DNA of 64,000 nucleotides, from positions 73,887 to 137,886 of the forward strand of contig CAZHDZ010000004.1 in NCBI GenBank assembly GCA_964531275.1, read 5' to 3'. The notes under the pieces were generated by a model. It made no database searches and was not told the origin of the DNA. It saw only the letters and a list, made by a program, of their open reading frames with translations. Shown piece after piece: positions 1 through 64,000 of this stretch. The translations under genes were made by a program, and so were the position numbers. This DNA is from an uncultured Gammaproteobacteria bacterium (lineage in GTDB: Bacteria > Patescibacteriota > Microgenomatia > Levybacterales > GWA1-39-11). How positions within the stretch are numbered: position 1 is the first letter of the stretch; every line of letters begins with the position of its first letter.

Positions 1-1127
1 TTGTCGATTGCCCTTTTGAGAGGACCCAAGCCTCCTTCTCTCAAACCATCAACTGTTAATTCTGTTCCATTAGCAACTGCCTGACGCGCTTCTTGCTCTA
101 TAGTATCAATTGTCCAATACCCATCTGGTCTTCTCAGCTCATTTAGGCCTAATTTAAATCTCCAATACGCTCTCCCCTTCTCTGATAGCACTGCGTCCAA
201 ACTAGACTCACCAAGTATTGTAAGTTCTTCACGCGTAGGTAAATGGTCTAGTCCTTCACCCTTAATAATTCTTCTTATCTCAAACTCAACATAACTTTCA
301 TCTTGCAAACTCCCCCTGGTACGAATGCGTTGTTCAAAGCCCAATTTCAACTGCCAGGCTTGAAAACCTCCATTTTGTCTAATTGCATTTACCAAGCTTG
401 ATTCACCGTTATCGATTAATTGCTGAGGTGTTGGAAAACTATCTAAGCTATATTTTGCCATGAAACTTCTTATGAGCTGGGCAACATTGGCTTCATTTCT
501 CATTGAACCTCTTTCCCGACGTGGATTTTCAAAACCCATTCTCGTGCGATAATATTGAATAGATTTTGCAGAAATTGCTCTCGACAATTTCCATTCTTTT
601 AGCGCACCTAGGACTTTTTGATTAGGAAATGTAGTTAATCCATGAGCCTCCATAACCCTACGAATGTCCAGCTCAATTTCGGCATCACTTTCAAAACCTT
701 GTCTATTTGGATCCAAAGCTTCACCTTGTGATTGTGTTTGAAATTGACGGGTTTCTGTATTAAAAACTGAGCGAGCAAGGACCACACTCGAATCGTCCTG
801 CTTCTTTACAACTACTGTCAAATTTCCATCTTCATCTAGTGATGGCTCTAGAAGGACAGTATCACCCTCTTTAAAACCTGTACTTCTTAGAGCAATCCGT
901 ACACCACGTTTATTAAATTTACCTACATGAACAATTCGATTACCGTTTAATGTTCTGGTGAAAGGTGTTAGTTGATCTGCCCCAATCTCTCCGCGTAGAT
1001 ACTCAACGATATTACTTTGTCCTGTGAGCAATGCATCTGGTGCACTCTCTTGCAATACTTCTGTGAGTCCCAGTCCTGCATTAAATTGCCCATGCTCTTG
1101 TCCTGGAATTGGTTGTCCTTCACTCAT
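1..1127 (-). CDS. Paralog 1 of a tandem repeat-protein family (N-terminal part only; C-terminus lies beyond the window start). HEAR-like helical repeats.
   Basis: Reverse-strand ORF has no stop before the window edge. It starts MSEGQPIPGQEH at 1127 in an ATGA overlap with the stop of the next gene. The translation contains several ~50-aa repeats (GYWTIDTIEQEARQAV..., WQLKLGFE..., YWRFKLGL...) homologous to the three downstream paralogs. Confidence 0.6.
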   Translation of the reverse strand, partial: MSEGQPIPGQEHGQFNAGLGLTEVLQESAPDALLTGQSNIVEYLRGEIGADQLTPFTRTLNGNRIVHVGKFNKRGVRIALRSTGFKEGDTVLLEPSLDEDGNLTVVVKKQDDSSVVLARSVFNTETRQFQTQSQGEALDPNRQGFESDAEIELDIRRVMEAHGLTTFPNQKVLGALKEWKLSRAISAKSIQYYRTRMGFENPRRERGSMRNEANVAQLIRSFMAKYSLDSFPTPQQLIDNGESSLVNAIRQNGGFQAWQLKLGFEQRIRTRGSLQDESYVEFEIRRIIKGEGLDHLPTREELTILGESSLDAVLSEKGRAYWRFKLGLNELRRPDGYWTIDTIEQEARQAVANGTELTVDGLREGGLGPLKRAID

Positions 1128-2569
1128 GTCTCTTCCTCCAATCCTTTCATTAATTCGTCTGCTTGGTCAGGATTAGCCCCTAGGTCATGCTTTGTTAATC
1201 CTAATTTTTCCCTCAAAGCCTTGCGTCCACCAGGATAATGTTTTGCTATTGCAGCTGAAAGTCCACTATTCTTATTATCTATCATTAAGGTAGGCGTAAT
1301 ATCCCCATGTAGCTGAAAAAACTCAAAAGCTTCTCTTTCTATCCTTTCTGGATTCCATACAGAGGGAATCTCCTCAAGTTTTATTCCCAAAGCGTTCCTC
1401 AACTCGACTATACCTCCAGGATAATATCTTCCAATTACATACAAAAGGTCAGAATTTCCGCTAGCCTCCAATACTCTACCCGTCAATCGAGCTCCCGTAC
1501 TACAATATTCTTCTACTGCCTTCTTAATCTTATCTTCTGTCCAATATCCTTCTGGGTATTGAGAGAGTGCAACTCCCAATCTTTCTTTTAAGGCGTTCAT
1601 ACCTCCGGGATACTGAGCTGAAATTATTGGTCCTAGCTGACTCCCCTTCTCTCTTAGGGCTGGGACCGTTAATGCACCTTCTTTTATATAAAAATCTAGT
1701 GCTTCCTTTTCGATATTCGCGGGGTCTTGCCAATACCCATTTGGTTTTCTTCCTGGACTTATACCTAGTAACGTTTTTACTGCATCCATTCCTCCTTCAT
1801 ATTTTGTAATTGCTGATGAAAGAGAAGATGAGTCATTTTCAGCCAAAAGCTGATGAGAAATATCACCATGCTCTCTATAGAACTCGGCTGCACTCTGCAC
1901 TACCCTTTCCGATGTCCAAAATCCCTTGGGCTTATGTCCTCCCTCAACCAGTCCCAGCTTTTCTCTTAGTGCTCCTGTGGCCCCAGGATAATAAGAACTA
2001 ATTGCTGAGCTTAAATCTGCACGCCCTATTTGTTTTAAATACTCATGATTTATTTTCCCTCCGTTTGCAATGAGATTACGCGCCTCGTTCTCAATTGATT
2101 CAGGCGTCCAAAACCCTAATTCTTTATGCGGAGCATCTATTCCCAACTCTTCTCGTATCTTTTGAATTCCGCCCGGGTAGTGAATAGTTATTGCAGCTCC
2201 CAACCCTGACTGCTTGGCTTTCCCTAAGGCGTACACAGAAAGCTTGCCTGTTTCCTGATAAAATTTGAGCGCTTGCGACCGTATATCACTAAGTGCTTGA
2301 TCGGGATTCTCCCTTATCATTGCTGACCATAACGTTCTTTTTGCCGCTGATGCACCACCGTCTTCTTCCACTACGCCAGGTTCAACAACGGGAGAAAATA
2401 GACCATTCTTCATGTCATGGTCAATTAATGGACTAATCACCGTATCGCTATCCTTCTTTTCAACTAGAGGTTGCTCTGCAACCTGAGCGGTTGGATTTAT
2501 GATAGAGCCTTCAAGTGTAGACTGTTGCAAATTGACTTCTTCTTGCTGAATTGGCTCACCTTCGCTCAT
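1124..2569 (-). CDS. Paralog 2 of the repeat-protein family (481 aa), about eight tandem ~50-aa repeats.
   Basis: Repeat consensus: KPxGYW(T/S)xExIxxEAxxF...G.L....L...G.S.L..AI...YPGG...LRxKLG. C-terminal tail ISPDQADELMKGLEEET. ATGA start/stop overlaps on both sides. Confidence 0.7.
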   Translation of the reverse strand: MSEGEPIQQEEVNLQQSTLEGSIINPTAQVAEQPLVEKKDSDTVISPLIDHDMKNGLFSPVVEPGVVEEDGGASAAKRTLWSAMIRENPDQALSDIRSQALKFYQETGKLSVYALGKAKQSGLGAAITIHYPGGIQKIREELGIDAPHKELGFWTPESIENEARNLIANGGKINHEYLKQIGRADLSSAISSYYPGATGALREKLGLVEGGHKPKGFWTSERVVQSAAEFYREHGDISHQLLAENDSSSLSSAITKYEGGMDAVKTLLGISPGRKPNGYWQDPANIEKEALDFYIKEGALTVPALREKGSQLGPIISAQYPGGMNALKERLGVALSQYPEGYWTEDKIKKAVEEYCSTGARLTGRVLEASGNSDLLYVIGRYYPGGIVELRNALGIKLEEIPSVWNPERIEREAFEFFQLHGDITPTLMIDNKNSGLSAAIAKHYPGGRKALREKLGLTKHDLGANPDQADELMKGLEEET

Positions 2570-3759
2570 ATCTCCTCCTCCAATCCCCTCATTAATTCAT
2601 CTGCTTGGTCTGGGGAGATTTTCCCAAAATTTTCCTCTTCTATGCCAAGATAACTATTTAAAGCTGTAAAACCTCCAGGATAATATTTGGTGATTGCACC
2701 CATAAGACCTCCTGCTCCTTTTTTCAAAAGAAGTCTTCGAGATATTCTTCCATAGGTACCAACAAACTTTTTAGCTTCTTCTAAAGCTTTTTCTGCAGAC
2801 CAATAACCTTCAGGTTGTGCTTGATTAATACCAAATTTTGCCTTGATACCCCTCATCCCACCAGGATATTTTTCTGAAATAGCATGACGCAAATCAAATC
2901 GTTTTTCTTTTGATAAAAGTGATTGGGACAAGCCTCCATTTGACATAATAAATTCGGACGCTTGCTTTTCAATTTCCTCCACTGTCCATGGAATTTCTCT
3001 TCCGAAAGTCTGAGATCCAAATCTCTGCCTCCACTTAGAATAACCCCCATTCCTAATAATAGCTGCACTCAATGATGCTTCACCCATAGAGTGCAATTGT
3101 TCAGCGCTGGGAATCTCTGACAAATGATGCTCTTCAATTAGTCTTAATATTTCTAATTCAATGTTACTTTCATTATTCCAATACCCACTTTCCTTCTTTT
3201 CGGGCAGTCTTTCAAAACCCAGTCTTTCTCTCCAATAATTAAATCCTCCATTTCTGGTTACAGCAGATACGAGAGTACTGGAACCAGAGCTCACTATTTC
3301 TAAGGCTGATGGAAAATGCCCAATTTTTTCGACTATCTTTCTTAATTCTCCATCGATATTTTGTGTGTCTGTCCAATAATCAGGCGGTTTTTGGGTAATA
3401 GTAAATCCCAACTGCTGTCGCCATTCTCTAAATCCACCAGACTCAGTCACTGCATGTGCAAGAGAGTTCTTGCCCATTCCCCTCAACTCCATTGGTGTTG
3501 GGAAATGGCCAACAGAATCAATAATACTTCTTAATTCCCTTTCGATATTCGAGTTTTCCTTCCAATACCCTTGGGCCATTCTTTCAGAAGGCTGAATGTC
3601 ATCCACAACTGGTAGATCTTGCACCAACGATGGTTCTTGAACTGTTATTGTCTGGTCAATTAATATTGGTCCTTCTGCCAAGTCGGGTAACGAGACAATG
3701 GTATCTCCCGTAAATTCATTTTCTAAGTTTGAAACTATTACCCTATCTTGCTCACTCAT
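2566..3759 (-). CDS. Paralog 3 of the repeat-protein family (397 aa).
   Basis: Same GYW...E.NIE.E and YPGG...G repeat architecture. Conserved tail SPDQADELMRGLEEEI. Starts MSEQD. Translationally coupled by ATGA overlaps. Confidence 0.7.
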   Translation of the reverse strand: MSEQDRVIVSNLENEFTGDTIVSLPDLAEGPILIDQTITVQEPSLVQDLPVVDDIQPSERMAQGYWKENSNIERELRSIIDSVGHFPTPMELRGMGKNSLAHAVTESGGFREWRQQLGFTITQKPPDYWTDTQNIDGELRKIVEKIGHFPSALEIVSSGSSTLVSAVTRNGGFNYWRERLGFERLPEKKESGYWNNESNIELEILRLIEEHHLSEIPSAEQLHSMGEASLSAAIIRNGGYSKWRQRFGSQTFGREIPWTVEEIEKQASEFIMSNGGLSQSLLSKEKRFDLRHAISEKYPGGMRGIKAKFGINQAQPEGYWSAEKALEEAKKFVGTYGRISRRLLLKKGAGGLMGAITKYYPGGFTALNSYLGIEEENFGKISPDQADELMRGLEEEI

Positions 3760-4958
3760 ATCTCTTCCTCCAATCCTTGCAAAAATGTGTCTGCCTGATC
3801 AGGGGAAATAGTTAATTCAGCCTCTTTGCTCAATTTTTCTTTTAATGCCTCATATCCTCCTGGATATCCATTACCAATAAAATAAGCAAGACTACCTAAA
3901 CCTGATCTCACGAGCTCTCCTCTAGTTAGATGTACTCCCTTATCCAGTGCAGCCCGCGCTTCATTCTCAATATTAGATACGTCACTCCAATAACCATTTG
4001 CTTTTCTTACAGTTAAACCTAATTTTTCCCTTAAACCACTGTATCCTGCTGGATACTCCCGTTTGATTGCAGCCGCAAGAGCAGTGTAACCCTCCCTATG
4101 TAATGCGTCTTTTTTTATATCAATCCCTTTTTCTAATGCAGCGCGCGCTTCATTCTCAATAATTCCAGGATTCTGCCAATATCCAGGGGCTCTTTGCCTT
4201 GATGGTTGGTTAAACTTCCCTCTCCAAAAGGCTACTCCTTGATTTGCCATCGCCAGACCAAGGCTGGCATTTTTTCTGAGTTCAGTGTGAGTTGGAAAAT
4301 GGCCATATTCTTCAATGTGCCTTTTCAACTCATTTTCAATATTACTTTCATGGGTCCAGAATCCAGGGGGTTTACGTCCTCCAAATTCTGTACCTAAATA
4401 TTTTCTTAAAGCATACATTCCACCTGGGTACTTTTTGGAAATTGCTTGTAACAAATCGTCTCTTTTTAAGCTTCTTAGATTTGTTGCATTAAATACTTCC
4501 ATCCCGCCAACCAATGACATTGCCTCAGCTTCGATATTTTTGGGATCATCCCAATATCCTGCCGGCTTATTTTCTCTAGTTCTATCATCTTGCATATCCC
4601 TCCTTAATCCCGCAAAGCTTCCGGGATAATATTTTGAAATAACAGTTCCCAGCCCTGAATTGCCACTTATATTTAGTCCGTCTTGTGTTAAAGAAATACC
4701 TTCACTTACTAGCACCGAACTTCGTTGTTGTACATATAGCTTCAAAGTCTCAGGGGCTTCTGCTAATTTTTTCCAATCAATATAACCACGCGATTCTATT
4801 GGTGGAATAATTTCGGAAATTGGACTTTGACCTAAGGGTTGTTGAACTACAAATTCACCCTCCTTTTCAAGATTAGGGTTTTCTTTAATATCCAGAGATG
4901 ACCCTTCAAGAATCTGAGTGTCAGGAACTTGATTTATATTTACTTCTCCCTCGCTCAT
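3756..4958 (-). CDS. Paralog 4 of the repeat-protein family (400 aa).
   Basis: Starts MSEGEV. Repeats include GYWDDPKNIEAEA, GFWTHESNIENE, GYWQNPGIIENEA and GYWSDVSNIENEA. Tail ISPDQADTFLQGLEEEI. Confidence 0.7.
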   Translation of the reverse strand: MSEGEVNINQVPDTQILEGSSLDIKENPNLEKEGEFVVQQPLGQSPISEIIPPIESRGYIDWKKLAEAPETLKLYVQQRSSVLVSEGISLTQDGLNISGNSGLGTVISKYYPGSFAGLRRDMQDDRTRENKPAGYWDDPKNIEAEAMSLVGGMEVFNATNLRSLKRDDLLQAISKKYPGGMYALRKYLGTEFGGRKPPGFWTHESNIENELKRHIEEYGHFPTHTELRKNASLGLAMANQGVAFWRGKFNQPSRQRAPGYWQNPGIIENEARAALEKGIDIKKDALHREGYTALAAAIKREYPAGYSGLREKLGLTVRKANGYWSDVSNIENEARAALDKGVHLTRGELVRSGLGSLAYFIGNGYPGGYEALKEKLSKEAELTISPDQADTFLQGLEEEI

Positions 4959-4978
4959 GAAGTTATTATATAAAGATT

Positions 4979-6250
4979 TTACTCTATCTCGTAGATTGGG
5001 AAGTTGCGGAAAGAATCAATCGCTTCTTGTAAATGTCTCTCTGTCTGCGCATACATATCAAATATATTCTCATTATTTTTTACCTCATCATCAACTCTTT
5101 TTTTCAAAAATAAGCCGGCCCTAGCATCCTGAGGAGCCCCTAATATCTTTGCGATTAATGAGACGTTTCTATTATTCACTCTCTTTATTACACCGGATTT
5201 ATTGGATTTCACCTCGTGTGTTTTTGGTCCAGCATGAAGTTTTGAAGAAATAATAGTAGGGTCACCCTTTTGAGCCTCGATTATATCCATCATTTTCTTA
5301 TGAGCAACCCCGCTTATTAATATACTTTCTGCCCATTTCTCAGTGCTCTCGTATTTTTTAGCCTCTTCTTTGATCTTTTCATCAGCACTTTCAAGACATA
5401 AAGTCAAAAGTTCACCAGCAAGTTTTAGAGATTTTTTCTCCAGTGCCATAGGTCTCGTAGGATCCTGCTCAAGCACTTTAAGTGCATCGGCAGCTTCTAA
5501 AAGTGGTCCAATACCATTTCCTGCAGGCTCATATGCATGAGACAGAATTGCCTCAAGTTTTATATTGAATTTTTTGGCAATGAATTTAAATTTCTTGGCT
5601 AAATTCTCGCCGTCTTCCTTGTGGTGTACTTTCATGGTACGGCCATAAGGGATATCAATTACAACGTGATTGGAGCCAAATGCTATCTTTTTCGCCATAA
5701 CAGACACCAAAATCTTGTCAAAACTCTCAAGCGCCAAGGGTTCTTCAACATGTATTATCTGGTCATCAGCAGGTGCAATTTTAAAGCTTCCTCCCCATAC
5801 AATACAGGCATTTGTCTTTTCAACAATTCTATATATGTCATCCTCAGTAAAAGTAACGCTGGCAAGACATTCCATCGAATCCGCAGTACCAGCAGGGGTA
5901 GTGATGGCCCTAGAAGAGCTTTTAGGAATCAAAAATCCTGCACTTGCAATAATTGGCACAATTATCATGGTGGCTCTGGTCCCAGGAAGACCACCGATAG
6001 AATGTTTGTCGGCAACAACCCCTTTAAATTTAAGCTTGTCACCCGTCTCAATCATTGCCTTGGTGAGATAGTAAATCTCATCATAGGTAAAGCCCTTAGA
6101 GTATCCTGAAGCAGCAAAATAGGTAGTTAAGACATCACCCAATCGTTCATTTGCAATCTCATCCATGATCGCAAAAATCTCCTTATAGTTAAGCTCTTTG
6201 CCAACTAATTTTTTTTGTATTGCCTTTAGCGCCAGCGCATTGGGTACCAT
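4979..6250 (-). CDS. AMP phosphorylase / thymidine phosphorylase family protein (archaeal-type nucleoside phosphorylase).
   Basis: 423 aa. Motifs DKHSIGGLPGTRATMIIVPIIASAG and TTPAGTADSMECLA are typical of the pyrimidine-nucleoside / AMP phosphorylase family. Confidence 0.75.
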   Translation of the reverse strand: MVPNALALKAIQKKLVGKELNYKEIFAIMDEIANERLGDVLTTYFAASGYSKGFTYDEIYYLTKAMIETGDKLKFKGVVADKHSIGGLPGTRATMIIVPIIASAGFLIPKSSSRAITTPAGTADSMECLASVTFTEDDIYRIVEKTNACIVWGGSFKIAPADDQIIHVEEPLALESFDKILVSVMAKKIAFGSNHVVIDIPYGRTMKVHHKEDGENLAKKFKFIAKKFNIKLEAILSHAYEPAGNGIGPLLEAADALKVLEQDPTRPMALEKKSLKLAGELLTLCLESADEKIKEEAKKYESTEKWAESILISGVAHKKMMDIIEAQKGDPTIISSKLHAGPKTHEVKSNKSGVIKRVNNRNVSLIAKILGAPQDARAGLFLKKRVDDEVKNNENIFDMYAQTERHLQEAIDSFRNFPIYEIE

Positions 6251-6257
6251 AAATAAT

Positions 6258-6327
6258 AATTTTCAATTTCTAAATTCCAATTTTCAAGTTAGTTTGATCA
6301 ATTGGTATTTGATCATTGGCCATTAAC
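6258..6327. repeat. Copy A of a ~70-bp intergenic direct repeat (contains TAAATTCCAATTTTCAA).
   Basis: Aligns with 6558..6632 at about 80% identity. The core TCTAAATTCCAATTTTCAA is identical and recurs exactly 300 bp downstream. Confidence 0.6.
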
Positions 6328-6557
6328 AATTTATGCACCTGGCTTAAATTGTTCCAGGGCTACTTTTAAGAATCCTTTTATAACCCTTAATAGATGATAC
6401 AGGAAAAAAGATATAACTCTATTCACAGATGGCCAAATATTATAAAAAAATCTGTATATTCTGTCTTTCCATAAGGAAAGAGTATAGGCACGTTGCATTT
6501 GCTGATCTTCTGTTGAGGGCGTGTATTGCTGTTGATTGTTTGGATCCATACTTTGTT

Positions 6558-6632
6558 AATTCTCAAATTCTAAATTCCAATTTTCAAACTTTTTGGTTAT
6601 TGGTTTTTGATTATTGGTCATTGTTCTGCTGT
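6558..6632. repeat. Copy B of the ~70-bp direct repeat. Overlaps the 3' end of the sortase gene.
   Basis: Same core motif as 6258..6327. The pair flanks a 230-bp segment. Confidence 0.6.
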
Positions 6633-7375
6633 AGGCTCGCTCGAATAACAAGCCTTTTCCAAGTGGTGCCGGGAGGGGTACAGGTTATGAGGGTTATATA
6701 GCTATTGTCATAACTTTGGGAGAAGATATTTGGATCTTTTGGATCCGTAATCCCAATAGAAAATACTTTATAAGTATAGTCTTTACCATTAACAGTCAGA
6801 ACAAAGTCATCTCCTTCTTTTAACGTATGGAGTTTTGCAAAAATTGCCATGTAATTTTTAGGGTCAAACCATTGGGGAAGAGTTGAATGGCCAAATATTA
6901 CTGACGTTCCCTTTTCGATGGGACTTTTTGAAGTGGTAAAATACTGCACCAAATGCTTTGAAAGATCAAAATCGATAGCCGAAACTTTTGCCTTGTTAAT
7001 TCCTTGGGAAGGAATTGAGAATTCATACTCATCGACTTTCTTTACCTCAGCTTGAGTCTGTGCATGAACAACTTCTTGATTTGCTTGATACGGGAACCAA
7101 TTTCTTGCATCTTTATAGTCTGAAGTGACATTCTTAAATCCATGGCTAACAAGCCCTCCTAATGGACTAGAACCATTTAGGACATATCTCTGAGGTATAG
7201 GCGACTGAATCTCGCTCCCCGCAAAGGCTGATGAAAGATAGAGGTGATATGAGATCAATGGAAAGAAGAAGTAAAGGAGTGTTACTATTCCAAGACCGAT
7301 AATAAATAGCCCAAGTAACTTTTTCTTGTTGTGATAAAAAGAAGACCCACCTCTTCCATATGAATATCTATGCAT
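6611..7375 (-). CDS. Sortase-family transpeptidase.
   Basis: N-terminal TM helix, a conserved His region, and the sortase active-site motif ITLITCTPPGT followed by a conserved Arg (VIRA). Confidence 0.65.
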   Translation of the reverse strand: MHRYSYGRGGSSFYHNKKKLLGLFIIGLGIVTLLYFFFPLISYHLYLSSAFAGSEIQSPIPQRYVLNGSSPLGGLVSHGFKNVTSDYKDARNWFPYQANQEVVHAQTQAEVKKVDEYEFSIPSQGINKAKVSAIDFDLSKHLVQYFTTSKSPIEKGTSVIFGHSTLPQWFDPKNYMAIFAKLHTLKEGDDFVLTVNGKDYTYKVFSIGITDPKDPNIFSQSYDNSYITLITCTPPGTTWKRLVIRASLQQNNDQ

Positions 7376-7377
7376 GG

Positions 7378-9624
7378 TTATTGCGTCTTAACCTCAATAC
7401 TAATATTTCCTGGATTTAGAGGCACAATTTGAGGCAAAAATGGAATAGCATTTTCAAATTGAATTGACGCATCTGAAATACCGGGAGTTTGCTTTAGACT
7501 ATCAAGGGCTTCTTTTGATCCTTTCCCCGCAACAATTTTAGGCACTGATTTTTCATCAAGTGATGGCTTGAAAATAGCGTTATACGAAAGTTTTGCTGAG
7601 AGATCTTTTCCGTCTTGCTTGATATCTGAGATTTTAATTGTACTTTCATTATCTGAAAGCTTAAATTCATCGGGTACATCAAATTCATCCGATGAAGAAA
7701 TGAAATTGAGAAGCTCTTCCTTGTTGTAGACTCCCAATGTATATGTTACTGAAGCATTTAACTTCAATGTCTTTGCAGTATCATTCTCTTTTCTGTCAAA
7801 TTTTTTCTCCTTAAAGTCAAAGGAAAGATACATTGGGACCATTGCGTCTTTCTCAGACAAAGATCCTTCTGCTTCTCCTTTTGCTTTATCAAAAAGTCTT
7901 TCAATAACTGATGTTTCAAGTGTCTGCAAGTCTTTCTTAGAAACTACCTGTATCTCTTCCTTTGTTCCGCCTGAGAATGCAGAATCATTTCTTCCGAAAA
8001 CATCAGAAGTAGAAAGGCCCTTTATTGTAAAGTTTGTTTGGGATGGAAGGTTATACTCTTTACCAAAACTCGAAGCTGCAACTTTTGCCTGAGCGCTTTG
8101 GAAAGATGTCGCAAAAGAGCTGGTCGAGGCAATACTAACCGCATCGTTAAGAGTAAATTCAAGATTGTTTGAGGAAGTAATAGTCGATCCTTTTTCTAGT
8201 TGCTTGGGGCTTTCTGTCTTGTTAAAAATGGTTACTGTACCAGTCGCTTTTTGACCGGTATCTTTCTTGCCTGTGGTTTCTTGGGCCTGCTCTCCGCTTG
8301 CCTCTTGCTCTATTGTAGAAATCTTAAGTATTTTATCCTCAAAAGATGAACTACCGCTTGTACTTAATGTTATATCCATCTGATCTTGAGCAAATTCTTT
8401 TTGATCCGTAAATACAATTACCTTCACCTTTACAATTGCTGTGTAATAAATCACAAGAACAACTATCACGACAATAAGCGCAATCAAAGGAATTATAAAT
8501 TGTCTTCCACTACCGATCATTTTTGGGAAGCGAGATAGTGATCTTGGAGTAAAAAAAGAAGCCAATGACTCCTTAAAACCTCTTCGTGCACTACTATGGC
8601 CTTCTACTTCTTCGGGGATGTCCTCCTCATATTCACTTTCAGCAACCTCAGTTTGCTCAATACCATGATGCTTTATAACTGCATGTGAAGTATTATCTTC
8701 ACTAAATTTAAAGCCATCTTCCTCAGGGGTAGTTGGCGACACCTCAGATACTACTTGAGAAGCAACTAGAGCAATGTCTTCGTCTTTCAAAAATCCGAAA
8801 TCATTACTACTCGATTCTTTTACCTCCCCTACTTCTATGTCTTCTTCTCTTGAAGGCGTGACCATTTCACCACTTATCGTTACGTTGAGTTGAGATGCTA
8901 CTCCCGTTATTATTGCTTGATTTTCAAATCCCTTCTCAAGAATAGTCACCTGAGGCAAGTGCATAAATGGAAGTTCTTTCGTCCAGTGATGTGACAGGAA
9001 TTTCTGAGAAACTGCCTCAGCCTCCTTATTGTGAAGAAGAATTATCTTTGGGGGAAGTACATCAAGCTTTGTTACTTGGGAAAGCAATTTTTCAACGGTA
9101 GCCTCAACACCATCCTCTACAATTCCGTGCTTAACATCAATGATATTCCCCCCTCTTACGATAAATACTGTTAAATACTTCTCCGAAAGTTCAACAAAAA
9201 TACCACTGATTGGAGCTCCTTCTTTCTTTTGCAATGCGGCTGTTATTGCCTCAATTGAGACGATAAAACCCATAGGGGTAAGTGCTAGTTCTTGGCTTAT
9301 TTTTTTAAGTTGCGTCAGTCTTTCGGACTTGATTCTTCCTTCCTCAACCCATGAGTAAGGAACTGCAAATATAGTCTTTTCTAAATTCGCACCCTCTGGA
9401 AGGCTCATCTCAATACGCGAAATGACTGTATCACATACAACAATAAGATCTTCTGCAGATGATTGTTCAAGATCTACTGGTGCTTCATGAGAGGAAAGGA
9501 TAATGAGAGTTTTTTCTTGTTCTTTAAAAAGGATAGAGGAAACCTTATCCGACTCAAAAATTAGAGCCAGAAAAAATTCAGTAGTAACAGTCTTTGTTAA
9601 GAATGGTATGGCAGGAAACTTCAT
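7378..9624 (-). CDS. Large hypothetical membrane protein (748 aa): N-terminal cytoplasmic domain, single TM, Ser/Thr-rich extracellular region.
   Basis: Long ORF with one strong hydrophobic helix (FIIPLIALIVVIVVLVIYY) and no recognisable catalytic motif. Abuts the sortase gene. Confidence 0.45.
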   Translation of the reverse strand: MKFPAIPFLTKTVTTEFFLALIFESDKVSSILFKEQEKTLIILSSHEAPVDLEQSSAEDLIVVCDTVISRIEMSLPEGANLEKTIFAVPYSWVEEGRIKSERLTQLKKISQELALTPMGFIVSIEAITAALQKKEGAPISGIFVELSEKYLTVFIVRGGNIIDVKHGIVEDGVEATVEKLLSQVTKLDVLPPKIILLHNKEAEAVSQKFLSHHWTKELPFMHLPQVTILEKGFENQAIITGVASQLNVTISGEMVTPSREEDIEVGEVKESSSNDFGFLKDEDIALVASQVVSEVSPTTPEEDGFKFSEDNTSHAVIKHHGIEQTEVAESEYEEDIPEEVEGHSSARRGFKESLASFFTPRSLSRFPKMIGSGRQFIIPLIALIVVIVVLVIYYTAIVKVKVIVFTDQKEFAQDQMDITLSTSGSSSFEDKILKISTIEQEASGEQAQETTGKKDTGQKATGTVTIFNKTESPKQLEKGSTITSSNNLEFTLNDAVSIASTSSFATSFQSAQAKVAASSFGKEYNLPSQTNFTIKGLSTSDVFGRNDSAFSGGTKEEIQVVSKKDLQTLETSVIERLFDKAKGEAEGSLSEKDAMVPMYLSFDFKEKKFDRKENDTAKTLKLNASVTYTLGVYNKEELLNFISSSDEFDVPDEFKLSDNESTIKISDIKQDGKDLSAKLSYNAIFKPSLDEKSVPKIVAGKGSKEALDSLKQTPGISDASIQFENAIPFLPQIVPLNPGNISIEVKTQ

Positions 9625-11481
9625 TTAACTCACTTTTACATAAAGACGTCTTACCCCACGGGCAACGCCTTCTTCCTTAAGTATATCAAATGACTGGATA
9701 AGATCTGTATGCTCAACATGAGGACCTCCACAGAACTCTATGGAATAAGCTTTCTCTTTTTCTGAGTGTGGGTTTGGCCCGCCAATAAAGTATATTTTTA
9801 CGTCTTTTGCATATTTGTCATCAAATAACCCGATTGCTCCTAGGTCTCGAGCCTTCTGAAGAGGCATAATCTCAAAATGCACAGAAAGATCTTCTGCTAT
9901 TTTCTTATCTACAATTTCCTTAACTTTTTGCAATTCTTCTGGGGTTACTTTTTTATCATATGTAAAATCGAATCGCACTCTTTCTGACGTGATATTACTT
10001 CCCGTCTGATGCACTGAGTCCCCCAGAATGTCACGAAGGGCCTGATGCATGAGATGTGTCGCTGTATGCCCTTTAACAGTTAATTCTGAATGGTCTGCAA
10101 GACCACCAGCAAATTTTTGCGATGAACCAGCTCGAGAATTTTCCTGATGCTTTTTAATAAGCTCTGAAAGCTCTTTATCATCAAATGTATACCCAAGGCT
10201 TTTAAGCTGAGTTGGACCAAGACCATAGCTTGCCATAGATTTAAATGCTAAATCTGCAGAAATTAATGTAACTCCCATTAATTCATCTCCAACAGTTACT
10301 TCTTCGGTAATTCTTGATAACTCTTTTTCTATAAGCTTTTTTCCGCCAGCGAGTGCTTTTTGATATGTCTGCTCCTCTTCAAGAATTATATTTTTAATCT
10401 CGATGAACTGGTCTTTAAGAATCGGATCAGTAGGAGCATATTGCTCTACAATTTTTTCCAAGACCGACGAAATGTCTTTTCCAGAAAGTAGGTAGAAATT
10501 ATCTAGTCCTCTTCTTATTAAGCGGCGCAGAATATACCCTTGTTCTTTGTTTGAAGGTTTTACTCCATTCGATGCAATAAAAATGGAAGCAGTCATATGA
10601 TCCAAAACAATTCTCATTTCACGAAATTCCTTCGCATAATCTTTACCTGTAATCTCTGCTATTTTTTCAATAATTGGATAGAAAAGACTTGATCTAAATA
10701 CATCTTGCTTGTTCTCGGTAGCAGCAACGAGTCGCTCAAGACCTCCACCAAAATCTACATTTTGTTTTGGTAGATCTTCAAATCCATTTTCGGTCTTGAT
10801 GTATTGCATAAATACCGAATTGCCAATTTCCAAATATCTTCCGCAATCACAATTTACATGACAATGTAAATTCTTAAATGGGCTATTCTCATGAAGTCCT
10901 AATTCCTCCCCAAAGTCATAAAACATTTCGCTATCAGGTCCACCTGGCTCTCCATTTGGCATCTTATCTGGAGTTCCTGCACGAGACCACCAATTCTTCT
11001 CAACACCATATTCAAAGATTTTATCTTTTGGGTCTAGGCCTTTTTTTGTAAAAAGTTCTTTCCAAATTTCAATACTCTCGGTGTCTTTTTCAACTGTATC
11101 CGATCCCTCAAAAACAGTGACAAATAATTTCTTTGGATCAAGATTTAATTCTTCTGTTAAGAATTCAAAAAACCAAGGAAGTTGTTCTTTCTTAAAATAA
11201 TCTCCAAGAGACCAATTTCCAAGCATTCTAAAAAATGTTGTATGTCTGTTATCTCCTATTTCATCGATATCTTGAGCGCGAAAACTATTTTGAGCATTTA
11301 CTAATCTTTTTCCAGAAGGATGCTCTTCGCCGAGAAGAAATGGTACAAGCGGTTGCATTCCTGATGATGTAAAAAGAGTTGTCGGGTCATTCTGTGGCAC
11401 GAGTGAAGAATTCTCAATGCGTGCGTGTCCACGCTTTTCAAAAAATGAAATGTATTTATTAAGAATTTCTGAAGCTGTCAT
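9625..11481 (-). CDS. alaS: Alanine--tRNA ligase (short form, 618 aa).
   Basis: Class II AlaRS motifs FTSSGMQPLVPF and RHTTFFRMLGNWSLGDYFK. Editing-domain HTATHLMHQALRDILG. Confidence 0.9.
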   Translation of the reverse strand: MTASEILNKYISFFEKRGHARIENSSLVPQNDPTTLFTSSGMQPLVPFLLGEEHPSGKRLVNAQNSFRAQDIDEIGDNRHTTFFRMLGNWSLGDYFKKEQLPWFFEFLTEELNLDPKKLFVTVFEGSDTVEKDTESIEIWKELFTKKGLDPKDKIFEYGVEKNWWSRAGTPDKMPNGEPGGPDSEMFYDFGEELGLHENSPFKNLHCHVNCDCGRYLEIGNSVFMQYIKTENGFEDLPKQNVDFGGGLERLVAATENKQDVFRSSLFYPIIEKIAEITGKDYAKEFREMRIVLDHMTASIFIASNGVKPSNKEQGYILRRLIRRGLDNFYLLSGKDISSVLEKIVEQYAPTDPILKDQFIEIKNIILEEEQTYQKALAGGKKLIEKELSRITEEVTVGDELMGVTLISADLAFKSMASYGLGPTQLKSLGYTFDDKELSELIKKHQENSRAGSSQKFAGGLADHSELTVKGHTATHLMHQALRDILGDSVHQTGSNITSERVRFDFTYDKKVTPEELQKVKEIVDKKIAEDLSVHFEIMPLQKARDLGAIGLFDDKYAKDVKIYFIGGPNPHSEKEKAYSIEFCGGPHVEHTDLIQSFDILKEEGVARGVRRLYVKVS

Positions 11482-11525
11482 GTAGTAGGTATTGTAGCAG
11501 AATGAGGTAAAAAACTCGAGAAGGT

Positions 11526-12137
11526 CTACTGATGTTCTGGAATGACTCCCGCATCCCCACCAAATCCATATTGCTGAATAATACCCGTTAGCTCACTTAC
11601 GCTTGGCAATGTGTTCGCGACATTATAGTAATCTGCGGGAGACAGGGTTGTACATTTATTTTGCTGTGCGCCTTCAGCAGCACGCCAAAGTAGTCCGCAA
11701 ATTTGGGGATCAACATTCAAGAAGGGATCTATCCCTTCGCCTTGTGGAATAGATCGGCTTTTGAGCTCAGCCCTGCCCGCCTCAATATCTACAGTTAGAC
11801 CAAGCCCTCTTGCCCTCACCTCATCAAGAGCCTCTTTTACTTCTGGGCTTTCATAGGCCGCAAGCATAACGTGCTCTGGCAACAATACTGCGTGTCCAAG
11901 AGCTGCCGCTTCGTCTTCAGCCTTAATGAGAGTTCTTATCATCTCATCTGAAAATGTTGGCATGTCAACTTGAGCGAGCCTTTCGTTGAGAAGAGTAAAG
12001 ATTACATGTGGTTGTCTTTCTGCACTTTCCTCAAACTCAGCTCCATTTGCAGTAATTGTTGGAGGTCCACCAGCACCCTCCATTCGGGTTTCGGTTTGAT
12101 AAATATGTGGTTGTCTTTCTAGTAACGCTGCGCTCAT
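11526..12137 (-). CDS. Stand-alone Clp N-terminal (Clp_N) domain protein.
   Basis: Clp_N repeat-like segments (LGHAVLLPEHVMLAAYESPEVKEALDEVRARGL). Two ERQPH motifs. GC visibly higher than flanking DNA. Confidence 0.55.
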   Translation of the reverse strand: MSAALLERQPHIYQTETRMEGAGGPPTITANGAEFEESAERQPHVIFTLLNERLAQVDMPTFSDEMIRTLIKAEDEAAALGHAVLLPEHVMLAAYESPEVKEALDEVRARGLGLTVDIEAGRAELKSRSIPQGEGIDPFLNVDPQICGLLWRAAEGAQQNKCTTLSPADYYNVANTLPSVSELTGIIQQYGFGGDAGVIPEHQ

Positions 12138-12167
12138 ACAGACATACTATTATACACGGTAAAATTA

Positions 12168-12647
12168 CTACCGTAACTCTTTTAATCGTTCGTCAAGATT
12201 TCTTGAGCTATTATTCTCAAACGCTATATGAGACACACTAACTTCCTCCCACTTTTTCATATAATCATCCAGTAAATTTTCACCAAAAAAATGATTTTTT
12301 CTTTGTGAAATTCTTTTTTTGTGAACAATTGATGGTGCAGTCACTAAAATGAGCTTGATCTGGCCAGAAAAAGCACTTAGAACATATTCTCGAGATGTAT
12401 TATCTGGAAGACTATCCCCTAGAGCAATGTTGTCGTGATGCTTTTGAAGCTTTTTTATATGATCTATAATTCGCTCAAGCTTTAATAGCCTATCCTGCCT
12501 CGTGAACTTTTTATTCAATAATTTCTCTCTATCTTCATCTGTTAAAAAATCGTCGGCATCAAGATAAGAAAATTTTTCAATTACAGCTAACCTCTTCGCG
12601 CAATAATCTTTCCCAATTCCAGGAAATCCAAAAAACCAATAAATCAT
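12168..12647 (-). CDS. P-loop NTPase / small nucleotide-kinase-like protein.
   Basis: Walker A motif GFPGIGKDY near the N-terminus. 159 aa. Confidence 0.5.
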   Translation of the reverse strand: MIYWFFGFPGIGKDYCAKRLAVIEKFSYLDADDFLTDEDREKLLNKKFTRQDRLLKLERIIDHIKKLQKHHDNIALGDSLPDNTSREYVLSAFSGQIKLILVTAPSIVHKKRISQRKNHFFGENLLDDYMKKWEEVSVSHIAFENNSSRNLDERLKELR

Positions 12648-12663
12648 ACTCCAACATTATAAT

Positions 12664-13119
12664 ATGCCTTACCTATGGTACAATCCGCCTATGAATTTCG
12701 AGCGTTTTAGAACTTCAAAATCAAACATGCTAAGAAACTCTGCATATAGCATTGGCATTGCGGGAAGCATCTGCTTAGGTGGTGGATTAGTTGGTGCAAT
12801 AAATTCTCGTAGTGAAATGAGGGATGGTCTCTCTCAATTTGAAAGTGCACACCTCGTAAGTGACCAAACCCCATACCCTGCAACAGATTTGGATAGAAAA
12901 ATGTACAAAAAGTTAACATTTGATCCTTATGTCGGTGAAAGTGGACTTACGAGCCTTACCCCTAATCAGCATGAATTTTTAACTGATGCTTATGAGAGCA
13001 AGCTTGACTACGATGTATTTATTAACCTAATGGGAGCTGGCGCAGTATTAATACTACCGGGATTGGTATGTATTGCAAATGAACTTAATTCTTGTGCAGC
13101 GCAAAAAAATATTAGATAA
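12664..13119 (+). CDS. Hypothetical membrane protein.
   Basis: 151-aa ORF with two hydrophobic segments. It is the only plus-strand gene in a long minus-strand block. Confidence 0.35.
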   Translation: MPYLWYNPPMNFERFRTSKSNMLRNSAYSIGIAGSICLGGGLVGAINSRSEMRDGLSQFESAHLVSDQTPYPATDLDRKMYKKLTFDPYVGESGLTSLTPNQHEFLTDAYESKLDYDVFINLMGAGAVLILPGLVCIANELNSCAAQKNIR

Positions 13120-13735
13120 ATTCTTTAAGTGGGCAATCAACGTGTTTGCATGATGCTTTACAATACACCCTTCCGTAATAGATCATGCCAAGTCCAAATT
13201 CACGCCAATCTTTTTGAGGGATAATTGCCATCAAATCTTTCTCAATTTTTACTGGATCCTTCTGAGAAGAAAGTCCAAATAAATTTGACAGCCTTCTGAC
13301 ATGAGTATCAACAACAACTCCCTCTGATTTTCCAAATGCTTCCTGCAAAATTACATTGGCTGTTTTACGTCCTATAAATGGTAAGGCAATTAGCTCCTCC
13401 ATGGTCTGTGGCATATTGCCGTTATATTTTTCAGTCACTATTTTTGCTGCTTCAAGAATTGCTTTTGCTTTTCCTTTATGGAAATTTATACTTTTAATAT
13501 CCTGATCAAATGCTTCAAAAGTTGCCTTGTAATAATCATCTAATTTTTTATATTTCTTAAAAAGGGTCTCAGTTACCTTATTTACCCCAACATCTGTCTG
13601 CTGGGCTGACAACGCTACTGCTACATATAATTCCCAAGGATTTGAGTGCACAAGGGGAGTCTTTGGATCTGGAAAAAGTTTCTTAAGCTCTTCAGTAATT
13701 TTGATAGCCTTTGTTTTTGTATCCATATCAACCAA
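13112..13735 (-). CDS. nth: Endonuclease III (HhH-GPD DNA glycosylase/lyase).
   Basis: HhH-GPD signature LIALPFIGRKTANVILQEAFG, preceded by LSAQQTDVGVNKVT. C-terminal Cys cluster CKASCKHVDCP. Confidence 0.8.
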   Translation of the reverse strand: MVDMDTKTKAIKITEELKKLFPDPKTPLVHSNPWELYVAVALSAQQTDVGVNKVTETLFKKYKKLDDYYKATFEAFDQDIKSINFHKGKAKAILEAAKIVTEKYNGNMPQTMEELIALPFIGRKTANVILQEAFGKSEGVVVDTHVRRLSNLFGLSSQKDPVKIEKDLMAIIPQKDWREFGLGMIYYGRVYCKASCKHVDCPLKEFI

Positions 13736-14681
13736 TTATACCTGCAAGAACGGAGGCTAACTTTTCAGAATCATGTCTTAAAAATTGTCCGTCTCGTAAA
13801 AGGTCGGCTCTCACAATATTTTCATTTTTCAAATTATCTTCAACGAATTCCACTTGCTCTTCTTCATATCTTTTCACAATATCCCCCGTTGGACGATTAG
13901 TATTTACAGTTACAATATCGATCCTTCCTTTTCCAATATACTCTTCCATTCTTCCTACAAAATCCTGAGCTTTAAAGCCGTTGGTCTCTCCAAATTTAGT
14001 CATGATATTTACGTTATATATAACCTTTGCTTTCGACTTTCCAATTGCATCAGACACCCCCTCAACTACAAGATTCGGCAAAATACTAGTAAATACATCT
14101 CCTGGACCTAAAATAATTACATCAGCCTTTTCTATAGCCAATATTGCTTCAGGGTTTGCGGTAGCTGTAGGCTCAAGATGCACTTCTTTTATCTGTAGTT
14201 TTCCATCGTGTTTTGGAATGTCGATGTTTGTTTCACCCTCAATCGCTTTCCCATTCGTAAGTGTTGCGATAAGCCTAGTCCTTGTAAAAGTGACAGGCAA
14301 AACTTGACCCTTGATATTGAGTATTTCTCCCGCTTCTTTTACCCCCTTACCAAAGTCCCCAGTTATTTTTTCAAGTGCGGTTAGCAGAAGGTTACCAAGA
14401 CTATGCCCCTTAAGAGATGATTCTTCATCAAAGCGGAAATTGAAGAGTTCTGATAATATTTTTCTGTTGGAATCTGAAAGGGCAATTAATGCACGACGTA
14501 TATCTCCTGGAGGTAACGTCCCAAATTCCTCTCGAAGTACTCCGGTTGATCCACCATCGTCAGACATGCTAACTATTGCAGAAAGGTCGTATGGATACTC
14601 ACGCAGACCCGATAGGACAGTGTATCCTCCCGTTCCGCCGCCAATGAATACTACGCGCTTCATATTTTTCTTTGGAATCAT
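13728..14681 (-). CDS. YvcK/CofD-family protein (UPF0052, gluconeogenesis factor-like).
   Basis: N-terminal VVFIGGGTGGYTVLSGL and SDDGGSTGVLR motifs are diagnostic of the YvcK/CofD family. Confidence 0.8.
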   Translation of the reverse strand: MIPKKNMKRVVFIGGGTGGYTVLSGLREYPYDLSAIVSMSDDGGSTGVLREEFGTLPPGDIRRALIALSDSNRKILSELFNFRFDEESSLKGHSLGNLLLTALEKITGDFGKGVKEAGEILNIKGQVLPVTFTRTRLIATLTNGKAIEGETNIDIPKHDGKLQIKEVHLEPTATANPEAILAIEKADVIILGPGDVFTSILPNLVVEGVSDAIGKSKAKVIYNVNIMTKFGETNGFKAQDFVGRMEEYIGKGRIDIVTVNTNRPTGDIVKRYEEEQVEFVEDNLKNENIVRADLLRDGQFLRHDSEKLASVLAGIIG

Positions 14682-15349
14682 TTACTTAAGAGCTTGGTGT
14701 AGCCACCTTTATATTTGGGGTGTTCTTTCTTGTAATCGTCTCCATGTCCAATATCTTCAACAATCGGAATGTTCCGACTGCAAAGTCCTGTCTTTGCACA
14801 ATCTTCTGGGAACCATGTCTCATAAAAAATGTCAGCAAGTTTTACGAATTTTTTAACCCCCATTGCCTCAGCGCTGACACCTTTATTTGCAGCAACTGCT
14901 CCAACTCCTACAATTTTTCCACCCGCATTATTTACCGTCTCAATCGTTGCTTTGATTGAGGACATTTGGTTGATAATGTCTTCAAGAATTAATACTCTTT
15001 TACCTTTTACAGCCTCAGCAAACCCTTGTCTTTCAAATGCGAATGTCTTTACCTGAGCTCCCTTTACCTTATCTGCCCACACACCCAAAACTTCCTTTTT
15101 TGTTAACTTAGAAAGATGATATGCACCCCAATGTGAAAATGGAATTGCACCGACTGCAGGAGAGACAATTGTTTCAATTTTGTCATCTTTAAATGGTGTA
15201 ACTAGTTGCTTTATTAACTTATTTACTAACAGAACATGAACCATGAGAGGATCAATATTGCAGTAACCAGCAAGATGCTTTCCGCTTGTACCTACAAAAT
15301 GTCCTTCATAGATACATCCAATTTTTTCTAATTCTTTTTTGGCGTTCAT
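14678..15349 (-). CDS. pyrE: Orotate phosphoribosyltransferase-like type I PRTase.
   Basis: GHFVGTSGKH substrate loop and PRPP-binding motif VLILEDIINQMSS. Adjacent to pyrF. Confidence 0.65.
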   Translation of the reverse strand: MNAKKELEKIGCIYEGHFVGTSGKHLAGYCNIDPLMVHVLLVNKLIKQLVTPFKDDKIETIVSPAVGAIPFSHWGAYHLSKLTKKEVLGVWADKVKGAQVKTFAFERQGFAEAVKGKRVLILEDIINQMSSIKATIETVNNAGGKIVGVGAVAANKGVSAEAMGVKKFVKLADIFYETWFPEDCAKTGLCSRNIPIVEDIGHGDDYKKEHPKYKGGYTKLLSK

Positions 15350-15363
15350 TAGAACAGATTATA

Positions 15364-16170
15364 TCACTTAGCAAGACCCGCGTTAATTTGGTCGCGAAGG
15401 TTCTCAGTTTCGGCACGCGCTACACGGGCAAAATCGGGTCCATTTGATGCAAAAATAATACCCCGTGAAGAACTTATTATGAAATTTTTCTTAACTGCCT
15501 TCACCGTCTCTATGACATCTCCTCCCTGCGCTCCAACTCCGGGAATAAGTATTGGAATTTTGCTAGAAATATCTCTTACCTTCTTAAGCTCTCGAGGATA
15601 CGTTGCGCCAACAACTAGTCCAACGTTATCTTTCATATTCCAATGATTAGCTACTTGGAATGCTACTTTTTCGTAAAGTAACGTGTTGCTTGTTTCTAGG
15701 TCTTGAAATTCCCCAGCTCCTGGATTTGAAGTTCTACAAAGAACAAAAACCCCCTTGTCTGCATCATTTATGAATGGGTCTAGAGCTTCTTGTCCCAAAT
15801 AGGGATGAACTGTAATTGAATCTGTTTGCAAGTACTCAAATGCAAACTTCTTATACCCTTCATTTGTATTGCCAATATCAGCTCGTTTTGCATCAAAAAT
15901 AATCACAATATCAGGGTAATTTTTAACTATATAGGAGGTAGTCAAATGAAGCTGCTCTACACCCGAAGCTCCTTCTGCTTCATAAAATGCTGAGTTAGGC
16001 TTATAGGCAGCCACTAAATCGTGTGTGGCATCAATTATTGCCTTATTGAATTCAAAAATTTTATTTCTAGAAGGCACCGCGCTTGGTATTTTTTCAACAA
16101 CAGGATCAAGCCCAATACATACGAATTTTCCTTCACTCCACTTGTTCTTTAGTTTGTCGATAAATTTCAT
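15364..16170 (-). CDS. pyrF: Orotidine 5'-phosphate decarboxylase (type 2).
   Basis: Motifs FVCIGLDP and IIFDAKRADIGNT (catalytic Lys/Asp). Confidence 0.8.
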   Translation of the reverse strand: MKFIDKLKNKWSEGKFVCIGLDPVVEKIPSAVPSRNKIFEFNKAIIDATHDLVAAYKPNSAFYEAEGASGVEQLHLTTSYIVKNYPDIVIIFDAKRADIGNTNEGYKKFAFEYLQTDSITVHPYLGQEALDPFINDADKGVFVLCRTSNPGAGEFQDLETSNTLLYEKVAFQVANHWNMKDNVGLVVGATYPRELKKVRDISSKIPILIPGVGAQGGDVIETVKAVKKNFIISSSRGIIFASNGPDFARVARAETENLRDQINAGLAK

Positions 16171-16226
16171 ATAAATACAAAAAAAACTGCCAGGGGCAGC
16201 TTTAACATATATATACCATATCTTTA

Positions 16227-16520
16227 TTAGCTTTTCCTAATTCCTTTAAACAGTCTTTTCCTTCGAGATAAAGCTTCTTCAGATGACTGTTTCGTTGGTC
16301 CCTTGGCTGCATCCATTTCACCGCTCATCACTTCTTCTTCCTCATCATTAAGAATTGTTTCTATATCATCAAGATTAATTGTGTTACCCACATAATCAAG
16401 GCCATAATCAGCAATATCTTTTAGAATTTTACGCCCCTTTTTGGTACTGATCAGTGCGCCGATTGCACCCCCGATTATAAGTCCTAACAATAATCCACTT
16501 GGTCCTTTTTTCTCATTCAT
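16227..16520 (-). CDS. YtxH-like small membrane protein.
   Basis: N-terminal glycine-zipper TM (LLLGLIIGGAIGALIS) followed by a charged helix. Confidence 0.5.
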   Translation of the reverse strand: MNEKKGPSGLLLGLIIGGAIGALISTKKGRKILKDIADYGLDYVGNTINLDDIETILNDEEEEVMSGEMDAAKGPTKQSSEEALSRRKRLFKGIRKS

Positions 16521-16522
16521 AG

Positions 16523-16786
16523 TTATTCCTTTCTTCTCCTAAAAAGTGACACGATACTCGCCAAGGACCCAATAGCCGATGCTCCACCAAACATATTGGA
16601 GAAAGACTCAATCTGACTTGTAACATTTGTTGAGATGTTCTCAGCATTTTCAAGAATATTATTCGTACGACGAATTGTCTGGCGAAGATCCTTGAGGATA
16701 TAGAAGACCTGAATTCCCAATACTACAAAGAGAATCGTTAAAAGAACGATAACAAAAAGTAGTACAGCTTGGACAGTATCTATCAT
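16523..16786 (-). CDS. DUF948/YtxH-like small membrane protein.
   Basis: 87 aa with an N-terminal TM and a coiled segment. Overlaps its neighbour by a TGA/ATG junction. Confidence 0.45.
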   Translation of the reverse strand: MIDTVQAVLLFVIVLLTILFVVLGIQVFYILKDLRQTIRRTNNILENAENISTNVTSQIESFSNMFGGASAIGSLASIVSLFRRRKE

Positions 16787-16891
16787 AATTAGCAGTCTAA
16801 CACGTTATCATGTGAAAATTTCAAAATCAATATACACCAACTAGTTCAAATCAGTACAAATATAGGTCACTTTCTTGATATACTGAATGTT

Positions 16892-17797
16892 ATGCATCCA
16901 CTAGTTGTTGAAAATTTAACAAAAACATATGGCGACTTTAAGGCCGTTGATTCTATCTCTTTTAACCTCGCGGAGGGTGAAATCTTGGGTTTTTTAGGTC
17001 CAAATGGAGCTGGCAAAACAACGACTCTTCAAATGCTTATTGGATCACTAAAACCAACTGATGGAAATATTCTGTATTTTGGTAAATCTCTTTTTACTAA
17101 TCGTGAAGAAATCCTTGAGCGCATTAATTATTCTACTGCATACACAAGTCTTCCTTGGAATTTATCAGTTGAAGAAAATCTAACGTTTATTTCCCATCTG
17201 TATTCAATTAAAAATAGAAAGAAACAGCTTGAAAAGATCGTTGAGACATTTAAGCTTTCAACTCTAATGAAAAGAAGAGTGGAAGGTCTGTCGGCCGGTC
17301 AAAAAACTCGAGTAAATCTTGCTAAAGCCTTTATAAATTCACCCAAAGTACTCCTTTTAGACGAACCTACAGCATCTCTTGATCCAGATATAGCAAAATA
17401 TATTAGAGATTTTATTTTAGATCAAAGGAAGGAAGACAAAGTTTCTGTGATTTTTACCTCACACAACATGAATGAGGTTGAAGAAATATGTGACAGGGTT
17501 ATTTTTATCAATGGAGGAAAGATAATCGCAAATGACACACCTATGCAGTTGGCCAAAAAAATTGATGCCGTCGAGATAGAATTATTACCTCAGGACTTAG
17601 TAGCTACTTCTGAATTTTGCAAAAAAAATAACATTTCTTTTACTAACGAAAAGAGACATATAAAAATTGCGACAATAGAAAAAAATATCGTCAAAATTCT
17701 TCGCATGCTTTCTGAAAATAATATCGAATATGATGAAATTAGCATAAACAAACCTACTCTTGAAGACTATTTTTTAAAAGTATCACTTAATAAATAA
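16892..17797 (+). CDS. ABC transporter ATP-binding protein (ABC-2 type).
   Basis: Walker A GPNGAGKTTT, signature LSAGQKTRV, Walker B LLLDEPTASLD. Confidence 0.85.
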   Translation: MHPLVVENLTKTYGDFKAVDSISFNLAEGEILGFLGPNGAGKTTTLQMLIGSLKPTDGNILYFGKSLFTNREEILERINYSTAYTSLPWNLSVEENLTFISHLYSIKNRKKQLEKIVETFKLSTLMKRRVEGLSAGQKTRVNLAKAFINSPKVLLLDEPTASLDPDIAKYIRDFILDQRKEDKVSVIFTSHNMNEVEEICDRVIFINGGKIIANDTPMQLAKKIDAVEIELLPQDLVATSEFCKKNNISFTNEKRHIKIATIEKNIVKILRMLSENNIEYDEISINKPTLEDYFLKVSLNK

Positions 17798-17798
17798 T

Positions 17799-18584
17799 AT
17801 GAAGCTATCTCGAATTTTTGGAATGGTATTAAGACACTTCTTTAACTTAAGAAGAAGTTTTGATCGTCTCAGTGACGTGTTTTATTGGCCCGTGTTAGAT
17901 ATTGTTATCTGGGGACTAACCGGATACTATATTGTTTCCCTTGCTCCCAACTCCTCTGTGCAAATCAATGCAATTATTTGCGGGGTCCTTTTATGGATCA
18001 TCCCTTGGAGAGCACAAAATGAAGTGGCAATAAATGTACTTGCGGAGTTATGGGATAGAAATCTACCTAACATTTTCGTAACCCCTCTTAAATTCTCCGA
18101 GTGGATCTCTGCTCTTTTTATTATGGGTGTTATTAAGGGGGCAATTAGTCTTGCATTTGCCTCACTTGTCGCATTTGTTATGTATGGAGTCAATATTTTT
18201 ATTTATGGTCCATATTTACTACTATTTGCTATCGTGTTATTTGGTTTTGGGTGTACAATCGGGCTTCTAGTAAGCTCAGTTGTTCTGAGATTTGGATCCA
18301 GAATCCAGACTCTCGCGTGGACTGTTCCATGGGCTGTTGCGCCATTTTCAGCAATTTATTTCCCAGTTTCGATTCTTCCTCAATGGGGACAATCTATAGC
18401 GCATGTCCTGCCCTCCAGCTACATATATGAAACAGGCAGACAACTTATTTTTGAAAAAACATTTAACTGGGGTGCGTACGGTATGAGCCTTGCTTTATGC
18501 ACAATATATTTTGTAATATCGCTTATTATCTTTCATTGGAGTTATAAAAAAGCGCTTGAGAAAGGCCTACAAAGTATTAACTAG
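17799..18584 (+). CDS. ABC-2 family transporter permease.
   Basis: Six predicted TM helices. Immediately follows the ABC ATPase. Confidence 0.7.
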   Translation: MKLSRIFGMVLRHFFNLRRSFDRLSDVFYWPVLDIVIWGLTGYYIVSLAPNSSVQINAIICGVLLWIIPWRAQNEVAINVLAELWDRNLPNIFVTPLKFSEWISALFIMGVIKGAISLAFASLVAFVMYGVNIFIYGPYLLLFAIVLFGFGCTIGLLVSSVVLRFGSRIQTLAWTVPWAVAPFSAIYFPVSILPQWGQSIAHVLPSSYIYETGRQLIFEKTFNWGAYGMSLALCTIYFVISLIIFHWSYKKALEKGLQSIN

Positions 18585-18787
18585 TCCCGATGCTTCAATA
18601 GTTCTTCTTGCGTTCTTTCGCTTCCCGTTTTTGAATCGATTACGATATAAAAAAGCGCTTGAGAAAGGCCTACAAAGTATTAACTAGTCCCGATGCTTCA
18701 ATAGTTCTTCTTGCGTTCTTTCGCTTCCCGTTTTTGAATCGATTACGATATAAAAAAGCGCTTGAGAAAGGCCTACAAAGTATTAGT
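18543..18787. repeat. Perfect tandem repeat of a 103-bp unit (2.4 copies) covering the last 14 codons plus stop of the permease gene and the convergent intergenic spacer.
   Basis: The unit TATAAAAAAGCGCTTGAGAAAGGCCTACAAAGTATTAACTAG...GAATCGATTACGA starts at 18543, 18646 and 18749. The third copy is truncated at the stop codon of the convergent minus-strand gene. Confidence 0.9.
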
Positions 18788-19413
18788 TAACGGACAGTAA
18801 CATTCAGAATCTTTCGTGTGTTTTTTCCATTTCTATTTTTTGAATCGATTACTATTTGTCTTTGTCCCTCAAATAAATAGAGTGTTTTTTTAAATGTACC
18901 ATCAAGCGAGACATAAGATTCTTGATTGTTAATAAGAACCGTTGCGTATGGATCGGTTTTGCCGCTTACATCAACAATATTATTTCTCACAACTATTTTG
19001 TCTTTAGGAGAAATTACTTCAAGTCTTGGACCTAAGAAGAACGAACTGTATTGCAAGCCAATATAACCAAATATAACAAGCACTACAAGACCAATAATAA
19101 TATTTCGTGGGGTAAGAATAACAATACGTTTTACACTTTTCTCCTGACTCTTGAATGTCGGAAGCATCTTATTCTTGCTACCCTCATATTCACGTCTAAA
19201 AAGTGCTGCCGCCTTCACTTTGTCTATACCTAAAAGAGACGCATAATTTTTAACAAATCCTAAAGCATAACTTTCAGAAGGAAGCTTTTCATATTCACCA
19301 TTTTCGATAGCAATAATAAATAGTTTTTTTATTTTTGTTGCCCTAACAACTTGATCAACAGAATATCCTTTCTCAATACGAGTATCGGAAAGTATCTCAG
19401 AAATTTTTCTCAT
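18787..19413 (-). CDS. RodZ-like HTH (XRE-type) membrane protein.
   Basis: N-terminal helix-turn-helix (GYSVDQVVRATKIKKLFIIAIENGEYEKLPSESYALGFVKNYA), a central TM helix and a C-terminal beta-rich domain. Confidence 0.55.
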   Translation of the reverse strand: MRKISEILSDTRIEKGYSVDQVVRATKIKKLFIIAIENGEYEKLPSESYALGFVKNYASLLGIDKVKAAALFRREYEGSKNKMLPTFKSQEKSVKRIVILTPRNIIIGLVVLVIFGYIGLQYSSFFLGPRLEVISPKDKIVVRNNIVDVSGKTDPYATVLINNQESYVSLDGTFKKTLYLFEGQRQIVIDSKNRNGKNTRKILNVTVR

Positions 19414-19427
19414 AAATATAATGCGTT

Positions 19428-21626
19428 CTACTGATTATTATTGTCTTCCGTCGCGGGGCCACTGAGGAATTCGTCAGCATTTCTTACTAGAACATCTCTT
19501 GGTTTTGATCCATCTGCAGGTCCAACGACACCAGCTTCTTCTAATTGCTCGAGCAAACGGGCTGCTCTATTAAATCCGACTTGCAAGCGTCGCTGAATAA
19601 GCGATGCGCTTGCTCTATCATGTTGAGAAATCATACGCACCGTCTGCTCAAAAAGCTCGTCTCTTCCTTCATCGCCACCTACCGTAGTTATTCCACCACG
19701 ACCCTTTATATTAACTGCTTGCTGAATAACCTCTTGAGTGTATTCTACAGGAATACCCTTTGACTTAATAAAGTTAGTAAGACGTTTTACATCTTGATCC
19801 GAAACAAAAGTACCCTGAATTCTTGTAGGTCTGGCTTGATCTGGAGGGACATATAACATATCTCCTTTTCCAAGAAGTTTTTCAGCTCCTGGGCCATCAA
19901 TAATAACCTTTGAGTCAATTCCTGAAGATACATTAAATGCTATGCGACATGGGATATTTGCCTTAATAAGACCGGTTATAACATCCACCGATGGACGCTG
20001 TGTTGCAAGAACAAGATGTATTCCGGTAGCACGAGCCATCTGTGCAAGACGGGCAATACTATCTTCAACCTCGACAGGAGCAAGCGCCATAAGATCTGCT
20101 AATTCGTCCATAACGATGATGATGTAAGGTATTGCCTGAAAACCAGCAAGCTCATTGTAACTATCAAGATTTTTAACTCCGGCTTCTGCAAATTTTGTAT
20201 ATCGCTTATCCATCTCTTTAAGTGCCCATTTAAGTGCAGATACTGATTGGTCTGCCTCAACAATCACTGGGGAGAGTAAATGAGGTATATCATTGTATCC
20301 TGTTAACTCGACTCTTTTAGGATCTATCATGATGAATTTAACTTCGGAAGGAGAGGCCCTAAAAAGAATTGATGAAATAAATGCATTTACCATAACGGAT
20401 TTACCAGATCCAGTAGTACCTGCGATAAGTACATGGGGCATCTTTGAAATATCTGCAACGACCGGATCTCCTGACACATTAAGCCCTAACGGTACGGCAA
20501 GTTTTGATTTTGTCTCTTGCATCTTTTTTGTTTCAAGCATCGCCCGAAGACCAACGAATTCCAGGGACGTATTTGGAATTTCGATTCCCACAAGACTTCT
20601 TCCGGGGATAGGAGCTTCAATTCTAATTTGTCCACCAGGAGCCTCTGTTGCAAGTGCAAGGTCATTTGATAAGGTAGTTATCTTTGTAAGCTTTGTTCCT
20701 TCCGGAATACGAATAGCATACTGGGTAACGGATGGACCGACATTAATCTCGGCAACCTGGGCTTTGACTCCAAAACTTTGAAGAGTTCTTTCAATTGTCC
20801 CCGCAGTCCTCTTAACATCCCCTGTGTCTCTTTTCTTTTCTTTATTTTCTGTCAGAAGTGAGAATGGAGGGTATTCCCACATTCCCATTTCCAACGGCTT
20901 ATTAAGAATCATCTCTTCAGGAAGAACTCCCTTCTTTGGCATTGGCGCAGGTGCCATTGTTGGGGCAGCTGACTTTGCTGGAGCGGCGGCTGCCTCAAGC
21001 TTTGCCTCAGATATCTTAACGTCACTACTATCATCAATTCCCTTAATTTTCATTGGAGTCATATCAGTTGCAAATTTATCCTTGGTCTTAAGCAACGGCA
21101 CCGTTGCTTTTCCAACTCCACTTCCAGCACCCTTTATTGAATTGAAAAGATACATTCCTATCTCTGTAAAAGATAGGTTCATGCACACAACAAACCCTAT
21201 AAAAGCACCCAATGCAAAGAGGAGCACGCTTAAGATCGGTCCGATAATGCTACTAAGATAATAAAAAAGATCATGTCCAACCATCCCGCTTTGAAATAAT
21301 CCCAATATAGAAATCGTAAAAACAATAAATCCAATAGAGATATTTGGACGAGAAAGACTATTTTTCATCTGCAATATGAATAAGGCGACCAAGACACAAA
21401 CAATTGGAATCAAAAATGAGAAAAACCCAAAAAAGTTAATTAAGAAGTCATTAAGTTGCATCAAGGCTGATCCGCTTCGAGTGTAAGAGACAACGCAGGC
21501 AATCGCTGCAAAGACAAGGCTAATCGCAGATACTGTATAAACTGTTCCCTTTTTGAGTTTTAGGCCACCACCACCACTTCTTCTTTTGTATGAACCCCTC
21601 TTCTTTACTTTTTTCTTTTTGGCCAT
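19428..21626 (-). CDS. ftsK: DNA translocase FtsK/SpoIIIE.
   Basis: N-terminal TM helices, Walker A GTTGSGKS, Walker B IIVMDELADLM, and a C-terminal gamma winged helix (ASASLIQRRLQVGFNRAARLLEQLEEAGVV). Confidence 0.9.
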   Translation of the reverse strand: MAKKKKVKKRGSYKRRSGGGGLKLKKGTVYTVSAISLVFAAIACVVSYTRSGSALMQLNDFLINFFGFFSFLIPIVCVLVALFILQMKNSLSRPNISIGFIVFTISILGLFQSGMVGHDLFYYLSSIIGPILSVLLFALGAFIGFVVCMNLSFTEIGMYLFNSIKGAGSGVGKATVPLLKTKDKFATDMTPMKIKGIDDSSDVKISEAKLEAAAAPAKSAAPTMAPAPMPKKGVLPEEMILNKPLEMGMWEYPPFSLLTENKEKKRDTGDVKRTAGTIERTLQSFGVKAQVAEINVGPSVTQYAIRIPEGTKLTKITTLSNDLALATEAPGGQIRIEAPIPGRSLVGIEIPNTSLEFVGLRAMLETKKMQETKSKLAVPLGLNVSGDPVVADISKMPHVLIAGTTGSGKSVMVNAFISSILFRASPSEVKFIMIDPKRVELTGYNDIPHLLSPVIVEADQSVSALKWALKEMDKRYTKFAEAGVKNLDSYNELAGFQAIPYIIIVMDELADLMALAPVEVEDSIARLAQMARATGIHLVLATQRPSVDVITGLIKANIPCRIAFNVSSGIDSKVIIDGPGAEKLLGKGDMLYVPPDQARPTRIQGTFVSDQDVKRLTNFIKSKGIPVEYTQEVIQQAVNIKGRGGITTVGGDEGRDELFEQTVRMISQHDRASASLIQRRLQVGFNRAARLLEQLEEAGVVGPADGSKPRDVLVRNADEFLSGPATEDNNNQ

Positions 21627-21724
21627 AGTATGTCATTATAGCAATAATCAAATTCCAATTCACCAAAGTATTTAGAGCCTAATATGATAAGTGAATTTGA
21701 AAATTGGTATTTGGAATTTTAAAA

Positions 21725-23428
21725 TTAGATGTTCCAGGCCTTCTCTTTATATTCTTGAATGCAGCGATTTGTATTGAAGAATGCACCTAGCGTTATTGCA
21801 TGTTTCATCCTGTGCATCCAATCGTTTTTATTATTGTAATAAAGAGGAATAATTTCATTCTGTAGCTTATTGTACATATCATCAATATCCTGCTTGTCAT
21901 CATTTATAGGGGCAAGACTCGTATCATTTGGCCCGATTGAAAACCCAGACTCGCTATCCATCTCGTAACCCTCAATCCACCATCCATCAAGAACAGAAAA
22001 ATTCAGCACACCATTTAATGCTGCTTTCATACCACTAGTGCCTGATGCCTCAAGAGGTCTTCTTGGAGTGTTGAGCCATACATCCGACCCTCTAACCAAC
22101 TGACGGGCAAGTAGTGGGGAATAATTCTCTAGATATACAACTTTTATACGTCCTCTCAATTTTTTAGAAATATCAATAATCTCCTTTACAAAATTTTTGG
22201 CCATCTCGTCTCCGGGGGCTGCTTTACCACATTGAATGATCTGCAATTTACCATCACCAATGGTAAGTAGCCTCTCAAGATCAGAATACAGTAATAGTGG
22301 TCGCTTATAAGGAACGAGGCGTCTGGCAAGAGATATAGTCAGAATATCTATATCGAATTGTTCTGGCTCTGGTGGATTTTCCCTTTCCTCCTCACTATTA
22401 ACTGAGGTTAGATGATTGTTAACATGATCCAAAAGCCTGCTTTTCTCCGCCTGATGTGCACGCCATAATTCTTCATCAGGAATCTTATCAACTGCCTCTT
22501 TAAATACGCCGGGATTATGTATCCATTCTGGCAGGAATTTATCATATAAATTTGCGAGCTCTGTACCTATCCACGTCCTGTGATGCACGCCATTTGTAAT
22601 TGCCTTTATGTGGAACTGAGGGAACATTGCAGCCGTAACCTGTCCGTGTTTCTGGCTAACACCAAAAGCAACATTGCTCATACTCATACCAAGAATTGTT
22701 GTATGCAATTCTTTTTCGCTCGCAATTTTTTTTATATGCCAAGGCAAATTGTCTCCTGCTATCTTGTGTGCGTAATCGTAATCAAATTTGTCATGCCCTT
22801 CAGGAATTGGCGTATGCGTAGTAAAGACACACAATTTTTTTACAGCCTCGTCGTCAAATCCCTTTTCAGAAAGCAACCCAAGTGGAACAAAAGAAGCATG
22901 GCCTTCATTCATATGAAATGTTTTGACGTCATGATATCCAAGACTTCTTAGCATCTTAACGCCACCGATTCCCAGGAGCACTTCTTGATCTAGTCTTACT
23001 CCACCCCCATACAGATTTTGCGTAAGACTTTTGGCATATTCAGAGTTATCTATAAAATCTGTATCTAGAAGATAGACGGGAACCACAAATTCATCAATTC
23101 CTGTTATGTCATACCTCCAGCAACCAACAATAACTTTTTGTCCTTGGATAGTAACTTCAACTCTATTTGGTAACTTTGTGAGTTGATCATTCTTATGCCA
23201 GACCAAAGACTCGTAATCCTGAGATCCTTCTGTAGTAATAACCTGACGATAGGTGCTGTCATTGTAAACCAAAGACATCCCAACTACAGGCACTTTCATG
23301 TCTGCACAAGAGCGCATAAGGTCTCCAGCCAATACCCCAAGTCCGCCGGCATAGGTTGGAATATCTGATTCCAACATAAATTCCATTGAGAAGTAAGCAC
23401 AATCGAGGGTGGGACGTTTTGTTTCCAT
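21725..23428 (-). CDS. Alpha-glucan (glycogen/maltodextrin) phosphorylase, GT35 short type.
   Basis: PLP-site motif EASGTSGMKAALNG. N-terminal YFSMEFMLESDIPTYAGGLGVLAGD. Confidence 0.85.
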   Translation of the reverse strand: METKRPTLDCAYFSMEFMLESDIPTYAGGLGVLAGDLMRSCADMKVPVVGMSLVYNDSTYRQVITTEGSQDYESLVWHKNDQLTKLPNRVEVTIQGQKVIVGCWRYDITGIDEFVVPVYLLDTDFIDNSEYAKSLTQNLYGGGVRLDQEVLLGIGGVKMLRSLGYHDVKTFHMNEGHASFVPLGLLSEKGFDDEAVKKLCVFTTHTPIPEGHDKFDYDYAHKIAGDNLPWHIKKIASEKELHTTILGMSMSNVAFGVSQKHGQVTAAMFPQFHIKAITNGVHHRTWIGTELANLYDKFLPEWIHNPGVFKEAVDKIPDEELWRAHQAEKSRLLDHVNNHLTSVNSEEERENPPEPEQFDIDILTISLARRLVPYKRPLLLYSDLERLLTIGDGKLQIIQCGKAAPGDEMAKNFVKEIIDISKKLRGRIKVVYLENYSPLLARQLVRGSDVWLNTPRRPLEASGTSGMKAALNGVLNFSVLDGWWIEGYEMDSESGFSIGPNDTSLAPINDDKQDIDDMYNKLQNEIIPLYYNNKNDWMHRMKHAITLGAFFNTNRCIQEYKEKAWNI

Positions 23429-23538
23429 GGGCAGTAATTTATTGTAGCGTATTTTGAGCCAGAGAGGAATATTCTTTACAAAAAGTCTAGTAGCAGTAAG
23501 TCAAACTCCAAAAAATAGCCCTATGTCCAAAATCCATA

Positions 23539-23970
23539 TTATTTAACCTTAAAATATAAAATCCCATCTTTCTGTGTTTTCCCATTGCTTAGCATGTATA
23601 ACGAATATACAAGTGGAACTAAAATCAAACCCCTAAATGCCACCCTGGCCAAATTAGAATCTAATTTAAAACCAGGTGCAATAAAACCCAAATCTACTAT
23701 TTTCGCGATCTGTGGGAGAAGAAAACTAAGAATCAAAGTTACTACAACTAAGAAAAGGGTGATCCTCCAAATTTTTCTGTTGCTTACCTTCATAGCAAAG
23801 GCGTAGATAATTATTCCATATACTCCAATTGCCGATAAAACCAACCCCAATATATAAAAGGGGCTTGTAAGCATTGCTGGATCGACAGCATTTGCTACAA
23901 GATAAAACCACATTAGAAATTGGTATATCAGATAGAATAAATATAGAACAGCAAGTGTTTTCCAAAACAT
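23539..23970 (-). CDS. Hypothetical integral membrane protein.
   Basis: 143 aa, four predicted TM helices. Confidence 0.4.
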   Translation of the reverse strand: MFWKTLAVLYLFYLIYQFLMWFYLVANAVDPAMLTSPFYILGLVLSAIGVYGIIIYAFAMKVSNRKIWRITLFLVVVTLILSFLLPQIAKIVDLGFIAPGFKLDSNLARVAFRGLILVPLVYSLYMLSNGKTQKDGILYFKVK

Positions 23971-24078
23971 AGGCTCATCAATCGTAACATACTCAAGAAT
24001 TAATAGACAATCATCTCAAATTGTTCTTCCAAAGAACATACTGTCACCGTTACACATCGCACTCATGGTGTGTAATTG

Positions 24079-24939
24079 TTAGTTGGCAAATTTAATAGTC
24101 GTTTCGGGGAGTTGGATTTCTGGTATTTCTACTCTTAAGCGTTCTATATCTTCTTTGTCCATTTTGAAATCAAAGGACTTTAGATTTTCCATTAAGTGAC
24201 TTTGGTTACTCATCTTGGAGATCACTATAATGTCCTGGGAAATTAGCCAATTTATGACAATTTGAGGCCTGCTCTTGCCATACTTTTTACACATCTCTTC
24301 TATTACTGAAATTTCCTTCTCAATAAGAGCCCCTCTTTCGATGGGTCTATATGCCATGACCATAATGTCATTTTCGCGGCAGTAGTCGACTGCATCCTGG
24401 AGATTTTGGTAAGCCAAATTGTAATGAAGTTGATTAACAACGATTTTATTTTTTGTCACGGACTGAGCTTCTTTTAACTCTTCAACCGTAAAATTACTCA
24501 CTCCAATTTCCCGAATAAGACCCTTTTCTTTCAATTCGTCTAAAGCCCTAAATGTTTCCTTTATTGGAAATTGTGGGTTAGGAGCATGGACCAAATAAAG
24601 ATCTAAATAATCAGTTCTTAGTCTTTCAAGAGACTTATGACATGCACTTATTACTTCTTCATACGAAAGGTTACCCTTAAAAACTTTACTAACTATGAAT
24701 AATTTATCTCTATCAAATCCCTTTATAGCAGCACCAACCAATTCCTCAGCGTGCCCAGCTCCATACAGTTCTGCAGTATCAATAAGTGTTACTCCTAGTT
24801 CTAGGGCTATGCGAATACCTTTTCTATCTTGCTCGTCATTTTTAGTATCAACAGTAAGCATTCCTCCCACCTTCCACGTTCCGATTCCAAAAACAGGCAT
24901 AGTAAAGCCGCTTTTTAGACTTTTTGTAGGTATATTCAT
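24079..24939 (-). CDS. Aldo/keto reductase.
   Basis: AKR motifs MPVFGIGTWKVGG, IDTAELYG and VSNF. Confidence 0.85.
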   Translation of the reverse strand: MNIPTKSLKSGFTMPVFGIGTWKVGGMLTVDTKNDEQDRKGIRIALELGVTLIDTAELYGAGHAEELVGAAIKGFDRDKLFIVSKVFKGNLSYEEVISACHKSLERLRTDYLDLYLVHAPNPQFPIKETFRALDELKEKGLIREIGVSNFTVEELKEAQSVTKNKIVVNQLHYNLAYQNLQDAVDYCRENDIMVMAYRPIERGALIEKEISVIEEMCKKYGKSRPQIVINWLISQDIIVISKMSNQSHLMENLKSFDFKMDKEDIERLRVEIPEIQLPETTIKFAN

Positions 24940-24993
24940 TGGGGTTAGTATAACAGAGTTCTTGAATTAAATAGATTGTGATACAGTAAATCT

Positions 24994-27432
24994 ATGGAAG
25001 AAATAGAAAGCCAAAAAGAACAATCGGGGATTATATCAGAACCCCCAATTCTAGCTTCAAAAAATCCTACAAGCCCCTCAATCTTTTGGATTAAAAAAAA
25101 TAGAGTTATTGTTGCAATTTTGGGAATTGTTCTTATAGCGGTCCTTGCTGCTGTAGCCTATAAAATGTTTTTCGGAAATTCTGTAACAAGCCTTCTTTAT
25201 CAGAATAAAACTTCCGATTCACCAACTGATTACAATATTAATTACTCTTTTGCAGAATATAAAATTTCAAATACAAAATTCCAGCCAAGTCTTCCAGACT
25301 ATTCGATAGGGCTTTCTGAGATTTCAAATCTTACTGCTTTTGAAGGTGCAACAAAAGTGCCCTTTAACGATGGCCAGAAGACTGCTCTTGCAACAACCAA
25401 TTTCTTCATATCAAAAAATACCGATAAGTTCTGGGGTGATAATCTTGAAGACGCAACCAGCCGCAACGATGACTGGACACAACTATATTCAACGATAGGT
25501 GGAGGAGGAATCTGGGAACGAAAACCTGAAAATTCCGTATTTATATCTTCGGATTTCTTACTTCATGTGTATCACAAGCTTTTAGAAATGCAGTTTGAAT
25601 ATATAGAAAATACAAAGTTCTACCCGCTTCTTAAAGATATAACAGATACAGCATTTGAAAAAGCTGTTGGAGAATATAAGACTTCAGATAACGAAAATAA
25701 GCAAAGCTTCGAGCGAGTAATTGCTTATTTTGCAGTGCCAAAGGCAATCCTTGATGCGGCGCAGAGCGAATTTAGTACAGAAAAAAGCGTAGACACCAAA
25801 GTCGACACTAAAGATGCTATGACCAATGCTCTTACCGCATTAAAAGGTCAAATGCCAACAACCTCCTACGAGCAGGCACAGACAGAACTGAATCGAATAA
25901 TTGAGTCAAAAGATAATTCACCATCAAAAATATTTGGACAGTATCTAGGTAATACCAATGTTTCTGTTAACCACGATTATTCTCAATACACACCACGCAG
26001 TCATTACAATAAAAATTCCGTTTTAAGAAGTTACTTCAGAGCCATGATGTGGTATGGAAGAAATAATTTTGCCCTAGAAAGTCCGGAGCTTACCAGAGAT
26101 GCTCTAAATATAAGCTTGATCATGAAAAATTCTGGACAACTTAAAAATTGGGAATACATATATATACCAACTGCATTTCTTGTTGGAAAGTCTGATGACT
26201 TGGGTATATTTGAATATTCAGAAGCTCTAAAAGGACAAAAAGCTGGAAAGGTTACAAAGCAAGTTGTTGCTAAAGTCCAGAAGGATATGAGTCAATACAC
26301 CGGCCCTAAAATCCAGTCATCCATTATGATTGGTCCTGGAGTAATGGATCTTACAAAAGATGAATTACTTAGCAAAACAAAAGGATTTTACTTTATGGGA
26401 CAGCGATTTACACCGGACGCTCTAATATATACAACGCTTACTCAAGGGGATGAAAAACCAGATCCAGCAACTAACCAGTATCTTCCAAGTATGACAACAG
26501 CTCTTATGGCAATGGATATTTTAGGGAGCAAAACATCTAAAACTCATGTAAATGAATGGATACAAACAAATGCCCAGAATGCTGATAAAGTCCTTGCTAA
26601 CAGACTCACTCTTTTAAGAGACGAATTTGCGAAAATACCTGATACCGTTTGGACGCAAAATATTTATTGGGGCTGGCTTCATACAATACGCTCTCTATTC
26701 ACAGAAGATCTGAACAAAAAAGGGTATCCTAACTTCGTTAAATCTGAAGACTGGAATAACAAGAATCTTCAAACAGCTTTAGGGTCTTATACAGAACTCA
26801 AGCATGACACCCTTCTTTATGCAAAACAATCGTATGCAGAAATGGGAGGCGGAGGGCCTCTTGAGAACCCACCACCAGTTCCAAAGGGATATGTAGAACC
26901 AAATATTCAATTCCTAGACCGTCTTATTGCCCTTACCGAAATGACAAGCAAGGGATTGAGCAATAGAGATTTGATAGATGGAACATTTAAATCTCGCAAC
27001 GAAGATTTTCTCGCAGCTGTAAAATTCTTCAAAGGAATTGCTGTTAAAGAACTTCAGAATGAAAAAATTACCGATGAAGAATTCGAGATCTTAAGAGGCA
27101 AGGGAGGATCCCTCACCCATATTCTTAGCGCACTTCCGGGCGAGGAAATGCTTGAAAAAAATGCACGCTCGGCACTTATTGCAGATATCCATACAGATGC
27201 TAAGAATCAGGAAATATTATACGAGGCAGATGGAATTCCAAACTACATATGGGTTGCCGTAAAAGACCAGAACGGAACAAGACTTACAAAGGGATTGGTA
27301 TACAGCTATTATGAATTTACAAATCCTTTGGGAAAGCGTCTTAATGATGAGGACTGGAGAAAGCTAAATTACACAAGGGATAAATCTGGTCTTCCTCAAT
27401 CACCTCTTTGGGTGCAATCTCTAATTAAATGA
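24994..27432 (+). CDS. Large hypothetical membrane-anchored/secreted protein (812 aa).
   Basis: N-terminal signal anchor (VIVAILGIVLIAVLAAVAY). No catalytic motif recognised. Confidence 0.45.
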   Translation: MEEIESQKEQSGIISEPPILASKNPTSPSIFWIKKNRVIVAILGIVLIAVLAAVAYKMFFGNSVTSLLYQNKTSDSPTDYNINYSFAEYKISNTKFQPSLPDYSIGLSEISNLTAFEGATKVPFNDGQKTALATTNFFISKNTDKFWGDNLEDATSRNDDWTQLYSTIGGGGIWERKPENSVFISSDFLLHVYHKLLEMQFEYIENTKFYPLLKDITDTAFEKAVGEYKTSDNENKQSFERVIAYFAVPKAILDAAQSEFSTEKSVDTKVDTKDAMTNALTALKGQMPTTSYEQAQTELNRIIESKDNSPSKIFGQYLGNTNVSVNHDYSQYTPRSHYNKNSVLRSYFRAMMWYGRNNFALESPELTRDALNISLIMKNSGQLKNWEYIYIPTAFLVGKSDDLGIFEYSEALKGQKAGKVTKQVVAKVQKDMSQYTGPKIQSSIMIGPGVMDLTKDELLSKTKGFYFMGQRFTPDALIYTTLTQGDEKPDPATNQYLPSMTTALMAMDILGSKTSKTHVNEWIQTNAQNADKVLANRLTLLRDEFAKIPDTVWTQNIYWGWLHTIRSLFTEDLNKKGYPNFVKSEDWNNKNLQTALGSYTELKHDTLLYAKQSYAEMGGGGPLENPPPVPKGYVEPNIQFLDRLIALTEMTSKGLSNRDLIDGTFKSRNEDFLAAVKFFKGIAVKELQNEKITDEEFEILRGKGGSLTHILSALPGEEMLEKNARSALIADIHTDAKNQEILYEADGIPNYIWVAVKDQNGTRLTKGLVYSYYEFTNPLGKRLNDEDWRKLNYTRDKSGLPQSPLWVQSLIK

Positions 27433-28301
27433 GTCGAAAATTGATTCTTATTTTTATTGCATTCGCAGCTATTAGCTCTTTTGTTTTTCTTACTATTAAA
27501 AACCCAAAAAACCCAGAACCTACGAAAGTTGAATACCTTGAAAGCTATTTTAAAAATCTAGATGACTACAATGCATCTTTTACTAAGTTTGCAAAGACCA
27601 GTAAGCTTCCAATAAATATCGTAATAACGAGCCATCATTTCTTAGCTCGTGATGTTATTGCGCAGACATTATCAAATGTTGATCCGAAAAGAATTGAGAA
27701 AGTGATAATTATCGCCCCAGACCACTTTCAAAAACTTTCAAATACTAAATATCTTGCTCAGACAATTGATAACGACTGGATAACGCCTTTTGGAATTATG
27801 AAAGCGGATAAGGAGTTGATCAAAAATATTTCAAAAGAAAAAGAAGTTTATTTTGACATCAATACATTTAGAAGCGAGCACGGAATTTACACTCTAGTTC
27901 CTTTTGCAAAAAAGCTATTTGCTAATGCGACAATTACCCCAATCGTCCTAAAGGCTTCTTCAGATTTTGATAAATTTTATGATTTAGGGCAGCATGTTCT
28001 TGGTCTAGTTGATTTTAATAAAACCCTACTTATTATCAGCAGCGACTTTTCCCATGAAGCATCAGTACAAAAAGCTTCTGAAAATGATAAAAAAAGTATC
28101 AGTGCTCTACAGACTATAGATATTAAAAAAATAAATCAAATTGAAAACGACTGCGGACAATGCATTGCTTTTATGTACGGTTTCATGGGTAAGAGTAATA
28201 CTTTTGTAATTGTCAAAAACACAAATTCATATGACGTTTCGGGTCATAGTCCTGAGAGTGTTACCAGTTACGTTAGCGGGTATTATAAAAAAACTAATTA
28301 G
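27429..28301 (+). CDS. MEMO1/AmmeMemoRadiSam protein B-like protein with N-terminal membrane anchor.
   Basis: Motifs VIIIAPDHF and IISSDFSHE resemble the Memo-family GPSH / SSDFSHWG metal-site motifs. Start overlaps the upstream stop. Confidence 0.4.
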   Translation: MSRKLILIFIAFAAISSFVFLTIKNPKNPEPTKVEYLESYFKNLDDYNASFTKFAKTSKLPINIVITSHHFLARDVIAQTLSNVDPKRIEKVIIIAPDHFQKLSNTKYLAQTIDNDWITPFGIMKADKELIKNISKEKEVYFDINTFRSEHGIYTLVPFAKKLFANATITPIVLKASSDFDKFYDLGQHVLGLVDFNKTLLIISSDFSHEASVQKASENDKKSISALQTIDIKKINQIENDCGQCIAFMYGFMGKSNTFVIVKNTNSYDVSGHSPESVTSYVSGYYKKTN

Positions 28302-29185
28302 TTGCCTACCCACTGTGGTTGCGCGAATTCCTTAATGTATGTTGGGATTTTTTCTTCATTTTGAAGCTTATCATCACTGAATTTTAAATTCACAACAAGT
28401 CCTTTTCTTGTCTCCTCACTCCACATTTGATCAAATACAAGATTGCCCAGGGAATAATATACAGGCTTACCGATAATATGATCGCTCTCCTGCACCCAAT
28501 GCGGGTGGTGCCCGGCAATAACGTCAGCACCATTTTCAACTAAAATCTTTGCGATTTCTTTTTGCAGGGAAGTAGAATTTGCACTATATTCATTTCCCCA
28601 ATGCACACCAACAATAAGTAGATCTACAGAAAGCGCTGAATTTCTAACTAATAGATAGTCTTTGTCTGTGGGCTCTTTGGTTACAAAATCAAAACCCAAA
28701 AATCCAAAAGAATATCCATTAACTTTTCTAATTACAAGGTTATTGTCTCCAACATAATCTATTCTATTCTTTTTGAGATATTCTTTCGTTTGCTCAAAAC
28801 CATCTCTTCCATAGTTATACGTATGGTTATTGGCAAGATTTACAATATCGATACCCGCATATACAAGTCCCTCTACCATCTTTGGGTCTGCACAAAACTT
28901 AAATCCCGAATCTATAAATGGACAACTCTTAACAACAGGATTTTCTAGATTTACAAAGGTTAAATCAGCATTCCCAATTTTCGGATAGATTTTTTCAAAA
29001 GGGTACCTCGGATTTTTTATTGACATGCTATGTGACATTACGCTTCTTCCAAGCATCACATCCCCAGCAATAGTAATTGTTGTAGTGCTTGGTTTTTTGT
29101 GATTGGCTGAATTTGAGCTATATACAATAAAACTTAACACTAAGAAGAACACTACAAAAATACCAAAGAGAATAAATTCTTTCAC
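28298..29185 (-). CDS. CapA/PgsA-family metallophosphoesterase-like protein (poly-gamma-glutamate capsule synthesis family).
   Basis: Motifs NLENPV, NLANNHTYNYG, GVHWGNEYS and DVIAGHHPHWVQ. N-terminal TM anchor. Confidence 0.7.
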   Translation of the reverse strand: MKEFILFGIFVVFFLVLSFIVYSSNSANHKKPSTTTITIAGDVMLGRSVMSHSMSIKNPRYPFEKIYPKIGNADLTFVNLENPVVKSCPFIDSGFKFCADPKMVEGLVYAGIDIVNLANNHTYNYGRDGFEQTKEYLKKNRIDYVGDNNLVIRKVNGYSFGFLGFDFVTKEPTDKDYLLVRNSALSVDLLIVGVHWGNEYSANSTSLQKEIAKILVENGADVIAGHHPHWVQESDHIIGKPVYYSLGNLVFDQMWSEETRKGLVVNLKFSDDKLQNEEKIPTYIKEFAQPQWVGN

Positions 29186-29222
29186 AAATTAAGTATAGCA
29201 ACATAAATGGATATTCTTTTAT

Positions 29223-30041
29223 ATGTATAATACTCATATGAAATTTGTTTGCGTTGGAGAGGTAGCAATTGATAGATATATCGGGGGAAGTGATCACGCA
29301 GGGGGGAATACTTTTAATGTTGCAAAAGTACTTAAAAGAATAGACCCGACAAACGATGTTTTTCTTGTTAGTGCTATCGGTAGTGATGAGGAGGGGAAGT
29401 ATCTTTTAGAAAAAATTATGGAAACTGGTGTTGCTCCGATACTCCAAATGACTAAGGAAAAGAGCTCTCTGATTGAAATAAGGATAGCAGATAATGACAG
29501 GTACTTACAAAAATATGCTGCAGGAGTTATCGAGAAATTTGAGCTTGATAAAACTCAAATAGAAGTATTGGAAAATTCAGATGTTGCTATATATGTTTGT
29601 TTTAAAGAAATAGAACACCTATTTGTAAATTCTTTGTCTTATCCTAAAAAGGCACTAAAAGTCGCAGATTTTACTGATCTACTTGACTACAATAAGGATC
29701 TCTCAATTGTCAGAAAAACAATAAATAAACTTGATGTACTATTTTTTGGACTAAAAAAAAGTGATACAAAACTGATTAACGAACTTGAATCTTTATCATC
29801 AAAATTTGATAAATTAATCATAGTGACATTAGGAGAACATGGCTCGGTTGCATTTTTTGAGAATAAAAAATTTGAAGTACCTGCCCAAAAAGTCATAAAT
29901 GTCATTGACCCAACAGGCGCTGGCGATACTTTTCTTGCAACTTTCGTTAACTCATACGCAAAAGGTAAAAATATAAAGCTCTCACTTAAAAAAGCTTCGA
30001 TTGAAGCCTCAAAAACAATTCAAAGAATGGGGGTACTATGA
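29223..30041 (+). CDS. PfkB-family carbohydrate/nucleoside kinase.
   Basis: C-terminal ribokinase-family signature DPTGAGDTFLATFV. Confidence 0.75.
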   Translation: MYNTHMKFVCVGEVAIDRYIGGSDHAGGNTFNVAKVLKRIDPTNDVFLVSAIGSDEEGKYLLEKIMETGVAPILQMTKEKSSLIEIRIADNDRYLQKYAAGVIEKFELDKTQIEVLENSDVAIYVCFKEIEHLFVNSLSYPKKALKVADFTDLLDYNKDLSIVRKTINKLDVLFFGLKKSDTKLINELESLSSKFDKLIIVTLGEHGSVAFFENKKFEVPAQKVINVIDPTGAGDTFLATFVNSYAKGKNIKLSLKKASIEASKTIQRMGVL

Positions 30042-30739
30042 GCAAATTTATAGAAACATTTGGAAACCAACCTGTACTACTTCCAGTAATTCACGTAGTA
30101 AGTGAAAGACAAGCTCTGGAAAATGCACGAATTCTTTCGCAAGAAAATGTTAGAGGAAGCTTTCTTATAAGTATGGATGGGATGCCCAACAGCAAACTTT
30201 TAGAAATACACAGCAGAGTAAAGAGTGAATACCCAAAACTATGGCTGGGCATAAATTTGCTTACCACCCCAATAAAAAGAGTTTTTGAAAAAATTGATGA
30301 CCGAGTCGATGGAGTATGGACAGATAATGCAATGATTCACGAAGGATCACAAGGACAAGAAGACGCTCAGGAAATTGCTGAAGCACGCATCAAAAGCGGC
30401 TGGGAGGGATTATACTTTGGAGGAGTTGCTTTCAAGGGCCAGAGGAAAGTAGACAATCCTGCAAGAGCTGCAATGATAGCGGGTGAATATATGGATGTTG
30501 TGACGACTAGTGGTGAAAGAACCGGGAAACCCCCAGAAGTTACTAAAATATCCGATATGAAAAACGCTATTGGAAATACACCTTTAGGAATAGCGAGCGG
30601 AATCTCGATTGACAACATAAGTGACTATATTCCTATAGCTGATTGCTTCCTGGTAGCTTCAAGTATGCTTCAACCTGGGACTGATAATTTTGATAGAGGT
30701 AAAGTTAGGGATCTACAAGGACTCTTTACACTTCGATAA
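30038..30739 (+). CDS. BtpA/SgcQ-like TIM-barrel protein.
   Basis: N-terminal LPVIHV segment and overall size and fold resemble the BtpA family. Overlaps the upstream PfkB kinase stop. Confidence 0.35.
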   Translation: MSKFIETFGNQPVLLPVIHVVSERQALENARILSQENVRGSFLISMDGMPNSKLLEIHSRVKSEYPKLWLGINLLTTPIKRVFEKIDDRVDGVWTDNAMIHEGSQGQEDAQEIAEARIKSGWEGLYFGGVAFKGQRKVDNPARAAMIAGEYMDVVTTSGERTGKPPEVTKISDMKNAIGNTPLGIASGISIDNISDYIPIADCFLVASSMLQPGTDNFDRGKVRDLQGLFTLR

Positions 30740-32420
30740 CAATGGGGATGACAAGAGGCTCTCTTTTCATTCTATAAAGCAGATTCTCGCTCGTTCTTTG
30801 GATTATCTTTCTATATACTCCCATATTATTACTTTTTGGAGATTTTTGACTGAGCTCAAGAAGCAGTTCTTCATTGAGCTGCTTTACAAATCCATCTTTT
30901 TCAGGGAATACAAATCCTCGAGCTATAATATCGGGCTTTGACACAACTTTTCCAGTCTCTCCCTCAATTTCAACAACCACTATCATAATTCCCTCCTCAG
31001 ATATTTTCTGGCGATCCACAAGAATAAATTTCTCCATTTCCTCACCGGTTATTTGATCGACATATACAGTGGCCAATGGAATTTTTGCACCATAGCGAAA
31101 AGCTGTTTTTGTAAAAATGACTTCCTGCCCATACTCTGGAAGTACAACGTCTTGGTCACGCATTCCAAGATCCTTCATAAGCCCTCTAAATGCGACCATG
31201 TGTCTATAATTTCCTCCGATCGGAAAAGCAAATCTAGGATAGGTAAGAGTTGCAAGAAGCTTTATGTCATTTTGAGAACCGTGTCCTGATACGTGAAATT
31301 CATCTGACATATCTGAATGGATAACACGTGCTCCTTTTTTAGCAATAGTGTCAATTAACTTATAAATATTTACTTCATTTCCCGGGATTGGATCTGCCGA
31401 GAAAATAACAGTATCGTTTTTATCTATTCGCAACGCTTTATCATTGTCATTAGCAACTCTAACGAGTGCTGATTCTTCTTGAGCTTGGCTTCCAGGAATC
31501 AAGATCATAACCTTTGAAGGGTCCATAGACATCACCTGCTGGGGTTTTACTTCCATATTTGCTGGAAGCTTTACGTATCCAAGTTGTCGACCGATATCTC
31601 GAGCTTTTATAAAAGATCTTCCCATAAAACATACTTTTCTATTAAATTTAAGTGCTCCTTCGATTGCCTGATTCATACGAGAAATATTTGAAGAGTAGGT
31701 ACTTACGAATACTCTGCCTTTTGTACGTCTAAATTCTGCTTCAAAGCTATCTGAAATCTTTCTTTCAGACTTTGAGTGACCCTCACGCTCAGCACCGAGA
31801 CAATCAGAAAGCATACAAAGAACTCCTTCTGTCCCAGTTGCAGCGATTCCATGTACATCTGAGGGCTTGCCGTCAGGAGGTGTTAGATCAAATTTATAAT
31901 CACTTCCATGATAAAAATTACCGACTGGTGTTTTTATAAATATATTAGAGGTATCCATTACGCTATGAGTTATATGAAGGAATCTGACCATAAAAGATCC
32001 CAATTTAAAGTCTTTCTTAAATTTAACCTCTACTACCCTTTGACTCAATCCAAAATCCTTTAATTTCTCGTTAGTAAATGCTGTAGTAAGAGGCGTTGCA
32101 TATATAGGAAAATCTGGCAATTGACCTATTACAAACGGTACACCACCAATATGATCTTCATGTCCATGTGTCAGAAGCAATCCAACGATTTTTTTACCTT
32201 GAGTAAGGAGCTTCTTAAGGTGGGTTATGTCGGGAATTAAAAAGTCTACTCCTGGGGTGCTTGCATCAGGAAAACCCATTCCACAATCAACAATAAGAAT
32301 GTCATTACCATAAATATATAGGTACATATTCTTGGTAACTGATCCTATTCCGCCAAGAGGAAGTATCGTTACAGAACTCTGGGGCATTGGGGGTGGCGTT
32401 ACTATAGTACTACTATCCAT
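30726..32420 (-). CDS. rnj: Ribonuclease J (metallo-beta-lactamase / beta-CASP).
   Basis: Motif HGHEDHIGG with the preceding VDCGMGFP. 564 aa, typical RNase J length. Confidence 0.9.
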   Translation of the reverse strand: MDSSTIVTPPPMPQSSVTILPLGGIGSVTKNMYLYIYGNDILIVDCGMGFPDASTPGVDFLIPDITHLKKLLTQGKKIVGLLLTHGHEDHIGGVPFVIGQLPDFPIYATPLTTAFTNEKLKDFGLSQRVVEVKFKKDFKLGSFMVRFLHITHSVMDTSNIFIKTPVGNFYHGSDYKFDLTPPDGKPSDVHGIAATGTEGVLCMLSDCLGAEREGHSKSERKISDSFEAEFRRTKGRVFVSTYSSNISRMNQAIEGALKFNRKVCFMGRSFIKARDIGRQLGYVKLPANMEVKPQQVMSMDPSKVMILIPGSQAQEESALVRVANDNDKALRIDKNDTVIFSADPIPGNEVNIYKLIDTIAKKGARVIHSDMSDEFHVSGHGSQNDIKLLATLTYPRFAFPIGGNYRHMVAFRGLMKDLGMRDQDVVLPEYGQEVIFTKTAFRYGAKIPLATVYVDQITGEEMEKFILVDRQKISEEGIMIVVVEIEGETGKVVSKPDIIARGFVFPEKDGFVKQLNEELLLELSQKSPKSNNMGVYRKIIQRTSENLLYRMKREPLVIPIVIEV

Positions 32421-32477
32421 TGATGCTTAATTATAACCTAATTAGATCAAAACTTATACTTGTATTGGAGCTCGTCC

Positions 32478-33560
32478 CTAGATACTTATGAAGCTTTTTA
32501 CGTTACTATTATTGATGATGAATTTCTGACCGTGAGGAATTTTTCCAAGCATCATGTAATAGACGGTCTTCCTAACAATTCCCTGTATTAGCCTTTGGAG
32601 TCCACGAATTCCTGGATCATATCCAAGAGGTCTTACTAATGCTTCCGGCCATACTTCATCTGCAATTTCAAATTCAGCAGGAGTAAGACCCGAATCCCTC
32701 AACACCTTAGGGAGAACATATGTTTTTCCAATAACAATTTTCTCATCATCCGTATATGAAGGCATCTGTATAATCTCAAGCCTGTCAACAACAGCGGTAG
32801 AGATATCTTTCGTATTATTGCTGGTTGCGATAAATAATACCTGAGACAGATCAACTGGAAAATCAATAAAGTGATCTGTAAATGCTTTATTTTGCAATGG
32901 ATCAAGAAGCTCTACAAGCACACCCATTATGTCTGATCTTGATTCTTCACTAACCCTATCAATTTCATCAAGAAGAATAACTGGATTTGAAGTACCCGCA
33001 CGTCTCAAGGCCTTGATCACAAAGCCGGGCTCACTATCAGAATACAACCTCGATTTTCCTCTTAATTGTGCTGCACTTCCCATGCCACCAAATGGAATTC
33101 TTTCTATTTTTCTTCCTAAAGCCTCTGCAATTGAGTATGCAATAGTTGTTTTACCAACTCCAGCAAGACCAACCAAAGACAATATTGGAGCACGCGCAAT
33201 GATATCTGACCCTGCTTGACCAGCTCGCGCTTTTGTCAAAATCATAATCGACAAAAATTCCAAAATCTGTTCTTTTACAACCTCAAGACCATAATGGTTG
33301 TGATCAAGAATTTGCTTTGCATGATTAAGGTCTAATATATCCTCTGATACCTTCCCCCACGGAATAGCTGTAATCCAGGTAATGTATCGAGAGATAGTAT
33401 CGTATTCTGTGTAAAAAGAAGGTTGATCTTTAACAACCCTAAGCCTTGCAACCATTGCGCGAGCAGAAAGATTTAGGTCCTCGGGAAGCTTTGCATTTGC
33501 AATAAGAGCATCTAATTTTGCGATTTGGCCAGCGGCATCCGGCGTTGGGGCAGTATCCAT
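32478..33560 (-). CDS. Lon-family AAA+ ATPase module without an N-domain or protease domain.
   Basis: Collinear with the Lon central region: YITWITAIPWGK, HYGLEVVKEQILEFLS, Walker A GLAGVGKTT, FGGMGSAAQLRGKSRLYSDSEPGFVIKALRRAGTSNPVILLDEIDRV, sensor region. The protein ends before any Ser-Lys protease domain. Confidence 0.7.
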   Translation of the reverse strand: MDTAPTPDAAGQIAKLDALIANAKLPEDLNLSARAMVARLRVVKDQPSFYTEYDTISRYITWITAIPWGKVSEDILDLNHAKQILDHNHYGLEVVKEQILEFLSIMILTKARAGQAGSDIIARAPILSLVGLAGVGKTTIAYSIAEALGRKIERIPFGGMGSAAQLRGKSRLYSDSEPGFVIKALRRAGTSNPVILLDEIDRVSEESRSDIMGVLVELLDPLQNKAFTDHFIDFPVDLSQVLFIATSNNTKDISTAVVDRLEIIQMPSYTDDEKIVIGKTYVLPKVLRDSGLTPAEFEIADEVWPEALVRPLGYDPGIRGLQRLIQGIVRKTVYYMMLGKIPHGQKFIINNSNVKSFISI

Positions 33561-33601
33561 ACTTTTAGTATAGCAAAATTAGGGTATAATAAGGCCACTG
33601 C

Positions 33602-34411
33602 ATGGTACTTCCCATCATTACCTCTGCCCCTCATGACGCAGACAGCTTCGGTCCTTTCTCTTCTCGTGTGAAATTAAGTCCATGGCAACTAGGTGAGTTT
33701 TCAGACAAATACACTGCTGTTACTGCATATAATCACAACGCTATAGGAAATTTAAAATCCATAGTATCAAGAGGACTTGGAAGTCTTAATCAGCCACGAG
33801 ATCTATCACTTTTTAAATTAAAAGATTTTCATGGAAATACAATTTGGAAAGATGAGGCAGAACTTTCCGAGAAAGAAAAAAAGGAATGCTTTGAAAAATA
33901 TCATGATCGCTATCACAATGATATTGAACGACTCATTAAAAGATCCAAAACTCTCGGCTTTGACAAAGTCATTTTATGGGATCATCATGATACCGGAGAT
34001 TTTGACGAGAAGACGCAAAAAAGAGATAGAAAATTGCCTGGTGAAGAAAGAACCATGCCAAAATTCATTCTTTCAAATTTTGGAATGCAGCATACAGGAG
34101 AACTGAATCCAGAGAATGAATTCACATCATGCCCACCAGAATTTATTCAGCAAGTTCAAGACTATATGGCATATGAATTTGATTTACCCCACTCTGAGGT
34201 TGAGATAAATACCTCTTACAAAGGTGGTCACATAATACAAACCTATGGAAATCCTAAAAATGACTTTGGGAATACAGTTGTTGGAATTCAGATCGAATAC
34301 AATAGAGGATTTATCATGGATCAGCGCACAAGATTACCGTATAAAGATAAATTAAAAGAATTCAATGAAAAATTTAATCGGGTAATGGAAAAGGCTTGTG
34401 GACTAATCTAG
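33602..34411 (+). CDS. Hypothetical protein, possibly N-formylglutamate amidohydrolase-like hydrolase.
   Basis: N-terminal ITSAPHDAD and WDHHDTGD metal-site-like motifs. Weak family resemblance only. Confidence 0.3.
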   Translation: MVLPIITSAPHDADSFGPFSSRVKLSPWQLGEFSDKYTAVTAYNHNAIGNLKSIVSRGLGSLNQPRDLSLFKLKDFHGNTIWKDEAELSEKEKKECFEKYHDRYHNDIERLIKRSKTLGFDKVILWDHHDTGDFDEKTQKRDRKLPGEERTMPKFILSNFGMQHTGELNPENEFTSCPPEFIQQVQDYMAYEFDLPHSEVEINTSYKGGHIIQTYGNPKNDFGNTVVGIQIEYNRGFIMDQRTRLPYKDKLKEFNEKFNRVMEKACGLI

Positions 34412-34418
34412 GATAGGC

Positions 34419-36845
34419 TTAACTTCTCCAATCGTCGCGCTTGCCGCCTTCGTAAGTTGGCTTTTTATCTACGCTACTTGTACGTCTTGCACCAAAACTT
34501 CTTCCGCCAGCTGGTCTACTAGAACCGCTTCTCGATCCACCAAATCCTCCACCAGAGCTTCTTCCTCCACCGCTAAAATCTCTTCTAGGTCCACCTGATC
34601 CACCTCTTGAGCCACCATATCCTCCGCCACTTCTTGGGGGTCCTCCACGGAATCCTCCACCTGAGCGTCCTCCACGATCTCCGCCTCTGTCTCCTCCACG
34701 GTCACCATTTCCTTCGCTTCCTTCAGGTCTCTTTGATGGTTTATCTGCATCTTCTCCAAATTTCATAGAAAGGTTAAGTCTGCCCATATCATCAATTTCC
34801 TTAACTCTAACTTTAACTTTTTGATCAAGAGCAACTACGTCTGCTGGATCTTGAACGTAATCTGTAGACATTTCAGATACATGAACAAGCCCTTCTTTGC
34901 CTGGTAGAATTTCAACAAAAGCTCCGAAGTTCATCATTCTCTTAACTGTTCCTTCATATTCCTCTCCTGGTTTTACTTCGTGAGTAAGACCTTCTATCCA
35001 TTCGACAGCTTTTCTAACTGCTTCCTCATCAACAGCTGAAATAGATACGCTTCCATCATCTTCTACATCAACTTGAGCTCCAGTTGAAGCAATAATGCTC
35101 TTTATCATTTTTCCGCCAGGTCCGATTAATCCACCGATCTTTTCAGGATCAATCTTAACCATCTTAATCTTTGGCGCAAATTCACTAACGTCTTTTCTTG
35201 ATTCAGAAATCGCCTTCATCATGACCTTTAGGATTTCAAGTCTAGCCTTTTTAGCTCGCTCAAATACTTCTGCAATCATGTCGTCAGTAAGCGCATCCTT
35301 CTTAACGTCCAATTGGATTGCTGTAATTCCGTCTTTTGTACCTGCAACTTTAAAATCCATGTCGCCTGCAAAATCTTCAAGACCGATAATATCAGTAAGT
35401 ATTTTGTACTTATCATCCAATGTCATAAGTCCGATCGCAATACCCGCAACTGGATTTGTTATAGGAACACCAGCATCCATAAGAGCAAGTGTTGATCCAC
35501 AAGCAGATGCCATAGAGGTTGATCCATTGGATGAAAGAACTTCTGACACAACTCTTATTGCATAAGGAAATACATCAAGAGGAGGAAGAACAGCTTGAAT
35601 TGCACGTTCTGCAAGTGCTCCATGACCAATTTCACGTCTATTTGGGCTTCCGATTCTTCCTGTCTCACCAACTGAGAATGGAGGGAATGTGTAATGATGC
35701 ATGTATCTGTGAGTTTCTTCACCGTCTAGAGTCTCTACGAGCTGGCTAAATGAAGATGCAGCAAGAGTTGCAATTGAAAGTACTTGTGTCTGACCTCTTG
35801 AGAAAAGAGCTGATCCATGGACTCTTGGAATGTATCCAACAGACGAGGTGATATCTCTTACTTCATCAATCTTACGTCCATCAAATCTCTTCTCTTTTTC
35901 AACGATATTTTCTCGGATTATTTTTTTGAAAACATAATCAACAGCTTCAAATATCTTCTTTTTGTCAATTGTTTCTCCCTCTTTCTTTCCTTTTGCCTCA
36001 GCCTCTGCAATAACTTCAACAATTTTTTGAAGATCTCCTGATACATTTTCTCCCAATTCACCTTCAAGAACGTCAACTATATTTTTCTTGTAAGTTTTTT
36101 CTACTAGTGTTACATAATCAGCCTTTGCTTCATCTTTAACCAAGTCGATTTTAGCAACTCCAATTTCTTTTGTTACCTCATTTATAAATTCAACAATCTT
36201 GCTTCCCCACTCTCTTGCCATTGTTACAGCACTTAAAGCAACATCTTCTGGAGTTTGTAGTGCTCCAGCCTCAACCATAAGAGTATGCCCGGTTGAGCTA
36301 GCAGTTAGAACCAAGTCAAGCGAAAGTTGATTTGCAACGTCTGGATTAGTTACCGGGGTATTTTTTTCGTCAGCTGCAAGAACTCCTACGCGCATTGCGC
36401 CAACTGGTCCGTTCCATGGAATCTTTGAGAATGAAAGTGCTGCGCTAACAGCATTAATAGCGAGAATATCAGGATCATTTACTCCATCAACAGACAGAAC
36501 GTTGACAATAACCTGGACATCTTTCTTCAGTTCTTTTGGAAATAGGGGTCGGATTGATCGGTCAATAAGTCTTCCTGTAAGAACAGCTTCGTCTGTTGGA
36601 CGTCCTTCTCTCTTAACCCATCGAGACCCTTTTATCTTTCCGCCTGCATATAAATGCTCTACGTAATCAACTGATAAAGGGAAGTAATCAAGAGTTGTAT
36701 CATTTCGACCCATGCTAACTGTTGCAAGAAGAGTAGTGTCTCCCATTCGGGCAAATACACTTGAAGTAGCAAGCTGTGCTAGCTCACCCATTTCAAAGGT
36801 CATTGTTTTACCGTTTACGTCAAACGATTTAGAAATTTTTTTCAT
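34419..36845 (-). CDS. pnp: Polynucleotide phosphorylase with a C-terminal Gly/Arg-rich (RGG) tail.
   Basis: Two RNase PH domains, a KH domain and an S1 domain (GTVKRMMNFGAFVEILPGKEGLVHVSEM). About 90-aa tail of GDRGG / RGG / SGGG repeats. Confidence 0.9.
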   Translation of the reverse strand: MKKISKSFDVNGKTMTFEMGELAQLATSSVFARMGDTTLLATVSMGRNDTTLDYFPLSVDYVEHLYAGGKIKGSRWVKREGRPTDEAVLTGRLIDRSIRPLFPKELKKDVQVIVNVLSVDGVNDPDILAINAVSAALSFSKIPWNGPVGAMRVGVLAADEKNTPVTNPDVANQLSLDLVLTASSTGHTLMVEAGALQTPEDVALSAVTMAREWGSKIVEFINEVTKEIGVAKIDLVKDEAKADYVTLVEKTYKKNIVDVLEGELGENVSGDLQKIVEVIAEAEAKGKKEGETIDKKKIFEAVDYVFKKIIRENIVEKEKRFDGRKIDEVRDITSSVGYIPRVHGSALFSRGQTQVLSIATLAASSFSQLVETLDGEETHRYMHHYTFPPFSVGETGRIGSPNRREIGHGALAERAIQAVLPPLDVFPYAIRVVSEVLSSNGSTSMASACGSTLALMDAGVPITNPVAGIAIGLMTLDDKYKILTDIIGLEDFAGDMDFKVAGTKDGITAIQLDVKKDALTDDMIAEVFERAKKARLEILKVMMKAISESRKDVSEFAPKIKMVKIDPEKIGGLIGPGGKMIKSIIASTGAQVDVEDDGSVSISAVDEEAVRKAVEWIEGLTHEVKPGEEYEGTVKRMMNFGAFVEILPGKEGLVHVSEMSTDYVQDPADVVALDQKVKVRVKEIDDMGRLNLSMKFGEDADKPSKRPEGSEGNGDRGGDRGGDRGGRSGGGFRGGPPRSGGGYGGSRGGSGGPRRDFSGGGRSSGGGFGGSRSGSSRPAGGRSFGARRTSSVDKKPTYEGGKRDDWRS

Positions 36846-36953
36846 TTATTTTTTTTATTCTTACCCCCCAACAACAAACAAGTAATTGTGGATTTATATT
36901 TCTTTACTTTGCGAGGTCAACATTCTTCGTTTCCGAAGTAAAGCAAGCTTCGC

Positions 36954-37223
36954 TTATTTTGCGAGGCCGACTTTTTTTCCTATGCCTTCAGCACGGTTTT
37001 TGTCAACTTTTACAAGGAAATTAAAAAGTCTTCTTCTCTTTGATAACATATTTAAAAGTCCGCGTCTACTGTGAAAGTCTTTTTGATGAATTTTCAAGTG
37101 ATCTGTCAATTTTGTAATCTTGTGAGTAAGTAATGCAATCTGCACTTCAGGAGATCCTGTGTCCCCTTCAATGACTGCATTGTCTTTAATAATAACTGTT
37201 TTTTCGTCGGTTGTTAACGGCAT
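36954..37223 (-). CDS. rpsO: 30S ribosomal protein S15.
   Basis: TGSPEVQIALLTHKITKLTDHLKIHQKDFHSRRGLLNMLSKRRRLFNFL matches the S15 consensus. Start taken at the internal MPLTTDEK, because the longer ORF would overlap the upstream gene. Confidence 0.85.
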   Translation of the reverse strand: MPLTTDEKTVIIKDNAVIEGDTGSPEVQIALLTHKITKLTDHLKIHQKDFHSRRGLLNMLSKRRRLFNFLVKVDKNRAEGIGKKVGLAK

Positions 37224-37259
37224 GACAAGTATTTTAACAAATATGAACCTGGAATACAA

Positions 37260-38678
37260 CTAATTGTTGTTCTTGGAGCTTTTGAAGACTTTTGGCATCA
37301 ACCAATCATCAGGTACTTCACTTGGAGAAGGGGTGTTATATTGTCCTTCTTCAGGCATTTGATCATCACGCAATGGGGCACTCATCATTGGCTCATTTAT
37401 GTTCATCGTAGGTTCATTTACGACCTGCGCGTCCTGAATTTGAGGTTCTTGATATTGATCTTCAAATTGCATTGGTTCTTGTACGGGCTGTTGATTTATC
37501 ATAGGCATTTGATTATTCACTTGCTCTTGAATTTGATTATTTACTGGTCTATTTTGGGTCTGCCTGTTCTGATTAAATTGTTGACCCCCACCAGAACGAC
37601 GAGCATTTTCATCATTAATTTTTCTCAAAAGCTCTTCTATGTCTCTTGAATTTTGCCCAAACTGTTGCTGAGGTCTTTGTTGTTGCGGCTGTTGCTGTTG
37701 CGGTTGCTGAGTAGGTCTATTTTGATTAAATTGCTGTTGAGGTCTTTGTTGTTGTGGCTGTGGTCTTTGACCAGAATTATGTCTTGGTTGTTGATTTCGA
37801 TTTTGCATATGCATTGCAGGAAAATCGTTGTCTGCTACGCGAGATTGCTGTCTATTTTGATTATGAGCAGGCCTATCCTGTTGTCTTCTGTCTTGTTGCA
37901 TTCCACCTTGAGGCTGAGCTACTTCACCCTTTCTTTGTGCTCCTACATACATAGCAGCAGATGCAGCTTCAAAGGCAAGAGGGGAAGTGTTTGGTTTTGT
38001 AAAGTTTCTCGTAGCAAATAGCACTCCGTCCAATATGTTTTGAGCTGAATCAACCTCCGCTGGCAAAGCAAGGTCTTTAATAATTTTTCCTACAATTTCA
38101 GAAAGCGAAGAAAAACTCTCATCGACAATAACAACGTCTCCAAATCGGCTATTACCTGAGAAGTTATCAATATTTACAATTTTTACACTACTAGTGTCTG
38201 TAATTTGAGAAATTTCATCAATTGTCCCAACACCAACAGCAATAAGAGCAGCAGGAGCACCCCCATCCCAAATTAGTCTTACGTCTTTTAGGTCAAAAGG
38301 CGTAATGCTTTTTCCAGGAGCAGCTGTCAAGTGAAAATTTATATTTGTTGGATTTTGAGGATCTGGATGCTCGGTGAAAAGAACTTTCTCAACCTCACCT
38401 TTGATATAGGGAAGAGATATGACTAATTTTGAATTATTTCCAGCAACAAAACCTTCTTTAACCTTATCAATTCCCACAAGCCCACTAACCTCAACAGTTG
38501 GAGATTTTTTAGATACAATCTGAATTTTTTTCCCGGCTTGAGTAAGAGTAAGATACAAACTTAAAGCGGCAGCATATGTATCAAGATTTTGATGTGAACC
38601 AATAACAATACCAAGGTCGTTTTGTTGTCCCAAAAACTCCTTTAGAAGTCCTATTTCCTGCGCAATTGACGGGTTCAT
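37260..38678 (-). CDS. DHH/NrnA-like domain protein (motifs degenerate) with a ~200-aa Gln/Pro-rich low-complexity C-terminal tail.
   Basis: Occupies the DHH-phosphoesterase slot in the nusA-infB-...-rpsO-pnp arrangement. The N-terminal ~250-aa globular region has NIDNF where the DHH motif would be. Tail is QQQRPQQQFNQNRPTQQPQQQQPQQQ... Confidence 0.35.
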   Translation of the reverse strand: MNPSIAQEIGLLKEFLGQQNDLGIVIGSHQNLDTYAAALSLYLTLTQAGKKIQIVSKKSPTVEVSGLVGIDKVKEGFVAGNNSKLVISLPYIKGEVEKVLFTEHPDPQNPTNINFHLTAAPGKSITPFDLKDVRLIWDGGAPAALIAVGVGTIDEISQITDTSSVKIVNIDNFSGNSRFGDVVIVDESFSSLSEIVGKIIKDLALPAEVDSAQNILDGVLFATRNFTKPNTSPLAFEAASAAMYVGAQRKGEVAQPQGGMQQDRRQQDRPAHNQNRQQSRVADNDFPAMHMQNRNQQPRHNSGQRPQPQQQRPQQQFNQNRPTQQPQQQQPQQQRPQQQFGQNSRDIEELLRKINDENARRSGGGQQFNQNRQTQNRPVNNQIQEQVNNQMPMINQQPVQEPMQFEDQYQEPQIQDAQVVNEPTMNINEPMMSAPLRDDQMPEEGQYNTPSPSEVPDDWLMPKVFKSSKNNN

Positions 38679-38726
38679 ATTTAATAAACTACAGGCCTAT
38701 ATTAAAGCTAATGCGATAAGTGCCAG

Positions 38727-40187
38727 CTAGTTATAGGATATTATCATATCACCTATAGTAAAGTCAACTTTTGGATCTATCATTATCCCACATTCATTCC
38801 CTTTACCAATTTCTTTTGCGTCTTTTTTTCCCTGTTTTAGTGAACTAATGCTACTTTCGGCAGATTCAACTTCACCTTTTTTAATAATAATCTTATCTCC
38901 TACAGCAAGTCTTCCCTCCGTTATTCTCACTCCTAGTATCTGGCCTTCGTTACCCTCAAATGTTGCTAAAATTTGAGCCTTTCCAAAAATCTTCCTTTGA
39001 GCACGTTCTTGAAGGAGTGCTGAAGCATCAGCAAGCTCATCTAATAGATTATAAATAATGTCATATGTGCGATAGAACGTATTATTAGATTCAGCCAAAA
39101 CCTTCGCTTGTTTTTCAATATCAACATTAAATCCAACAACGATTGCACTAAAGTCTCTTGACATAAGAATATCCGAAACCGAAATCTCTCCTCTACCCTC
39201 GAAGATGACCTGAATATCTGATGGAAGTGCAGCGCTAATAGCTTCAAATTCTCCGCTCGTTTGGGTTTTTATTATTACTGGCAATTTCTCTTCTGGCTTA
39301 CCTTTTTTCAGCATAGCTAAGAAATCAGCACCTACTTTTCTTTCAACTTGTGATGCAGCAACTGTTTCGGTTGCACTCACTGTATTTATAACACTACCTG
39401 CTGGAAGCACTTCAGTTAACCCCAATAGCTCAATAGCATCGCCTGGCAATGCTTCCTTTACTTGCTTTCCCATACTATCTATAAGAGCTCTTATTTTCCC
39501 CACCTCTTTAGCTTTCGTGAATACTTTATCTCCAACCGATATCGTTCCGTCCTTTACTATTAGTGAAGCCAAAATTCCTCTCCTTTTATCAAGTTTTGCT
39601 TCAATCACCACACCCGTAAAGGGAAGGGAAGCATCTTTTTTAGCTTCAGAAAAGTCATATACAATAACAATAAGATCTAAAAGGTCGGGTATTTTGTCTC
39701 CTGTTTTTGCACTAACGGCAATAAAAGGAACGTCTCCACCAAGTCCTTCTAAAAGAACGCCTTCTGATGCTAATTGCTGTTTTATTTTTTCAATATTTGC
39801 TCCGGGAGCATCTGCTTTAGTAAAGACAACAATAAATGGTAATTTTGAAGCTAGAATTTTCTCAATAGACTCTTTTGTTTGAGGCTTGATGCCATCATCA
39901 GAAGCAACGACTAGAAGTACAATGTCAGCGGCTGATACTCCGTGGGAGCGCATATTCGAAAATGCTTCATGACCTGGAGTATCTATAAAAGTTATATATC
40001 TCTTTTGCCCATCGTGGACAATTTCAATCTTGGATGCACCAATTGCTTGAGTAATACCTCCAGCCTCACCAGAAGCAATATTACTTTTTCTGAAAGAATC
40101 GAGCAATGTTGTCTTACCATGATCTACATGGCCAAGAACTGAAACTACAGGAGGATAGGGTATGTGTTGTGCAATATTTTTTTCCAT
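38727..40187 (-). CDS. infB: Translation initiation factor IF-2 (short form lacking the N-terminal extension).
   Basis: G-domain motifs VSVLGHVDHGKTTLLD, DTPGHEAF, TKAD. Followed by beta-barrel domains. Confidence 0.9.
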   Translation of the reverse strand: MEKNIAQHIPYPPVVSVLGHVDHGKTTLLDSFRKSNIASGEAGGITQAIGASKIEIVHDGQKRYITFIDTPGHEAFSNMRSHGVSAADIVLLVVASDDGIKPQTKESIEKILASKLPFIVVFTKADAPGANIEKIKQQLASEGVLLEGLGGDVPFIAVSAKTGDKIPDLLDLIVIVYDFSEAKKDASLPFTGVVIEAKLDKRRGILASLIVKDGTISVGDKVFTKAKEVGKIRALIDSMGKQVKEALPGDAIELLGLTEVLPAGSVINTVSATETVAASQVERKVGADFLAMLKKGKPEEKLPVIIKTQTSGEFEAISAALPSDIQVIFEGRGEISVSDILMSRDFSAIVVGFNVDIEKQAKVLAESNNTFYRTYDIIYNLLDELADASALLQERAQRKIFGKAQILATFEGNEGQILGVRITEGRLAVGDKIIIKKGEVESAESSISSLKQGKKDAKEIGKGNECGIMIDPKVDFTIGDMIISYN

Positions 40188-40211
40188 AGGTAAGAAGTGA
40201 TAACTATCATA

Positions 40212-41234
40212 CTAAGCTTTTTTTTCGGTAACAGGTGAGATCACTTCATCTGTTCCTTCAACTTCAATACTATAACCAGTTAGCTTGCTTGCCAATCGAA
40301 CATTCTGACCTTCTTTTCCGATAATTAACGGTAATTCCTCTTTTGGAGCTTTTACAACAACTGATTTTTCTTTTTCATTGACTTCAATTGTAAGATTTTT
40401 TGCTGGAGAAAGAGCGTTAGTAATATAACGAACATGATCATTGCTCCACTGGATAACATCAATCTTCTCAAGGCCATCAACAGCATCAATAACGGCTTGA
40501 ATTCTGACTCCTTTTTGACCTACACAGCTACCTACTGGGTCAATGCCTGACTGATCCGAAGCAACCGCAATTTTTGCTCTAGAGCCTGGCTCGCGCATAA
40601 TTTCTTTAATAACAACACTCCCTGCTGCAACTTCAGGAACTTCTCGACGGAGCAATCCTTCTAGCAAACCGTTGTGAGTTCTGGAAACTATAATCTCTCG
40701 ACCTCTCTTCTCATCTTCTGCAATCTCTACAATATATACGGCAAGCTTCTTATTGAGATAGTAATTTTCATTCTGAATTCTGTGAGATTGTGGAATAATT
40801 GCCTCAGCTTTACCGATATCAACTACGATTGCGCTTCCCGCAAAACGGAGAATCATACCATTTACTACAGTTCCGATTCTTTTTGTGTACTCAGCCATGA
40901 TCGCATCTTTTTCGCGCTCACGAATTTTTTGCAATAACACTTGCTTTGCAGTCTGAGTTGCAATTCTTCCAAAGCCTGGAGGCGTAACGTCTTTTCCTTC
41001 GTAGGTAATCTTTGTTTCTCCAGTATTTGAATTTATTTCTGCTGAATATTTAGCTGCTTCCTTTTCCGCTTCTTCTTCATCGAGTGCTTCAAGAACAGGA
41101 ATAACGTGATCTTTTTTATAAGCAGCAAGAATAGCAGTTTTAATGCTTTCCATGATTATCTCAGGATCTACTCCTCGTTCTGTTGCTATTTGATTTAGTG
41201 CGAGAGAAAACTCGCTTCTTTGTATTGCTGGCAT
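40212..41234 (-). CDS. nusA: Transcription termination/antitermination factor NusA.
   Basis: NusA N-domain, S1 domain (GTVVNGMILRFAGSAIVVDIG) and two KH domains. Start set at MPAIQRSE; the ORF could extend to 41273. Confidence 0.8.
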   Translation of the reverse strand: MPAIQRSEFSLALNQIATERGVDPEIIMESIKTAILAAYKKDHVIPVLEALDEEEAEKEAAKYSAEINSNTGETKITYEGKDVTPPGFGRIATQTAKQVLLQKIREREKDAIMAEYTKRIGTVVNGMILRFAGSAIVVDIGKAEAIIPQSHRIQNENYYLNKKLAVYIVEIAEDEKRGREIIVSRTHNGLLEGLLRREVPEVAAGSVVIKEIMREPGSRAKIAVASDQSGIDPVGSCVGQKGVRIQAVIDAVDGLEKIDVIQWSNDHVRYITNALSPAKNLTIEVNEKEKSVVVKAPKEELPLIIGKEGQNVRLASKLTGYSIEVEGTDEVISPVTEKKA

Positions 41235-41389
41235 AATTACGAAAAATGGTGGCAAGCTTTTGACTACCACCACGACTTCAACATTGTACTAGAAGCTGGT
41301 CATCAAGTCAAGGAAGTGAGGCTAAATTTAGCTATTGTGTAAAAATTTTAGTGATACACTTATTTCTATATTTATATAGATTGTTAGAC

Positions 41390-41420
41390 TTGACAATGCT
41401 CCTACCAAGGATCATATAAT
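41390..41420 (+). promoter_or_regulatory. Sigma70-like promoter (TTGACA, 19 bp spacer, TATAAT) directing transcription into the hairpin-repeat array.
   Basis: TTGACA at 41390..41395 and TATAAT at 41415..41420. Confidence 0.4.
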
Positions 41421-41463
41421 GAACAAGTTCTGTTTTGCCCCTGAACTTATTTTATTTGTTCCC

Positions 41464-41678
41464 ATTTGACCTGCCTACGTTTTTTGTGATGTGGTAGGCA
41501 AAAATTACATTTGACCTGCCTACGGAAAGCGCAAGCGATACGAGGCAAGTCCCAGACAATTTGACCTGCCTACGACGAGTTCCACGAGACGAGGCAGAAA
41601 AATAAATTAGACCTGCCTACGACGAGTTCCACGAGACGAGGCAGAAAAATAAATTAGACCTGCCTATGATACTGTTTA
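41464..41678 (+). repeat. Five direct repeats of ATT(T/A)GACCTGCCTACG (16 nt) with periods 55/50/47/47 bp. Each unit has a (G)AGGCA ... TGCCT(AC) inverted pair. The last two 47-bp units are identical.
   Basis: Repeats at 41464, 41519, 41569, 41616 and 41663. Stem GTAGGCA/TGCCTAC in unit 1, GAGGCA/TGCCTAC in later units. Confidence 0.75.
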
Positions 41679-41703
41679 ACTGCTCAGAATACTAAACAAC
41701 AGC

Positions 41704-41732
41704 ATTTATTTGCTGTTTTTTTGTGGTTAAGC
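41704..41732 (+). terminator. Rho-independent terminator/attenuator-like hairpin (AACAGCA-TTTATT-TGCTGTT + T7) between the repeat array and the downstream gene.
   Basis: 7-bp stem, 6-nt loop, followed by TTTTTTT. Confidence 0.45.
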
Positions 41733-41786
41733 AATTTTATATGCAACTTGGCAGGGGTATCTTTTTTTGAAAGGGGGTGAACATAT

Positions 41787-42380
41787 ATGAATATCAAACA
41801 AAAATTAACATCAGCAGCAGTTGCTGGAGCAATGATGGCGAGTGTAGTAGCCCCGTCAGCATTTGCTGCAAATACTGTTACTGTGAAAGGCGGAGGAGCT
41901 TTTAGCTCTTCAAAGGCTGTAGTTGTAAATAAAAAAACAACAACAGTTGGCCAATCAAACTCAACAGTCGTGCAAACAAATATCGGTCAGAAAGCCTCAA
42001 CAGGTGGCAATTCTTCCTCATTCAACACAGGAGGAACTAGCTCAATCAAAACCGGTAGCGCATCTAATACTGCAGGAGTACACGTTACTGGAGGAACAAA
42101 TACCTACACAACCGATTGCGGATGTGAAGGAAATGGTTCAACTACCATAACTGTAACCGGTGGAGGAGCTTTTAGCTCTTCAAAGGCAATAGTCAAAAAT
42201 ATTTCTACAACTACCGTTAGCCAGTCTAACTCAACAGTAGTAGGAACTTCAATTTGGCAAAGCTCTTCAACTGGACATAATAGCTCAAGCTTCAATACTA
42301 ATGGTGGAGGCACTATCGAAACAGAAGGAGCTACTAATACAGCAGCAGTTGTAGTTGGTGGATCTACAAACACTAACTAG
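41787..42380 (+). CDS. Secreted Asn/Thr/Gly/Ser-rich repeat protein (197 aa) with a signal peptide and a CGCEG motif. Member of the surface-protein family in this cluster.
   Basis: Strong RBS AAGGGGGTGA. Signal peptide AVAGAMMASVVAPSAFA. Two ~85-aa repeats (VTVKGGGAFSSSKAVV...STVVQTNIGQ...TGGNSSSFNTGG). Confidence 0.6.
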   Translation: MNIKQKLTSAAVAGAMMASVVAPSAFAANTVTVKGGGAFSSSKAVVVNKKTTTVGQSNSTVVQTNIGQKASTGGNSSSFNTGGTSSIKTGSASNTAGVHVTGGTNTYTTDCGCEGNGSTTITVTGGGAFSSSKAIVKNISTTTVSQSNSTVVGTSIWQSSSTGHNSSSFNTNGGGTIETEGATNTAAVVVGGSTNTN

Positions 42381-42405
42381 TAAAAAAGTTCTTGCAAGAA
42401 TTTTC

Positions 42406-42439
42406 AAACCCTCCCCTGATCAAGGAGGGTTTGTTTTTT
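42406..42439 (+). terminator. Rho-independent terminator (AAACCCTCC-loop-GGAGGGTTT + T-run).
   Basis: Perfect 9-bp stem followed by GTTTTTT. Lies 25 bp after the stop of 41787..42380. Confidence 0.7.
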
Positions 42440-42496
42440 AGTAAAAGGTCTAAGATTGCCTAGCCACAATACAAAAAATTAGTGGGAGGAATAATA

Positions 42497-42775
42497 TTAA
42501 AAAAACGAAAGAAAAATCATTAGAAGCATTGGGAGAAAGAGCATTAAGCAGAACAACCATAGTACTGAAGCAATCCTTATAGACAAAATTACTCGTGGAT
42601 CTTTAAGCTGTTTTAATCGGGCTTTTACTATTGCTCCATATAGAGGCACTCCGCCAAAAAGTTTTAATTTAGTTTCTTCAGTTTTAATCTCAAGATTTCG
42701 AATACTATCTGGTTTTATAATCAAAAAACAACAAACTGCAATGCAGAAAATCAAATAGATACCAAATAGTAGCAT
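42497..42775 (-). CDS. Small hypothetical membrane protein.
   Basis: 92 aa, two to three TM segments. Confidence 0.35.
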   Translation of the reverse strand: MLLFGIYLIFCIAVCCFLIIKPDSIRNLEIKTEETKLKLFGGVPLYGAIVKARLKQLKDPRVILSIRIASVLWLFCLMLFLPMLLMIFLSFF

Positions 42776-42788
42776 TGTTACATCTTAA

Positions 42789-43343
42789 CTATGATGGTTT
42801 TGCAAATACAAGAAGTCTTTGAAGAGCAGTCCCAATCGGAGTACATGTTTGAAGAATCAAGACATCTCCTTGGTCTTCTTTTAAATACTTTACGTCACTT
42901 GGCCAGACCGTTTTTTTTTCATACACCCTATATATATAGGAAAGACCATTTTTTCTGATGATAATTTCATCTCCATTCTTTACAAATTCCAACTTAAAAA
43001 AAGCAGTGTTATATCGAGTTATTCTCCATGGGACATCGGATGAGTGTGCAAACATATAAACAGTCCCCTTTTCTCCAGGCATACTAGTTCCTTTTGCCTG
43101 AGCTACCCCGTTCTTTAGCTTTTCTATATATTCACTCTCATTGAAAGGATCAACATTGGGAATTACTTTTGAGAAAATCTTTTGCGATGGAATTTCAATA
43201 GAAAAATCGGAAGAGATACGTTGCTCTTGAGATATGTTGGGAGGAAAGAAGAACTCCTTAATAAATGGATAATATATAAAATTTAGGCCAATAAGGGAGG
43301 CAACAATCAGAATGTTTCCTAATATTTTTGAATTCAAACGCAT
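42789..43343 (-). CDS. Sortase-family transpeptidase (second copy in the window).
   Basis: N-terminal TM, His region (YMFAHSSDVPW), active-site LILQTCTP, conserved Arg (LQRL). Confidence 0.65.
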   Translation of the reverse strand: MRLNSKILGNILIVASLIGLNFIYYPFIKEFFFPPNISQEQRISSDFSIEIPSQKIFSKVIPNVDPFNESEYIEKLKNGVAQAKGTSMPGEKGTVYMFAHSSDVPWRITRYNTAFFKLEFVKNGDEIIIRKNGLSYIYRVYEKKTVWPSDVKYLKEDQGDVLILQTCTPIGTALQRLLVFAKPS

Positions 43344-43384
43344 GTTCGTATATTAGTTTATAAACAAGCATTAATCAAATAGGC

Positions 43385-43413
43385 ACAAAAAAACCCTTTT
43401 AAAAGGGTTTTTG
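43385..43413 (-). terminator. Palindromic hairpin AAAACCCTTTT/AAAAGGGTTTT with flanking A/T runs. Terminator for the upstream minus-strand surface-protein gene, possibly bidirectional.
   Basis: Perfect 10-bp palindrome. On the minus strand it is followed by TTTTTTTGTG. Confidence 0.6.
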
Positions 43414-43433
43414 AGGTTAAAGATGGGCCACCA

Positions 43434-44546
43434 TTATGCAATAGCTGGTGGAGACTTAGAAGAGTAAAACCGCAGATACAGCCCAGCTAAGAACATGAAT
43501 ATAAATATGATTGTTGCAACAAAAGTTAATGGAATAGTAAGCCCAGTCCTTGGAAGACTTGTTCCCGGTGTGTTGCTTGAGCCTGCGCTACCACTTGCAC
43601 CCTGTACAATTGATGTTCCGGTTGAAGGATTCTGAGGTTGGGTAGGGCTTGTGGGCTGCTCCGGTTGTTCTGGAGTCTCACATTCACAATCAACGTCAAC
43701 TATGCTTGAGTTGATATTCTCATTCTCTACAGTTATATCGCTCTTTATATCTCCGGTTATAATAACTGAGTCCCCAAGATTTGCTAAAGTGCTATTGCCA
43801 CCAGTGTTCAATTCGTGCTCAATATTATTAAGAATATCTGCAATATTCAGAACCTCAATATCAATTTCACTATCATTATTAATAGCTGAATCATTCTCCG
43901 AGTATGCTCCATTACCCTCAATAACAATTGCTGACGTTCCAACAGATGAATCAACTGAATTAAAGCTATTGTTGATATTCTTATTTAAGACATTTGTGGT
44001 AGCTTTTATATTGCCCGTAACAATCGTTGAGTTGCCGCCATTAAATGAAGCTGAATTATTTCCGGTATTGGCATTAACTTTAATATTGTTAGTAATAGCT
44101 GCCCTATTTATCTGCCCAACACTTACCCCATTGTTATGATTTATGTAGGAAGAGTTATCTGATCCGGTACCATTGCCTGAGACTGTGCTACTTATGTTTT
44201 GTATGCAATTGCAGGTATTACCTATTGCCTTATTGGAGTTGATATTTTGATTATTAATAGCAGTCGTAGTATCAGCATTACCCGTAGATATAACTGAATC
44301 TCCATTTGTGTTTGAGGTAGCGGAATTATTGCCAGTATTGGCGTTAGCTGCAATATTGTTATTAATGTCTGCTGTATTATTCTGAGCTACGGATGTGTTA
44401 TTTGAAGATTCTACATGCACCTCGTTTGAAGATCCTGCCCCATTTCCCGTAACCTCAACAGTAATTTCCTCTGCTTTTATTTGAGTGACTAAGGTTAAAT
44501 TGAGAAGTAAACAGGCTGAGAAAATAACAGCCTTACGTAAAATCAC
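43434..44546 (-). CDS. Secreted Asn/Thr/Gly-rich repeat surface protein with a C-terminal LPRTG sorting signal (probable sortase substrate).
   Basis: Likely GTG start overlapping the upstream TGA (GTGA); the alternative ATG start at 44648 would overlap the upstream gene by ~100 nt. Signal peptide ILRKAVIFSACLLLNLTLVTQIKA. Repeats ANTGNNSA..NTNGDSVISTGNA. DCECE motif. LPRTG + TM + RFYSSK tail. Confidence 0.6.
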   Translation of the reverse strand: MILRKAVIFSACLLLNLTLVTQIKAEEITVEVTGNGAGSSNEVHVESSNNTSVAQNNTADINNNIAANANTGNNSATSNTNGDSVISTGNADTTTAINNQNINSNKAIGNTCNCIQNISSTVSGNGTGSDNSSYINHNNGVSVGQINRAAITNNIKVNANTGNNSASFNGGNSTIVTGNIKATTNVLNKNINNSFNSVDSSVGTSAIVIEGNGAYSENDSAINNDSEIDIEVLNIADILNNIEHELNTGGNSTLANLGDSVIITGDIKSDITVENENINSSIVDVDCECETPEQPEQPTSPTQPQNPSTGTSIVQGASGSAGSSNTPGTSLPRTGLTIPLTFVATIIFIFMFLAGLYLRFYSSKSPPAIA

Positions 44547-46732
44547 AGGAAGAGATGTATTCCTCGTAGCGCGAGTTTTTGGACAGGAACAAATGATTTT
44601 TTGAAAAGAAGTGCCATTCCAGCAAGTGGAAGTGCCATAATCAACCATGCAAGATTTATATGAAGTTTTTTATCAGCTACTGCTGCAGAACCGTCTTGCC
44701 CTACGCTTTTTGCAACAGTAGCCTCATGTAAGTTTGAACTCTTTGTGTTTGAACCTTTGACAGTTCCTACAACGTCGTCATTTTGATCTTCATAAGTAAC
44801 TGTGCCATTAGCAACTTCTACTTGAGCGTTACCCTTTGCACTAGCAACAGTAGATGAAGAATTTGAGTTTGAATGAGACGAAGCGCTATTACTGTTATTT
44901 TCAGATGAATTATTTGAAGAATGGCTTCTCTGCTGTTGTCCTGGGGCAACAAAGTCTCCGAGCCAAGATCCTCCTCCAAAGATGTTAATAACTGTTACAA
45001 ATAGCTTTCCTCCGCCTGTAATATTATTATTAACAAAGTTGACTATATTAGCTACAATTGTTGCATCTCCAGTCACAATATTTGAATCCCCACCTGTGTT
45101 GTAATTTGCCTGATTTCCGCCAGTGTTTGCTGATAGATTAAGCTCGTTATTTATGTTTGCAGTATTAGTCTGGGTTGTTGTGTTGCTGTTAGTGGTTGAA
45201 GCATTTGCATTATTGCCAGATCCTGCGCCGTTTGCATTATTTTTTGCTGTTACTGCCCCCGTTATTGGGTCTACCTCAAATTCCGTTCCTTCTGATCCTG
45301 CCATGCTTGCCCCATCTGCAGCTCCCATAATCTTTCCAAGCCATCGTCCTCCTTCATTAACTATAACTAACCACCAATTTCCACCTGCTATGTTGCTGTT
45401 TGCGATATTTAGAACATTAGCCGTTACGTCACTTGAACCAGTTACTATATTTGAATTTCCATCAGTATTAAAGTTACTGTCATTGTCTCCAGTTGTAGTA
45501 TTTAACTCAAGGTCGTTATTAATAGAAGCGTCATTAGATTGGAATGTGTTGTTGTTATTTGTTGTTGAAGTATTTGCATTATTGTCAGATCCAGCGCCGT
45601 TGCCTGTATTTGCAGCTGTTGTTGGCCCTCCACATGTTCCGCCACAAGCCGCATTCATTGCCTCTTCGGTAAGGATAATATCTCCAACTAAGTCTCCGAA
45701 GATATTAACTACTCCATATATTACGTTTCCAGCGATATTATTATTGGCGAATGTTAGGACATTCGCACTCACATTAGCGTCTCCAGTAGTTATTGATGAG
45801 TCTCCTCCGGTATTGAAGTTGGCTTCGTTGTCACCAGAATTTGCTGAAAGATTTAGTGTGCTTCCAACAGATGCATTATTATTCTGATTTGTACTGTTAT
45901 TATTTGTAGTTGAGGAATTTGCATTATTGTCAGAATTTGCACCATTGCCTGAATTATTTACACTAAGTGCTTGACCACCGCACCCTTGGATACAGTTTGC
46001 CCCAAAGTCTAAGATGATATCTCCATTGTGATCATCTGCAATATTAAATTCGCTTATCGCTACTCCGTCTACATTTGTATTAACAGCCGTAACTACAGTC
46101 CCAGTAGTATTTGCGTCTCCAGTAGTTACTGATGAGTCGCCTACGTTAAATGAGGTTGAATTACCCCCAGTAACAGTTGCTTGATTAAGGTTGTTAGAAA
46201 CATGAGCTCCGTTATTTTGATTTGTATTATTATTGTTAGTTGTTGAAGCGCTTGCATTATTATCAGATCCTGCTCCGTTTCCAGTGTTTGCTGCTGATGT
46301 CCCAGCTCCTCCAGCTCCTCCGTCGGTCGCTAAATTATTATTACCAGTAGTTGTAGTGGTTGAATTGTTATTTGCATCACCAGTATTTACAGCAGTATCT
46401 CCAACAGCTCCATTTGAAGAAGTCCCTTGACTAGATGTTGGATTCTGTTGATCTTGATTGGTCTGATTTGATTCATTATTGACTCCACCCTGCCAATTTC
46501 CACTTGGAGATTTTGGTGCTTGAGGAGCAGTAGGCATTTGTGGTGCTTGAGGAGCTACTGGTGCAGCCGGGGTTGCTGGTGAAGCTGGAGCAACAGGTGC
46601 CTCAGGTGCAGCTGGAGCAACAGGTGCAGCCGGCGTAGGAATTTCCTGGGCAAATGCAGCAGCAGGGACTAATACCTTTATGGTCAAAAGGAATATTAAA
46701 AGTGAACTTGCAATTGTTTTTCTTAATTTCAT
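44543..46732 (-). CDS. Large secreted Asn/Thr/Gly-rich repeat surface protein (729 aa) with an N-terminal Pro/Ala-rich linker and a C-terminal hydrophobic anchor (LPLAG-like).
   Basis: Signal peptide. PAAPVAPAAPEAPVAP linker. Four repeats of NTGNGAGSDNNA...TGDN.ANFNTGGDS.I.TGDA.V.ANVL..AN.NIAG. Confidence 0.6.
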   Translation of the reverse strand: MKLRKTIASSLLIFLLTIKVLVPAAAFAQEIPTPAAPVAPAAPEAPVAPASPATPAAPVAPQAPQMPTAPQAPKSPSGNWQGGVNNESNQTNQDQQNPTSSQGTSSNGAVGDTAVNTGDANNNSTTTTTGNNNLATDGGAGGAGTSAANTGNGAGSDNNASASTTNNNNTNQNNGAHVSNNLNQATVTGGNSTSFNVGDSSVTTGDANTTGTVVTAVNTNVDGVAISEFNIADDHNGDIILDFGANCIQGCGGQALSVNNSGNGANSDNNANSSTTNNNSTNQNNNASVGSTLNLSANSGDNEANFNTGGDSSITTGDANVSANVLTFANNNIAGNVIYGVVNIFGDLVGDIILTEEAMNAACGGTCGGPTTAANTGNGAGSDNNANTSTTNNNNTFQSNDASINNDLELNTTTGDNDSNFNTDGNSNIVTGSSDVTANVLNIANSNIAGGNWWLVIVNEGGRWLGKIMGAADGASMAGSEGTEFEVDPITGAVTAKNNANGAGSGNNANASTTNSNTTTQTNTANINNELNLSANTGGNQANYNTGGDSNIVTGDATIVANIVNFVNNNITGGGKLFVTVINIFGGGSWLGDFVAPGQQQRSHSSNNSSENNSNSASSHSNSNSSSTVASAKGNAQVEVANGTVTYEDQNDDVVGTVKGSNTKSSNLHEATVAKSVGQDGSAAVADKKLHINLAWLIMALPLAGMALLFKKSFVPVQKLALRGIHLFL

Positions 46733-46838
46733 ATTTTTATTTATTGTTTTAACTATCTTTTTTTTATTTTTATTCTATTCATCTTGGATTGTAGGGCACT
46801 TTGCCGAAGTGCTAGCATTGCACCCTACAAAACCAAAA

Positions 46839-48095
46839 TTAGTTAGACATTCCGAAGATTGCCCAAAGTGCTGCAAAGTTGAAAGAAAAGTCAACTTCTG
46901 GCATTTCTGGCATATCGAATGGAAGAGATCCAACTGAGTTAACGTTACCTGAGTTTGAAACTGAAGTTGAAGATTTTGCATTTCCAGTTACAATTGCTGG
47001 GTCAGTTTCGTGATCCACTGATCCTGTGTTGTATCCTGCTTCATTATCTCCTGTTTCTGCGTCATCAACATCAACATTGTTATCTAAGTTAGCTGCATTA
47101 TTTTGTGCAACTGCCTTAGCGTTAGCTAGGTTAAGTCCGATATAATTATCGTCCTTATCCCACCATTTGTGATCTGTGTCAGCGCCGTTTCCTGCAATTT
47201 TTGCAGTTACGTCGAATTCACATCCACAATCTACATCAGCGAAATTAAAGTTAACAGAATTGTCAACTCCAACTTCAACATCTGAGTTACCAGTAAGGAT
47301 AACTACGTCGCCTCCTGTATTAAAGTTAGCATCGTTGTCTCCTGTTTCGGCGTCAACATCAACTTCGTTGTCGATATCTGCATTGTTGTTTTGAGCAACA
47401 GATGTAGCATTTGTCATTGAAGCTAATATTTCATTGTCGCTTCCAGCGCCGTTTCCGACGATTGTGAAGCTAGCCTGTGGTGTTGGTGTAGCGCTCATGC
47501 CTCCACCTACTTGTGCTGAATTAACATTAGCAAGTGTAGAAACATCAACGTTTACCTTTGCATTACCAGTTTTGATAACAACATCGCCACCAGTATTTAG
47601 GCCTGCTTTGTTGTCTCCGGTTTCTGCATCTACATCTACGTTATTGTCAACGTTTGCTGTGTTATTCTGAGCAACGGTTGTAGCATTAACATTTGTTAGT
47701 CCTACTCCATTGTTAGACTTAGCTCCGTTTCCTGAGATTTTAACTTCAGTGTTTGAAGCACCACAACAATCAACATTTGCAATGTTCTTATTAAGATCAT
47801 TAGCAACTGTTGCGTTTACTTTTGCATCGCCAGTTTGAATACCTACGTTTCCGCCAGTATTGTAATTAGCTTTGTTATCTCCAGTATCTGCGTTGGTTTT
47901 TACTGTATTTGTAACATTAGCTGTGTTGTTCTGAGAAACGGTTGTAGTGTTGGTATTTTGAACAGCAACATTGCTGTCAGCTCCAGCTCCGTTTCCAGAG
48001 ATTTCGATAGTAGTAGCGAATGCTGGAGTTGCGATATTTGCAACCATAACTCCTGCTGTTACTACTGAGAAAATTTGTTTTTTGAAATTTGTCAT
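46839..48095 (-). CDS. Secreted Asn/Thr/Gly-rich repeat surface protein (418 aa) with VDCGCE / VDCCG motifs.
   Basis: Strong RBS GAGGAGGTG. Signal peptide VVTAGVMVANIATPAFA. About four ~75-aa repeats (ISGNGAGSDN...VAQNN.A.VDN.VDVDAETGDN.A..NTGGDVVI.TGNA.V). Confidence 0.65.
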   Translation of the reverse strand: MTNFKKQIFSVVTAGVMVANIATPAFATTIEISGNGAGADSNVAVQNTNTTTVSQNNTANVTNTVKTNADTGDNKANYNTGGNVGIQTGDAKVNATVANDLNKNIANVDCCGASNTEVKISGNGAKSNNGVGLTNVNATTVAQNNTANVDNNVDVDAETGDNKAGLNTGGDVVIKTGNAKVNVDVSTLANVNSAQVGGGMSATPTPQASFTIVGNGAGSDNEILASMTNATSVAQNNNADIDNEVDVDAETGDNDANFNTGGDVVILTGNSDVEVGVDNSVNFNFADVDCGCEFDVTAKIAGNGADTDHKWWDKDDNYIGLNLANAKAVAQNNAANLDNNVDVDDAETGDNEAGYNTGSVDHETDPAIVTGNAKSSTSVSNSGNVNSVGSLPFDMPEMPEVDFSFNFAALWAIFGMSN

Positions 48096-48218
48096 ATATA
48101 TTTCACCTCCTCTTTATTAAGATTTCTTTTTCAAGAGCACTTCGTCTCTCCCGCCTAGACTTGCTTGCGCGAGTCAGGTGGGATCTCCCGCCTATTTTTA
48201 TTCCCGGTAGCCCCAAGA

Positions 48219-48276
48219 AACAAAAAAACGGAGACTTCCGCACACAAAAACAATTGTGTGAAGAAGCCTCCGTTTG
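48219..48276 (-). terminator. Compound hairpin (AAACGGAG...CACACAA-AAAC-TTGTGTG...CTCCGTTT) followed on the minus strand by a T-run. Probable terminator of the small upstream gene.
   Basis: Nested 8-bp and 7-bp stems. CAAAAAAA on the plus strand gives TTTTTTTG immediately after the hairpin on the minus strand. Confidence 0.5.
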
Positions 48277-48345
48277 CGGTCAGCTCTCTAATTTATTAAC
48301 TTATACTCTATCTAAATTGGACTGTCAAGATCTAATTAGTTACTG

Positions 48346-48546
48346 TTATATAACTTTTACCGGATTTTGAAATTCCTTATTTTGTTCTAGATCCATACTT
48401 GTCTTATGTATATTTCTAACAGTTATCTGAGTGATAATTTTATTTTGAACGAAGATTTCGATACTGCCAAATTTTACGCTCTCCAAGGCAGTCTTTATCT
48501 CGTCTAGCAGATGGGCCGGTATTTGTTTTTGGTTTGCCTTCATCAT
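48346..48546 (-). CDS. Small hypothetical protein (66 aa).
   Basis: Intact ORF with a plausible terminator downstream. No homology recognised. Confidence 0.3.
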   Translation of the reverse strand: MMKANQKQIPAHLLDEIKTALESVKFGSIEIFVQNKIITQITVRNIHKTSMDLEQNKEFQNPVKVI

Positions 48547-48560
48547 GAGTCAAAACCTAT

Positions 48561-49460
48561 CTAGTATTTGAAGTTAAGATCAATAGTCTTTTTATCTCCA
48601 TCTATTTCTCCAACTTTAAGTTGGACTATCTTTTTTGCATCAGCTTCGTCAATTGCAACTCCAATTCGTGTGTATTTTGTAGAGATTGCCTGAACTTCGA
48701 CTGGATCATTATGTATATCTGGAGCAAGTTGTTCAGTCTTATTACTTTGCGCAACAAGTCTCACATAATCCCTTGTATTCAATTGTATGGTCTGCTTAAG
48801 ATTGTTAGTAATTTTCAAACTAAGAATAAGAAAGACTCGTCCATCAACTGCTGTTGCTCTTTGTCCCTGCACAATAATCTGTTTTTGTATTGACGCAGAC
48901 TGAACAACATAATCAAATGAACCAACCTCTTTTCCTTTGTCATCCTTTAACGGAAATACAAATTTTCTATCTAAATGAACAGTTGCTAGGGCATTAAGAT
49001 TCGCAGACTTTTTTGAATCATCACTTACAGGCCTGCTTTGAGCATCAGGAAGAGATCTAACAATACTTATAATAGCGGCCAACACAATAACTCCAGCGAC
49101 AACAGGGATTATTTTTTTGAAATTCAATTTCTTAAAATCAAATCCTCCATTATTCATTTTTGGGAATCTTAGTCGTCGTGCTCTTGATGAAGCTTGTGAG
49201 GATGCATTATTAACACTCGAAGAAATAGGGTTATATATATTTGAAAATAGTACAACAGCTCGCTCAGCTACTCTTTGCATAAAAGCTTCAACATTGATTG
49301 TCGGAAGAGAAAATGATAACTCTACTTTTTTTGTTGTTGTGATAGGCGTTGGTGTTGTCATATTTTCCAAAAAAAATGCCCCGCATCTACGGGGCAGTAA
49401 GTTCTTACGGATCTTAGCAAAAGGAATTAGGGCTGTCAAGATAGTTTTTGAGCAAAACAA
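48561..49460 (-). CDS. Hypothetical membrane-anchored protein with a C-terminal beta-rich (Ig-like) domain. Start uncertain.
   Basis: TM IIPVVAGVIVLAAIISIV. Divergently placed relative to the MacAB-like operon. Confidence 0.4.
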   Translation of the reverse strand: MFCSKTILTALIPFAKIRKNLLPRRCGAFFLENMTTPTPITTTKKVELSFSLPTINVEAFMQRVAERAVVLFSNIYNPISSSVNNASSQASSRARRLRFPKMNNGGFDFKKLNFKKIIPVVAGVIVLAAIISIVRSLPDAQSRPVSDDSKKSANLNALATVHLDRKFVFPLKDDKGKEVGSFDYVVQSASIQKQIIVQGQRATAVDGRVFLILSLKITNNLKQTIQLNTRDYVRLVAQSNKTEQLAPDIHNDPVEVQAISTKYTRIGVAIDEADAKKIVQLKVGEIDGDKKTIDLNFKY

Positions 49461-49491
49461 AGGAAACAGTCATTGGTTATAGATTTCTCAT

Positions 49492-50574
49492 GTGTATATA
49501 ATGGATTCTGGCAGTTTTTTTTGTATGGTAAAAAATAGACTAAATCATATATTCGAATTCATTAAGCATCATAAGATTATTTCTATTGTTGTTATCGCTG
49601 TAATTTTAATAGTAGCTTTTTTTCTGAGACCAAAACCCCCAAAAGATATTCCTACCGAGCCTGTAACTAGGCATGAAATTATTCAGTCAGTAGCAATAAC
49701 CGGAAGCGTCACTGCTGAAAAAAATGTAGATCTTGCATTTCAAATCCCTGGAAAACTCACAATTTTAAATGTTAAAAAGGGGGATACCGTCACCCAAGGA
49801 CAAACAATTGCACTTCTTGACCAAAGGACTTCTCTTAAGAATTTGAAAAAGGCACTTCTTGACTACTCTATACAAAGAAATACTTATGAAACTTTTGCAA
49901 AGAACCAGCAAGCCTACAAACCGAGTGACGCTCTTAACGAGAGCATGAGAAGAATTCTTGAAAATAATCAATACAATCTTGATATTGCTGTAAATTCTGT
50001 AGAGCTTCAGGATCTTGCTCGAGAACAGTCAATTCTTACTACACCAATATCTGGCATCATCACACGTGCGGATGCCAAAAGTAATGGCGTAAATATTGGA
50101 GTTACTACAGTATTTTCTGTTGTCGATCCGACTTCTCTCAGTTTTAGAATGGAAGTAGATGAAGCGGACATCAGCAAGATTGAGCCGGGCCAAGCAGTTG
50201 AAGTAATACTTAATTCTTATCCAGACAAAACATTTAAGCTGAAGGTTTCTGACATCGATTTTGTTACTCATACAACTTCAACCGGTGGAAATGCTTTTGA
50301 TGTCAAGGCAGCAATCTCCTCACAAGTCAATTCCCCACTGCGTGTCGGCATGAATGGAAATGCTACGATCATCACAAACAAAAAAAGCAATGTGATAACA
50401 ATCCCTTTGGCAAGCCTACTTGACGATAACACTGTATACATAAAAGAGGGAATGAGCTATACGAAGAAAAAAGTAAAACTCGGTATTCAAAGTGATACTG
50501 AAGCTGAGGTTATTTCGGGTCTATCGGAAGGCAATATTTTAGTATTAGATCCCTCACAAATCCCTGCCAAATAA
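49492..50574 (+). CDS. HlyD/MacA-family periplasmic adaptor (membrane fusion protein).
   Basis: N-terminal TM, coiled-coil region, biotinyl/lipoyl-like and beta-barrel segments. Precedes a MacB-type ABC pair. Confidence 0.7.
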   Translation: MYIMDSGSFFCMVKNRLNHIFEFIKHHKIISIVVIAVILIVAFFLRPKPPKDIPTEPVTRHEIIQSVAITGSVTAEKNVDLAFQIPGKLTILNVKKGDTVTQGQTIALLDQRTSLKNLKKALLDYSIQRNTYETFAKNQQAYKPSDALNESMRRILENNQYNLDIAVNSVELQDLAREQSILTTPISGIITRADAKSNGVNIGVTTVFSVVDPTSLSFRMEVDEADISKIEPGQAVEVILNSYPDKTFKLKVSDIDFVTHTTSTGGNAFDVKAAISSQVNSPLRVGMNGNATIITNKKSNVITIPLASLLDDNTVYIKEGMSYTKKKVKLGIQSDTEAEVISGLSEGNILVLDPSQIPAK

Positions 50575-50580
50575 TCCGAC

Positions 50581-51255
50581 ATGAACCAAAAAACTGTAAT
50601 AAAGCTTGAAAATGTAACGAAGGATTATGTGACTGGGGATGTTGTAACCCAAGTTTTAAAAGGCGTTACCCTTACCGTTAATCGAGGAGACTTCATAGCA
50701 ATCACAGGAAGATCGGGAAGTGGCAAGTCAACCCTCATGAATATTATTGGGCTTTTGGATACCCCAACTTCCGGTAAATATATTCTCAATAATACAGCTG
50801 TTGAAAATTTTAGCGAAGATGAGTTGTCAGCAATACGTAACAAGCAGATAGGATTTGTATTTCAATCCTTCAATCTACTCTCACGCTCCACCACTCTTGA
50901 AAATGTAATTTTGCCTTCTATATATGCGGGGACGCCCGAAAAAGTTCGGGTTGCACGAGCCAAAGAAATACTAGCAAAGCTTGGTCTTTCTGAACGCATG
51001 AATAATCGTCCAAATCAACTATCTGGAGGGCAGCAACAAAGAGTAGCAATAGCCCGCTCATTGATGAATGATCCGGATTTTATTTTGGCCGATGAGCCAA
51101 CCGGCAATCTTGATACAAGTTCAGGAAATGATGTGATGGGAATATTAAAAGAACTCAACGGTCAAGGCAAAACAATAGTACTTATCACACACGAAATGGA
51201 TATAGCACGCCAAGCAAAAAAAATAATAAAGATGGTCGACGGCGCGATTTCTTAA
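50581..51255 (+). CDS. ABC transporter ATP-binding protein (MacB/LolD/FtsE type).
   Basis: Walker [11 protein letters not shown], signature [15 protein letters not shown], Walker [12 protein letters not shown]. Confidence 0.85.
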
Positions 51256-51256
51256 T

Positions 51257-52450
51257 ATGGAAGTAAAAGAATTATTCAGACTTTCTTATAGATCTCTAGT
51301 TGCAAACAAATTGCGAAGTTTTTTAACAACCCTTGGCATTATCATTGGAGTATTTGCAATTATCATGTTAGTTTCTGTTGGAACTGGCCTCCAGACATAC
51401 ATTACAAATCAAGTCCAGGGATTTGGATCAAACCTTATTTTTATCATTCCTGGAAGTGGTACAGGAGGAAGAACGCCAGGGGGTGTTGTAATCAACAAAT
51501 TAGTGGTTTCTGATGCGGTAAATATTTCCACAAAGCTAAGGTCCTACGCAACTGTAGCCCCCGTATTCCAACAAGCAGCTGGAGTAAAGTATAAGAACAA
51601 AACAGAAAAAGGAGTGTCGATTTTAGGTACAACAGCCAATTACGATGACACTGTGAAAAATGCATATGTTGAAGTAGGTACATTTTTCACGGAAAGCCAA
51701 GCACGATCTGGAGCAAACGTTGCGGTAATAGGAACTTCCATAAAAGACGGTTTATTCCCGAATGAGTCTCCAATTGGGAAACGCATGTATATAGGGAATA
51801 ATATCTATACAATTATCGGAATTCTTAACAAAAGAGGGGCCATATTTGGCATTGATCAAGATAAGGTTGCAGTAATTCCATTGGCAGCTTCCCGCAAACA
51901 ATTTGGAGTCAATCAAATTAATGCAATTTATGTCTCTGCCAATAATGAAAATCAAATACGATTCATCGAACGACAGGTAAAATCAGTGTTATTACGAAGA
52001 CTTACTGAAGATGACTTTACTGTACAATCCGCTGAATCGAGCCTTGAGATTGTTGGAAATGTTACAAATATTCTGTCATTGGCACTAGGGGGAATTGCAG
52101 CAATATCTCTTTTAGTAGGAGGTATCGGCGTTGCAAATATCATGCTTGTTTCGGTTACTGAGAGGACCCGGGAAATTGGTCTTAGAAAAGCGTTGGGTGC
52201 AAAAAGAGCTGACATTTTAAAACAATTTTTACTTGAAGCTGTCATCCTCTCTCTCATAGGAGGCACTGTGGGAATTATTTTAGGACTTATAGGGTCATTT
52301 ATTCTGGCACAGATTCTAGTTTCATCAGTTACACCATGGTCAGTAATTCTTGCTTTCACTTTCTCAATACTCATCGGCGTTATCTTCGGTATGGCACCTG
52401 CTATTCGAGCTTCAAAATTATCCCCAATAGATGCACTCAGGTACGAGTAA
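51257..52450 (+). CDS. ABC transporter permease, FtsX/MacB-like.
   Basis: N-terminal TM, large periplasmic domain, and a C-terminal FtsX four-TM bundle (LALGGIAAISLLVGGIGVANIMLVSVTERTREIGLRKALGA). Confidence 0.8.
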   Translation: MEVKELFRLSYRSLVANKLRSFLTTLGIIIGVFAIIMLVSVGTGLQTYITNQVQGFGSNLIFIIPGSGTGGRTPGGVVINKLVVSDAVNISTKLRSYATVAPVFQQAAGVKYKNKTEKGVSILGTTANYDDTVKNAYVEVGTFFTESQARSGANVAVIGTSIKDGLFPNESPIGKRMYIGNNIYTIIGILNKRGAIFGIDQDKVAVIPLAASRKQFGVNQINAIYVSANNENQIRFIERQVKSVLLRRLTEDDFTVQSAESSLEIVGNVTNILSLALGGIAAISLLVGGIGVANIMLVSVTERTREIGLRKALGAKRADILKQFLLEAVILSLIGGTVGIILGLIGSFILAQILVSSVTPWSVILAFTFSILIGVIFGMAPAIRASKLSPIDALRYE

Positions 52451-52496
52451 TCCCCTTGTCGTTTGCGCTCAAAAATGATACAATCTGTATCTTAAT

Positions 52497-54002
52497 ATGG
52501 CAACTTCCAAAAGAAGGTTGCCGAGCTCAAGAAGATCTGCCCCGGTCTCCCGCTTTGAAAGGTTTGGCGATATCAAACAAACAGTTGATTCAAGAATTTC
52601 TGATTTGAAAATCAAAAAACGCTACAACAATAGCGTTGCTTTTGCGCAGAAAAAACCTTTTACAAGCTTTTTCATTGTCCTTGGAGCCTTACTTCTTATT
52701 ATCATTCTCGGAAGCACTATCTTTAGCGTTAAAAGTCCAAAGATCGAAGGAAGAACCATGCCAAAGAACGTAAATGTTTATAGACTTGGAGCCTCTCCAA
52801 GAATTTCTGTACAGGGTGAAGTTAAAAAAGGTGGCGTTGTTAAGATAGTCGCCTCAACTCCCGGAATTGTTAATTCAATTAATGTATATGAAGGGGACTC
52901 TATTGAAAAAGGAACAGTTATCCTCAATCTTGCATCTAATTATGAAGGTGCAAATGCTGCGACTCTTCAACGCCAGCTTGCAGGATCATCTTATCAAAAC
53001 ACTAAAGATACGTATGATACACAAAAAGACCTTATTCAAAAACAACGAGATCTTGCAAATCTACAAAGCACAAACGCTGAAGGCATAAGGAAAATAACCC
53101 AAACATCGATTGAAGAAACAGAGCAACTTATTAATCTCAACTCAGAACTTATAAATCCTATTAAATCTCAGATTGCATCTCTTCAAAGTAGCAACGGCAG
53201 CCCTACGCAAATTGCAGAACTTCAGTCATTGCAGTCACAACTACAAGGAGGCATTAATCAGCTACAGTCAGCGCTTCGCGCAAGCAGGCTTCAAGTTGAT
53301 CCGAGCAAAGCCCCAGTTGCACTTGAAAAAATTGGACATGAAATTGCCCTAAAACAAATAGCTCTACAAGAAAGAGCATTGAAATTTGGACTTGAAGCAG
53401 CAGGAATACAATTCAGACTTGCCCAAGTTCAGGAGTCAACTATGTATCCTTCGTCTCCATTCAATGCAGTTGTACAAAAGATTAATGTCAAAGTTGGGGA
53501 CTCAGTTAATCCTGGTGCAACACTTGCAACACTAGCAGGGGACAGCGGAGACGTTGTAGTTGATGCAAAGGTTCCGAAAGAAATAGCTGAAAAAGTTTCG
53601 AAAATTGAAAAGGCTGTTATTGATATAAATGGAAAGAAAATTGAACTAATGCCTTCCTATGTATCAACAGAGGCAACTGATGGTCAATTATATTCTGTTC
53701 TCTTTACCTTGCCTACTGAATACAAAAAGCTCTTTACTGATAGCTCATTCGTAAGTGTCTCACTACCCATTGGAGAAACCATAGGATCGACAATACCGTT
53801 TGTGCCGGTTGATAGCGTTTTTCAGACACAGGATGAGGCATTTGTTTTCGTAATAGAAGGTGGGAAAGCACGATCAAGAAAAGTAAAACTCGGACCAGTT
53901 ACCGGAAGTTATGTCACCATCGAACAAGGATTAACGTCTCGTGATCAGGTAATTCTTAATAGAACTGTTATTGATGGAGATTCTGTAAAAGTTCAGAACT
54001 AA
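52497..54002 (+). CDS. Efflux RND periplasmic adaptor subunit (HlyD-like) with an N-terminal cytoplasmic extension.
   Basis: Single TM and a long coiled-coil. C-terminal beta-barrel domains. Directly precedes the RND pump gene. Confidence 0.55.
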   Translation: MATSKRRLPSSRRSAPVSRFERFGDIKQTVDSRISDLKIKKRYNNSVAFAQKKPFTSFFIVLGALLLIIILGSTIFSVKSPKIEGRTMPKNVNVYRLGASPRISVQGEVKKGGVVKIVASTPGIVNSINVYEGDSIEKGTVILNLASNYEGANAATLQRQLAGSSYQNTKDTYDTQKDLIQKQRDLANLQSTNAEGIRKITQTSIEETEQLINLNSELINPIKSQIASLQSSNGSPTQIAELQSLQSQLQGGINQLQSALRASRLQVDPSKAPVALEKIGHEIALKQIALQERALKFGLEAAGIQFRLAQVQESTMYPSSPFNAVVQKINVKVGDSVNPGATLATLAGDSGDVVVDAKVPKEIAEKVSKIEKAVIDINGKKIELMPSYVSTEATDGQLYSVLFTLPTEYKKLFTDSSFVSVSLPIGETIGSTIPFVPVDSVFQTQDEAFVFVIEGGKARSRKVKLGPVTGSYVTIEQGLTSRDQVILNRTVIDGDSVKVQN

Positions 54003-54007
54003 TATGT

Positions 54008-57000
54008 ATGAGCACATCCAAGTATTTACAAAAATTAAAGTTTGATCCACGTTTATCGAATTCGTTTTTCGCGAAGTATCTTTCCAATTTCAGACTAGTA
54101 ACGCTTGTTGTCCTTGCTGTAATTGCTTTTGGCGCATCAGCATATGCTTCTCTTCCAAGAAAATTAAATCCGACAATTAATATTCCGCTTGTTATTGTGT
54201 CGACAGTTCTTCCGGGAGGAAGCCCTTCAGACATAGAATCTCTTATCAGCGTGCCAATCGAGGATGCTGTAAATGGTATTGAGAAAATCAAGCAGGTCAC
54301 ATCTTCTTCCCGAGATTCAGTATCTATAGTTACTATTGAATTTGAATCGGGAACAGATCCTGAAAAGGCAAAGACTGAAGTAGACTCTGCTGTTAAATCT
54401 ATTTCAGATCTTCCTGAAGACGCTTTAGATCCGACCGTTACAAAACTAGACTTTGAAAATCAACCTATTTGGACATTTAATTTAGTGTCTTCTCGTGATG
54501 ACAGAGCAAGTCTTATCCGTTTTTCAAGAGACCTAAAAAATGATCTTGAAGAATTGGCAACAATTGATAGAGTCGCTATCACTGGAATTGATGAACAAGA
54601 AATTCAAGTAATTCTAAAACCTGAAGTTATTAGCTCATATGGAATAAATCCACTTCAGCTAACTAGCACTATCAAAAATAGTCTTAGCTCCTTCCCAGCA
54701 GGAACCGTAAGAACAAAGGACTCGACCTTCTCTCTCACCATAGACCAAGGAGCTATAACCGTAAATGACATTAGGGATATAAAAATTTCACTGGATGGAT
54801 CTATTGTTCCCCTTGGGGATATAGCAGAAATAAAAGAAGTCTCAAAGCCTGATCAGAATCAGTCTTACATCATGACCGAAGGCAAGGTTCATTCATCAGT
54901 TAGCTTTAACGTCTTCAGAGTTACGTCAACTAATATTGAGCGCGCAAGTGGTGATGCTGAAAAATTGGTGGACCAAAAACTCGAGGAAGAGGGTGGAAGA
55001 TTTTCTATCAGAACAATAACTAATGCTTCAGAAGTTCTAACGGAAGAATTCGGAAACCTTATAAGAGACGTTATCATTACAATTATTTTGGTTTTTGGGG
55101 TACTCCTCGTATTCTTAGGTATCCGTCAGGCCCTGATATCAATGCTTTCTGTTCCACTAACATTTTTAATTACGTTTCTTGTTATGCAATTTGCAGGAAT
55201 CGAATTTTCGTTTCTTGCTACCTTTTCCCTACTACTCTCTCTAGGACTTTTGGTTGATGACACTATCGTTGTTATTTCTGCCATGACTTCTTATTTCAGA
55301 ACTAAAAAATTCACTCCATACGAGACCGCACTCTTGGTCTTTCGAGACTTTAAAGTAGCAATTCTTACAACTACCATTACAACTGTATGGGCATTCGTTC
55401 CTCTTATATTAGGGACAGGAATTATCGGGGAATTCATAAAGCCTATTCCAATAGTTGTGTCATCAGCTCTTCTTGGATCTCTTTTTGTGGCATTCTTTAT
55501 AACAATTCCTTTCATGGTCTTCTTATTAAAGCCAACTCTACCATTTAGAGTAAAAGTTCTTTTTATAGGATTACTTTTTGCAGCTATTATCTATGGCCTT
55601 TTTTACATAGTGCTTCCTCAATCTAATATTGTCCTAATAGAAATTCTTGCATTCATATTTTTTGCTTTTGCTGTTTTCAAATTATGGGGGCACTCAAAAG
55701 AAAGAATTCTAAATGAAGTGAACACGAGATTTAATACTGAATTTGATTTCAGAAGTGCGCTTAGTAATGGTCTTTTACACTTCGATGTGATTGAGAAAAG
55801 ATATCATGTAGTTCTTGAAAAAATTCTGCACTCAAGAAAGGCACGAAGAAATACAGTGTTATTTGTAGGAATCTTTTTACTTTTTTCTTTCTTGCTGCTC
55901 CCATTTGGATTTGTAAAAAATGAATTCTTCCCCAAGACCGATGAAGATAATTTATATATCTCTATAGAATTTCCTACCGGGACAAATGCCGAGACATCTA
56001 GAGAGAAAGGGTTGACATTCTTCAACTCTCTTAAAAATATTCCTGAAGCAGAATTTATAACCCTAGAGACAGGCCAAGGATATTCATCTGACCAAGGACC
56101 AGGTGGAAGTGGAGGGAACAGTGTCCTTTTCTCTTTTGCCTTAGATCCAAAAAGAGAAAAGACCTCATCGGACTTAGCAACTGAGCTTCGAAATAAATTT
56201 GCCAACTACGATGATGGAAAAATTTCAGTCAATGAAGTATCTGGTGGACCACCAGCAGGATCGGATCTTCAAATAAAGCTATTTGGGCCTGATCTGTCGG
56301 CCCTAGACTCCTATGCAGGAAAAATTCAGAATTATCTCTCAAAGCAAAAAGGCGTAACGAATATCGATAAGACGATAAAGCCTGGAACTTCAAAATTAGT
56401 ATTTATTCCTGACCAGACAAAGCTTGCAAGCAATAACATGACCCTTGATCAATTAGGTATTTGGTTGAGAATTTTCGCTTCAGGATTCCAAGCAGATACT
56501 CTTAAGATGCCTGATGAAACAGATCTAACGCAAGACATAACGATAAGACTTGGAGGATCTACGCAAAATATCGAAGATATCTCAAGGATTGCAATACCTA
56601 CACAAAATGGATCAGTACTTCTTACGTCTCTAGGAAAGCTTGAGCTTCGCACGAATCCAACCCTTATTACTCGTGAAGATGGTAAAAGAACTTTATCGGT
56701 AACAGCAGGAGTAATTGCTGGAAATAATGTTGCGGCTATGAACGCTGATCTTGAAAAATATGCTGATAGTCTAAATCTCCCCCAAGGATATGGATGGGCA
56801 ACAGGAGGAGCAAATGAGGAGAATCAGAATTCGGTTAACTCAATCCTGCAAGCAATGCTTCTTTCATTTGTTCTTATTATTGCAACGCTAGTTCTTCAAT
56901 TTTCATCATTTAGACGCGCTCTTATTGTTATGCTTGTTATCCCACTATCGATAACAGGAGTATTTATAATTTTTGCGTTAACAAATACGCCACTTTCTTT

Positions 57001-57340
57001 CCCGGCTCTTATTGGAGTACTGGCGCTTTTTGGAATTGTTGTTAAAAATTCTATTCTTGTTGTTGATAAGATCCTGACAAATCAAGCAACAGGCATGCCA
57101 TTTGTAGACTCGATAGTTGAAGCGTCAACTTCCAGGCTAGAACCAATCGCACTTACCTCTATTGCAACAATTGTTGGACTTATCCCAATAACTCTTTCTG
57201 ACCCTCTATGGCGTGGTCTTGGTGGAGCAATTATTGCAGGCCTAGCCTTCTCTGGAACGATCATGTTGTTCTTTATCCCTGTTGTGTATTACATGATTTA
57301 TTCCAGATATCACAAGGACGAGCTTCCAAAGAATGGGTGA
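54008..57340 (+). CDS. RND-family efflux transporter permease (AcrB/HAE-like), 1110 aa.
   Basis: 12-TM architecture with two large periplasmic loops. N-terminal AcrB-like sequence (PRKLNPTINIPLVIVSTVLPGGSPSDIESLISVPIEDAV). Confidence 0.85.
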   Translation: MSTSKYLQKLKFDPRLSNSFFAKYLSNFRLVTLVVLAVIAFGASAYASLPRKLNPTINIPLVIVSTVLPGGSPSDIESLISVPIEDAVNGIEKIKQVTSSSRDSVSIVTIEFESGTDPEKAKTEVDSAVKSISDLPEDALDPTVTKLDFENQPIWTFNLVSSRDDRASLIRFSRDLKNDLEELATIDRVAITGIDEQEIQVILKPEVISSYGINPLQLTSTIKNSLSSFPAGTVRTKDSTFSLTIDQGAITVNDIRDIKISLDGSIVPLGDIAEIKEVSKPDQNQSYIMTEGKVHSSVSFNVFRVTSTNIERASGDAEKLVDQKLEEEGGRFSIRTITNASEVLTEEFGNLIRDVIITIILVFGVLLVFLGIRQALISMLSVPLTFLITFLVMQFAGIEFSFLATFSLLLSLGLLVDDTIVVISAMTSYFRTKKFTPYETALLVFRDFKVAILTTTITTVWAFVPLILGTGIIGEFIKPIPIVVSSALLGSLFVAFFITIPFMVFLLKPTLPFRVKVLFIGLLFAAIIYGLFYIVLPQSNIVLIEILAFIFFAFAVFKLWGHSKERILNEVNTRFNTEFDFRSALSNGLLHFDVIEKRYHVVLEKILHSRKARRNTVLFVGIFLLFSFLLLPFGFVKNEFFPKTDEDNLYISIEFPTGTNAETSREKGLTFFNSLKNIPEAEFITLETGQGYSSDQGPGGSGGNSVLFSFALDPKREKTSSDLATELRNKFANYDDGKISVNEVSGGPPAGSDLQIKLFGPDLSALDSYAGKIQNYLSKQKGVTNIDKTIKPGTSKLVFIPDQTKLASNNMTLDQLGIWLRIFASGFQADTLKMPDETDLTQDITIRLGGSTQNIEDISRIAIPTQNGSVLLTSLGKLELRTNPTLITREDGKRTLSVTAGVIAGNNVAAMNADLEKYADSLNLPQGYGWATGGANEENQNSVNSILQAMLLSFVLIIATLVLQFSSFRRALIVMLVIPLSITGVFIIFALTNTPLSFPALIGVLALFGIVVKNSILVVDKILTNQATGMPFVDSIVEASTSRLEPIALTSIATIVGLIPITLSDPLWRGLGGAIIAGLAFSGTIMLFFIPVVYYMIYSRYHKDELPKNG

Positions 57341-57355
57341 TGATATACTCTCTTC

Positions 57356-58159
57356 GTGAACCCCGAAATTAAAGCATTTCAAAAGAAAATTTACGCTTTT
57401 TTCAAAGATAACAGACGGGATTTTCCATGGCGAAATACAACCGATCCTTATAAGATTTTGGTATCTGAAGTCATGCTTCAACAGACCCAAACCTCTCGTG
57501 TAGTTGAAAAGTATCTTGCCTTCATAAAAAGTTTTCCTGATACTAAAACCCTTGCAGGAGCAACATTTCCTGAGGTCTTACGGCTTTGGCAGGGGCTTGG
57601 CTATAATAGGCGGGCGATGTGGCTTAAAAAGTCATCTGAAATTATCTCAAAAGACTTAGGAGGTATTTTTCCAAACACTCAGAAAGAACTAACAAAACTT
57701 CCAGGTATCGGAACGAATACTGCAGGTGCTATTGTCGCCTTTGCATTTAATGAGCCGGTTGTATTTATCGAAACAAATATTAGGCGTGTTTTTATTCATG
57801 ACTTTTTTAAAGACGCTGAGAATATTTCAGACGAAGAGATCCTTCCCCTTATTGAAGAAGCTCTTCCTCCGAAAGACGTACGCGAATGGTACTATGCCTT
57901 AATGGACTACGGAGTATTTCTTGCAAAGCAGACTATCAATCCAAATCGAAAGAGCAAACACTACTCAGTACAATCTAAATTTAAAGGATCAATGCGCCAA
58001 ACAAGAGGGGAAATATTAAAAGAGCTATTAATAGGAAGTCAGGAATCAAAAGACGTAAAAAATAAAATAAAAAGTGAGCATTTCAAAATAGCTCTTGAAC
58101 AGCTCATGGATGAAGGCTTTGTTGAAAAAAATGGGAAAGTATTACAATTGAAGTCTTGA
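57356..58159 (+). CDS. mutY: MutY-family adenine DNA glycosylase, catalytic HhH-GPD domain only (no Fe-S loop or NUDIX-like C-domain).
   Basis: VSEVMLQQTQTSRVVEKYLAFIKSFP, LWQGLGYNRRA and LPGIGTNTAGAIVAFAF are collinear with the MutY N-terminal domain. 267 aa. Confidence 0.7.
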   Translation: MNPEIKAFQKKIYAFFKDNRRDFPWRNTTDPYKILVSEVMLQQTQTSRVVEKYLAFIKSFPDTKTLAGATFPEVLRLWQGLGYNRRAMWLKKSSEIISKDLGGIFPNTQKELTKLPGIGTNTAGAIVAFAFNEPVVFIETNIRRVFIHDFFKDAENISDEEILPLIEEALPPKDVREWYYALMDYGVFLAKQTINPNRKSKHYSVQSKFKGSMRQTRGEILKELLIGSQESKDVKNKIKSEHFKIALEQLMDEGFVEKNGKVLQLKS

Positions 58160-58191
58160 TTTTAATACCACAATTCTCGTAAACTAATTAG

Positions 58192-58980
58192 GTGGCTATC
58201 GATAAACATTTCCTCAAAGAGAATAAACTCGTTGTAAATACTGCCTGGATACTTGGCCTTATACTCATATTCTTATGGGCGGTTAATTTCTTCAATATCG
58301 CTTACCCCCTTACTGTAACCTCAAAACAAAGCTCAGGAGAATTAGCTGTTGTAGGCGTTGGAAAAGTTGATACTACTCCAGATACAGCATCAGTTGATCT
58401 TGGAATTGTAGTAAATGACGCAAAGACAATTGAAGAGGCATCAACCCAGATCAATAAAGTTAACAATGATATAGTAACTGGTCTTACTGCACTAGGAATT
58501 GAAAAGGGAGATATCAAAACTTCCAATTATTCTATTAATCCTAACTACGATTACACAAGAGTTCCAAATGGCACAATCACAGGCTACAGTGGGAATACTA
58601 CAGTTACAGTAAAGGTAAAAGATACAACAAAATTACCTCAAGTAATTGAAGCAGGAACAAAGGGCGGTGCTAACCAAGTTATGGGCACTAACTACACCAT
58701 CGATAAGCCTGAAGATTATCAAGAACAAGCTCGTAAAAAGGCTATCCAAAATGCTAAAGAGCAGGCAAATAAAATGGCTTCAGAGTTAGGAATAAGACTA
58801 GGACGCGTCGTAAATATTGTTGAATCTTCAAGCAGCAATGGACCAATACCAATGATGTATGCAAAGTCAGCTGTTATGAATCTTGATGCACGAGGAGGAA
58901 CCAATGCTCCTATCCCAGAACTCCAACCAGGAACCCAAACAATCACCTCAACCGTTACCTTGTATTTCGAAACACGTTAG
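58192..58980 (+). CDS. SIMPL-domain protein (DUF541 / BP26-like).
   Basis: N-terminal TM, then VVGVGKVDTTPDTASVDLGIVVND, GYSGNTTVTVKVKD and a C-terminal QPGTQTITSTVTLYFE. Typical SIMPL layout. Confidence 0.75.
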   Translation: MAIDKHFLKENKLVVNTAWILGLILIFLWAVNFFNIAYPLTVTSKQSSGELAVVGVGKVDTTPDTASVDLGIVVNDAKTIEEASTQINKVNNDIVTGLTALGIEKGDIKTSNYSINPNYDYTRVPNGTITGYSGNTTVTVKVKDTTKLPQVIEAGTKGGANQVMGTNYTIDKPEDYQEQARKKAIQNAKEQANKMASELGIRLGRVVNIVESSSSNGPIPMMYAKSAVMNLDARGGTNAPIPELQPGTQTITSTVTLYFETR

Positions 58981-59058
58981 ACAATGTACCCTAAGCATGG
59001 TCGAAGGGTAACCCTCTACTTCGAGACTAGATAACCTTTTAAACACTTGCTGATGTAT

Positions 59059-59334
59059 TTATTGAATAATTTTTTGAAAGAAGTTGTTGATTCTATCAAG
59101 ATCTTTCAAGGTATATTTTTTTGGAATGTCATTGCCGAGGAGTACTCTGCGAGTTTCTAGAGAGCAAAGTGTGTATTTTATCTGAGTCGGAATTTTCTCT
59201 TCTGGCATTTCTGAGCTCATTATTAACTTTTTGAGCTTTGTTGCCAAATAGCTAAATTTTATTTCATCGTGCTTATACCTATCTATCAGAACAATGATTT
59301 CAAAAAATGATTCTTTGTTATTTTGAAAATCCAT
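59059..59334 (-). CDS. Small hypothetical protein (91 aa) at the distal end of the Rhs locus.
   Basis: Intact ORF. Position is consistent with an immunity-type gene but there is no direct evidence. Confidence 0.3.
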   Translation of the reverse strand: MDFQNNKESFFEIIVLIDRYKHDEIKFSYLATKLKKLIMSSEMPEEKIPTQIKYTLCSLETRRVLLGNDIPKKYTLKDLDRINNFFQKIIQ

Positions 59335-59471
59335 TTAAGTTTAGGTTAATTTAATCGTAAACCAAACTTATTAAAAAATAATTAAAAAAAATCTTATACG
59401 TGACTACGACATTAATTTAATATCAAAAGACATTAAGCTTCCTTTTATTCCGCAGGTGATGAAGGATGAGA

Positions 59472-59864
59472 CTAATAGCAATATTCTTTTATTCCTGTAA
59501 TTTTATTGTTAAGGTCGGCAAATATTCTTATTCCGCCACATGGAAGCCATCCTATTTTGTTGATAACTGAACTCTGGGTATAGTAGGTTAATCTAATATA
59601 AGCGTTTCCATTAGATCTAACGTTATATGTTCTTTGATCGTATGACCAATCAGTAACGTAGTCGATCTCAGCAGGTTTACCTGCGTAAGCAATAAGATTC
59701 TCGATACTTTTACCTTCAAGTCTTTTTTCTTCGTATAGCCCTGAAATTCTGTGATAATTAGCATTCAAGAAGCTAGAAACAAGAATAGTATATAAAACCA
59801 ATAGTAATACTATTGCGACAAGCAATTTAAGAACTGTAGTATATTTAAGTTTTAGTATGTACAT
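59472..59864 (-). CDS. Small membrane-anchored protein (130 aa). Candidate immunity protein for the adjacent orphan Rhs toxin module.
   Basis: Lies immediately downstream (same strand) of the orphan toxin ORF. N-terminal TM (LLVAIVLLLVLYTILV). Confidence 0.35.
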   Translation of the reverse strand: MYILKLKYTTVLKLLVAIVLLLVLYTILVSSFLNANYHRISGLYEEKRLEGKSIENLIAYAGKPAEIDYVTDWSYDQRTYNVRSNGNAYIRLTYYTQSSVINKIGWLPCGGIRIFADLNNKITGIKEYCY

Positions 59865-59873
59865 CGTAATGAA

Positions 59874-60428
59874 TTACCAGCAGACGTTTGGTTTCCATGC
59901 GTTACCTGTAATAGAACCGTCATTCAACTTATACGTACCAGAATAATCTCTTGGAGTTCCAGCTGCGTTTAACACAGCCTTAACTGCATTATTCAAGAGT
60001 TCTCTTGTGCCATTCACTGTATAAACTCCATTATTAGTTACCATTACGTCAACCCCGGTGCCATTCTTGTAGATTGAATCATTTGAGAAAATGACTCCAT
60101 CCTGAGGTCTTGGATCATTAGTCTTTGCTGGTAACCAATTGTACTCATCCGTATTCTCATTTTCAAGCTTAATCAACACTGCTTGATCCGAATTATTATA
60201 AACAGCCTCCCCACTCGGGTCTGACAAATTTATTGGATCTCCATTAGTAAAGTTGTAGCCATTTTGGGTTTGTGGATTCATAAGATCTCCTTCGACTGGA
60301 TCTCTGGAGATGAATCTTCCAATTGAAGGATCGTAATATCTAGCGCGCATGTAAGTAAGGGAGGTATTTGGGTCAAATTGCTCTCCTTTGTATTGAAAGT
60401 CATCTTCTCCAACTCCGCTTAATACATT
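59874..60428 (-). CDS. Orphan Rhs C-terminal module 2: 3' end of the Rhs core (RYYDP...DPxG) plus a distinct ~110-aa C-terminal toxin-like domain.
   Basis: DNA homology to the main rhs gene (62380..62520) and to orphan 1 (61260..61400) runs from ~60428 to the DPSG motif, then diverges. The ATG-bounded ORF is 59874..60350 (MRARYYDPSIGRFISRDPVEGDLMNPQTQNGYNFTNGDPINLSDPSGE...). Confidence 0.65.
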   Translation of the reverse strand, partial: NVLSGVGEDDFQYKGEQFDPNTSLTYMRARYYDPSIGRFISRDPVEGDLMNPQTQNGYNFTNGDPINLSDPSGEAVYNNSDQAVLIKLENENTDEYNWLPAKTNDPRPQDGVIFSNDSIYKNGTGVDVMVTNNGVYTVNGTRELLNNAVKAVLNAAGTPRDYSGTYKLNDGSITGNAWKPNVCW

Positions 60429-60461
60429 TCATATTAATAGAGAGTTGAACTAATAATTATT

Positions 60462-60785
60462 ATGAAGATTTGGTATACTACATCGCATATGGAAAATGCT
60501 TATTTAATAGCGGTAATTTTTTATACAATCCTGGCAGTACTAGTGCTTTGCGCAGAATTTAACTTTGTTAAGGTTTACAGAAAAAAAGGGTTTGAAAAAA
60601 AAGATTCAGAGCATAATACACTAGTTTTTTTATTGCTTCATTCAGAATACAATCTAAAAGCTTTATTTCTTGCATTTAATAAAATTCCAGATCAAGAAGT
60701 AGAAAAAGCAAGAAAAGCTTTCCTTGGATCTTTAGCACTAGCTATAATAGGTGTGTTTGGCCTTCAGATTTACTTCGCTTTATAA
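60462..60785 (+). CDS. Small two-TM membrane protein on the opposite strand between the two orphan Rhs modules.
   Basis: 107-aa ORF with two hydrophobic helices. Could be an immunity gene or a spurious ORF. Confidence 0.3.
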   Translation: MKIWYTTSHMENAYLIAVIFYTILAVLVLCAEFNFVKVYRKKGFEKKDSEHNTLVFLLLHSEYNLKALFLAFNKIPDQEVEKARKAFLGSLALAIIGVFGLQIYFAL

Positions 60786-60793
60786 TAAATCAA

Positions 60794-61588
60794 TCACCAC
60801 GCAGAACCTATTACAATAGTTTCGCTCTTACCTCCATGTATTCCTACGGGTAAAGAAATACCCCCATTCAAACCTACCTCTACAGCAGTGATATTGTTCG
60901 TCTCTAAGTTTTTTTCGAAAGATACATCTACTGGCCCTACCCAAAAACCTAGCTGACTACTAGTCCCATTAAGATCCGAAGGTTTTTTTACATTACTATC
61001 CCAATTGTAATAAACTGATCCACCCCCGCTAACTATATCAAAGGTACTACCCCCTATTGATGTGGACTTCGCCTTGCCCGTACCCTGAGGAGTACTAACG
61101 CTACAGTTTGAATATGACCCAGCCACTCCGACACCTCCCGATATACAGCCGCATATCCCGAAGGCATCTTTGCCAGATGGGTCGGAGAAGTTCACGGGGT
61201 CACCATTTGTAAAATTATATCCATTTTGTGTTTGTGGATTCATAAGATCTCCTTCGACTGGATCTCTGGAGATGAATCTTCCAATTGAAGGATCGTAGTA
61301 TCTTGAGCGCATGTAGGAAAGATTGGTATTTGGATCAAATTGTTCTCCTTTGTACTGAAAGTCATCTTCCCCTATTCCACTTAGTACATTTCCGTATGGG
61401 TCGTAAGATAGATCTTTAATATATTCTCCGTTGCTATCTGTAACAATTCTAATATTTCCAATTCCATCTTCTAAGTAGTATTCACGATTTCCACTACTTA
61501 CCCCACCTTCACTTATGAGTCCATTGCCGTAGAGATAATAATTATCAGTACTATTTGTAAGATCTTTGGTAACAAGTACTTTTTCCAA
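60794..61588 (-). CDS. Orphan Rhs C-terminal module 1: ~130 aa of the Rhs core 3' region plus a distinct Gly-rich ~125-aa C-terminal toxin-like domain.
   Basis: Near-identical to the main rhs gene from DLEKVLVTKDLTNSTDNYY through RYYDPSIGRFISRDPVEGDLMNPQTQNGYNFTNGDP, then unrelated. An in-frame TGA sits immediately upstream of the TTG/Leu at the homology boundary. Confidence 0.7.
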   Translation of the reverse strand: MEKVLVTKDLTNSTDNYYLYGNGLISEGGVSSGNREYYLEDGIGNIRIVTDSNGEYIKDLSYDPYGNVLSGIGEDDFQYKGEQFDPNTNLSYMRSRYYDPSIGRFISRDPVEGDLMNPQTQNGYNFTNGDPVNFSDPSGKDAFGICGCISGGVGVAGSYSNCSVSTPQGTGKAKSTSIGGSTFDIVSGGGSVYYNWDSNVKKPSDLNGTSSQLGFWVGPVDVSFEKNLETNNITAVEVGLNGGISLPVGIHGGKSETIVIGSAW

Positions 61589-61683
61589 ATCTCATAAGCT
61601 TTTTTGCATTTTATAACTATTTTATTATCTGCAAAAAAATCTAGATATGCGCATGAATAAGTTGAAGTAAATCAAAAATACTT

Positions 61684-61935
61684 CTATAAAAATTCTATAA
61701 TACCAAAAATGGATAATATTCCAAAAAATATGAAGACAAACCCAACAAATATATACATAATCGATGTATTTTGTTTAGTAGTCTCGCTATACTGCATCCT
61801 GATATGCAGAAGCTTATTTATTTTTTTTCTCTGTTCAACCGCAGCTCTTGAAAGCTTATCAGGATTAAATACTGAATACACACCAACCATTACAAGAATA
61901 ATGCCTGGCACCTTTGACATAAAATTTTCAATCAT
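61684..61935 (-). CDS. Small two-TM membrane protein directly downstream of the main rhs gene. Candidate Rhs immunity protein.
   Basis: 83 aa. TM helices GIILVMVGVYSVF and IMYIFVGFVFIFFGILSIFGII. Starts 16 bp after the rhs stop. Confidence 0.45.
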   Translation of the reverse strand: MIENFMSKVPGIILVMVGVYSVFNPDKLSRAAVEQRKKINKLLHIRMQYSETTKQNTSIMYIFVGFVFIFFGILSIFGIIEFL

Positions 61936-61950
61936 ATCGCAATTATAAAT

Positions 61951-64000
61951 CTATTTACATAAATTGCCATAAGTTTTTTGAATCATTGCAGATGCACCAC
62001 GCGCGCCTAATCCCGCTTCCGTAGTCATAGTTCCTGTCTTTGGATTTACATTTAATTGGTATGCTATAGGTACAGGTCCAGCCATGAAATTTGTCTGAAA
62101 CGATGCGTCCGTTCCGGGAGAAGGCTCCGCTTTTGAATATGTAACAGAGGCACCAATCCCACCAGGAAATGCAACACCTGCAGCATGATATAAATATACC
62201 CCTGTCTTATCTAGATCTACAAGCGCTCCCACTCCTATGGCTAAGGGTACAATACCAACGCTTACACCAACGTTAACATAGTCTTCTCCGCTAGGGTCCG
62301 CGTAATTTATTGAATCTCCGTTTGCAAAGTTGTAGCCATTTTGGGTTTGGGGACTCATAAGATCTCCTTCGACTGGATCTCTGGAAATGAAACGGCCAAT
62401 GTTTGAATCATAGTATCTTGCGCGCATGTAGGAAAGATTGGTATTTGGATCAAGTTGTTCTCCCTTGTATTGAAAGTCGTCTTCTCCTATTCCACTTAGT
62501 ACATTTCCGTATGGGTCGTAAGATAGATCTTTAATATATTCTCCGTTGCTATCTGTAACAATTCTAATATTTCCAATTCCATCTTCTAAGTAGTATTCAC
62601 GATTTCCACTACTTACCCCACCTTCACTTATGAGTCCATTGCCGTAGAGATAATAATTATCAGTACTATTTGTAAGATCTTTGGTAACAAGTACTTTTTC
62701 CAAATCTCCAGAAACATCATTTATATACTTTTTAGTAAGAGAAGAATTTTCTTTTTCTGCAACTCTCTTACCATTGCCGTCGTATAGAAAATGATACGTA
62801 GGGCTTCCAGATGCTGCATATGTTGCCAATTTATTTTCGAAGTTAAAAGTAAGTGTTTTGTTACCAAATCCAGTTATGTTGCCATTATTGTCATAAGAAT
62901 AGGATGTGCCGTCTTTTACTGTAAGCCTATTGTCATTATTGTATGTAAGAGCACTGCTGGATGCACCCAATGTTCCTGTTAGCATATTCCCAACCTTGTC
63001 ATATGTATAAGCAAATGAATTGCTTGCAGATGTTGCTGCTGTGAGTCTTCCTAATGGGTCATAAGTAAACTGAAAATTTGACGAAGCACCACCACTTGCT
63101 TCTGCTGGCTCAAGCGCTACAGCAACATGGTTTGATCTACCACCATAAGAGAGACTCCAATCCATATCGACCGCTGCTGGCCCACCGGATTGAATAATAC
63201 TAGAGCCACTTCCATTGTCATAAGAATTTGGATGACCGTTTTCTGACCAATCCAATTCATTGTCACCATCTTCAGTGGGGACAGGCTCTGATTCTATTAC
63301 ATCAATAATTACATTATTTGCCGAATTAGGTGTAATGCTAACGGAAGAATAATTACTGCTTTGAGATAGACTGTCTGATTCAACAGTGTAGGTCTGTTTG
63401 ACATTGTATATGGAGTAAGCTGCTAGAAAAGTGTAGTCCCCGCCACTAAGTCCTGATGTTACGATGCTACCACTTCCGCCTGCTGGCGCCTGCAAGCCCC
63501 ACATTTGTACGAATTCTCCATACTGACCGATTTGCTGAGCCAACTTAGTCAAAGCAACCCCTCCATATGTCACTCCAGTTGCCCCAGTTGCTCCTCCCCC
63601 TTGGTGAGAGCCGACTGATACAAGCAAGAATCTGTTTGAATTACTGCCATTGACCGGAAAACTGGAGAGAGTTACGTTACCCCCAGTATTGTGCGTTGAT
63701 TCTATCGTCCCATCAAGCTCGATAGTTGAACCTCCACCGCCCCCAATGCCTTCAGACGAAGCCTCGGCCGGTTCAAGAGCAACTGCAACATGGTTGGATC
63801 TTGCACCGTAAGAAAGCGCCCAATTCATATCAACCTCGGAAGGTCCCCCAGACTGAACTATGGTAGAGCCACTTCCATTGTCATAAGAATTTGGATGACC
63901 GTTTTCTGACCAATCCTCTATATTGGCTCCGTCAACAGTTGGCACAGGCTCTGACTGAATAGCATCAATTATCCAATTATCGGCTGAGTTTGGAGTGATG
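61951..64000 (-). CDS. Rhs/YD-repeat polymorphic toxin (partial; N-terminus beyond the window) with a unique Gly-rich hydrophobic C-terminal domain.
   Basis: YD repeats (YDPLGRLT, YTYDKVGNM, YSYDNNGNI, YHFLYDGNGKRV). Core end motif RARYYDSNIGRFISRDPVEGD...DPSGE. The ORF is still open at the window end. N-terminal region carries a repeated ~55-aa unit (DWSENGHPNSYDNGSGS...). Confidence 0.85.
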   Translation of the reverse strand, partial: ITPNSADNWIIDAIQSEPVPTVDGANIEDWSENGHPNSYDNGSGSTIVQSGGPSEVDMNWALSYGARSNHVAVALEPAEASSEGIGGGGGSTIELDGTIESTHNTGGNVTLSSFPVNGSNSNRFLLVSVGSHQGGGATGATGVTYGGVALTKLAQQIGQYGEFVQMWGLQAPAGGSGSIVTSGLSGGDYTFLAAYSIYNVKQTYTVESDSLSQSSNYSSVSITPNSANNVIIDVIESEPVPTEDGDNELDWSENGHPNSYDNGSGSSIIQSGGPAAVDMDWSLSYGGRSNHVAVALEPAEASGGASSNFQFTYDPLGRLTAATSASNSFAYTYDKVGNMLTGTLGASSSALTYNNDNRLTVKDGTSYSYDNNGNITGFGNKTLTFNFENKLATYAASGSPTYHFLYDGNGKRVAEKENSSLTKKYINDVSGDLEKVLVTKDLTNSTDNYYLYGNGLISEGGVSSGNREYYLEDGIGNIRIVTDSNGEYIKDLSYDPYGNVLSGIGEDDFQYKGEQLDPNTNLSYMRARYYDSNIGRFISRDPVEGDLMSPQTQNGYNFANGDSINYADPSGEDYVNVGVSVGIVPLAIGVGALVDLDKTGVYLYHAAGVAFPGGIGASVTYSKAEPSPGTDASFQTNFMAGPVPIAYQLNVNPKTGTMTTEAGLGARGASAMIQKTYGNLCK

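Follow-up and report, generated by a model that had tools for sequence, protein, structure and literature searches.

Translationally coupled genes for HEAR-like repeat proteins with a shared C-terminal helix, candidate adaptors of a co-encoded SNF2-methyltransferase

Homing-endonuclease-associated repeats (HEAR, PF18780) are tandem helical units of about 55–60 aa, whose DNA binding has itself been deduced only from their association with nucleases. Helicase-associated (HA) domain repeats (PF03457), short helical modules found alongside SF2 helicases, are presumed nucleic-acid binders. In dockerin–cohesin pairs and in the FtsZ C-terminal peptide, a terminal element plugs proteins into a common partner. 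The array described here has tandem helical units in common with HEAR, together with the pattern W...(E)L..I...G.(F)P....L.....L..AI....GG....R..LG(F/Y), but its proteins lack a nuclease domain, carry a conserved C-terminal helix, and belong to a type that forms coupled arrays adjoining a SNF2-like ATPase–methyltransferase (the giant protein). Structural comparison with BFVD gave a weak match to a giant-virus 'Helicase-associated domain-containing protein' (E 0.027), but no Pfam HA match was found in the proteins analysed here, and the repeats of this family lie on separate polypeptides rather than being fused to a helicase. The arrangement recalls Type I restriction–modification (HsdS with HsdM/HsdR) and single-chain helicase-methyltransferases, in that a motor ATPase and a methyltransferase are served by separate, variable, non-catalytic recognition subunits, sometimes in several copies; in contrast, the giant protein shows neither a nuclease domain nor a (D/N/S)PP(Y/F/W) motif, and the candidate adaptors do not have an HsdS-like architecture. 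The dockerin–cohesin and FtsZ systems offer an analogy only: diverse bodies, a variable linker and one short conserved C-terminal element are alike, whereas there is no sequence or fold relation to the tail described below, and binding is known only in those systems.

The window, the whole 64,000-nt stretch of DNA analysed, begins with four consecutive minus-strand genes, three of them complete open reading frames and one cut, with an ATGA overlap at 3/3 junctions, as the first-pass annotation had described. Gene D (3756–4958, 400 aa) is the first array member seen, followed by gene C (2566–3759, 397 aa), gene B (1124–2569, 481 aa) and gene A (1–1127, 375 aa visible), which is cut by the left edge of the window, with its C-terminus outside. 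Gene D is an exact member of the protein collection and gene B is in it too, both on one 137,890-nt NCBI contig. The MSE(G/Q) start reported earlier is present in 4/4 genes, and its 'MS' is largely forced because the ATGA overlap makes the second codon begin with A. Charge analysis assigns gene D an acidic disordered N-terminus (aa 1–73, nt 4740–4958); the N-terminus of gene C is predicted to be disordered (aa 1–63, nt 3571–3759) and that of gene B is acidic (nt 2300–2569). Gene A carries a non-HEAR N-terminal module with the motif RIALRSTGFKEGDTVLL (aa 60–143, nt 699–950), similar to residues 517–620 of the protein encoded at 10569–12881 of related locus L003 (41% identity). Searches of A–D against Pfam, NCBIfam, PADLOC and PHROGs returned no catalytic domain, as had been proposed, and no attached nuclease domain.

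An HMM built from the repeats finds five units in D (nt 3822–4739), five in C (nt 2638–3570), six in B (nt 1193–2299) and at least four in A (nt 3–698). Their period is 62–65 aa (186–189 nt spacing), not the ~50 aa first given. The units come in two flavours, GYW..NIE.EL..I...GHFP....L....L..A....GGF..WR..LGF and the GYWT.E.IE.EA...YPGG..ALR.KLG type; most repeats in the window are of the YPGG variant, including all six in B, while C has three GHFP/GGF-type and two YPGG-type units. Each repeat is predicted to form four helices (single-repeat pLDDT 86.7), and the AlphaFold2 model of gene C shows five four-helix units at a pLDDT of about 80–90, with a pTM of 0.37. On sequence comparison the window repeats are divergent relatives of PF18780. 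Gene C matches P0002, among its nearest relatives, with an E-value of 5.6e-96, and P0002 itself scores 111.5 bits against PF18780, with P0008 at 72 bits and P0011, P0013 and P0009 also passing. In hhalign, the match between YPGG-type and nuclease-linked HEAR repeats has a probability of 98.5% (E 2e-15, 54 columns), a comparison in which both repeat sets were gathered with one HMM. The HEAR likeness thus stands by homology to proteins that pass PF18780 and not by the window repeats themselves, which fall under the Pfam threshold: gene C scores 19.5 bits (E 0.0013) against a gathering score of 26 bits, B, D and A give no match, and 0/19 single window repeats match at E ≤ 0.01. Inspected by eye, the relatives P0002, P0008 and P0010–P0013 show additional domains, C-terminal or central, of nuclease-like appearance that Pfam does not name.

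Genes D, C and B all end in (S/N)PDQAD..L.GLEEE(I/T), with tails ISPDQADTFLQGLEEEI (nt 3759–3809), ISPDQADELMRGLEEEI (nt 2569–2619) and NPDQADELMKGLEEET (nt 1127–1177), respectively. The claim of a near-identical tail on three of the four genes is borne out, as these tails are identical at 10–13 of 17 positions compared to 32–37% identity between the bodies. The idea that the tail is conserved as an acidic motif is not, since relatives read SPDQANEQLAKLLE(G/A)AK, and the EEE run in the window arises because it is encoded by the Shine–Dalgarno sequence of the next gene, GGAGGARGAG. The family motif was defined as (S/T)(P/S)(D/E)(Q/E)A(N/D)E.L.(K/R/G)(L/F)(L/V)E within the last ~25 residues, which D, C and B match in the AD variant, a form found in twelve library representatives. 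In five related loci the array members terminate in the consensus ISPDQANEQLxKLLE, even where their bodies differ considerably. Several genes with AN or AD tails occur in each of L003–L006 and L008, with L015 adding at least one more, and all array members in those five loci are tailed, barring one apparently split gene. A strict form of the motif has 29 occurrences within 25 residues of the C-terminus and none at internal positions in 27,857 aa. A profile of the last repeat plus tail gave 1042 matches among 1.84 billion representative proteins, and the motif lies within the last 28 residues in 126/144 new top matches, with 5 internal occurrences in 60,972 residues. The SPDQAD codons differ synonymously between D, C and B; the upstream part of the tail is conserved at the protein level, while its extreme end varies. 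Members without any HEAR repeat (L004 6903–8534 and most L008 genes) carry the tail too, and it is retained on terminal array genes that have no overlapping successor (L003 10569–12881, L004 8531–9742 and L006 genes).

The arrays of the related loci, of 1–8 genes, adjoin a fusion of a SNF2-like ATPase and a Methyltransf_11 domain of ~1100–1350 aa, usually followed by a small protein of 138–212 aa. The array is immediately upstream of the orthologous giant protein in L003, L004, L005, L006/L007 and L008; the small protein follows the giant in L005 and L006/L007 and lies upstream of the array in L008. The giant carries the motifs GxTGxGKT, DE, ALTATPI and QxxGRxxRP in addition to Methyltransf_11, and a distant version in L013 matches SNF2-rel_dom at 7.4e-16 and Methyltransf_11 at 3.9e-14. 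In the conserved columns of 42 giant proteins there is no (D/N)PP(Y/F) motif in the methyltransferase and no conserved nuclease triad; by sequence profile, the only PDB relatives of the methyltransferase are small-molecule-type SAM enzymes or generic SAM-binding folds. The tail occurs on the small cassette protein and on a fused, single-protein version of the cassette as well. In L009 (Daviesbacteria), one 1205-aa protein has all the modules and ends in TPTDLERLLEL, and the accompanying small protein ends in APTDLEKLLEV; the two share altered ends, and therefore the tail varies together in both partners.

Within the window, tblastn detects neither the giant nor the small cassette protein. However, a 2.4-kb contig (L018), which has no overlap with the window and comes from the same sequencing run as a contig 100% identical to the window, carries a tail-bearing gene, an ATGA overlap, the gene for P0103 and then a gene with a giant-family-like N-terminus (35% identity over 48 aa to the N-terminus of P0032, E 2.6e-5). 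The record of P0103 (587 aa, tail ISPDEADAMMRQLEIE) places it on a 137,890-nt contig, equal in length to the contig of genes D and B. On the sequence of the single 2.4-kb contig L018, the window's array probably continues leftward to a giant gene, and in this organism it comprises at least five genes.

The four genes would then be part of a longer, translationally coupled array encoding modular, non-catalytic binding proteins. In each protein a disordered, acidic head would be followed by a series of divergent HEAR repeats, independent four-helix units of helix-turn-helix-like form, with relatives carrying further putative nucleic-acid-binding modules, and then by a short linker and a 12–15-residue amphipathic terminal helix, (I)SPD(Q/E)A(N/D)E.L.(K/G)L(L)E. 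We infer that this helix may be a common docking peptide that plugs each adaptor into one shared partner, and that the small cassette protein would dock likewise in some lineages. The partner is most likely the co-encoded protein of ~1100–1350 aa with its SNF2-like ATPase and class-I SAM methyltransferase, the tail-less component of the cassette. One motor and methyltransferase would thereby gain several interchangeable target-binding arms, the repeats presumably contacting nucleic acid. Docking of interchangeable adaptors through the tail helix onto the helicase-methyltransferase is our leading reading of these comparisons, held tentatively at a little under an even chance. The suggestion in the first-pass annotation of a shared docking determinant gains strong comparative support, as the tail is kept whatever the body, including on terminal genes, the small protein and the fused version; docking itself enters as the inferred part. 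Against this reading, the tail helix in the gene C model (residues 383–396) has a low pLDDT of about 60, the L006 small protein is tail-less, and the L016 array is placed downstream of the giant, with a tail of another kind. Further counterpoints are the missing (D/N)PP(Y/F) motif and the small-molecule-type PDB relatives of the methyltransferase, and the absence of the partner gene from the window. The adaptor role is also weakened by the indirect basis for DNA binding by HEAR repeats, and the window proteins are acidic overall (pI 5.2–5.7) with near-neutral repeats, unlike what a strong DNA binder would be expected to show. Should the helix indeed serve as a docking peptide, it would offer a simple and testable example of how modular adaptors are recruited to a helicase-methyltransferase, in organisms still beyond cultivation, and homing-endonuclease-associated repeats would gain a function outside nucleases.

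The tail could instead be a self-association helix, through which the paralogs and the small protein bundle C-terminally into one multi-armed complex, equal to the single 1205–1995-aa protein of other lineages, with the helicase-methyltransferase a functional neighbour and not the docking site. Nearly the same amphipathic helix is on all tail-bearing proteins of a genome, the fusion of the modules in one L009 chain suggests that the separate proteins act together, and translational coupling favours stoichiometric co-production. However, a helix of 12–15 residues is short for stable bundling, one tail persists on the fused L009 protein, and the giant is the cassette's one tail-less constant. 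Nothing in the data discriminates directly between self-association and docking onto the giant, and we consider self-association unlikely, at about one chance in five.

How the cassette might be used is a separate matter. It may be an anti-phage defence or other conflict system in which the paralogs are diversified specificity or sensor subunits for a SNF2-methyltransferase effector, which would refine the adaptor explanation functionally and does not offer another mechanism for the tail. Copy number ranges from 1 to 8 between relatives, the paralogs are only about 30% identical, and some loci have toxin–antitoxin, EVE and recombinase genes nearby. The giant weakly matches mad2 of MADS (1.8e-7, 28 bits), DrmD of DISARM (1.6e-4) and the phage helicase phrog_62 (1.8e-23), the first two, among PADLOC and NCBIfam models, through its ATPase lobe and methyltransferase. 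Yet the DrmD score of 18 bits is far under the family cut-off of 950, the other genes of DISARM and MADS are absent, and the array proteins have no counterpart there and match no PADLOC model (PADLOC-DB 2.0). The searches turned up neither a nuclease nor another effector domain, the methyltransferase does not belong to the DNA amino-methyltransferase type, housekeeping genes (rpoBC, RNase III/rpsP/trmD and rsmH/ftsI) surround several loci, and the viral contigs searched gave no relatives. A defence role is thus improbable, to much the same degree as self-association. A broader version of the adaptor explanation is doubtful but somewhat better placed, namely a clade-wide machine of candidate-phyla-radiation-type bacteria with no known counterpart, in which a SNF2-like motor-methyltransferase would be armed by 1 to 8 or more plug-in adaptors, built of HEAR-type and other helix-turn-helix-like modules with the same C-terminal helix, for programmable multi-target modification or remodelling of DNA, RNA or chromatin-like substrates.

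The last residues of the tail (L-E-E/G) double as codons for the GGAGG ribosome-binding site of the next gene, a clean case of dual coding at the end of a conserved peptide motif. The three junctions, all on the minus strand, are the best-conserved DNA of the region and form a direct-repeat family (D3) of 66 nt each. The D/C junction (3738–3803) spans tail codons, GGAGG at 3767–3771, the ATGA overlap at 3756–3759 and the first C codons; the C/B junction (2548–2613) has tail codons, GGAGG at 2577–2581 and the overlap at 2566–2569, and the B/A junction (1106–1171) has tail codons, GGAGG at 1135–1139 and the overlap at 1124–1127. In all three, the Shine–Dalgarno sequence is at −12 to −8 of the next start, and across the loci 26/40 junctions are ATGA or 8-nt overlaps with an internal GGAGG. 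Such coupled overlaps fit co-produced subunits. They might also mean that the tail is conserved mainly as nucleotides, a coupling cassette of Shine–Dalgarno sequence and overlap with no peptide role, propagated whenever a gene is duplicated or kept uniform by gene conversion: the 26/40 junctions place GGAGG within L-E-(E/G/V) codons at that same spacing, GGATTGGAGGARGAG is invariant in the window, and the junction DNA is 85% (2548–2613) and 71% (3738–3803) conserved over 66 nt. However, the conserved peptide reaches 30–45 nt upstream of the Shine–Dalgarno sequence, its codons vary synonymously, and it is retained by genes that no coupled gene follows, by L006 genes with junctions lacking a Shine–Dalgarno sequence, and across hundreds of 50%-identity clusters. 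The nucleotide-level reading accounts for the last 3–5 residues only, is largely refuted for the SPDQAN.QL.K part, and is very improbable as an explanation of the whole tail.

The proposal of a C-terminal export signal, with the array encoding secreted effector or surface proteins, is equally remote and found no support, as the pattern of divergent bodies sharing a conserved extreme C-terminus, known from some secretion substrates, and a sortase gene 1.7 kb upstream in the window are set against acidic, disordered heads with no hydrophobic N-terminal signal, no LPXTG-like motif before the tail, variable last residues, no recurrence of secretion genes beside arrays in related loci, and a tail also present on a small protein tightly linked to the helicase, with the conserved neighbour a cytoplasmic-type SNF2-methyltransferase.

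The literature searched held no description of this array and tail system. The position of such arrays directly upstream of the giant in relatives, and probably here, points to a hitherto undescribed group of plug-in adaptor subunits in bacteria of the candidate-phyla type. Its organising principle is variable bodies, one invariant C-terminal helix, strict gene coupling and one conserved large enzymatic neighbour. The family is large and almost unannotated, with about 1000 clusters at 50% identity matching. The few source names seen for it are generic: 'hypothetical protein' and, for one giant, 'methyltransferase domain-containing protein'.

The minus-strand array at the left end of the window consists of the head-to-tail ORFs D (3756-4958, 400 aa), C (2566-3759, 397 aa) and B (1124-2569, 481 aa), which are complete, and A (1-1127), which is truncated by the window edge and visible for 375 aa. 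Each ORF begins with MSE(G/Q), and every junction is an ATGA overlap with GGATTGGAGGARGAGAY before it, confirming the four coupled paralogs proposed in the first-pass annotation. Searches with Pfam, NCBIfam, PADLOC and PHROGs found no catalytic domain in A-D, as that annotation had also stated. The proteins D, C and B end with the tails ISPDQADTFLQGLEEEI, ISPDQADELMRGLEEEI and NPDQADELMKGLEEET, respectively, which are identical at 10-13 of 17 positions, compared to 32-37% identity between the bodies; synonymous sites between the paralogs (~30% identity) are saturated. Used as a homology query, the visible part of gene A matched nothing, itself included. Residues 60-143 of gene A (699-950, minus strand; NKRGVRIALRSTGFKEGDTVLLEPSLDEDGNLTVVVKK) resemble an AbrB/SpoVT-type swapped-hairpin DNA-binding motif; Pfam gave nothing significant on this segment, and the same module is present in the related loci L003 (10569-12881) and L008 (8292-10040).

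With an HMM seeded with repeats from the window, five units were located in D, five in C, six in B and at least four in A. They are spaced by 186-189 nt, giving a period of 62-63 codons that replaces the ~50 aa first estimated, and come in two flavours: a GHFP...GGF..WR..LGF type (three units each in C and A, one in D) and the YPGG..ALR.KLG type described before. With the Pfam model of the homing-endonuclease-associated repeat (HEAR; PF18780, HNH_repeat), gene C was the only window protein to match, at 19.5 bits (the threshold being 26), and 0 of 19 single window repeats matched at E <= 0.01. The closest relatives of gene C in the database, however, are genuine PF18780 proteins, with scores of 111.5 bits for P0002 (E 5.6e-96 to gene C) and 72 bits for P0008. 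Furthermore, a profile of 103 YPGG-type units aligned end to end with one of 25 units from these nuclease-linked relatives (98.5% probability, E 2e-15), both sets having been collected with one HMM. Thus the repeats of the window, HTH-like in fold, are divergent HEAR repeats, and the likeness to HEAR noted earlier holds. AlphaFold2 predicts four helices of 15, 6, 9 and 8 residues in every unit. One unit modelled singly reached a pLDDT of 86.7; the whole-protein model gave a pLDDT of 73 and a pTM of 0.37, with residues 1-61 disordered and the tail as one helix, and the units would therefore behave like beads on a string. For this reason, it is expected that a fold search of the PDB with the whole gene C model found nothing significant. 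We infer that the repeats bind nucleic acid, which is not helped by the acidic character of the array proteins (pI 5.2-5.7) or the near-neutral repeats. YPGG-type repeats also occur, beside other regions, within a few much larger proteins among the library matches, namely P0108 (1417 aa), P0200 (1576 aa) and P0154 (1034 aa).

Coupled arrays of relatives were found in L003 (seven genes), L004 (seven or eight), L005 (seven), L006/L007 (three), L008 (six) and L015 (at least two), and all their members, except one apparently split L005 gene, end in the tail consensus I-S-P-D-Q-A-N-E-Q-L-x-K-L-L-E. Over 31 tails, conservation is 100% for A, 90% for N, 84% for L and 81% for E, and all 29 occurrences of a strict motif fall within the last 25 residues, with none at internal positions (27,857 residues). 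The tail is independent of the body, since it is carried without any HEAR repeat by L004 6903-8534 and most L008 genes, whose modules are a LPRVD..TG.Y.D..G..W...GR...G...LY.E.E repeat, a PRD.RGRI.W..NIQGLFLE domain and beta-rich Y.WIDVY repeats. A profile of the last repeat plus the tail, searched against 1.84 billion representative proteins, gave 1042 matches at E <= 1e-3 and 229 at E <= 1e-30. Among the 144 new top matches, the motif lies within the last 28 residues in 126 (with five internal occurrences in 60,972 residues), and 12 carry the AD variant of the window, e.g. VSPDQADEMMRGLEVLP. The claim that divergent bodies share one tail extends to related loci and the library. Other lineages have other conserved C-terminal helices, including ...VDFAVDYLRQRGAVT in L013, ...ISFEEF... 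elsewhere, and E..LLE..VGDL on eight coupled paralogs in L016. In L016 (3784-19662), the gene order is the opposite: a helicase-like protein of 1227 aa comes before the eight paralogs, which have 8-nt overlaps and share the helix LE.E.S..R.LLE.(I/L)VGDL. The L005 member at 4334-5323 has no tail, and 47 nt beyond it a TTG-start ORF (5371-6576) begins mid-repeat; the two look like one paralog that a frameshift or an assembly error has split. In L008, whose record label 'uncultured Gammaproteobacteria' is at odds with its relatives, an opposite-strand 302-aa ORF (11504-12412, minus strand) breaks the otherwise coupled array and may be an inserted mobile element.

Directly after the arrays of L003, L004, L005, L006/L007 and L008 lie orthologues of the same giant protein, 1273-1344 aa long. 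The SF2 motifs GxTGxGKT, DE, ALTATPI and QxxGRxxRP are present in this giant, as is a SAM-binding domain of class I (Pfam DEAD 2.3e-6, Methyltransf_11 1.4e-5, phrog_62 1.8e-23), and no (D/N)PP(Y/F) motif or recognisable nuclease was found in it. Sequence and profile searches of the PDB returned no helicase relative, only SAM-binding folds, and the giant-family profile found small-molecule-type SAM enzymes alone. A distant giant in L013 scores 7.4e-16 for SNF2-rel_dom and 3.9e-14 for Methyltransf_11; one HEAR-repeat gene overlaps it and a small protein follows. A small protein of 138-184 aa follows the giant in L005, where it ends in the tail-like RPQDANRNLERLV, and in L006/L007, and a homologue of it lies upstream of the array in L008. 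The giant family comprises 41 clusters in a 90%-identity collection, one of them named Candidatus Daviesbacteria. In L009 (Candidatus Daviesbacteria, beside rpoBC), the array is replaced by one 1205-aa protein with all modules, ending TPTDLERLLEL, and the small protein downstream of it ends APTDLEKLLEV. In L011, a single protein of 1995 aa takes the place of the array between RNase III and rpsP/trmD. The synteny and these fused versions indicate that the unit is a cassette in which an SNF2-methyltransferase is accompanied by adaptor(s) and usually by a small protein, with an adaptor part that can range from one fused protein to eight coupled genes.

The tail could be a common docking helix on variable bodies. 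Its invariance on variable bodies and on all non-enzymatic cassette members, together with its joint change in the partners of one genome, fits a docking helix best, and translational coupling, which points to co-production, fits as well. The SNF2-methyltransferase would be the most economical docking partner, because it is the one constant, tail-less component of the cassette. We favour this reading tentatively, as a whole. The helices of the coupled paralogs might also bundle mutually, which we consider unlikely.

Conservation purely at the nucleotide level has a basis in the junctions. In 26 of 40, the GGAGG that serves the next gene as its Shine-Dalgarno occupies -12 to -8, within the tail codons TTG-GAG-G.. 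for L-E-(E/G/V). This overlap explains the nucleotide-invariant GGATTGGAGGARGAG of the window and why the junctions are the best-conserved DNA of the region (85%, 71% over 66 nt). It also accounts for the EEE run of the window tails, so the conserved tail of the first-pass annotation stands while its label 'acidic' does not. The second residue is recurrently S/T/N/K/R/I because the ATGA overlap forces the second codon to begin with A. However, a nucleotide-level reading explains no more than the final 3-5 residues. The SPDQAD codons of D, C and B show synonymous differences, and the helix is kept on terminal genes without a coupled successor and on the L006 genes whose junctions have no Shine-Dalgarno, which makes such a reading very improbable as a full explanation. 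The proposal that the tail is a secretion signal found no support and is scarcely credible. Two further candidates were dropped: a beta-clamp-binding motif, as the tail reads QLxKLL, not QLxLF, and is predicted to be helical, and a C-terminal degron, as the very last residues are not conserved.

Given its variable copy number and weak similarity to mad2, DrmD and a phage helicase, the cassette may serve defence or genetic conflict, but it has no nuclease, its surroundings at several loci are housekeeping genes, and no relative was found on viral contigs. The window repeat is a known kind in divergent form. The tail, the coupled arrays and the link to an SNF2-Methyltransf_11 protein were not found in the searchable literature, Pfam, NCBIfam, PADLOC or PHROGs; literature on HEAR/PF18780 and CPR helicase-methyltransferase arrays held no description of the system, PF18780 itself appearing in one table entry of a repeat-modelling paper. 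It is conceivable, if doubtful, that the cassette is a distinct, undescribed multi-adaptor machine.

Within the 64-kb window, neither the giant nor the small protein has a homologue. Genes B, C and D are recorded on a 137,890-nt NCBI contig, and P0103, a family member absent from the window (587 aa, starting MSEIDGG... and ending ISPDEADAMMRQLEIE), is also recorded on a 137,890-nt contig. In an index of encoding contigs, those found for gene C are only 2.6-3.1 kb long and lie inside the window, and gene B has no entry there. The run SRR12762304 yields L018 as well as L002, a contig with 100% identity to the window. L018 carries the last part of a gene that encodes HTH-like modules and the tail PNPDQADELIRGLEEEV, then, after an ATGA overlap, P0103, and four bases further a gene starting MSEIPEDQQ...GAKAVDTVLGNPEFPTLYPAS. 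The N-terminus of this last gene is 35% identical over 48 aa to the giant P0032 (FGAKAVEQVLSSPNFRERYPES; E 2.6e-5). Leftward, the array order is thus probably D-C-B-A-(first L018 gene, possibly A itself)-P0103-giant, with L018 and the window non-overlapping.

On the other side, an AMP/thymidine phosphorylase-family gene (4979-6250) has its stop 20 nt before the start of gene D. The start region of gene D (4959-4990) has no Shine-Dalgarno and a TATAAT-like hexamer 6 nt before the ATG (TATATAATAACTTCATG); gene D may be transcribed without a leader or with a very short one, or together with the gene upstream. A promoter/terminator scan of positions 1-6500 gave counts not above shuffled expectation, and Rfam found no family at gathering score over all 64 kb, and hence no tRNA, rRNA or riboswitch. 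GC skew over positions 1-4000 is strongly negative (-0.24). A sortase gene (6611-7375, minus strand) has directly upstream a gene for a 748-aa protein (7378-9624, minus strand) with a central hydrophobic segment and a match to the Baseplate_J-like domain (PF04865, 26.5 bits), both in the same orientation as the array. Finally, a 664-aa ORF with RHS repeat matches (61951-63945, minus strand) lies near the right edge of the window.

Follow-up and report, generated by a model that had tools for sequence, protein, structure and literature searches.

What is a series of five short direct repeats doing between the promoter and the start codon of a secreted-protein gene in Candidatus Levybacteria, members of the Candidate Phyla Radiation (CPR)? 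The locus lies within the 64-kb stretch of DNA that was analysed as a whole (the window), part of a Candidatus Levybacteria chromosome whose NusA has homologues bearing the Levybacteria name, and an earlier note on this DNA had seen in it, variously, a structured leader or attenuator, an array of operator sites and a phase-variable repeat tract. Our best explanation, held tentatively, is that this region forms the 5′ leader of an mRNA encoding a secreted repeat protein and acts as a transcription attenuator, in which translation of a mini-ORF would occlude the terminator. This mini-ORF, which begins in the last repeat and ends at the terminator, had been overlooked in the earlier note. The elements of the locus are the following, where R is the 16-nt repeated box and 'a' the shorter box that complements its core.

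41373..41384, + strand: conserved box TATATAGATTGT, just 5′ of the −35 hexamer, visible as conserved columns in a promoter alignment of nine lineages
41390..41420, + strand: sigma-70-type promoter; TTGACA at 41390-41395, 19-nt spacer, TATAAT at 41415-41420
41425..41448, + strand: 5′ hairpin AAGUUC...GAACUU, from local folds, with box 1 (UUGCCCC, 41435-41441) in its loop
41464..41500, + strand: unit 1, an R→a hairpin; R1 at 41464-41479, 14-nt loop, a1 GTAGGCA at 41494-41500
41509..41547, + strand: unit 2; R2 at 41509-41524, 16-nt loop, a2 CGAGGCA at 41541-41547
41559..41597, + strand: unit 3; R3 at 41559-41574, 15-nt loop, a3 CGAGGCAG at 41590-41597
41606..41644, + strand: unit 4, a near-perfect 47-nt tandem copy of unit 3; R4 at 41606-41621, 15-nt loop, a4 CGAGGCAG at 41637-41644
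41653..41668, + strand: box R5 ATTAGACCTGCCTATG, the putatively ancestral last R and the sole copy ending in ATG (41666-41668)
41666..41695, + strand: mini-ORF MILFNCSEY plus stop (ATG ATA CTG TTT AAC TGC TCA GAA TAC TAA), the stop ending 2 nt before the terminator stem
41698..41722, + strand: intrinsic terminator; stem-loop AACAGCATTTATTTGCTGTT with its stem at 41698-41717, T7 ending at 41722, then a conserved GTG
41749..41755, + strand: final 'a' box TGGCAGG, complementary to the CCTGCC core of R, after the terminator and about 20 nt 5′ of the Shine-Dalgarno sequence (SD)
41771..41789, + strand: SD AAGGGGGTGA at 41771-41780 and ATG at 41787
41787..42380, + strand: the regulated gene, encoding a 197-aa secreted protein with two Gly/Ser/Thr/Asn-rich repeats and a signal peptide ending AFA-A

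The leader opens with a near-consensus TTGACA-N19-TATAAT promoter, present as the earlier note had claimed, whose hexamers and 19-nt spacing are kept in eight of nine related lineages while the spacer sequence is not conserved. It went unlisted by a promoter consensus scanner because that program takes only 16-18-nt spacers. Transcription would start near 41427, and the TATATAGATTGT box just 5′ of the −35 may act as an UP-like element or bind a factor. Past the start, every leader contains a YUGCCC box, which in four of nine lineages lies within a hairpin loop, on differing stems; an anti-SD role for box 1 was considered and rejected, the lineages with CCCC boxes having GGAGG SDs. Nor does the array belong to the leader of nusA, because that gene has a promoter of its own (41311..41283) on the opposite, − strand, downstream of which it starts. 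R itself was also considered as a promoter element (a sigma-70 −35, an ECF-type −35 or a sigma-54 site); by inspection, no lineage offers it a consistent −10 or −12 partner.

The five direct repeats claimed earlier are real. GACCTGCCTAYG occurs five times in the 64 kb, on the + strand only (41468, 41513, 41563, 41610 and 41657), against 0.20 occurrences expected by chance, and none of 100 shuffles reached five. The full 16-mer ATTWGACCTGCCTAYG starts at 41464, 41509, 41559, 41606 and 41653 (spacing 45/50/47/47), the fifth copy ending in TATG instead of TACG; the first of the positions previously assigned is thus right, and the other four (41519, 41569, 41616 and 41663) are each 10 nt too high. 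Boxes of the form (G/C)(T/G)AGGCA stand at 41494-41500, 41541-41547, 41590-41597 and 41637-41644, so that an AGGCA box precedes repeats 2-5 as had been stated, and not repeat 1. Two identical 47-bp units had also been reported, and 41563-41609 indeed matches 41610-41656 fully; Tandem Repeats Finder delimits 41558-41666 with period 47, 2.3 copies and 98% matches. A search of the 64-kb window for the 16-nt motif, as the earlier note had suggested, returned no copy outside this one locus, and R is equally confined to a single locus in each relative fetched. Among the five units R is identical at 15-16 of its 16 positions, and the loops and linkers have nothing in common. Because R stays identical while the loops have diverged, the extra copies look selected. 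In this genome R has undergone four duplications, a short copy of 'a' accompanying each, so that the ancestral R is preceded by four R→a hairpins; the latest duplication is the perfect 47-nt tandem copy. The extra copies may serve as recognition sites, or as pause or stabiliser hairpins.

The same leader is found at 11 related Levybacteria loci, 5′ of the same secreted-protein gene or its operon, in a constant order: TTGACA-N19-TATAAT, the YUGCCC box, R (UUUGA(A)CCUGCC) in one, two, three or five copies, a terminator with U7, the UGGCAGG 'a' box, a strong SD and the ATG. Across these 11 loci synteny holds for promoter, terminator, boxes and gene alike, and all of them are conserved, which bears out the expected conservation in relatives and supports the earlier suggestion of a structured, transcribed leader (attenuator) of the downstream gene. 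A single R is present in L036/L034, L041-L050, L052 and L061, two in L051, three in L039 and L033, and five in the window. Between lineages that have changed in everything else, the cores of R and 'a' do not vary, and the number of 'a' boxes equals that of R in 10 of the 11 lineages with boxes, the exception being L033 with three R-like and two 'a' boxes. Copy number varies between species (1, 2, 3, 5) and not between the two assemblies of this strain, whose 5-copy arrays are identical; in a related species all 10 of 10 contigs carry one copy. The phase variation proposed earlier is not supported by this pattern. Two short contigs break at exactly 41669-41671. Exact-match scans for the two-repeat pattern in collections of genome contigs and metagenome contigs gave only unrelated repeats (coding repeats, other tandem arrays and a Methylobacterium intergenic motif), for which reason the exact box is regarded as lineage-restricted, and viral contigs contained no match to the R-AUGA...U6GUG module.

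How do the boxes pair? The earlier note had each AGGCA pairing with the next repeat, leaving ATTTGACC in the loop. Instead, R pairs better with the AGGCA that follows it, by 1.6 to 6.5 kcal/mol in every unit (−13.6 for R→a vs −12.0 kcal/mol for the alternative in unit 1, −15.9 vs −10.0 in unit 2), and as the RNA is transcribed this register would be the earlier one to form. Single-copy relatives, in which the partner GGCAGG lies after the terminator, have no other register available. The pairing is lengthened by lineage-specific inner pairs, and one unit keeps a pair as G·U. In most whole-leader minimum-energy folds, and in all folds of the module, the last R pairs with 'a' beyond the terminator, the R:a duplex having a predicted energy of −10.6 to −14.6 kcal/mol and the R-to-'a' module z-scores of −2.4 to −7.6 in 10 lineages. 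Folding further predicts, for eight of nine lineages, that the last R together with its AUG is largely single-stranded in the nascent RNA and paired in the full leader. Through ACCU-G-CC and the AUUUGA flank, R can in every lineage also pair with GGRGGUGAAAU, the SD and start region, with energies of −5.7 to −12.0 kcal/mol. In this the leader recalls SD/anti-SD sequestration leaders; R:a is always stronger, however, and since R has this better partner in cis throughout, the real SD is predicted to be free. The covariation that had been proposed as a check on the boxes is absent, because both R and 'a' are invariant; in L061 (ACUGCC) one R:a pair is lost and uncompensated. A chimera test of the middle of the rod yielded −14.9 vs −12.2 kcal/mol, only a modest lineage-specific gain. 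RNAalifold on a MAFFT alignment returned R:SD pairs only, because the GGCAGG box and the terminator arms were misaligned. Whole-leader minimum-energy folds of the 5-copy array are uninformative, being dominated by promiscuous repeat-repeat pairing. No alternative antiterminator helix competing for the terminator arms appeared in the folds.

It is the mini-ORF that connects the last R to the terminator. Taking as the AUG-bearing R the last R (in L033, the last full CCUGCC copy), an AUG (AUGA) follows it directly in nine of nine lineages, and follows none of the eight upstream copies. The ensuing frames are 8, 9 or 10 codons long, differing by threes over R-to-terminator distances of 26 to 32 nt, and in nine lineages their stops fall between −6 and +6 nt relative to the terminator's 5′ foot. 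In spite of a diverged interior the frame remains open, the product of the per-lineage shuffle probabilities being 0.002, which overstates the significance because the lineages share ancestry. The two most divergent leaders have ORFs of 17 and 22 codons that run into or through the terminator. An A-rich tract commonly precedes terminators, and part of this geometry could be a by-product because the stop often falls in that tract. The encoded peptides are not conserved and lack any amino-acid run, and close variants differ non-synonymously. The lack of an SD before the mini-ORF is no obstacle, because 36 of 45 genes in the window have none, the other nine being SD-led.

The stem-loop and T7 that had been noticed downstream of the array are present, at 41698-41722 rather than 41704..41732. 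In an alignment of 10 modules the T-run and the following GTG are invariant, and the sequences of the terminator stems vary by lineage. Beyond the terminator, TGGCAGG is unique in the window and recurs in 10 of 11 lineages, and the strong RBS and the ATG at 41787 described before are borne out, the SD being AAGGGGGTGA. Terminator and ATG are 64 nt apart with no promoter-like site between them, and in the shortest leaders, where terminator and SD are separated by 35-55 nt, no promoter was found in that interval either. A second promoter was rejected there: a weak TATATG at 41739-41744 stands alone, without a −35, and is better explained, on folding grounds, as a predicted pairing partner of the UAUGA that follows R. 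The gene so reached belongs to a family seen only in Levybacteria and ends in its own terminator at about 42408-42440. Its 197-aa product, which has no match in Pfam or NCBIfam and is probably among the most highly expressed secreted proteins of the Levybacteria cell, is modelled by AlphaFold as all-beta at low confidence (pLDDT 51), too poor a model for a fold search. Around it lie a sortase gene and genes for proteins with LPXTG motifs or signal peptides, and genes for RNase J and PNPase are also within the window. The long leader of a second surface-protein gene (46839-48095, − strand) likewise holds an intrinsic terminator, together with a conserved motif of another kind, which is why leader terminators look like a device in general use among the surface-protein genes here.

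From the architecture, its conservation, the R:a complementarity and the mini-ORF geometry, we infer translation of the mini-ORF and an effect of it on termination. Transcription would start at the conserved promoter, and RNA polymerase must pass the terminator at 41698-41722 to reach the gene. The ancestral module, single in most relatives, would consist of R, an AUG at once, a mini-ORF of 8-10 codons, the terminator and 'a'. In the nascent RNA the last R and its AUG would be unpaired, and a ribosome that reached the mini-ORF stop would cover the 5′ arm of the terminator, allowing the polymerase to read through; with no ribosome on the mini-ORF, the terminator hairpin would form and a short leader RNA would be released. 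After read-through, 'a' and R would pair, and the entire R-to-'a' segment would become a single rod with the terminator at its tip. Such a rod would close off further initiation on the mini-ORF, would hold the anti-SD-like R off the real SD and would probably stabilise the mRNA. The mini-ORF-only mechanism leaves unexplained why the four extra units keep R identical at all 16 nucleotides, even in the AUUUGA flank, which is unpaired, an identity that fits a sequence-specific reader of R better than the mini-ORF alone.

Among known systems, the closest parallels are leader-peptide attenuators such as those of E. coli pyrBI/pyrE and B. subtilis bmrB-bmrCD and the antibiotic-responsive leaders found by Term-seq. 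With them the Levybacteria leader shares a promoter, a short leader ORF ending at or in the terminator and a gene without a separate promoter: a terminator lies between promoter and gene, with no promoter between, in 11 lineages, and a short leader ORF is placed to affect that terminator in nine, two more having longer, overlapping ORFs. It differs in having no SD before the mini-ORF, no regulatory codon run and no conserved peptide, and in the R/'a' pair that brackets mini-ORF and terminator and belongs to a module amplified 1-5 times. It is not of the trp/his type, having neither a mutually exclusive antiterminator helix nor regulatory codons. Premature terminators have been surveyed in general (PMC2965389). 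The leader looks like an undescribed but conventional attenuator. Rfam 15 gave no match at gathering threshold in the whole window, and a permissive scan of 41200-41900 only chance-level hits (E-values 0.34-4, scores far below the gathering thresholds). Resemblances of the leader to a tRNA-Gly anticodon or T-box, and to 16S helix 45 (a shared GAACCUGC), were judged coincidental. CsrB/RsmZ-type sponges, which come from independent sRNA genes, present a GGA motif in the loops of many hairpins: here the loops are unrelated, the conserved box lies in the stem and the transcript runs into the gene. Pneumococcal BOX elements are modular intergenic repeats with ~45-nt modules in variable number, and the present array resembles them in its 45-50-nt hairpin module, variable copy number and position in a 5′ untranslated region. 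Unlike them, the module is not dispersed, being found at one locus per region examined and vertically inherited at the orthologous position.

The identity of R across units and lineages could instead reflect attenuation governed by a factor, a possibility that we rate as real if on the whole unlikely. R would be recognised, either in the RNA or, in the manner of ops, in the non-template DNA strand, by a trans-acting protein that decides passage of the terminator; this could be an antiterminator, of NusG-paralogue type or another, or an RNA-binding protein that promotes termination, like TRAP or PyrR, and more copies of R would mean more chances of loading. The RfaH, LoaP and Bacteroides UpxY regulons are cases of leader-dependent control of genes for surface or secreted products, and the present leader shares with them its length, a short conserved element 5′ of an intrinsic terminator and an extracellular product. 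The near-identity of R in units whose loops and linkers share nothing, the invariance of the R and 'a' cores among otherwise changed lineages and the analogous terminator-bearing leader of the second surface-protein gene are all congruent with a factor. Yet the 64-kb window encodes no NusG/KOW paralogue, ANTAR, PRD or TRAP-like protein, although such a regulator could be encoded outside it, R is unlike the ops consensus GGCGGTAG, its core is buried in a hairpin stem in the extra units, and its confinement to one locus in the window and in each fetched relative would leave the factor a single target. The invariance of R is, moreover, also explicable by its cis partners ('a', the SD region and box 1), and the RfaH/ops, LoaP and UpxY leaders differ from this one, in which the mini-ORF runs up to the terminator and a partner box in cis comes after it. 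For LoaP, a leader hairpin has been described (PMC12691694). Alternatively, the leader might be mainly a translational or stability element, which we consider unlikely. R would then be anti-SD-like and 'a' an SD-like decoy, the rod and hairpins keeping R off the SD and protecting the 5′ end of a very abundant mRNA, possibly with an RNase III processing site, and the terminator would be a constitutive, leaky damper. The R:SD pairing that is possible in every lineage and always weaker than R:a, the GAGG, AGGA or AGGAG within the 'a' boxes, the matching 'a' and R numbers in 10 of 11 lineages, rod-like folds with z-scores down to −7.6 and the nearby RNase J and PNPase genes all agree with this. 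It leaves unexplained, however, the invariant U7 run and the restriction of the AUG to the last R with its stop at the terminator; by our own estimate the complementarity of the R flank to the post-SD region is just marginally above chance, and the helices, short and interrupted, would be poor RNase III substrates.

That the promoter-to-terminator transcript (~300 nt here, ~110-220 nt in relatives) is itself the functional product, a stand-alone sRNA whose one to five anti-SD-like CCUGCC boxes act in trans or as a protein sponge, strikes us as decidedly unlikely. Its proposed targets would be the few SD-bearing surface-protein mRNAs, with GGCAGG or GGAGGUGAAAU. The promoter and terminator are strong and conserved, SD-led genes form a small, special class (9/45), and the repeated C-rich boxes are reminiscent of RsaE/RoxS-type sRNAs. 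R is indeed C-rich and close to the 16S anti-SD (ACCUCC with a G inserted), as 'a' is to the SD (GGAGG with a C inserted), and Rsa RNAs carry a conserved C-rich motif (PMC2790875). In those systems, though, the box resides in an independent sRNA gene and not in a leader, and here the gene downstream lacks its own promoter and depends on read-through, the 'a' partner lies in cis just after the terminator in 10 of 11 lineages, no further TGGCAGG-SD site exists in the window and stems tie up the boxes of the extra units. An array of DNA operator sites for roadblock repression, or a guide-RNA array of CRISPR or TIGR type, is extremely unlikely, even though direct repeats do follow a promoter and the layout is superficially TIGR-like. 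TIGR units are 36 nt long, with two alternating repeats of 8-12 nt and constant spacers of 9 nt (at most 12 nt), usually in 5-15 units, and the arrays occur in CPR bacteria and are followed by a rho-independent terminator (PMC12045711). Here, too, two short boxes alternate with two variable segments in a CPR host. A final R precedes a terminator, with a 30-nt mini-ORF between them, and that layout recurs in relatives that have no array. The boxes, however, measure 16 and 7-8 nt, the segments 14-16 and 8-11 nt and the four complete units 45, 50, 47 and 47 nt. Two of these units are identical, the array is coupled to an SD and a gene that follow it, and the orthologous loci hold a single R and no complete unit. 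CRISPR repeats measure about 23-47 nt and alternate with unique spacers of similar size; here the conserved box is only 16 nt long, and the 29-34 nt between copies contain a second conserved box. A Pfam scan of every ORF of 120 aa or more in the 64-kb window revealed no Cas family, nor any match to PF01798 (Nop) or a related family, a result that a very divergent Nop domain could escape; Nop/Tas, RT and integrase genes were likewise missing among the window ORFs, the neighbours left without annotation are signal-peptide or LPXTG proteins, and the supposed spacers, unequal in length, matched nothing else in the window. With no cas genes there and a single box in the orthologues, the earlier dismissal of CRISPR stands. 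The operator array that had been entertained as well does not fit the irregular spacing (45/50/47/47 bp), which is not helically phased, nor the mere 6-nt core inverted between R and 'a', one pair of which survives in one relative as G·U, pointing to RNA because such pairing works only in RNA.

Translation-coupled attenuation through the mini-ORF is the reading that we tentatively retain. A further idea, which we consider quite unlikely, is that R and 'a' constitute an orthogonalised anti-SD/SD pair (ACCU-G-CC vs GG-C-AGG), an expandable riboregulatory module in which the abundant terminated leader, acting in trans with its one to five anti-SD-like boxes, or boxes read by a factor, would be aimed at SD-bearing surface-protein mRNAs. 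If true, such a module would be a CPR-specific circuit without described counterpart, in a genome whose other genes are mostly leaderless. To our knowledge, almost nothing is known about gene regulation in CPR bacteria, which are not growable alone. For annotators, the locus carries a warning that orthologous loci should be checked before short interspaced repeats in CPR genomes are called CRISPR-like or TIGR-like. Its control box, grown from one to five copies between related species, provides an unusual view of how a modular leader RNA grows, and the leader as a whole offers a conserved, well-delimited cis-regulatory element from the CPR whose design is testable in heterologous or cell-free systems.

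The array between nusA and its divergently transcribed neighbour is a real, conserved and previously undescribed cis-regulatory leader. In the 64-kb window the 12-mer GACCTGCCTAYG occurs five times, always on the + strand and within 41468-41668, against 0.2 copies expected by chance, and none of 100 shuffles reached five. The leader is laid out as follows:

41390 (+): leader promoter, read from sequence: TTGACA, a 19-nt spacer, and TATAAT at 41415
41464, 41509, 41559, 41606, 41653 (+): starts of the 16-mer ATTWGACCTGCCTAYG, the repeated control box R (core CCUGCC), spaced 45, 50, 47 and 47 nt apart
41666-41695: mini-ORF (MILFNCSEY), opened by the AUG at the last R
41698-41717 (+): stem of the leader terminator, followed by T7, likewise read from sequence
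41787-42380 (+): the regulated gene, encoding a 197-aa secreted protein

The strong Shine-Dalgarno (SD) sequence and the ATG at 41787 are as the earlier note had described them; of the five direct repeats it placed the first correctly and each of the other four 10 nt too high. Its AGGCA box before every repeat holds between successive repeats, as (G/C)(T/G)AGGCA(G), with only four boxes for five repeats. The fifth R ends in TATG instead of TACG, and neither a second R array nor another TGGCAGG-SD site occurs elsewhere in the window. The duplication of 47-nt units was also seen correctly: units 3 and 4, each an R with the complementary box 'a' (UGGCAGG or AGGCA) that follows it, form a near-perfect tandem (period 47, 2.3 copies, 98% matches). 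Phase variation by repeat number, proposed on the same occasion, finds no such backing, as a second assembly of the strain, 99.7% identical, carries the five-copy array unchanged. Two short contigs of the same strain, assembled independently from other samples (L017 and L018), stop precisely where the array ends on its 3′ side (41669-41671); either the 47-nt tandem repeat defeated the assembler, or the breaks hint at read-level heterogeneity.

Exact-pattern scans of genome and metagenome collections returned unrelated repeats only. Relatives were reached via contigs encoding homologues of NusA and of the 197-aa protein, and a recognisably homologous leader was found in ten further distinct lineages, providing the conservation to which the earlier note had looked and bearing out its reading of a structured leader or attenuator. 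One such leader occurs per locus, 5′ either of that protein's gene or, in an operon, of a HemolysinCabind-repeat gene ahead of it. These leaders have in common, in order, a conserved upstream box, TTGAC(A/G)-N19-TATAAT, a YUGCCC box that frequently sits in a hairpin loop, R as UUUGA(A)CCUGCC, an intrinsic terminator, 'a' as UGGCAGG, a strong SD GGRGGUGA, and ATG. In the window the upstream box is TATATAGATTGT (41373-41420 with the promoter). The unusual 19-nt spacer is kept in 8 of 9 lineages, its sequence not being conserved, and the adjacent nusA promoter has the usual 17 nt. The terminator U-run and GUG are invariant while the stems differ; L058, the most divergent leader, keeps the terminator but has decayed boxes. 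Copy number of R varies among the compared contigs:

One R: L036/L034, L041-L050, L052, L061, L055, L054
Two R: L051
Three R: L039, L033
Five R: the window

The number of 'a' boxes equals that of R in all box-bearing lineages except L033 (three R-like boxes, two 'a'). Among the chance matches of the pattern scans was a conserved intergenic element of Methylobacterium and related contigs (L002, L004, L005, L009, L011, L012, L013, L020), in which two GCGCAGACCTGCCTACG copies, 44 nt from one another, precede a conserved CCCCATATAATACCCAT by about 50-60 nt; this element has no connection with the Levybacteria leader.

NusA, whose nearest homologues are in Candidatus Levybacteria (CPR, Patescibacteria), is encoded divergently at 40212-41234. 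The array is not part of its leader, because nusA has its own minus-strand promoter (41311..41283). Between that promoter and the nusA ATG at 41234 lies a hairpin resembling a terminator, GTGGTGGTAGTCAAAAGCTTGCCACCAT and then TTTTCG (41246-41273, minus strand), with an analogous GGTGGG...CCCACC hairpin ahead of nusA in relatives; autoregulatory attenuation by NusA is a possible role. The product of 41787-42380 combines a Sec-type signal peptide with two Gly/Ser/Thr/Asn-rich repeats, an internal duplication with a conserved C-x-C between its halves. It matches no Pfam or NCBIfam family, and its AlphaFold model is all-beta and of low confidence (pLDDT 51). The homologues found number only 55; those few that bear a source name are labelled Levybacteria/Levyibacteriota, and the family seems to be confined to Levybacteria. 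A terminator of its own follows the gene, and nearby genes encode a sortase and proteins with signal peptides or LPXTG motifs. A 418-aa neighbour (46839-48095) shares the N-terminal motif TxxISGNGAG...TTTVSQ.N with the 197-aa protein. In several relatives a gene for a PF03118 (RNA-polymerase alpha C-terminal-domain-like) protein lies just downstream of the secreted-protein gene (L055:3378-4007, L052:1964-2635, L034:2636-2827); no homologue is encoded in the window. The 418-aa gene has a long leader with an intrinsic terminator of its own (48222-48330, minus strand):

48328-48323 (-): promoter TTGACA, then N17 and TATAAG
48283-48266 (-): motif CTGACCGCAAACGGAGGC
about 48273-48222 (-): terminator, U7

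It holds no mini-ORF and has no Rfam match; with counterparts of the motif, CTGACCGCCCACGGAAGC / CCGACCGTCAACGGAGGC, in the L054 and L058 leaders, it looks like a second, distinct leader family for surface-protein genes.

The favoured predicted pairing of the array leader joins R to the 'a' that follows it. The earlier note had paired AGGCA with the following repeat, a register that comes out less stable throughout the units of all multi-copy lineages (-7.7 to -14.7 versus -10.8 to -17.8 kcal/mol); the R-to-following-AGGCA register would also be the first to form during transcription. Its stems are lengthened by lineage-specific inner pairs, such as UGAGU/ACUCA in L051. In single-copy leaders the GGCAGG past the terminator is R's only partner. 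For most whole leaders the minimum-energy fold contains the R:a pair, as do 10/10 folds of the R-to-'a' module, each a single rod with R:a at its base and the terminator at its tip (z-scores -2.4 to -7.6). Because the single-copy module folds in this way, the window's extra units look, in these models, like copies of the rod base with the interior omitted. R and 'a' never vary, so covariation between them cannot be counted; L061 (ACUGCC) loses one pair uncompensated, and in a chimera test the lineage-specific contribution of the mid-rod was only modest. In sequence R is similar to the 16S anti-SD and 'a' to an SD. Pairing of R with the real SD/start region is possible in all lineages (-5.7 to -12.0 kcal/mol), but 'a' is always the better partner (-10.6 to -14.6 kcal/mol), and its outcompeting the SD would account for R never being duplicated without 'a'.

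The second element is the mini-ORF. In nine lineages AUGA lies within 0-2 nt after the last R (in L033, the final copy with a complete CCUGCC), whereas none of eight upstream R copies is followed by AUG, the window having ACG there. The frame spans 8, 9 or 10 codons, and its stop codon starts at -6 to +6 nt relative to the base that opens the terminator 5′ arm; the R-terminator distance runs from 26 to 32 nt, yet any difference in mini-ORF length is a multiple of three. The interiors are almost wholly diverged but still open (per-lineage probability 0.40-0.61); the product, 0.002, should be read as the upper limit of significance, since the lineages are related by descent. In the two leaders that have diverged most, ORFs of 17 and 22 codons reach into or through the terminator, and L039 has an upstream in-frame AUG with a proper GGAG SD, provided by the preceding 'a' box. 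Lack of an SD elsewhere is no objection to the mini-ORF, since 36 of the 45 genes in the window also lack one. Many of these SD-less genes (examples are 9625-11481(-), 19428-21626(-), 21725-23428(-), 30726-32420(-), 33602-34411(+) and 52497-54002(+)) carry a TATAAT-, TACAAT- or TATACT-like hexamer 6-12 nt ahead of the ATG, from which initiation in this genome looks to be typically leaderless, near-leaderless or non-SD. Only surface-protein genes have strong GGAGGTGA SDs (41787; 46839-48095; 1124-2569; 2566-3759).

The regulated gene can be transcribed only through the conserved intrinsic terminator, and the mini-ORF is the sole conserved feature placed to influence it. In 8/9 lineages folding predicts that the last R with its AUG is mostly free in nascent RNA and becomes paired once 'a' is made. 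A ribosome at the mini-ORF stop codon would cover the terminator 5′ arm and permit read-through; with no ribosome there, a short leader RNA would be released; and after read-through 'a' would capture R and close the leader. Coupling-type attenuators include pyrBI/pyrE and bmrB-bmrCD, and the proposed read-through step would be of this type. The leader would thereby work as a leader-peptide attenuator does, unlike the trp/his type, whose alternative helices and regulatory codons are both missing. This specific mechanism is put forward tentatively, at slightly less than an even chance. Its main weakness is the window's four extra units, throughout which the whole 16-nt R is identical, unpaired AUUUGA flank included, beside unrelated loops; such identity points to a sequence-specific reader of R, which could be a trans factor or several cis partners of R, and because these are inseparable here, confidence in mini-ORF-ribosome attenuation stays limited.

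Other readings of the array fare less well. Operator sites, which the earlier note had entertained, are unsupported: one L033 unit retains its R:a pair via G.U (GGUAGG) and therefore works only in + strand RNA. CRISPR, for which the array had rightly been called too short and irregular, is likewise unsupported, no cas gene, Nop/Tas protein, reverse transcriptase or integrase being found among all window ORFs of at least 120 aa; Rfam gave no match. The TIGR dual-repeat arrays of CPR bacteria (PMC12045711) come closest in appearance, but the window array fails their defining features, having no Tas protein and 'spacers' that are unequal and partly identical; its 45-50-nt units and its orthologues with a single box fit no better. 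What is unusual about this leader is the growth of its control module, between related species, from one copy to five.

Follow-up and report, generated by a model that had tools for sequence, protein, structure and literature searches.

Four open reading frames encoding repeat proteins, here called A to D, and one encoding a sortase occupy positions 41787 to 48095 of the 64,000-nucleotide stretch of DNA that was analysed (the window). All five are present where a preliminary description of the sequence had placed them (Table 1). The extent that it gave to the cluster holds for these genes, but the conserved block reaches further, to about 49361, and takes in two more: a gene with a DUF2292 match and the gene for a membrane protein with one transmembrane (TM) segment. 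As listed, the reading frame of this TM protein reaches 49460, and ATG 49361 is its likely start. It has a conserved extracytoplasmic domain of about 140 amino acids that may be DUF4352-like, the match being weak and found in 1 of 14 members (E=0.0011). Pfam scans of the window identify nusA, infB and the HlyD/ABC/MacB genes of an ABC exporter as flanking genes.

Table 1. Features of the repeat-protein cluster, numbered from the first nucleotide of the window
Feature	Position	Strand	Remark
Gene A	41787..42380	+	197-aa secreted repeat protein
A, two repeats	41874-42377	+	
A, single CGC motif	42117-42125	+	
Cluster sortase gene	42789..43343	-	184 aa; Pfam Sortase match
Sortase, active-site LQTC	42843-42854	-	Arg after it (..QRL)
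Sortase, His (AHS)	43041-43049	-	
Gene B	43434..44546	-	370-aa sortase substrate, LPRTG-bearing
B, LPRTG + TM + basic tail	43437-43556	-	
B, three repeats	43677-44465	-	
Gene C	44543..46732	-	729-aa paralogue with membrane anchor
C, INLAW + TM + basic tail	44585-44659	-	Behind Ser/Asn-rich stalk
C, half repeat and four long repeats	44939-46297	-	Half repeat N-terminal
C, CxxxC motifs	45980-45994, 45632-45646	-	
C, Pro/Ala-rich segment	46502-46648	-	After leader
Gene D	46839..48095	-	418-aa secreted acidic paralogue
D, conserved C-terminal hydrophobic peptide PEMPEVDFSFNFAALWAIFGMSN	46842-46928	-	
D, four repeats	46929-48011	-	
D, CGC motif	47220-47228	-	
D, CC motif	47763-47768	-	
DUF2292 gene	48346..48546	-	66 aa; Pfam DUF2292 6.3e-08
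TM-protein gene	48561..49361	-	Single-pass membrane protein; opens conserved block

Judged by eye, A to D all carry Sec-type leaders ending in AxA-type sites, in agreement with the signal peptides first claimed for them. These leaders are conserved in orthologues, and in those of D the conservation includes A27 and P24. The four proteins differ in the way they are held: B has an LPxTG signal and an adjoining, dedicated sortase, C has a TM anchor behind a long low-complexity stalk, and A and D have no anchor. Cleavage of A is predicted after AFA, and its net charge is about +4; D is very acidic, with a net charge of about -38. The most likely start of B is GTG 44546, where the start codon and the C stop codon share the sequence GTGA. 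From there the leader, again read by eye, runs M-ILRK, a hydrophobic core and then IKA|EE; ATG 44648 was considered as the start of B and rejected in favour of this GTG. A Pro/Gln/Ser/Gly linker precedes the LPRTG of B, whose C-terminal sequence is LPRTGLTIPLTFVATIIFIFMFLAGLYLRFYSSKSPPAIA. B is the sole LPXTG protein within the window, and the sorting signal, TM segment and basic tail attributed to one of the proteins at the outset are confirmed on it: LPxTG, the TM segment and 'YLR(F/L)RSGxSP' are kept in 38 of 59 B orthologues, and in the short B of some lineages G-L-[SA]-x-[TA]-[SA]-[GS] replaces LPxTG. The 'LPLAG' of C had been read as a sorting-like end. It lies inside the C-terminal TM helix and is not conserved; this end of C is a conserved membrane anchor, with INLAW, the TM segment and Lys/Arg conserved among C orthologues.

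Sequence comparison shows A to D to be four paralogues made from one repeat of about 88 amino acids. The Asn/Thr/Gly-rich repeat is real and well above chance, since BLASTP with composition adjustment aligned A with D at E=1e-22 and B with C at E=2e-10. The repeat is present in two copies in A, three in B and four each in C and D, with a unit length of 78-93 amino acids in A, B and D and of 106-121 in C, where each long repeat has a hydrophobic extension of about 25 residues. The copies are imperfect (35-55% identical). Against a repeat profile the 13 copies score between E=1e-22 and 1e-33, which is a consistency check only because the profile was made from those 13; the profile found no match in the window outside them. 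Searching more widely, it retrieved about 3,200 protein clusters; all that have a name are called CPR hypothetical protein. Copy number is set by paralogue among relatives (four in 189 of 200 D proteins, four to five in C, three in B and two in A) and runs from 1 to 10 among relatives overall.

The repeat has no match in any Pfam, NCBIfam or PDB family, which bears out the initial statement that no known pilin or adhesin family could be assigned. A, C and D match no Pfam family at E<=1, and B gives a chance TRP match only. Pfam likewise reported in A to D no SLH, CWB2 or similar wall-binding domains of the S-layer type and no RTX beta-roll (HemolysinCabind, PF00353; GGxGxD nonapeptides); in the GNGAGSD turn, Gly10 is 37% and Asp12 42% conserved over 1,221 repeats. 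Based on these searches, the A-D repeat is an uncharacterised protein family.

Paired cysteines sit in short linkers between the repeats, and the Cys-Gly-Cys-Glu type motifs noted earlier are present there: DCGCE in A, TCNC and DCECE (the CNC and CEC motifs) in B, VDCC and VDCGCE in D, and CIQGC and CGGTC in C. The pairs are missing in 16 of 77 C orthologues and in relatives with 6-10 repeats whose sequences we read (P0137, P0247, P0266 and P0267), and the cysteines are therefore not essential to the fold.

Nearly all of 80 Microgenomates loci share one arrangement: the genes for the TM protein, DUF2292, D, C, B and the sortase follow one another in this order, and A is encoded on the other strand. 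The loci come from Levy-, Gottesman-, Roizman-, Ames-, Woese-, Davies- and Chisholmbacteria. Within this order the DUF2292 gene lies directly upstream of D (present in 70 of 79 loci), the sortase gene follows B in 55 related loci, and A orthologues of about 200 amino acids are encoded past the sortase, on the opposite strand, in 38.

The sortase inside the cluster is confirmed by its Pfam Sortase match (PF04203, 1.7e-22) and adjoins the LPXTG substrate B. It has an N-terminal TM segment and a domain with the catalytic His, a TLxTC-type Cys and Arg; most sortases of such clusters have L(Q/Y/F)TC. The full tripartite signal of B beside a His/Cys/Arg sortase follows the Gram-positive LPXTG paradigm. 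Unlike that paradigm, the enzyme stays under every NCBIfam class cut-off (class C 60.4 against 160, class D 43.8 against 165, class E 39.2 against 160) and passes only the generic TIGR01076. Since class C is nevertheless its best NCBIfam class (E 2e-16) and its gene is embedded among putative substrates, we weighed a Gram-positive-type pilus polymerised covalently by sortase, in which a class C-like enzyme would join B or its paralogues by isopeptide bonds. Such a pilus is very improbable given the distance from the class C cut-off, the presence of a sorting signal on B only, a Pfam search that found no CnaA, CnaB or pilin domains, and a repeat with no conserved Lys (the commonest Lys position reaches 24%) or pilin motif. 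A second sortase, at 6611-7375, is present as described (Pfam Sortase, 1.9e-19), but the tie proposed between it and the cluster found no support: it is 35 kb away and has no LPXTG substrate of its own in the window, so that nothing links it to the cluster.

AlphaFold2 models of D and C, built from input alignments of 49-51 sequences, are all-beta, with the same set of five strands in each repeat and a solenoid-like strand pattern. The D model has a pLDDT of 73 and a pTM of 0.65, and the core of the C model a pLDDT of 80-87; mean pLDDT is 73 and 60 for these two models, and across the five models it goes down to 50-53. Strand a spans 30-36 residues without a break, and this holds for the first repeat as well, although linker 109-115, the segment that would have to be its antiparallel partner there, forms no strand. 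Its partner must then be the next repeat, paired in parallel; the DSSP string and the kind of Foldseek matches are the sole basis for this register. One repeat is thus predicted by the models to be one coil of a flattened beta-solenoid. The top Foldseek matches are all beta-solenoids (FapC, CsgA and pectate-lyase folds), and adhesins and autotransporter passengers are among the matches, none of which is significant. Over the 1,221 repeats, odd positions of strand a are 1.3% charged with an entropy of 1.4 bits, against 31% and 3.1 bits at even positions, and the Gly/Asn turns GNG, TGxN, NTGG and TGD are near-invariant and fall at the same place in every repeat, as expected from in-register stacking. 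Covariation analyses yielded no contact signal that could be used. The beta-solenoid or curlin-like fold suggested in the preliminary description fits both the two models and this uncharged-in, charged-out pattern.

Coils of about 88 residues are, to our knowledge, without precedent and would be far wider than those of any solved solenoid. This, together with the moderate confidence of the models and the lack of a significant Foldseek neighbour, raises the possibility that the repeats are not a solenoid and that the real fold is an antiparallel meander, a long-hairpin sandwich or one that depends on assembly. AlphaFold2 indeed has a documented tendency to return confident beta-solenoids too often when given repeat sequences (PMC11795689). 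We consider an artefact of this kind unlikely here, because the repeats are imperfect rather than exact copies and were modelled from alignments of 49-51 sequences, and because their nearly uncharged core positions are unlike the stacked buried charges regarded as a sign of implausibility in such models (PMC11795689). The near-invariant turns argue in the same direction, as does the range in repeat number among relatives, which a solenoid would accommodate easily.

Curli subunits CsgA and CsgB resemble A to D, as modelled, in having tandem imperfect repeats that each form one two-sheet solenoid coil. In the curlin core, Asn/Gln and hydrophobic residues face inward and polar residues outward, the subunits being stacked head to tail, and nucleation of the free paralogue by an anchored one has been proposed (PMC10192328). 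The 1,221 repeats have the same inward pattern, with polar or charged residues outward, and repeat number varies as in curli. The curlin coil, however, is a strand-arc-strand of about 19-23 amino acids, whereas the unit here has five strands and 78-121 residues; anchoring is by sortase and TM helix, unlike in curli; Curlin_rpt (PF07012) has no Pfam match in A to D; and csgG/E/F-type genes are absent among the neighbours annotated by Pfam scans of the window. Foldseek comparison with CsgA (8c50) gave E=0.53 and TM 0.05. The best Foldseek match of both models is FapC of Pseudomonas (PDB 9u4u, 9nqd), likewise a cross-beta fold of stacked imperfect repeats, at values short of significance (E=0.019 and 0.32; TM 0.06-0.20). 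Conserved Cys also occur in Fap proteins; FapC has no sequence similarity to A to D.

The chaplins of Streptomyces (long ChpA-C, short ChpD-H) are, like A to D, paralogous beta-forming surface proteins. Their long members are sortase-anchored and their short members free, most have two conserved Cys, and co-assembly of the two kinds has been proposed as the means by which the layer is held on the wall (PMC5618241). The long, sortase-signal-bearing B and the short, free A, both conserved in relatives, parallel this division. The chaplin domain differs in being hydrophobic and about 40-55 amino acids long, as against an acidic, Asn/Thr/Gly-rich unit of about 88, and its profile (PF03777/DUF320) has no Pfam match in A to D. 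The cluster also adds the membrane-anchored C and two extra conserved genes, and it belongs to a CPR bacterium rather than to an actinomycete.

A CPR-specific system, the Pam pilus, has been reported in Microgenomatia and has pilins with paired Cys (bioRxiv 10.64898/2026.03.03.709456), and the cluster might be a Microgenomates version of it, built from Ig-like pilins by donor-strand exchange. We find this barely credible: Pam pilins are two-domain Ig-like/beta-sandwich proteins, and the models of A to D, compared with them by description only, are repeat solenoids. Pam pilins have membrane-anchored PapD/FimC-like chaperones and adjoin ATP-synthase genes, and sortase appears only in the introduction of the paper (bioRxiv 10.64898/2026.03.03.709456), whereas the cluster holds no chaperone-like gene and neighbours nusA/infB and the ABC exporter.

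We propose, with slightly less than even confidence, that A to D form a chaplin- or curli-like assembly of stacking solenoid subunits tethered to wall and membrane. Each coil would be a two-sheet flattened solenoid in which a strand a of 31-36 residues runs out to the NTGG turn and the shorter strands b, c, d and e return to the GNGA turn, with a core of Asn/Gln ladders and Ala/Val/Ile, charged residues outside only, and the Cys pair in the short linker that closes the coil. The sortase would cut B at LPxT|G and join it to peptidoglycan. All four proteins would present identical open solenoid ends, and free A and D could therefore dock end-on onto tethered B and C, much as CsgA does on CsgB and short chaplins on the sortase-anchored long ones. 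The product would be a tethered fibre or layer, which the paired cysteines could stabilise through disulfides or bound metal.

As a counterpoint to stacking, D ends in an irregular fourth repeat and then the conserved C-terminal peptide, which could cap the solenoid and so prevent it from stacking. A to D might then be stand-alone monomers, short capped solenoids on stalks that do not polymerise, with the sortase simply displaying B and with possible roles as wall- or ligand-binding modules or adhesins. Monomers are common among beta-solenoid surface proteins, the adhesins and autotransporter passengers matched by Foldseek being examples; moreover, C starts with a half repeat, and the low-complexity linkers of B and C are stalk-like. 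We rate this arrangement as possible though rather doubtful, since four co-conserved paralogues with identical core residues and different anchors are the pattern of a co-assembling system, A consists of nothing more than two coils and shows no cap, and the outward positions are variable, so that no conserved ligand-binding face is evident. The conservation of D would also be unusually high for an adhesin.

Returning to the tethered assembly, D is about 45-60% identical across lineages of candidate-phylum level. Given this very high conservation and the fixed synteny, we favour a core envelope structure over a variable adhesin. The cluster is best explained as a conserved cell-envelope module of the Microgenomates, uncultured ultra-small bacteria of the CPR/Patescibacteria.

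The four related reading frames that the preliminary description had grouped with a sortase gene, here A, B, C and D, are all present in the window with the sortase gene among them (Table), and their products are mutually paralogous. All have a high content of Asn, Thr, Gly, Ser and Ala (Asn makes up 16–17% of B, C and D; gene A has T 18%, S 16% and N 9%), and their few Cys residues are always closely paired. Cutting the proteins at a recurring GNGA(G)S motif delimits two repeats in A, three in B and four each in C and D, with units of 78–93 aa (A, B, D) or 106–121 aa (C) that can be aligned end to end. Composition-adjusted BLASTP still relates A to D (E=1e-22) and B to C (E=2e-10), so the similarity is not an effect of composition. 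Each of the 13 units is recovered at 1e-22 to 1e-33 by a profile made from them, a consistency check only, because the same units trained it; run against the whole window, the profile matched nothing outside the A–D repeats. The earlier view that the proteins are assignable to no known pilin or adhesin family held, as searches of Pfam, NCBIfam and PDB sequences found no family matching the repeat.

Table. Features of the window discussed in the text.
Feature	Coordinates	Strand	Description
Gene A	41787-42380	+	197 aa, repeat protein
Gene B, as listed	43434-44648	-	ORF, repeat protein with LPRTG end
Gene C	44543-46732	-	729 aa, repeat protein
Gene D	46839-48095	-	418 aa, repeat protein
Cluster sortase	42789-43343	-	184 aa, Pfam Sortase E=1.7e-22
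DUF2292 gene	48346-48546		DUF2292 E=6e-8
Single-pass membrane protein gene	48561-49361	-	C-terminal domain of ~140 aa strongly conserved
Terminator-like hairpin	49377-49396	-	strong; 8 bp, 6 GC, then T8
ORF between sortase and gene A	42497-42775	-	92 aa, both ends hydrophobic
Segment unaligned in L002	~42441-42796
INLAW peptide of C	44645-44659		conserved, directly before TM anchor
C-terminal peptide of D	46842-46928		P-x-M-P-x-V-x-FSFN-x-AAL-x-AFFGMS, conserved, hydrophobic
Second sortase-domain gene	6611-7375	-	254 aa, 31% identical to cluster sortase
Second sortase and following ORF	6611-9624	-	following ORF 748 aa, weak Baseplate_J match only
Nucleoside-phosphorylase gene	4979-6250
Three consecutive ORFs	1124-4958	-	~400-480 aa, no Pfam match
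DUF3160 gene	24994-27432	+	812 aa, E=8e-152
PGA_cap gene	28298-29185	-	capsule-synthesis protein
HTH_25 gene	18787-19413	-	with Glucodextran_B domain

The listed start of B lies 39 residues ahead of its hydrophobic core and makes the gene overlap C by 105 nt. A GTG at 44546 shares the letters GTGA with the TGA stop of C, and a product started there begins M-ILRK, followed by the core and IKA|EE; this GTG is probably the true start, for a protein of 370 aa. Promoter scans performed no better than on shuffled sequence, and terminator and promoter scans together yielded no clear operon map. The small ORF between the sortase gene and gene A was rejected as a member of the cluster, being without a homologue in the 80 related loci, and is either a strain-specific insertion or no gene. 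A segment around it is unaligned in L002, the locus nearest to the window (83% DNA identity).

These 80 loci came from a survey of one genome per species. In nearly all of them the order is transmembrane (TM) protein, DUF2292, D, C, B and sortase, followed by A on the opposite strand; the genes are strictly co-conserved. The conserved block exceeds the cluster first described, the window adding the DUF2292 and membrane-protein genes. The conserved domain of the membrane protein may be DUF4352-like (one of 14 members matched, E=0.0011). Its ORF is listed as 48561-49460, with the hairpin inside the 5' end; this position and gaps in orthologue alignments suggest that the real start is the ATG at 49361, and the hairpin could end a transcript that arrives from upstream. 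Repeat number is fixed by paralogue across loci, at four for D, four to five for C, three for B and two for A.

Loci with organism names belong to Candidatus Levy-, Gottesman-, Roizman-, Ames-, Woese-, Davies- and Chisholmbacteria and the 'Microgenomates group', with single records titled Nealson- and Doudnabacteria. Many third-party metagenome-assembled genome records with a Microgenomates-type cluster (for example L002–L006) are titled 'uncultured Gammaproteobacteria', which looks like systematic mislabelling. The window itself most probably derives from a Microgenomates genome. In a Levybacteria relative (L001, 16165-19113) and a Parcubacteria relative (L082, 1373-5395), the repeat-protein genes adjoin a trio encoding Peptidase_M73 (TasA/camelysin-like; the L082 match is faint), an LTD-domain protein and a HemolysinCabind protein; no such trio lies beside the cluster in the window. 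Other envelope-related genes of the window encode the DUF3160, PGA_cap and HTH_25 proteins.

The family extends well beyond these loci. A collection of 5.8 billion proteins holds at least 736 relatives of D and at least 575 of C, none with a Pfam domain and all named 'hypothetical' save for two evidently automatic labels. The profile search proposed in the preliminary description, run with the 13 repeats of the window against 1.84 billion cluster representatives, returned 3,198 clusters at E<=1e-3 and 2,166 at E<=1e-10; the named ones are all hypothetical proteins of CPR bacteria (Patescibacteria), from the Parcubacteria group, Andersenbacteria and Woykebacteria. Some matched proteins have 6–10 repeats, and four of those whose sequences were read (P0137, P0247, P0266 and P0267) lack the Cys pairs; two others, P0126 and P0184, retain pairs of the CxxC type. 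The hydrophobic extension typical of C (W/Y-L-x-x-V-N-x-x-G-x-W-x-G) also occurs in Parcubacteria proteins. A literature search found no paper on the repeat family.

All four proteins were initially taken to be secreted, and their N-termini agree: in A, C and D an N-region with Lys leads into a hydrophobic core and an AFA cleavage site, and B has IKA|EE. Across 49 D orthologues, Ala at -1 is invariant and Pro at -4 almost so. The C-termini differ. B is the protein credited earlier with LPRTG, a TM segment and a basic tail; the hydrophobic stretch is 21 residues long, and B is the sole LPRTG-type protein in the 64-kb window. The C-terminus of C reads KKLHINLAW, then a hydrophobic helix and KK; that of D is a hydrophobic peptide with no basic tail after it, and the product of gene A has no C-terminal signal. 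The 'LPLAG' of C, noted earlier as part of a hydrophobic end, falls within the TM helix and differs from one orthologue to the next (LPVLG, FPMLV, IPGIA and others), while the preceding INLAW is kept together with the TM segment and basic residues; a reading of 'LPLAG' as a sortase signal was dropped. As judged from these features, A–D carry Sec-type leaders and would be retained in three different ways.

Among B orthologues, 38 of 59 have LP[AVIMEDT]TG, a TM segment and 'YLR(F/L)RSGxSP'. In another 14, G-L-[SA]-x-[TA]-[SA]-[GS] with a TM segment and basic tail replaces LPxTG and may be an undescribed sorting motif; these proteins are mostly short one-repeat forms from Ames-, Gottesman- and Woesebacteria, though some are full-length. 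The replacement was noted at the B position of loci L020, L021, L022, L029, L030, L032–L034, L038, L041, L049 and L057, most of which have a sortase in or beside the cluster.

In the cluster sortase a hydrophobic segment lies at the N-terminus and the active site is intact, with the His (AHS), Cys (LQTC) and Arg residues that an active enzyme should have. It falls below every NCBIfam class cut-off, the best being class C (60 bits versus 160). The second sortase, counted into the system at first, has no LPXTG protein or other visible substrate nearby, and no evidence links it to the cluster. It is followed by an ORF with a weak Baseplate_J match; farther downstream on the minus strand, past a nucleoside-phosphorylase gene, come three consecutive ORFs.

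AlphaFold2 models, from alignments of 49 and 51 sequences for D and C, are all-beta (D: mean pLDDT 73, pTM 0.65; C repeat region: mean pLDDT 60, pTM 0.59, with repeat cores at 80–87), and a solenoid fold is predicted for A–D. Each modelled repeat comprises a 5-residue strand e, the GNGA turn, an unbroken strand a of 30–36 residues, short strands b and c flanking NTGG, and strand d (16–19 residues in D, 11 in C, which has extension strands after it); a Cys-containing linker closes each unit. In repeat 1 of the D model, strand a (38–72) is continuous and its would-be antiparallel partner, 109–115, is not a strand; strand a must therefore pair with strand a of repeat 2 (125–160). As deduced from the DSSP string of this model, the repeats would stack parallel and in register, one per coil. 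We know of no precedent for a solenoid coil of 88 residues.

The statistics of the sequences speak for a true two-faced beta structure. Across 1,221 repeats, charged residues make up 1.3% at the odd positions 23–43 (Val, Gln, Asn, Ala, Val, Asn, Val, Ala, Ala, Thr), where the entropy is 1.4 bits, versus 31% and 3.1 bits at even positions; the return strands alternate likewise, and the turn residues G8, G44, N46, N51, G61, N74 and N76 are 93–100% conserved. A bias of AlphaFold2 towards solenoids is a real caveat on the predicted fold; spurious solenoids are marked by buried stacked charges (PMC11795689), which this family does not have. In a direct-coupling analysis of parallel versus antiparallel pairing (172 sequences of the D family; 716–1,221 individual repeats), artefacts of gaps and paralogue subfamilies dominated the signal. 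Foldseek searches of PDB and viral models gave no match at E<=0.001 for either the D or the C model; the weak matches are almost all parallel beta-solenoids, with the FapC amyloid ranking first for either model, ahead of CsgA, pectate-lyase-fold proteins, tailspikes and autotransporter passengers. The beta-solenoid first suggested for these proteins fits the all-beta models and the two-faced pattern, and lacks a significant structural neighbour. RTX-like calcium turns were rejected, with no profile match and poorly conserved key residues.

The Cys pair is a property of the short linker that closes each coil and could serve as a disulfide, within or between chains, or as a metal site. Most Cys counts across loci are even, with pairs of the types CC, CxC, CxxC and CxxxC, and in five-repeat D-like proteins the motif is missing only from a long 'VGGG..PSAS' linker. 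Such proteins carry CC after consecutive repeats, and the idea of Cys pairs on alternate coils that form a continuous inter-subunit disulfide chain was rejected. Charge follows a conserved asymmetry: D is extremely acidic, B and C are acidic and A is neutral to slightly basic (median net charge -43 for D, -31 for C, -14 for B and about +2 for A). Acidic outward positions concentrate around the NTGG tip. The charge pattern could point to cation binding or electrostatic pairing.

By analogy with known systems, we infer that the sortase would attach B to the wall, that C would stay in the membrane on a long Ser/Asn stalk, its N-terminus extended by a Pro/Ala-rich segment, and that A and D would be set free to dock onto the open ends of the B and C solenoids. 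Such docking would resemble that of short chaplins, which are proposed to assemble together with the long, sortase-anchored ones (PMC5618241), and the head-to-tail extension of CsgA (PMC10192328), whose curlin motif follows the same inward/outward residue logic as the repeat. The system would function most like chaplins and curli and belongs to neither family, because profile matches and unit size both fail. A sortase-polymerised pilus was rejected, as there are no pilin domains, no Lys motif and one substrate only. Identity with the Pam pilus of CPR was likewise rejected, on fold and gene context: by its recent published description, that pilus has Ig-like pilins and chaperones in other genomic surroundings (bioRxiv 10.64898/2026.03.03.709456).

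We judge the cluster to be a genuine surface-protein system of CPR, conserved and so far uncharacterised, whose fold, assembly and function are proposed by prediction and analogy. A bolder joint reading, which we consider improbable as a whole, would make the repeat family the main polymer from which the Microgenomates surface is built, with variants in other CPR: a functional-amyloid-like layer or fibre, tethered to wall and membrane, with by far the widest coil known (~88 residues, ~11 nm for a straight long strand), a Cys pair in each coil-closing linker to lock or metal-load it, and an assembly needing only Sec and one sortase.

CPR bacteria account for a large share of bacterial diversity and, to our knowledge, almost nothing is known of their cell-surface makeup and host contact. 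Here, gene order is fixed across the approximately 80 related loci examined, in seven named Microgenomates lineages, and the repeat defines about 3,200 protein clusters covered by no solved structure or curated family. The hypotheses can be tested on recombinant proteins without culturing the organism. If the prediction holds, the system would be a third independent case, after curli and chaplins, of tethering one paralogue and stacking the others, with an unusually wide solenoid geometry of relevance to structural biology and materials design.
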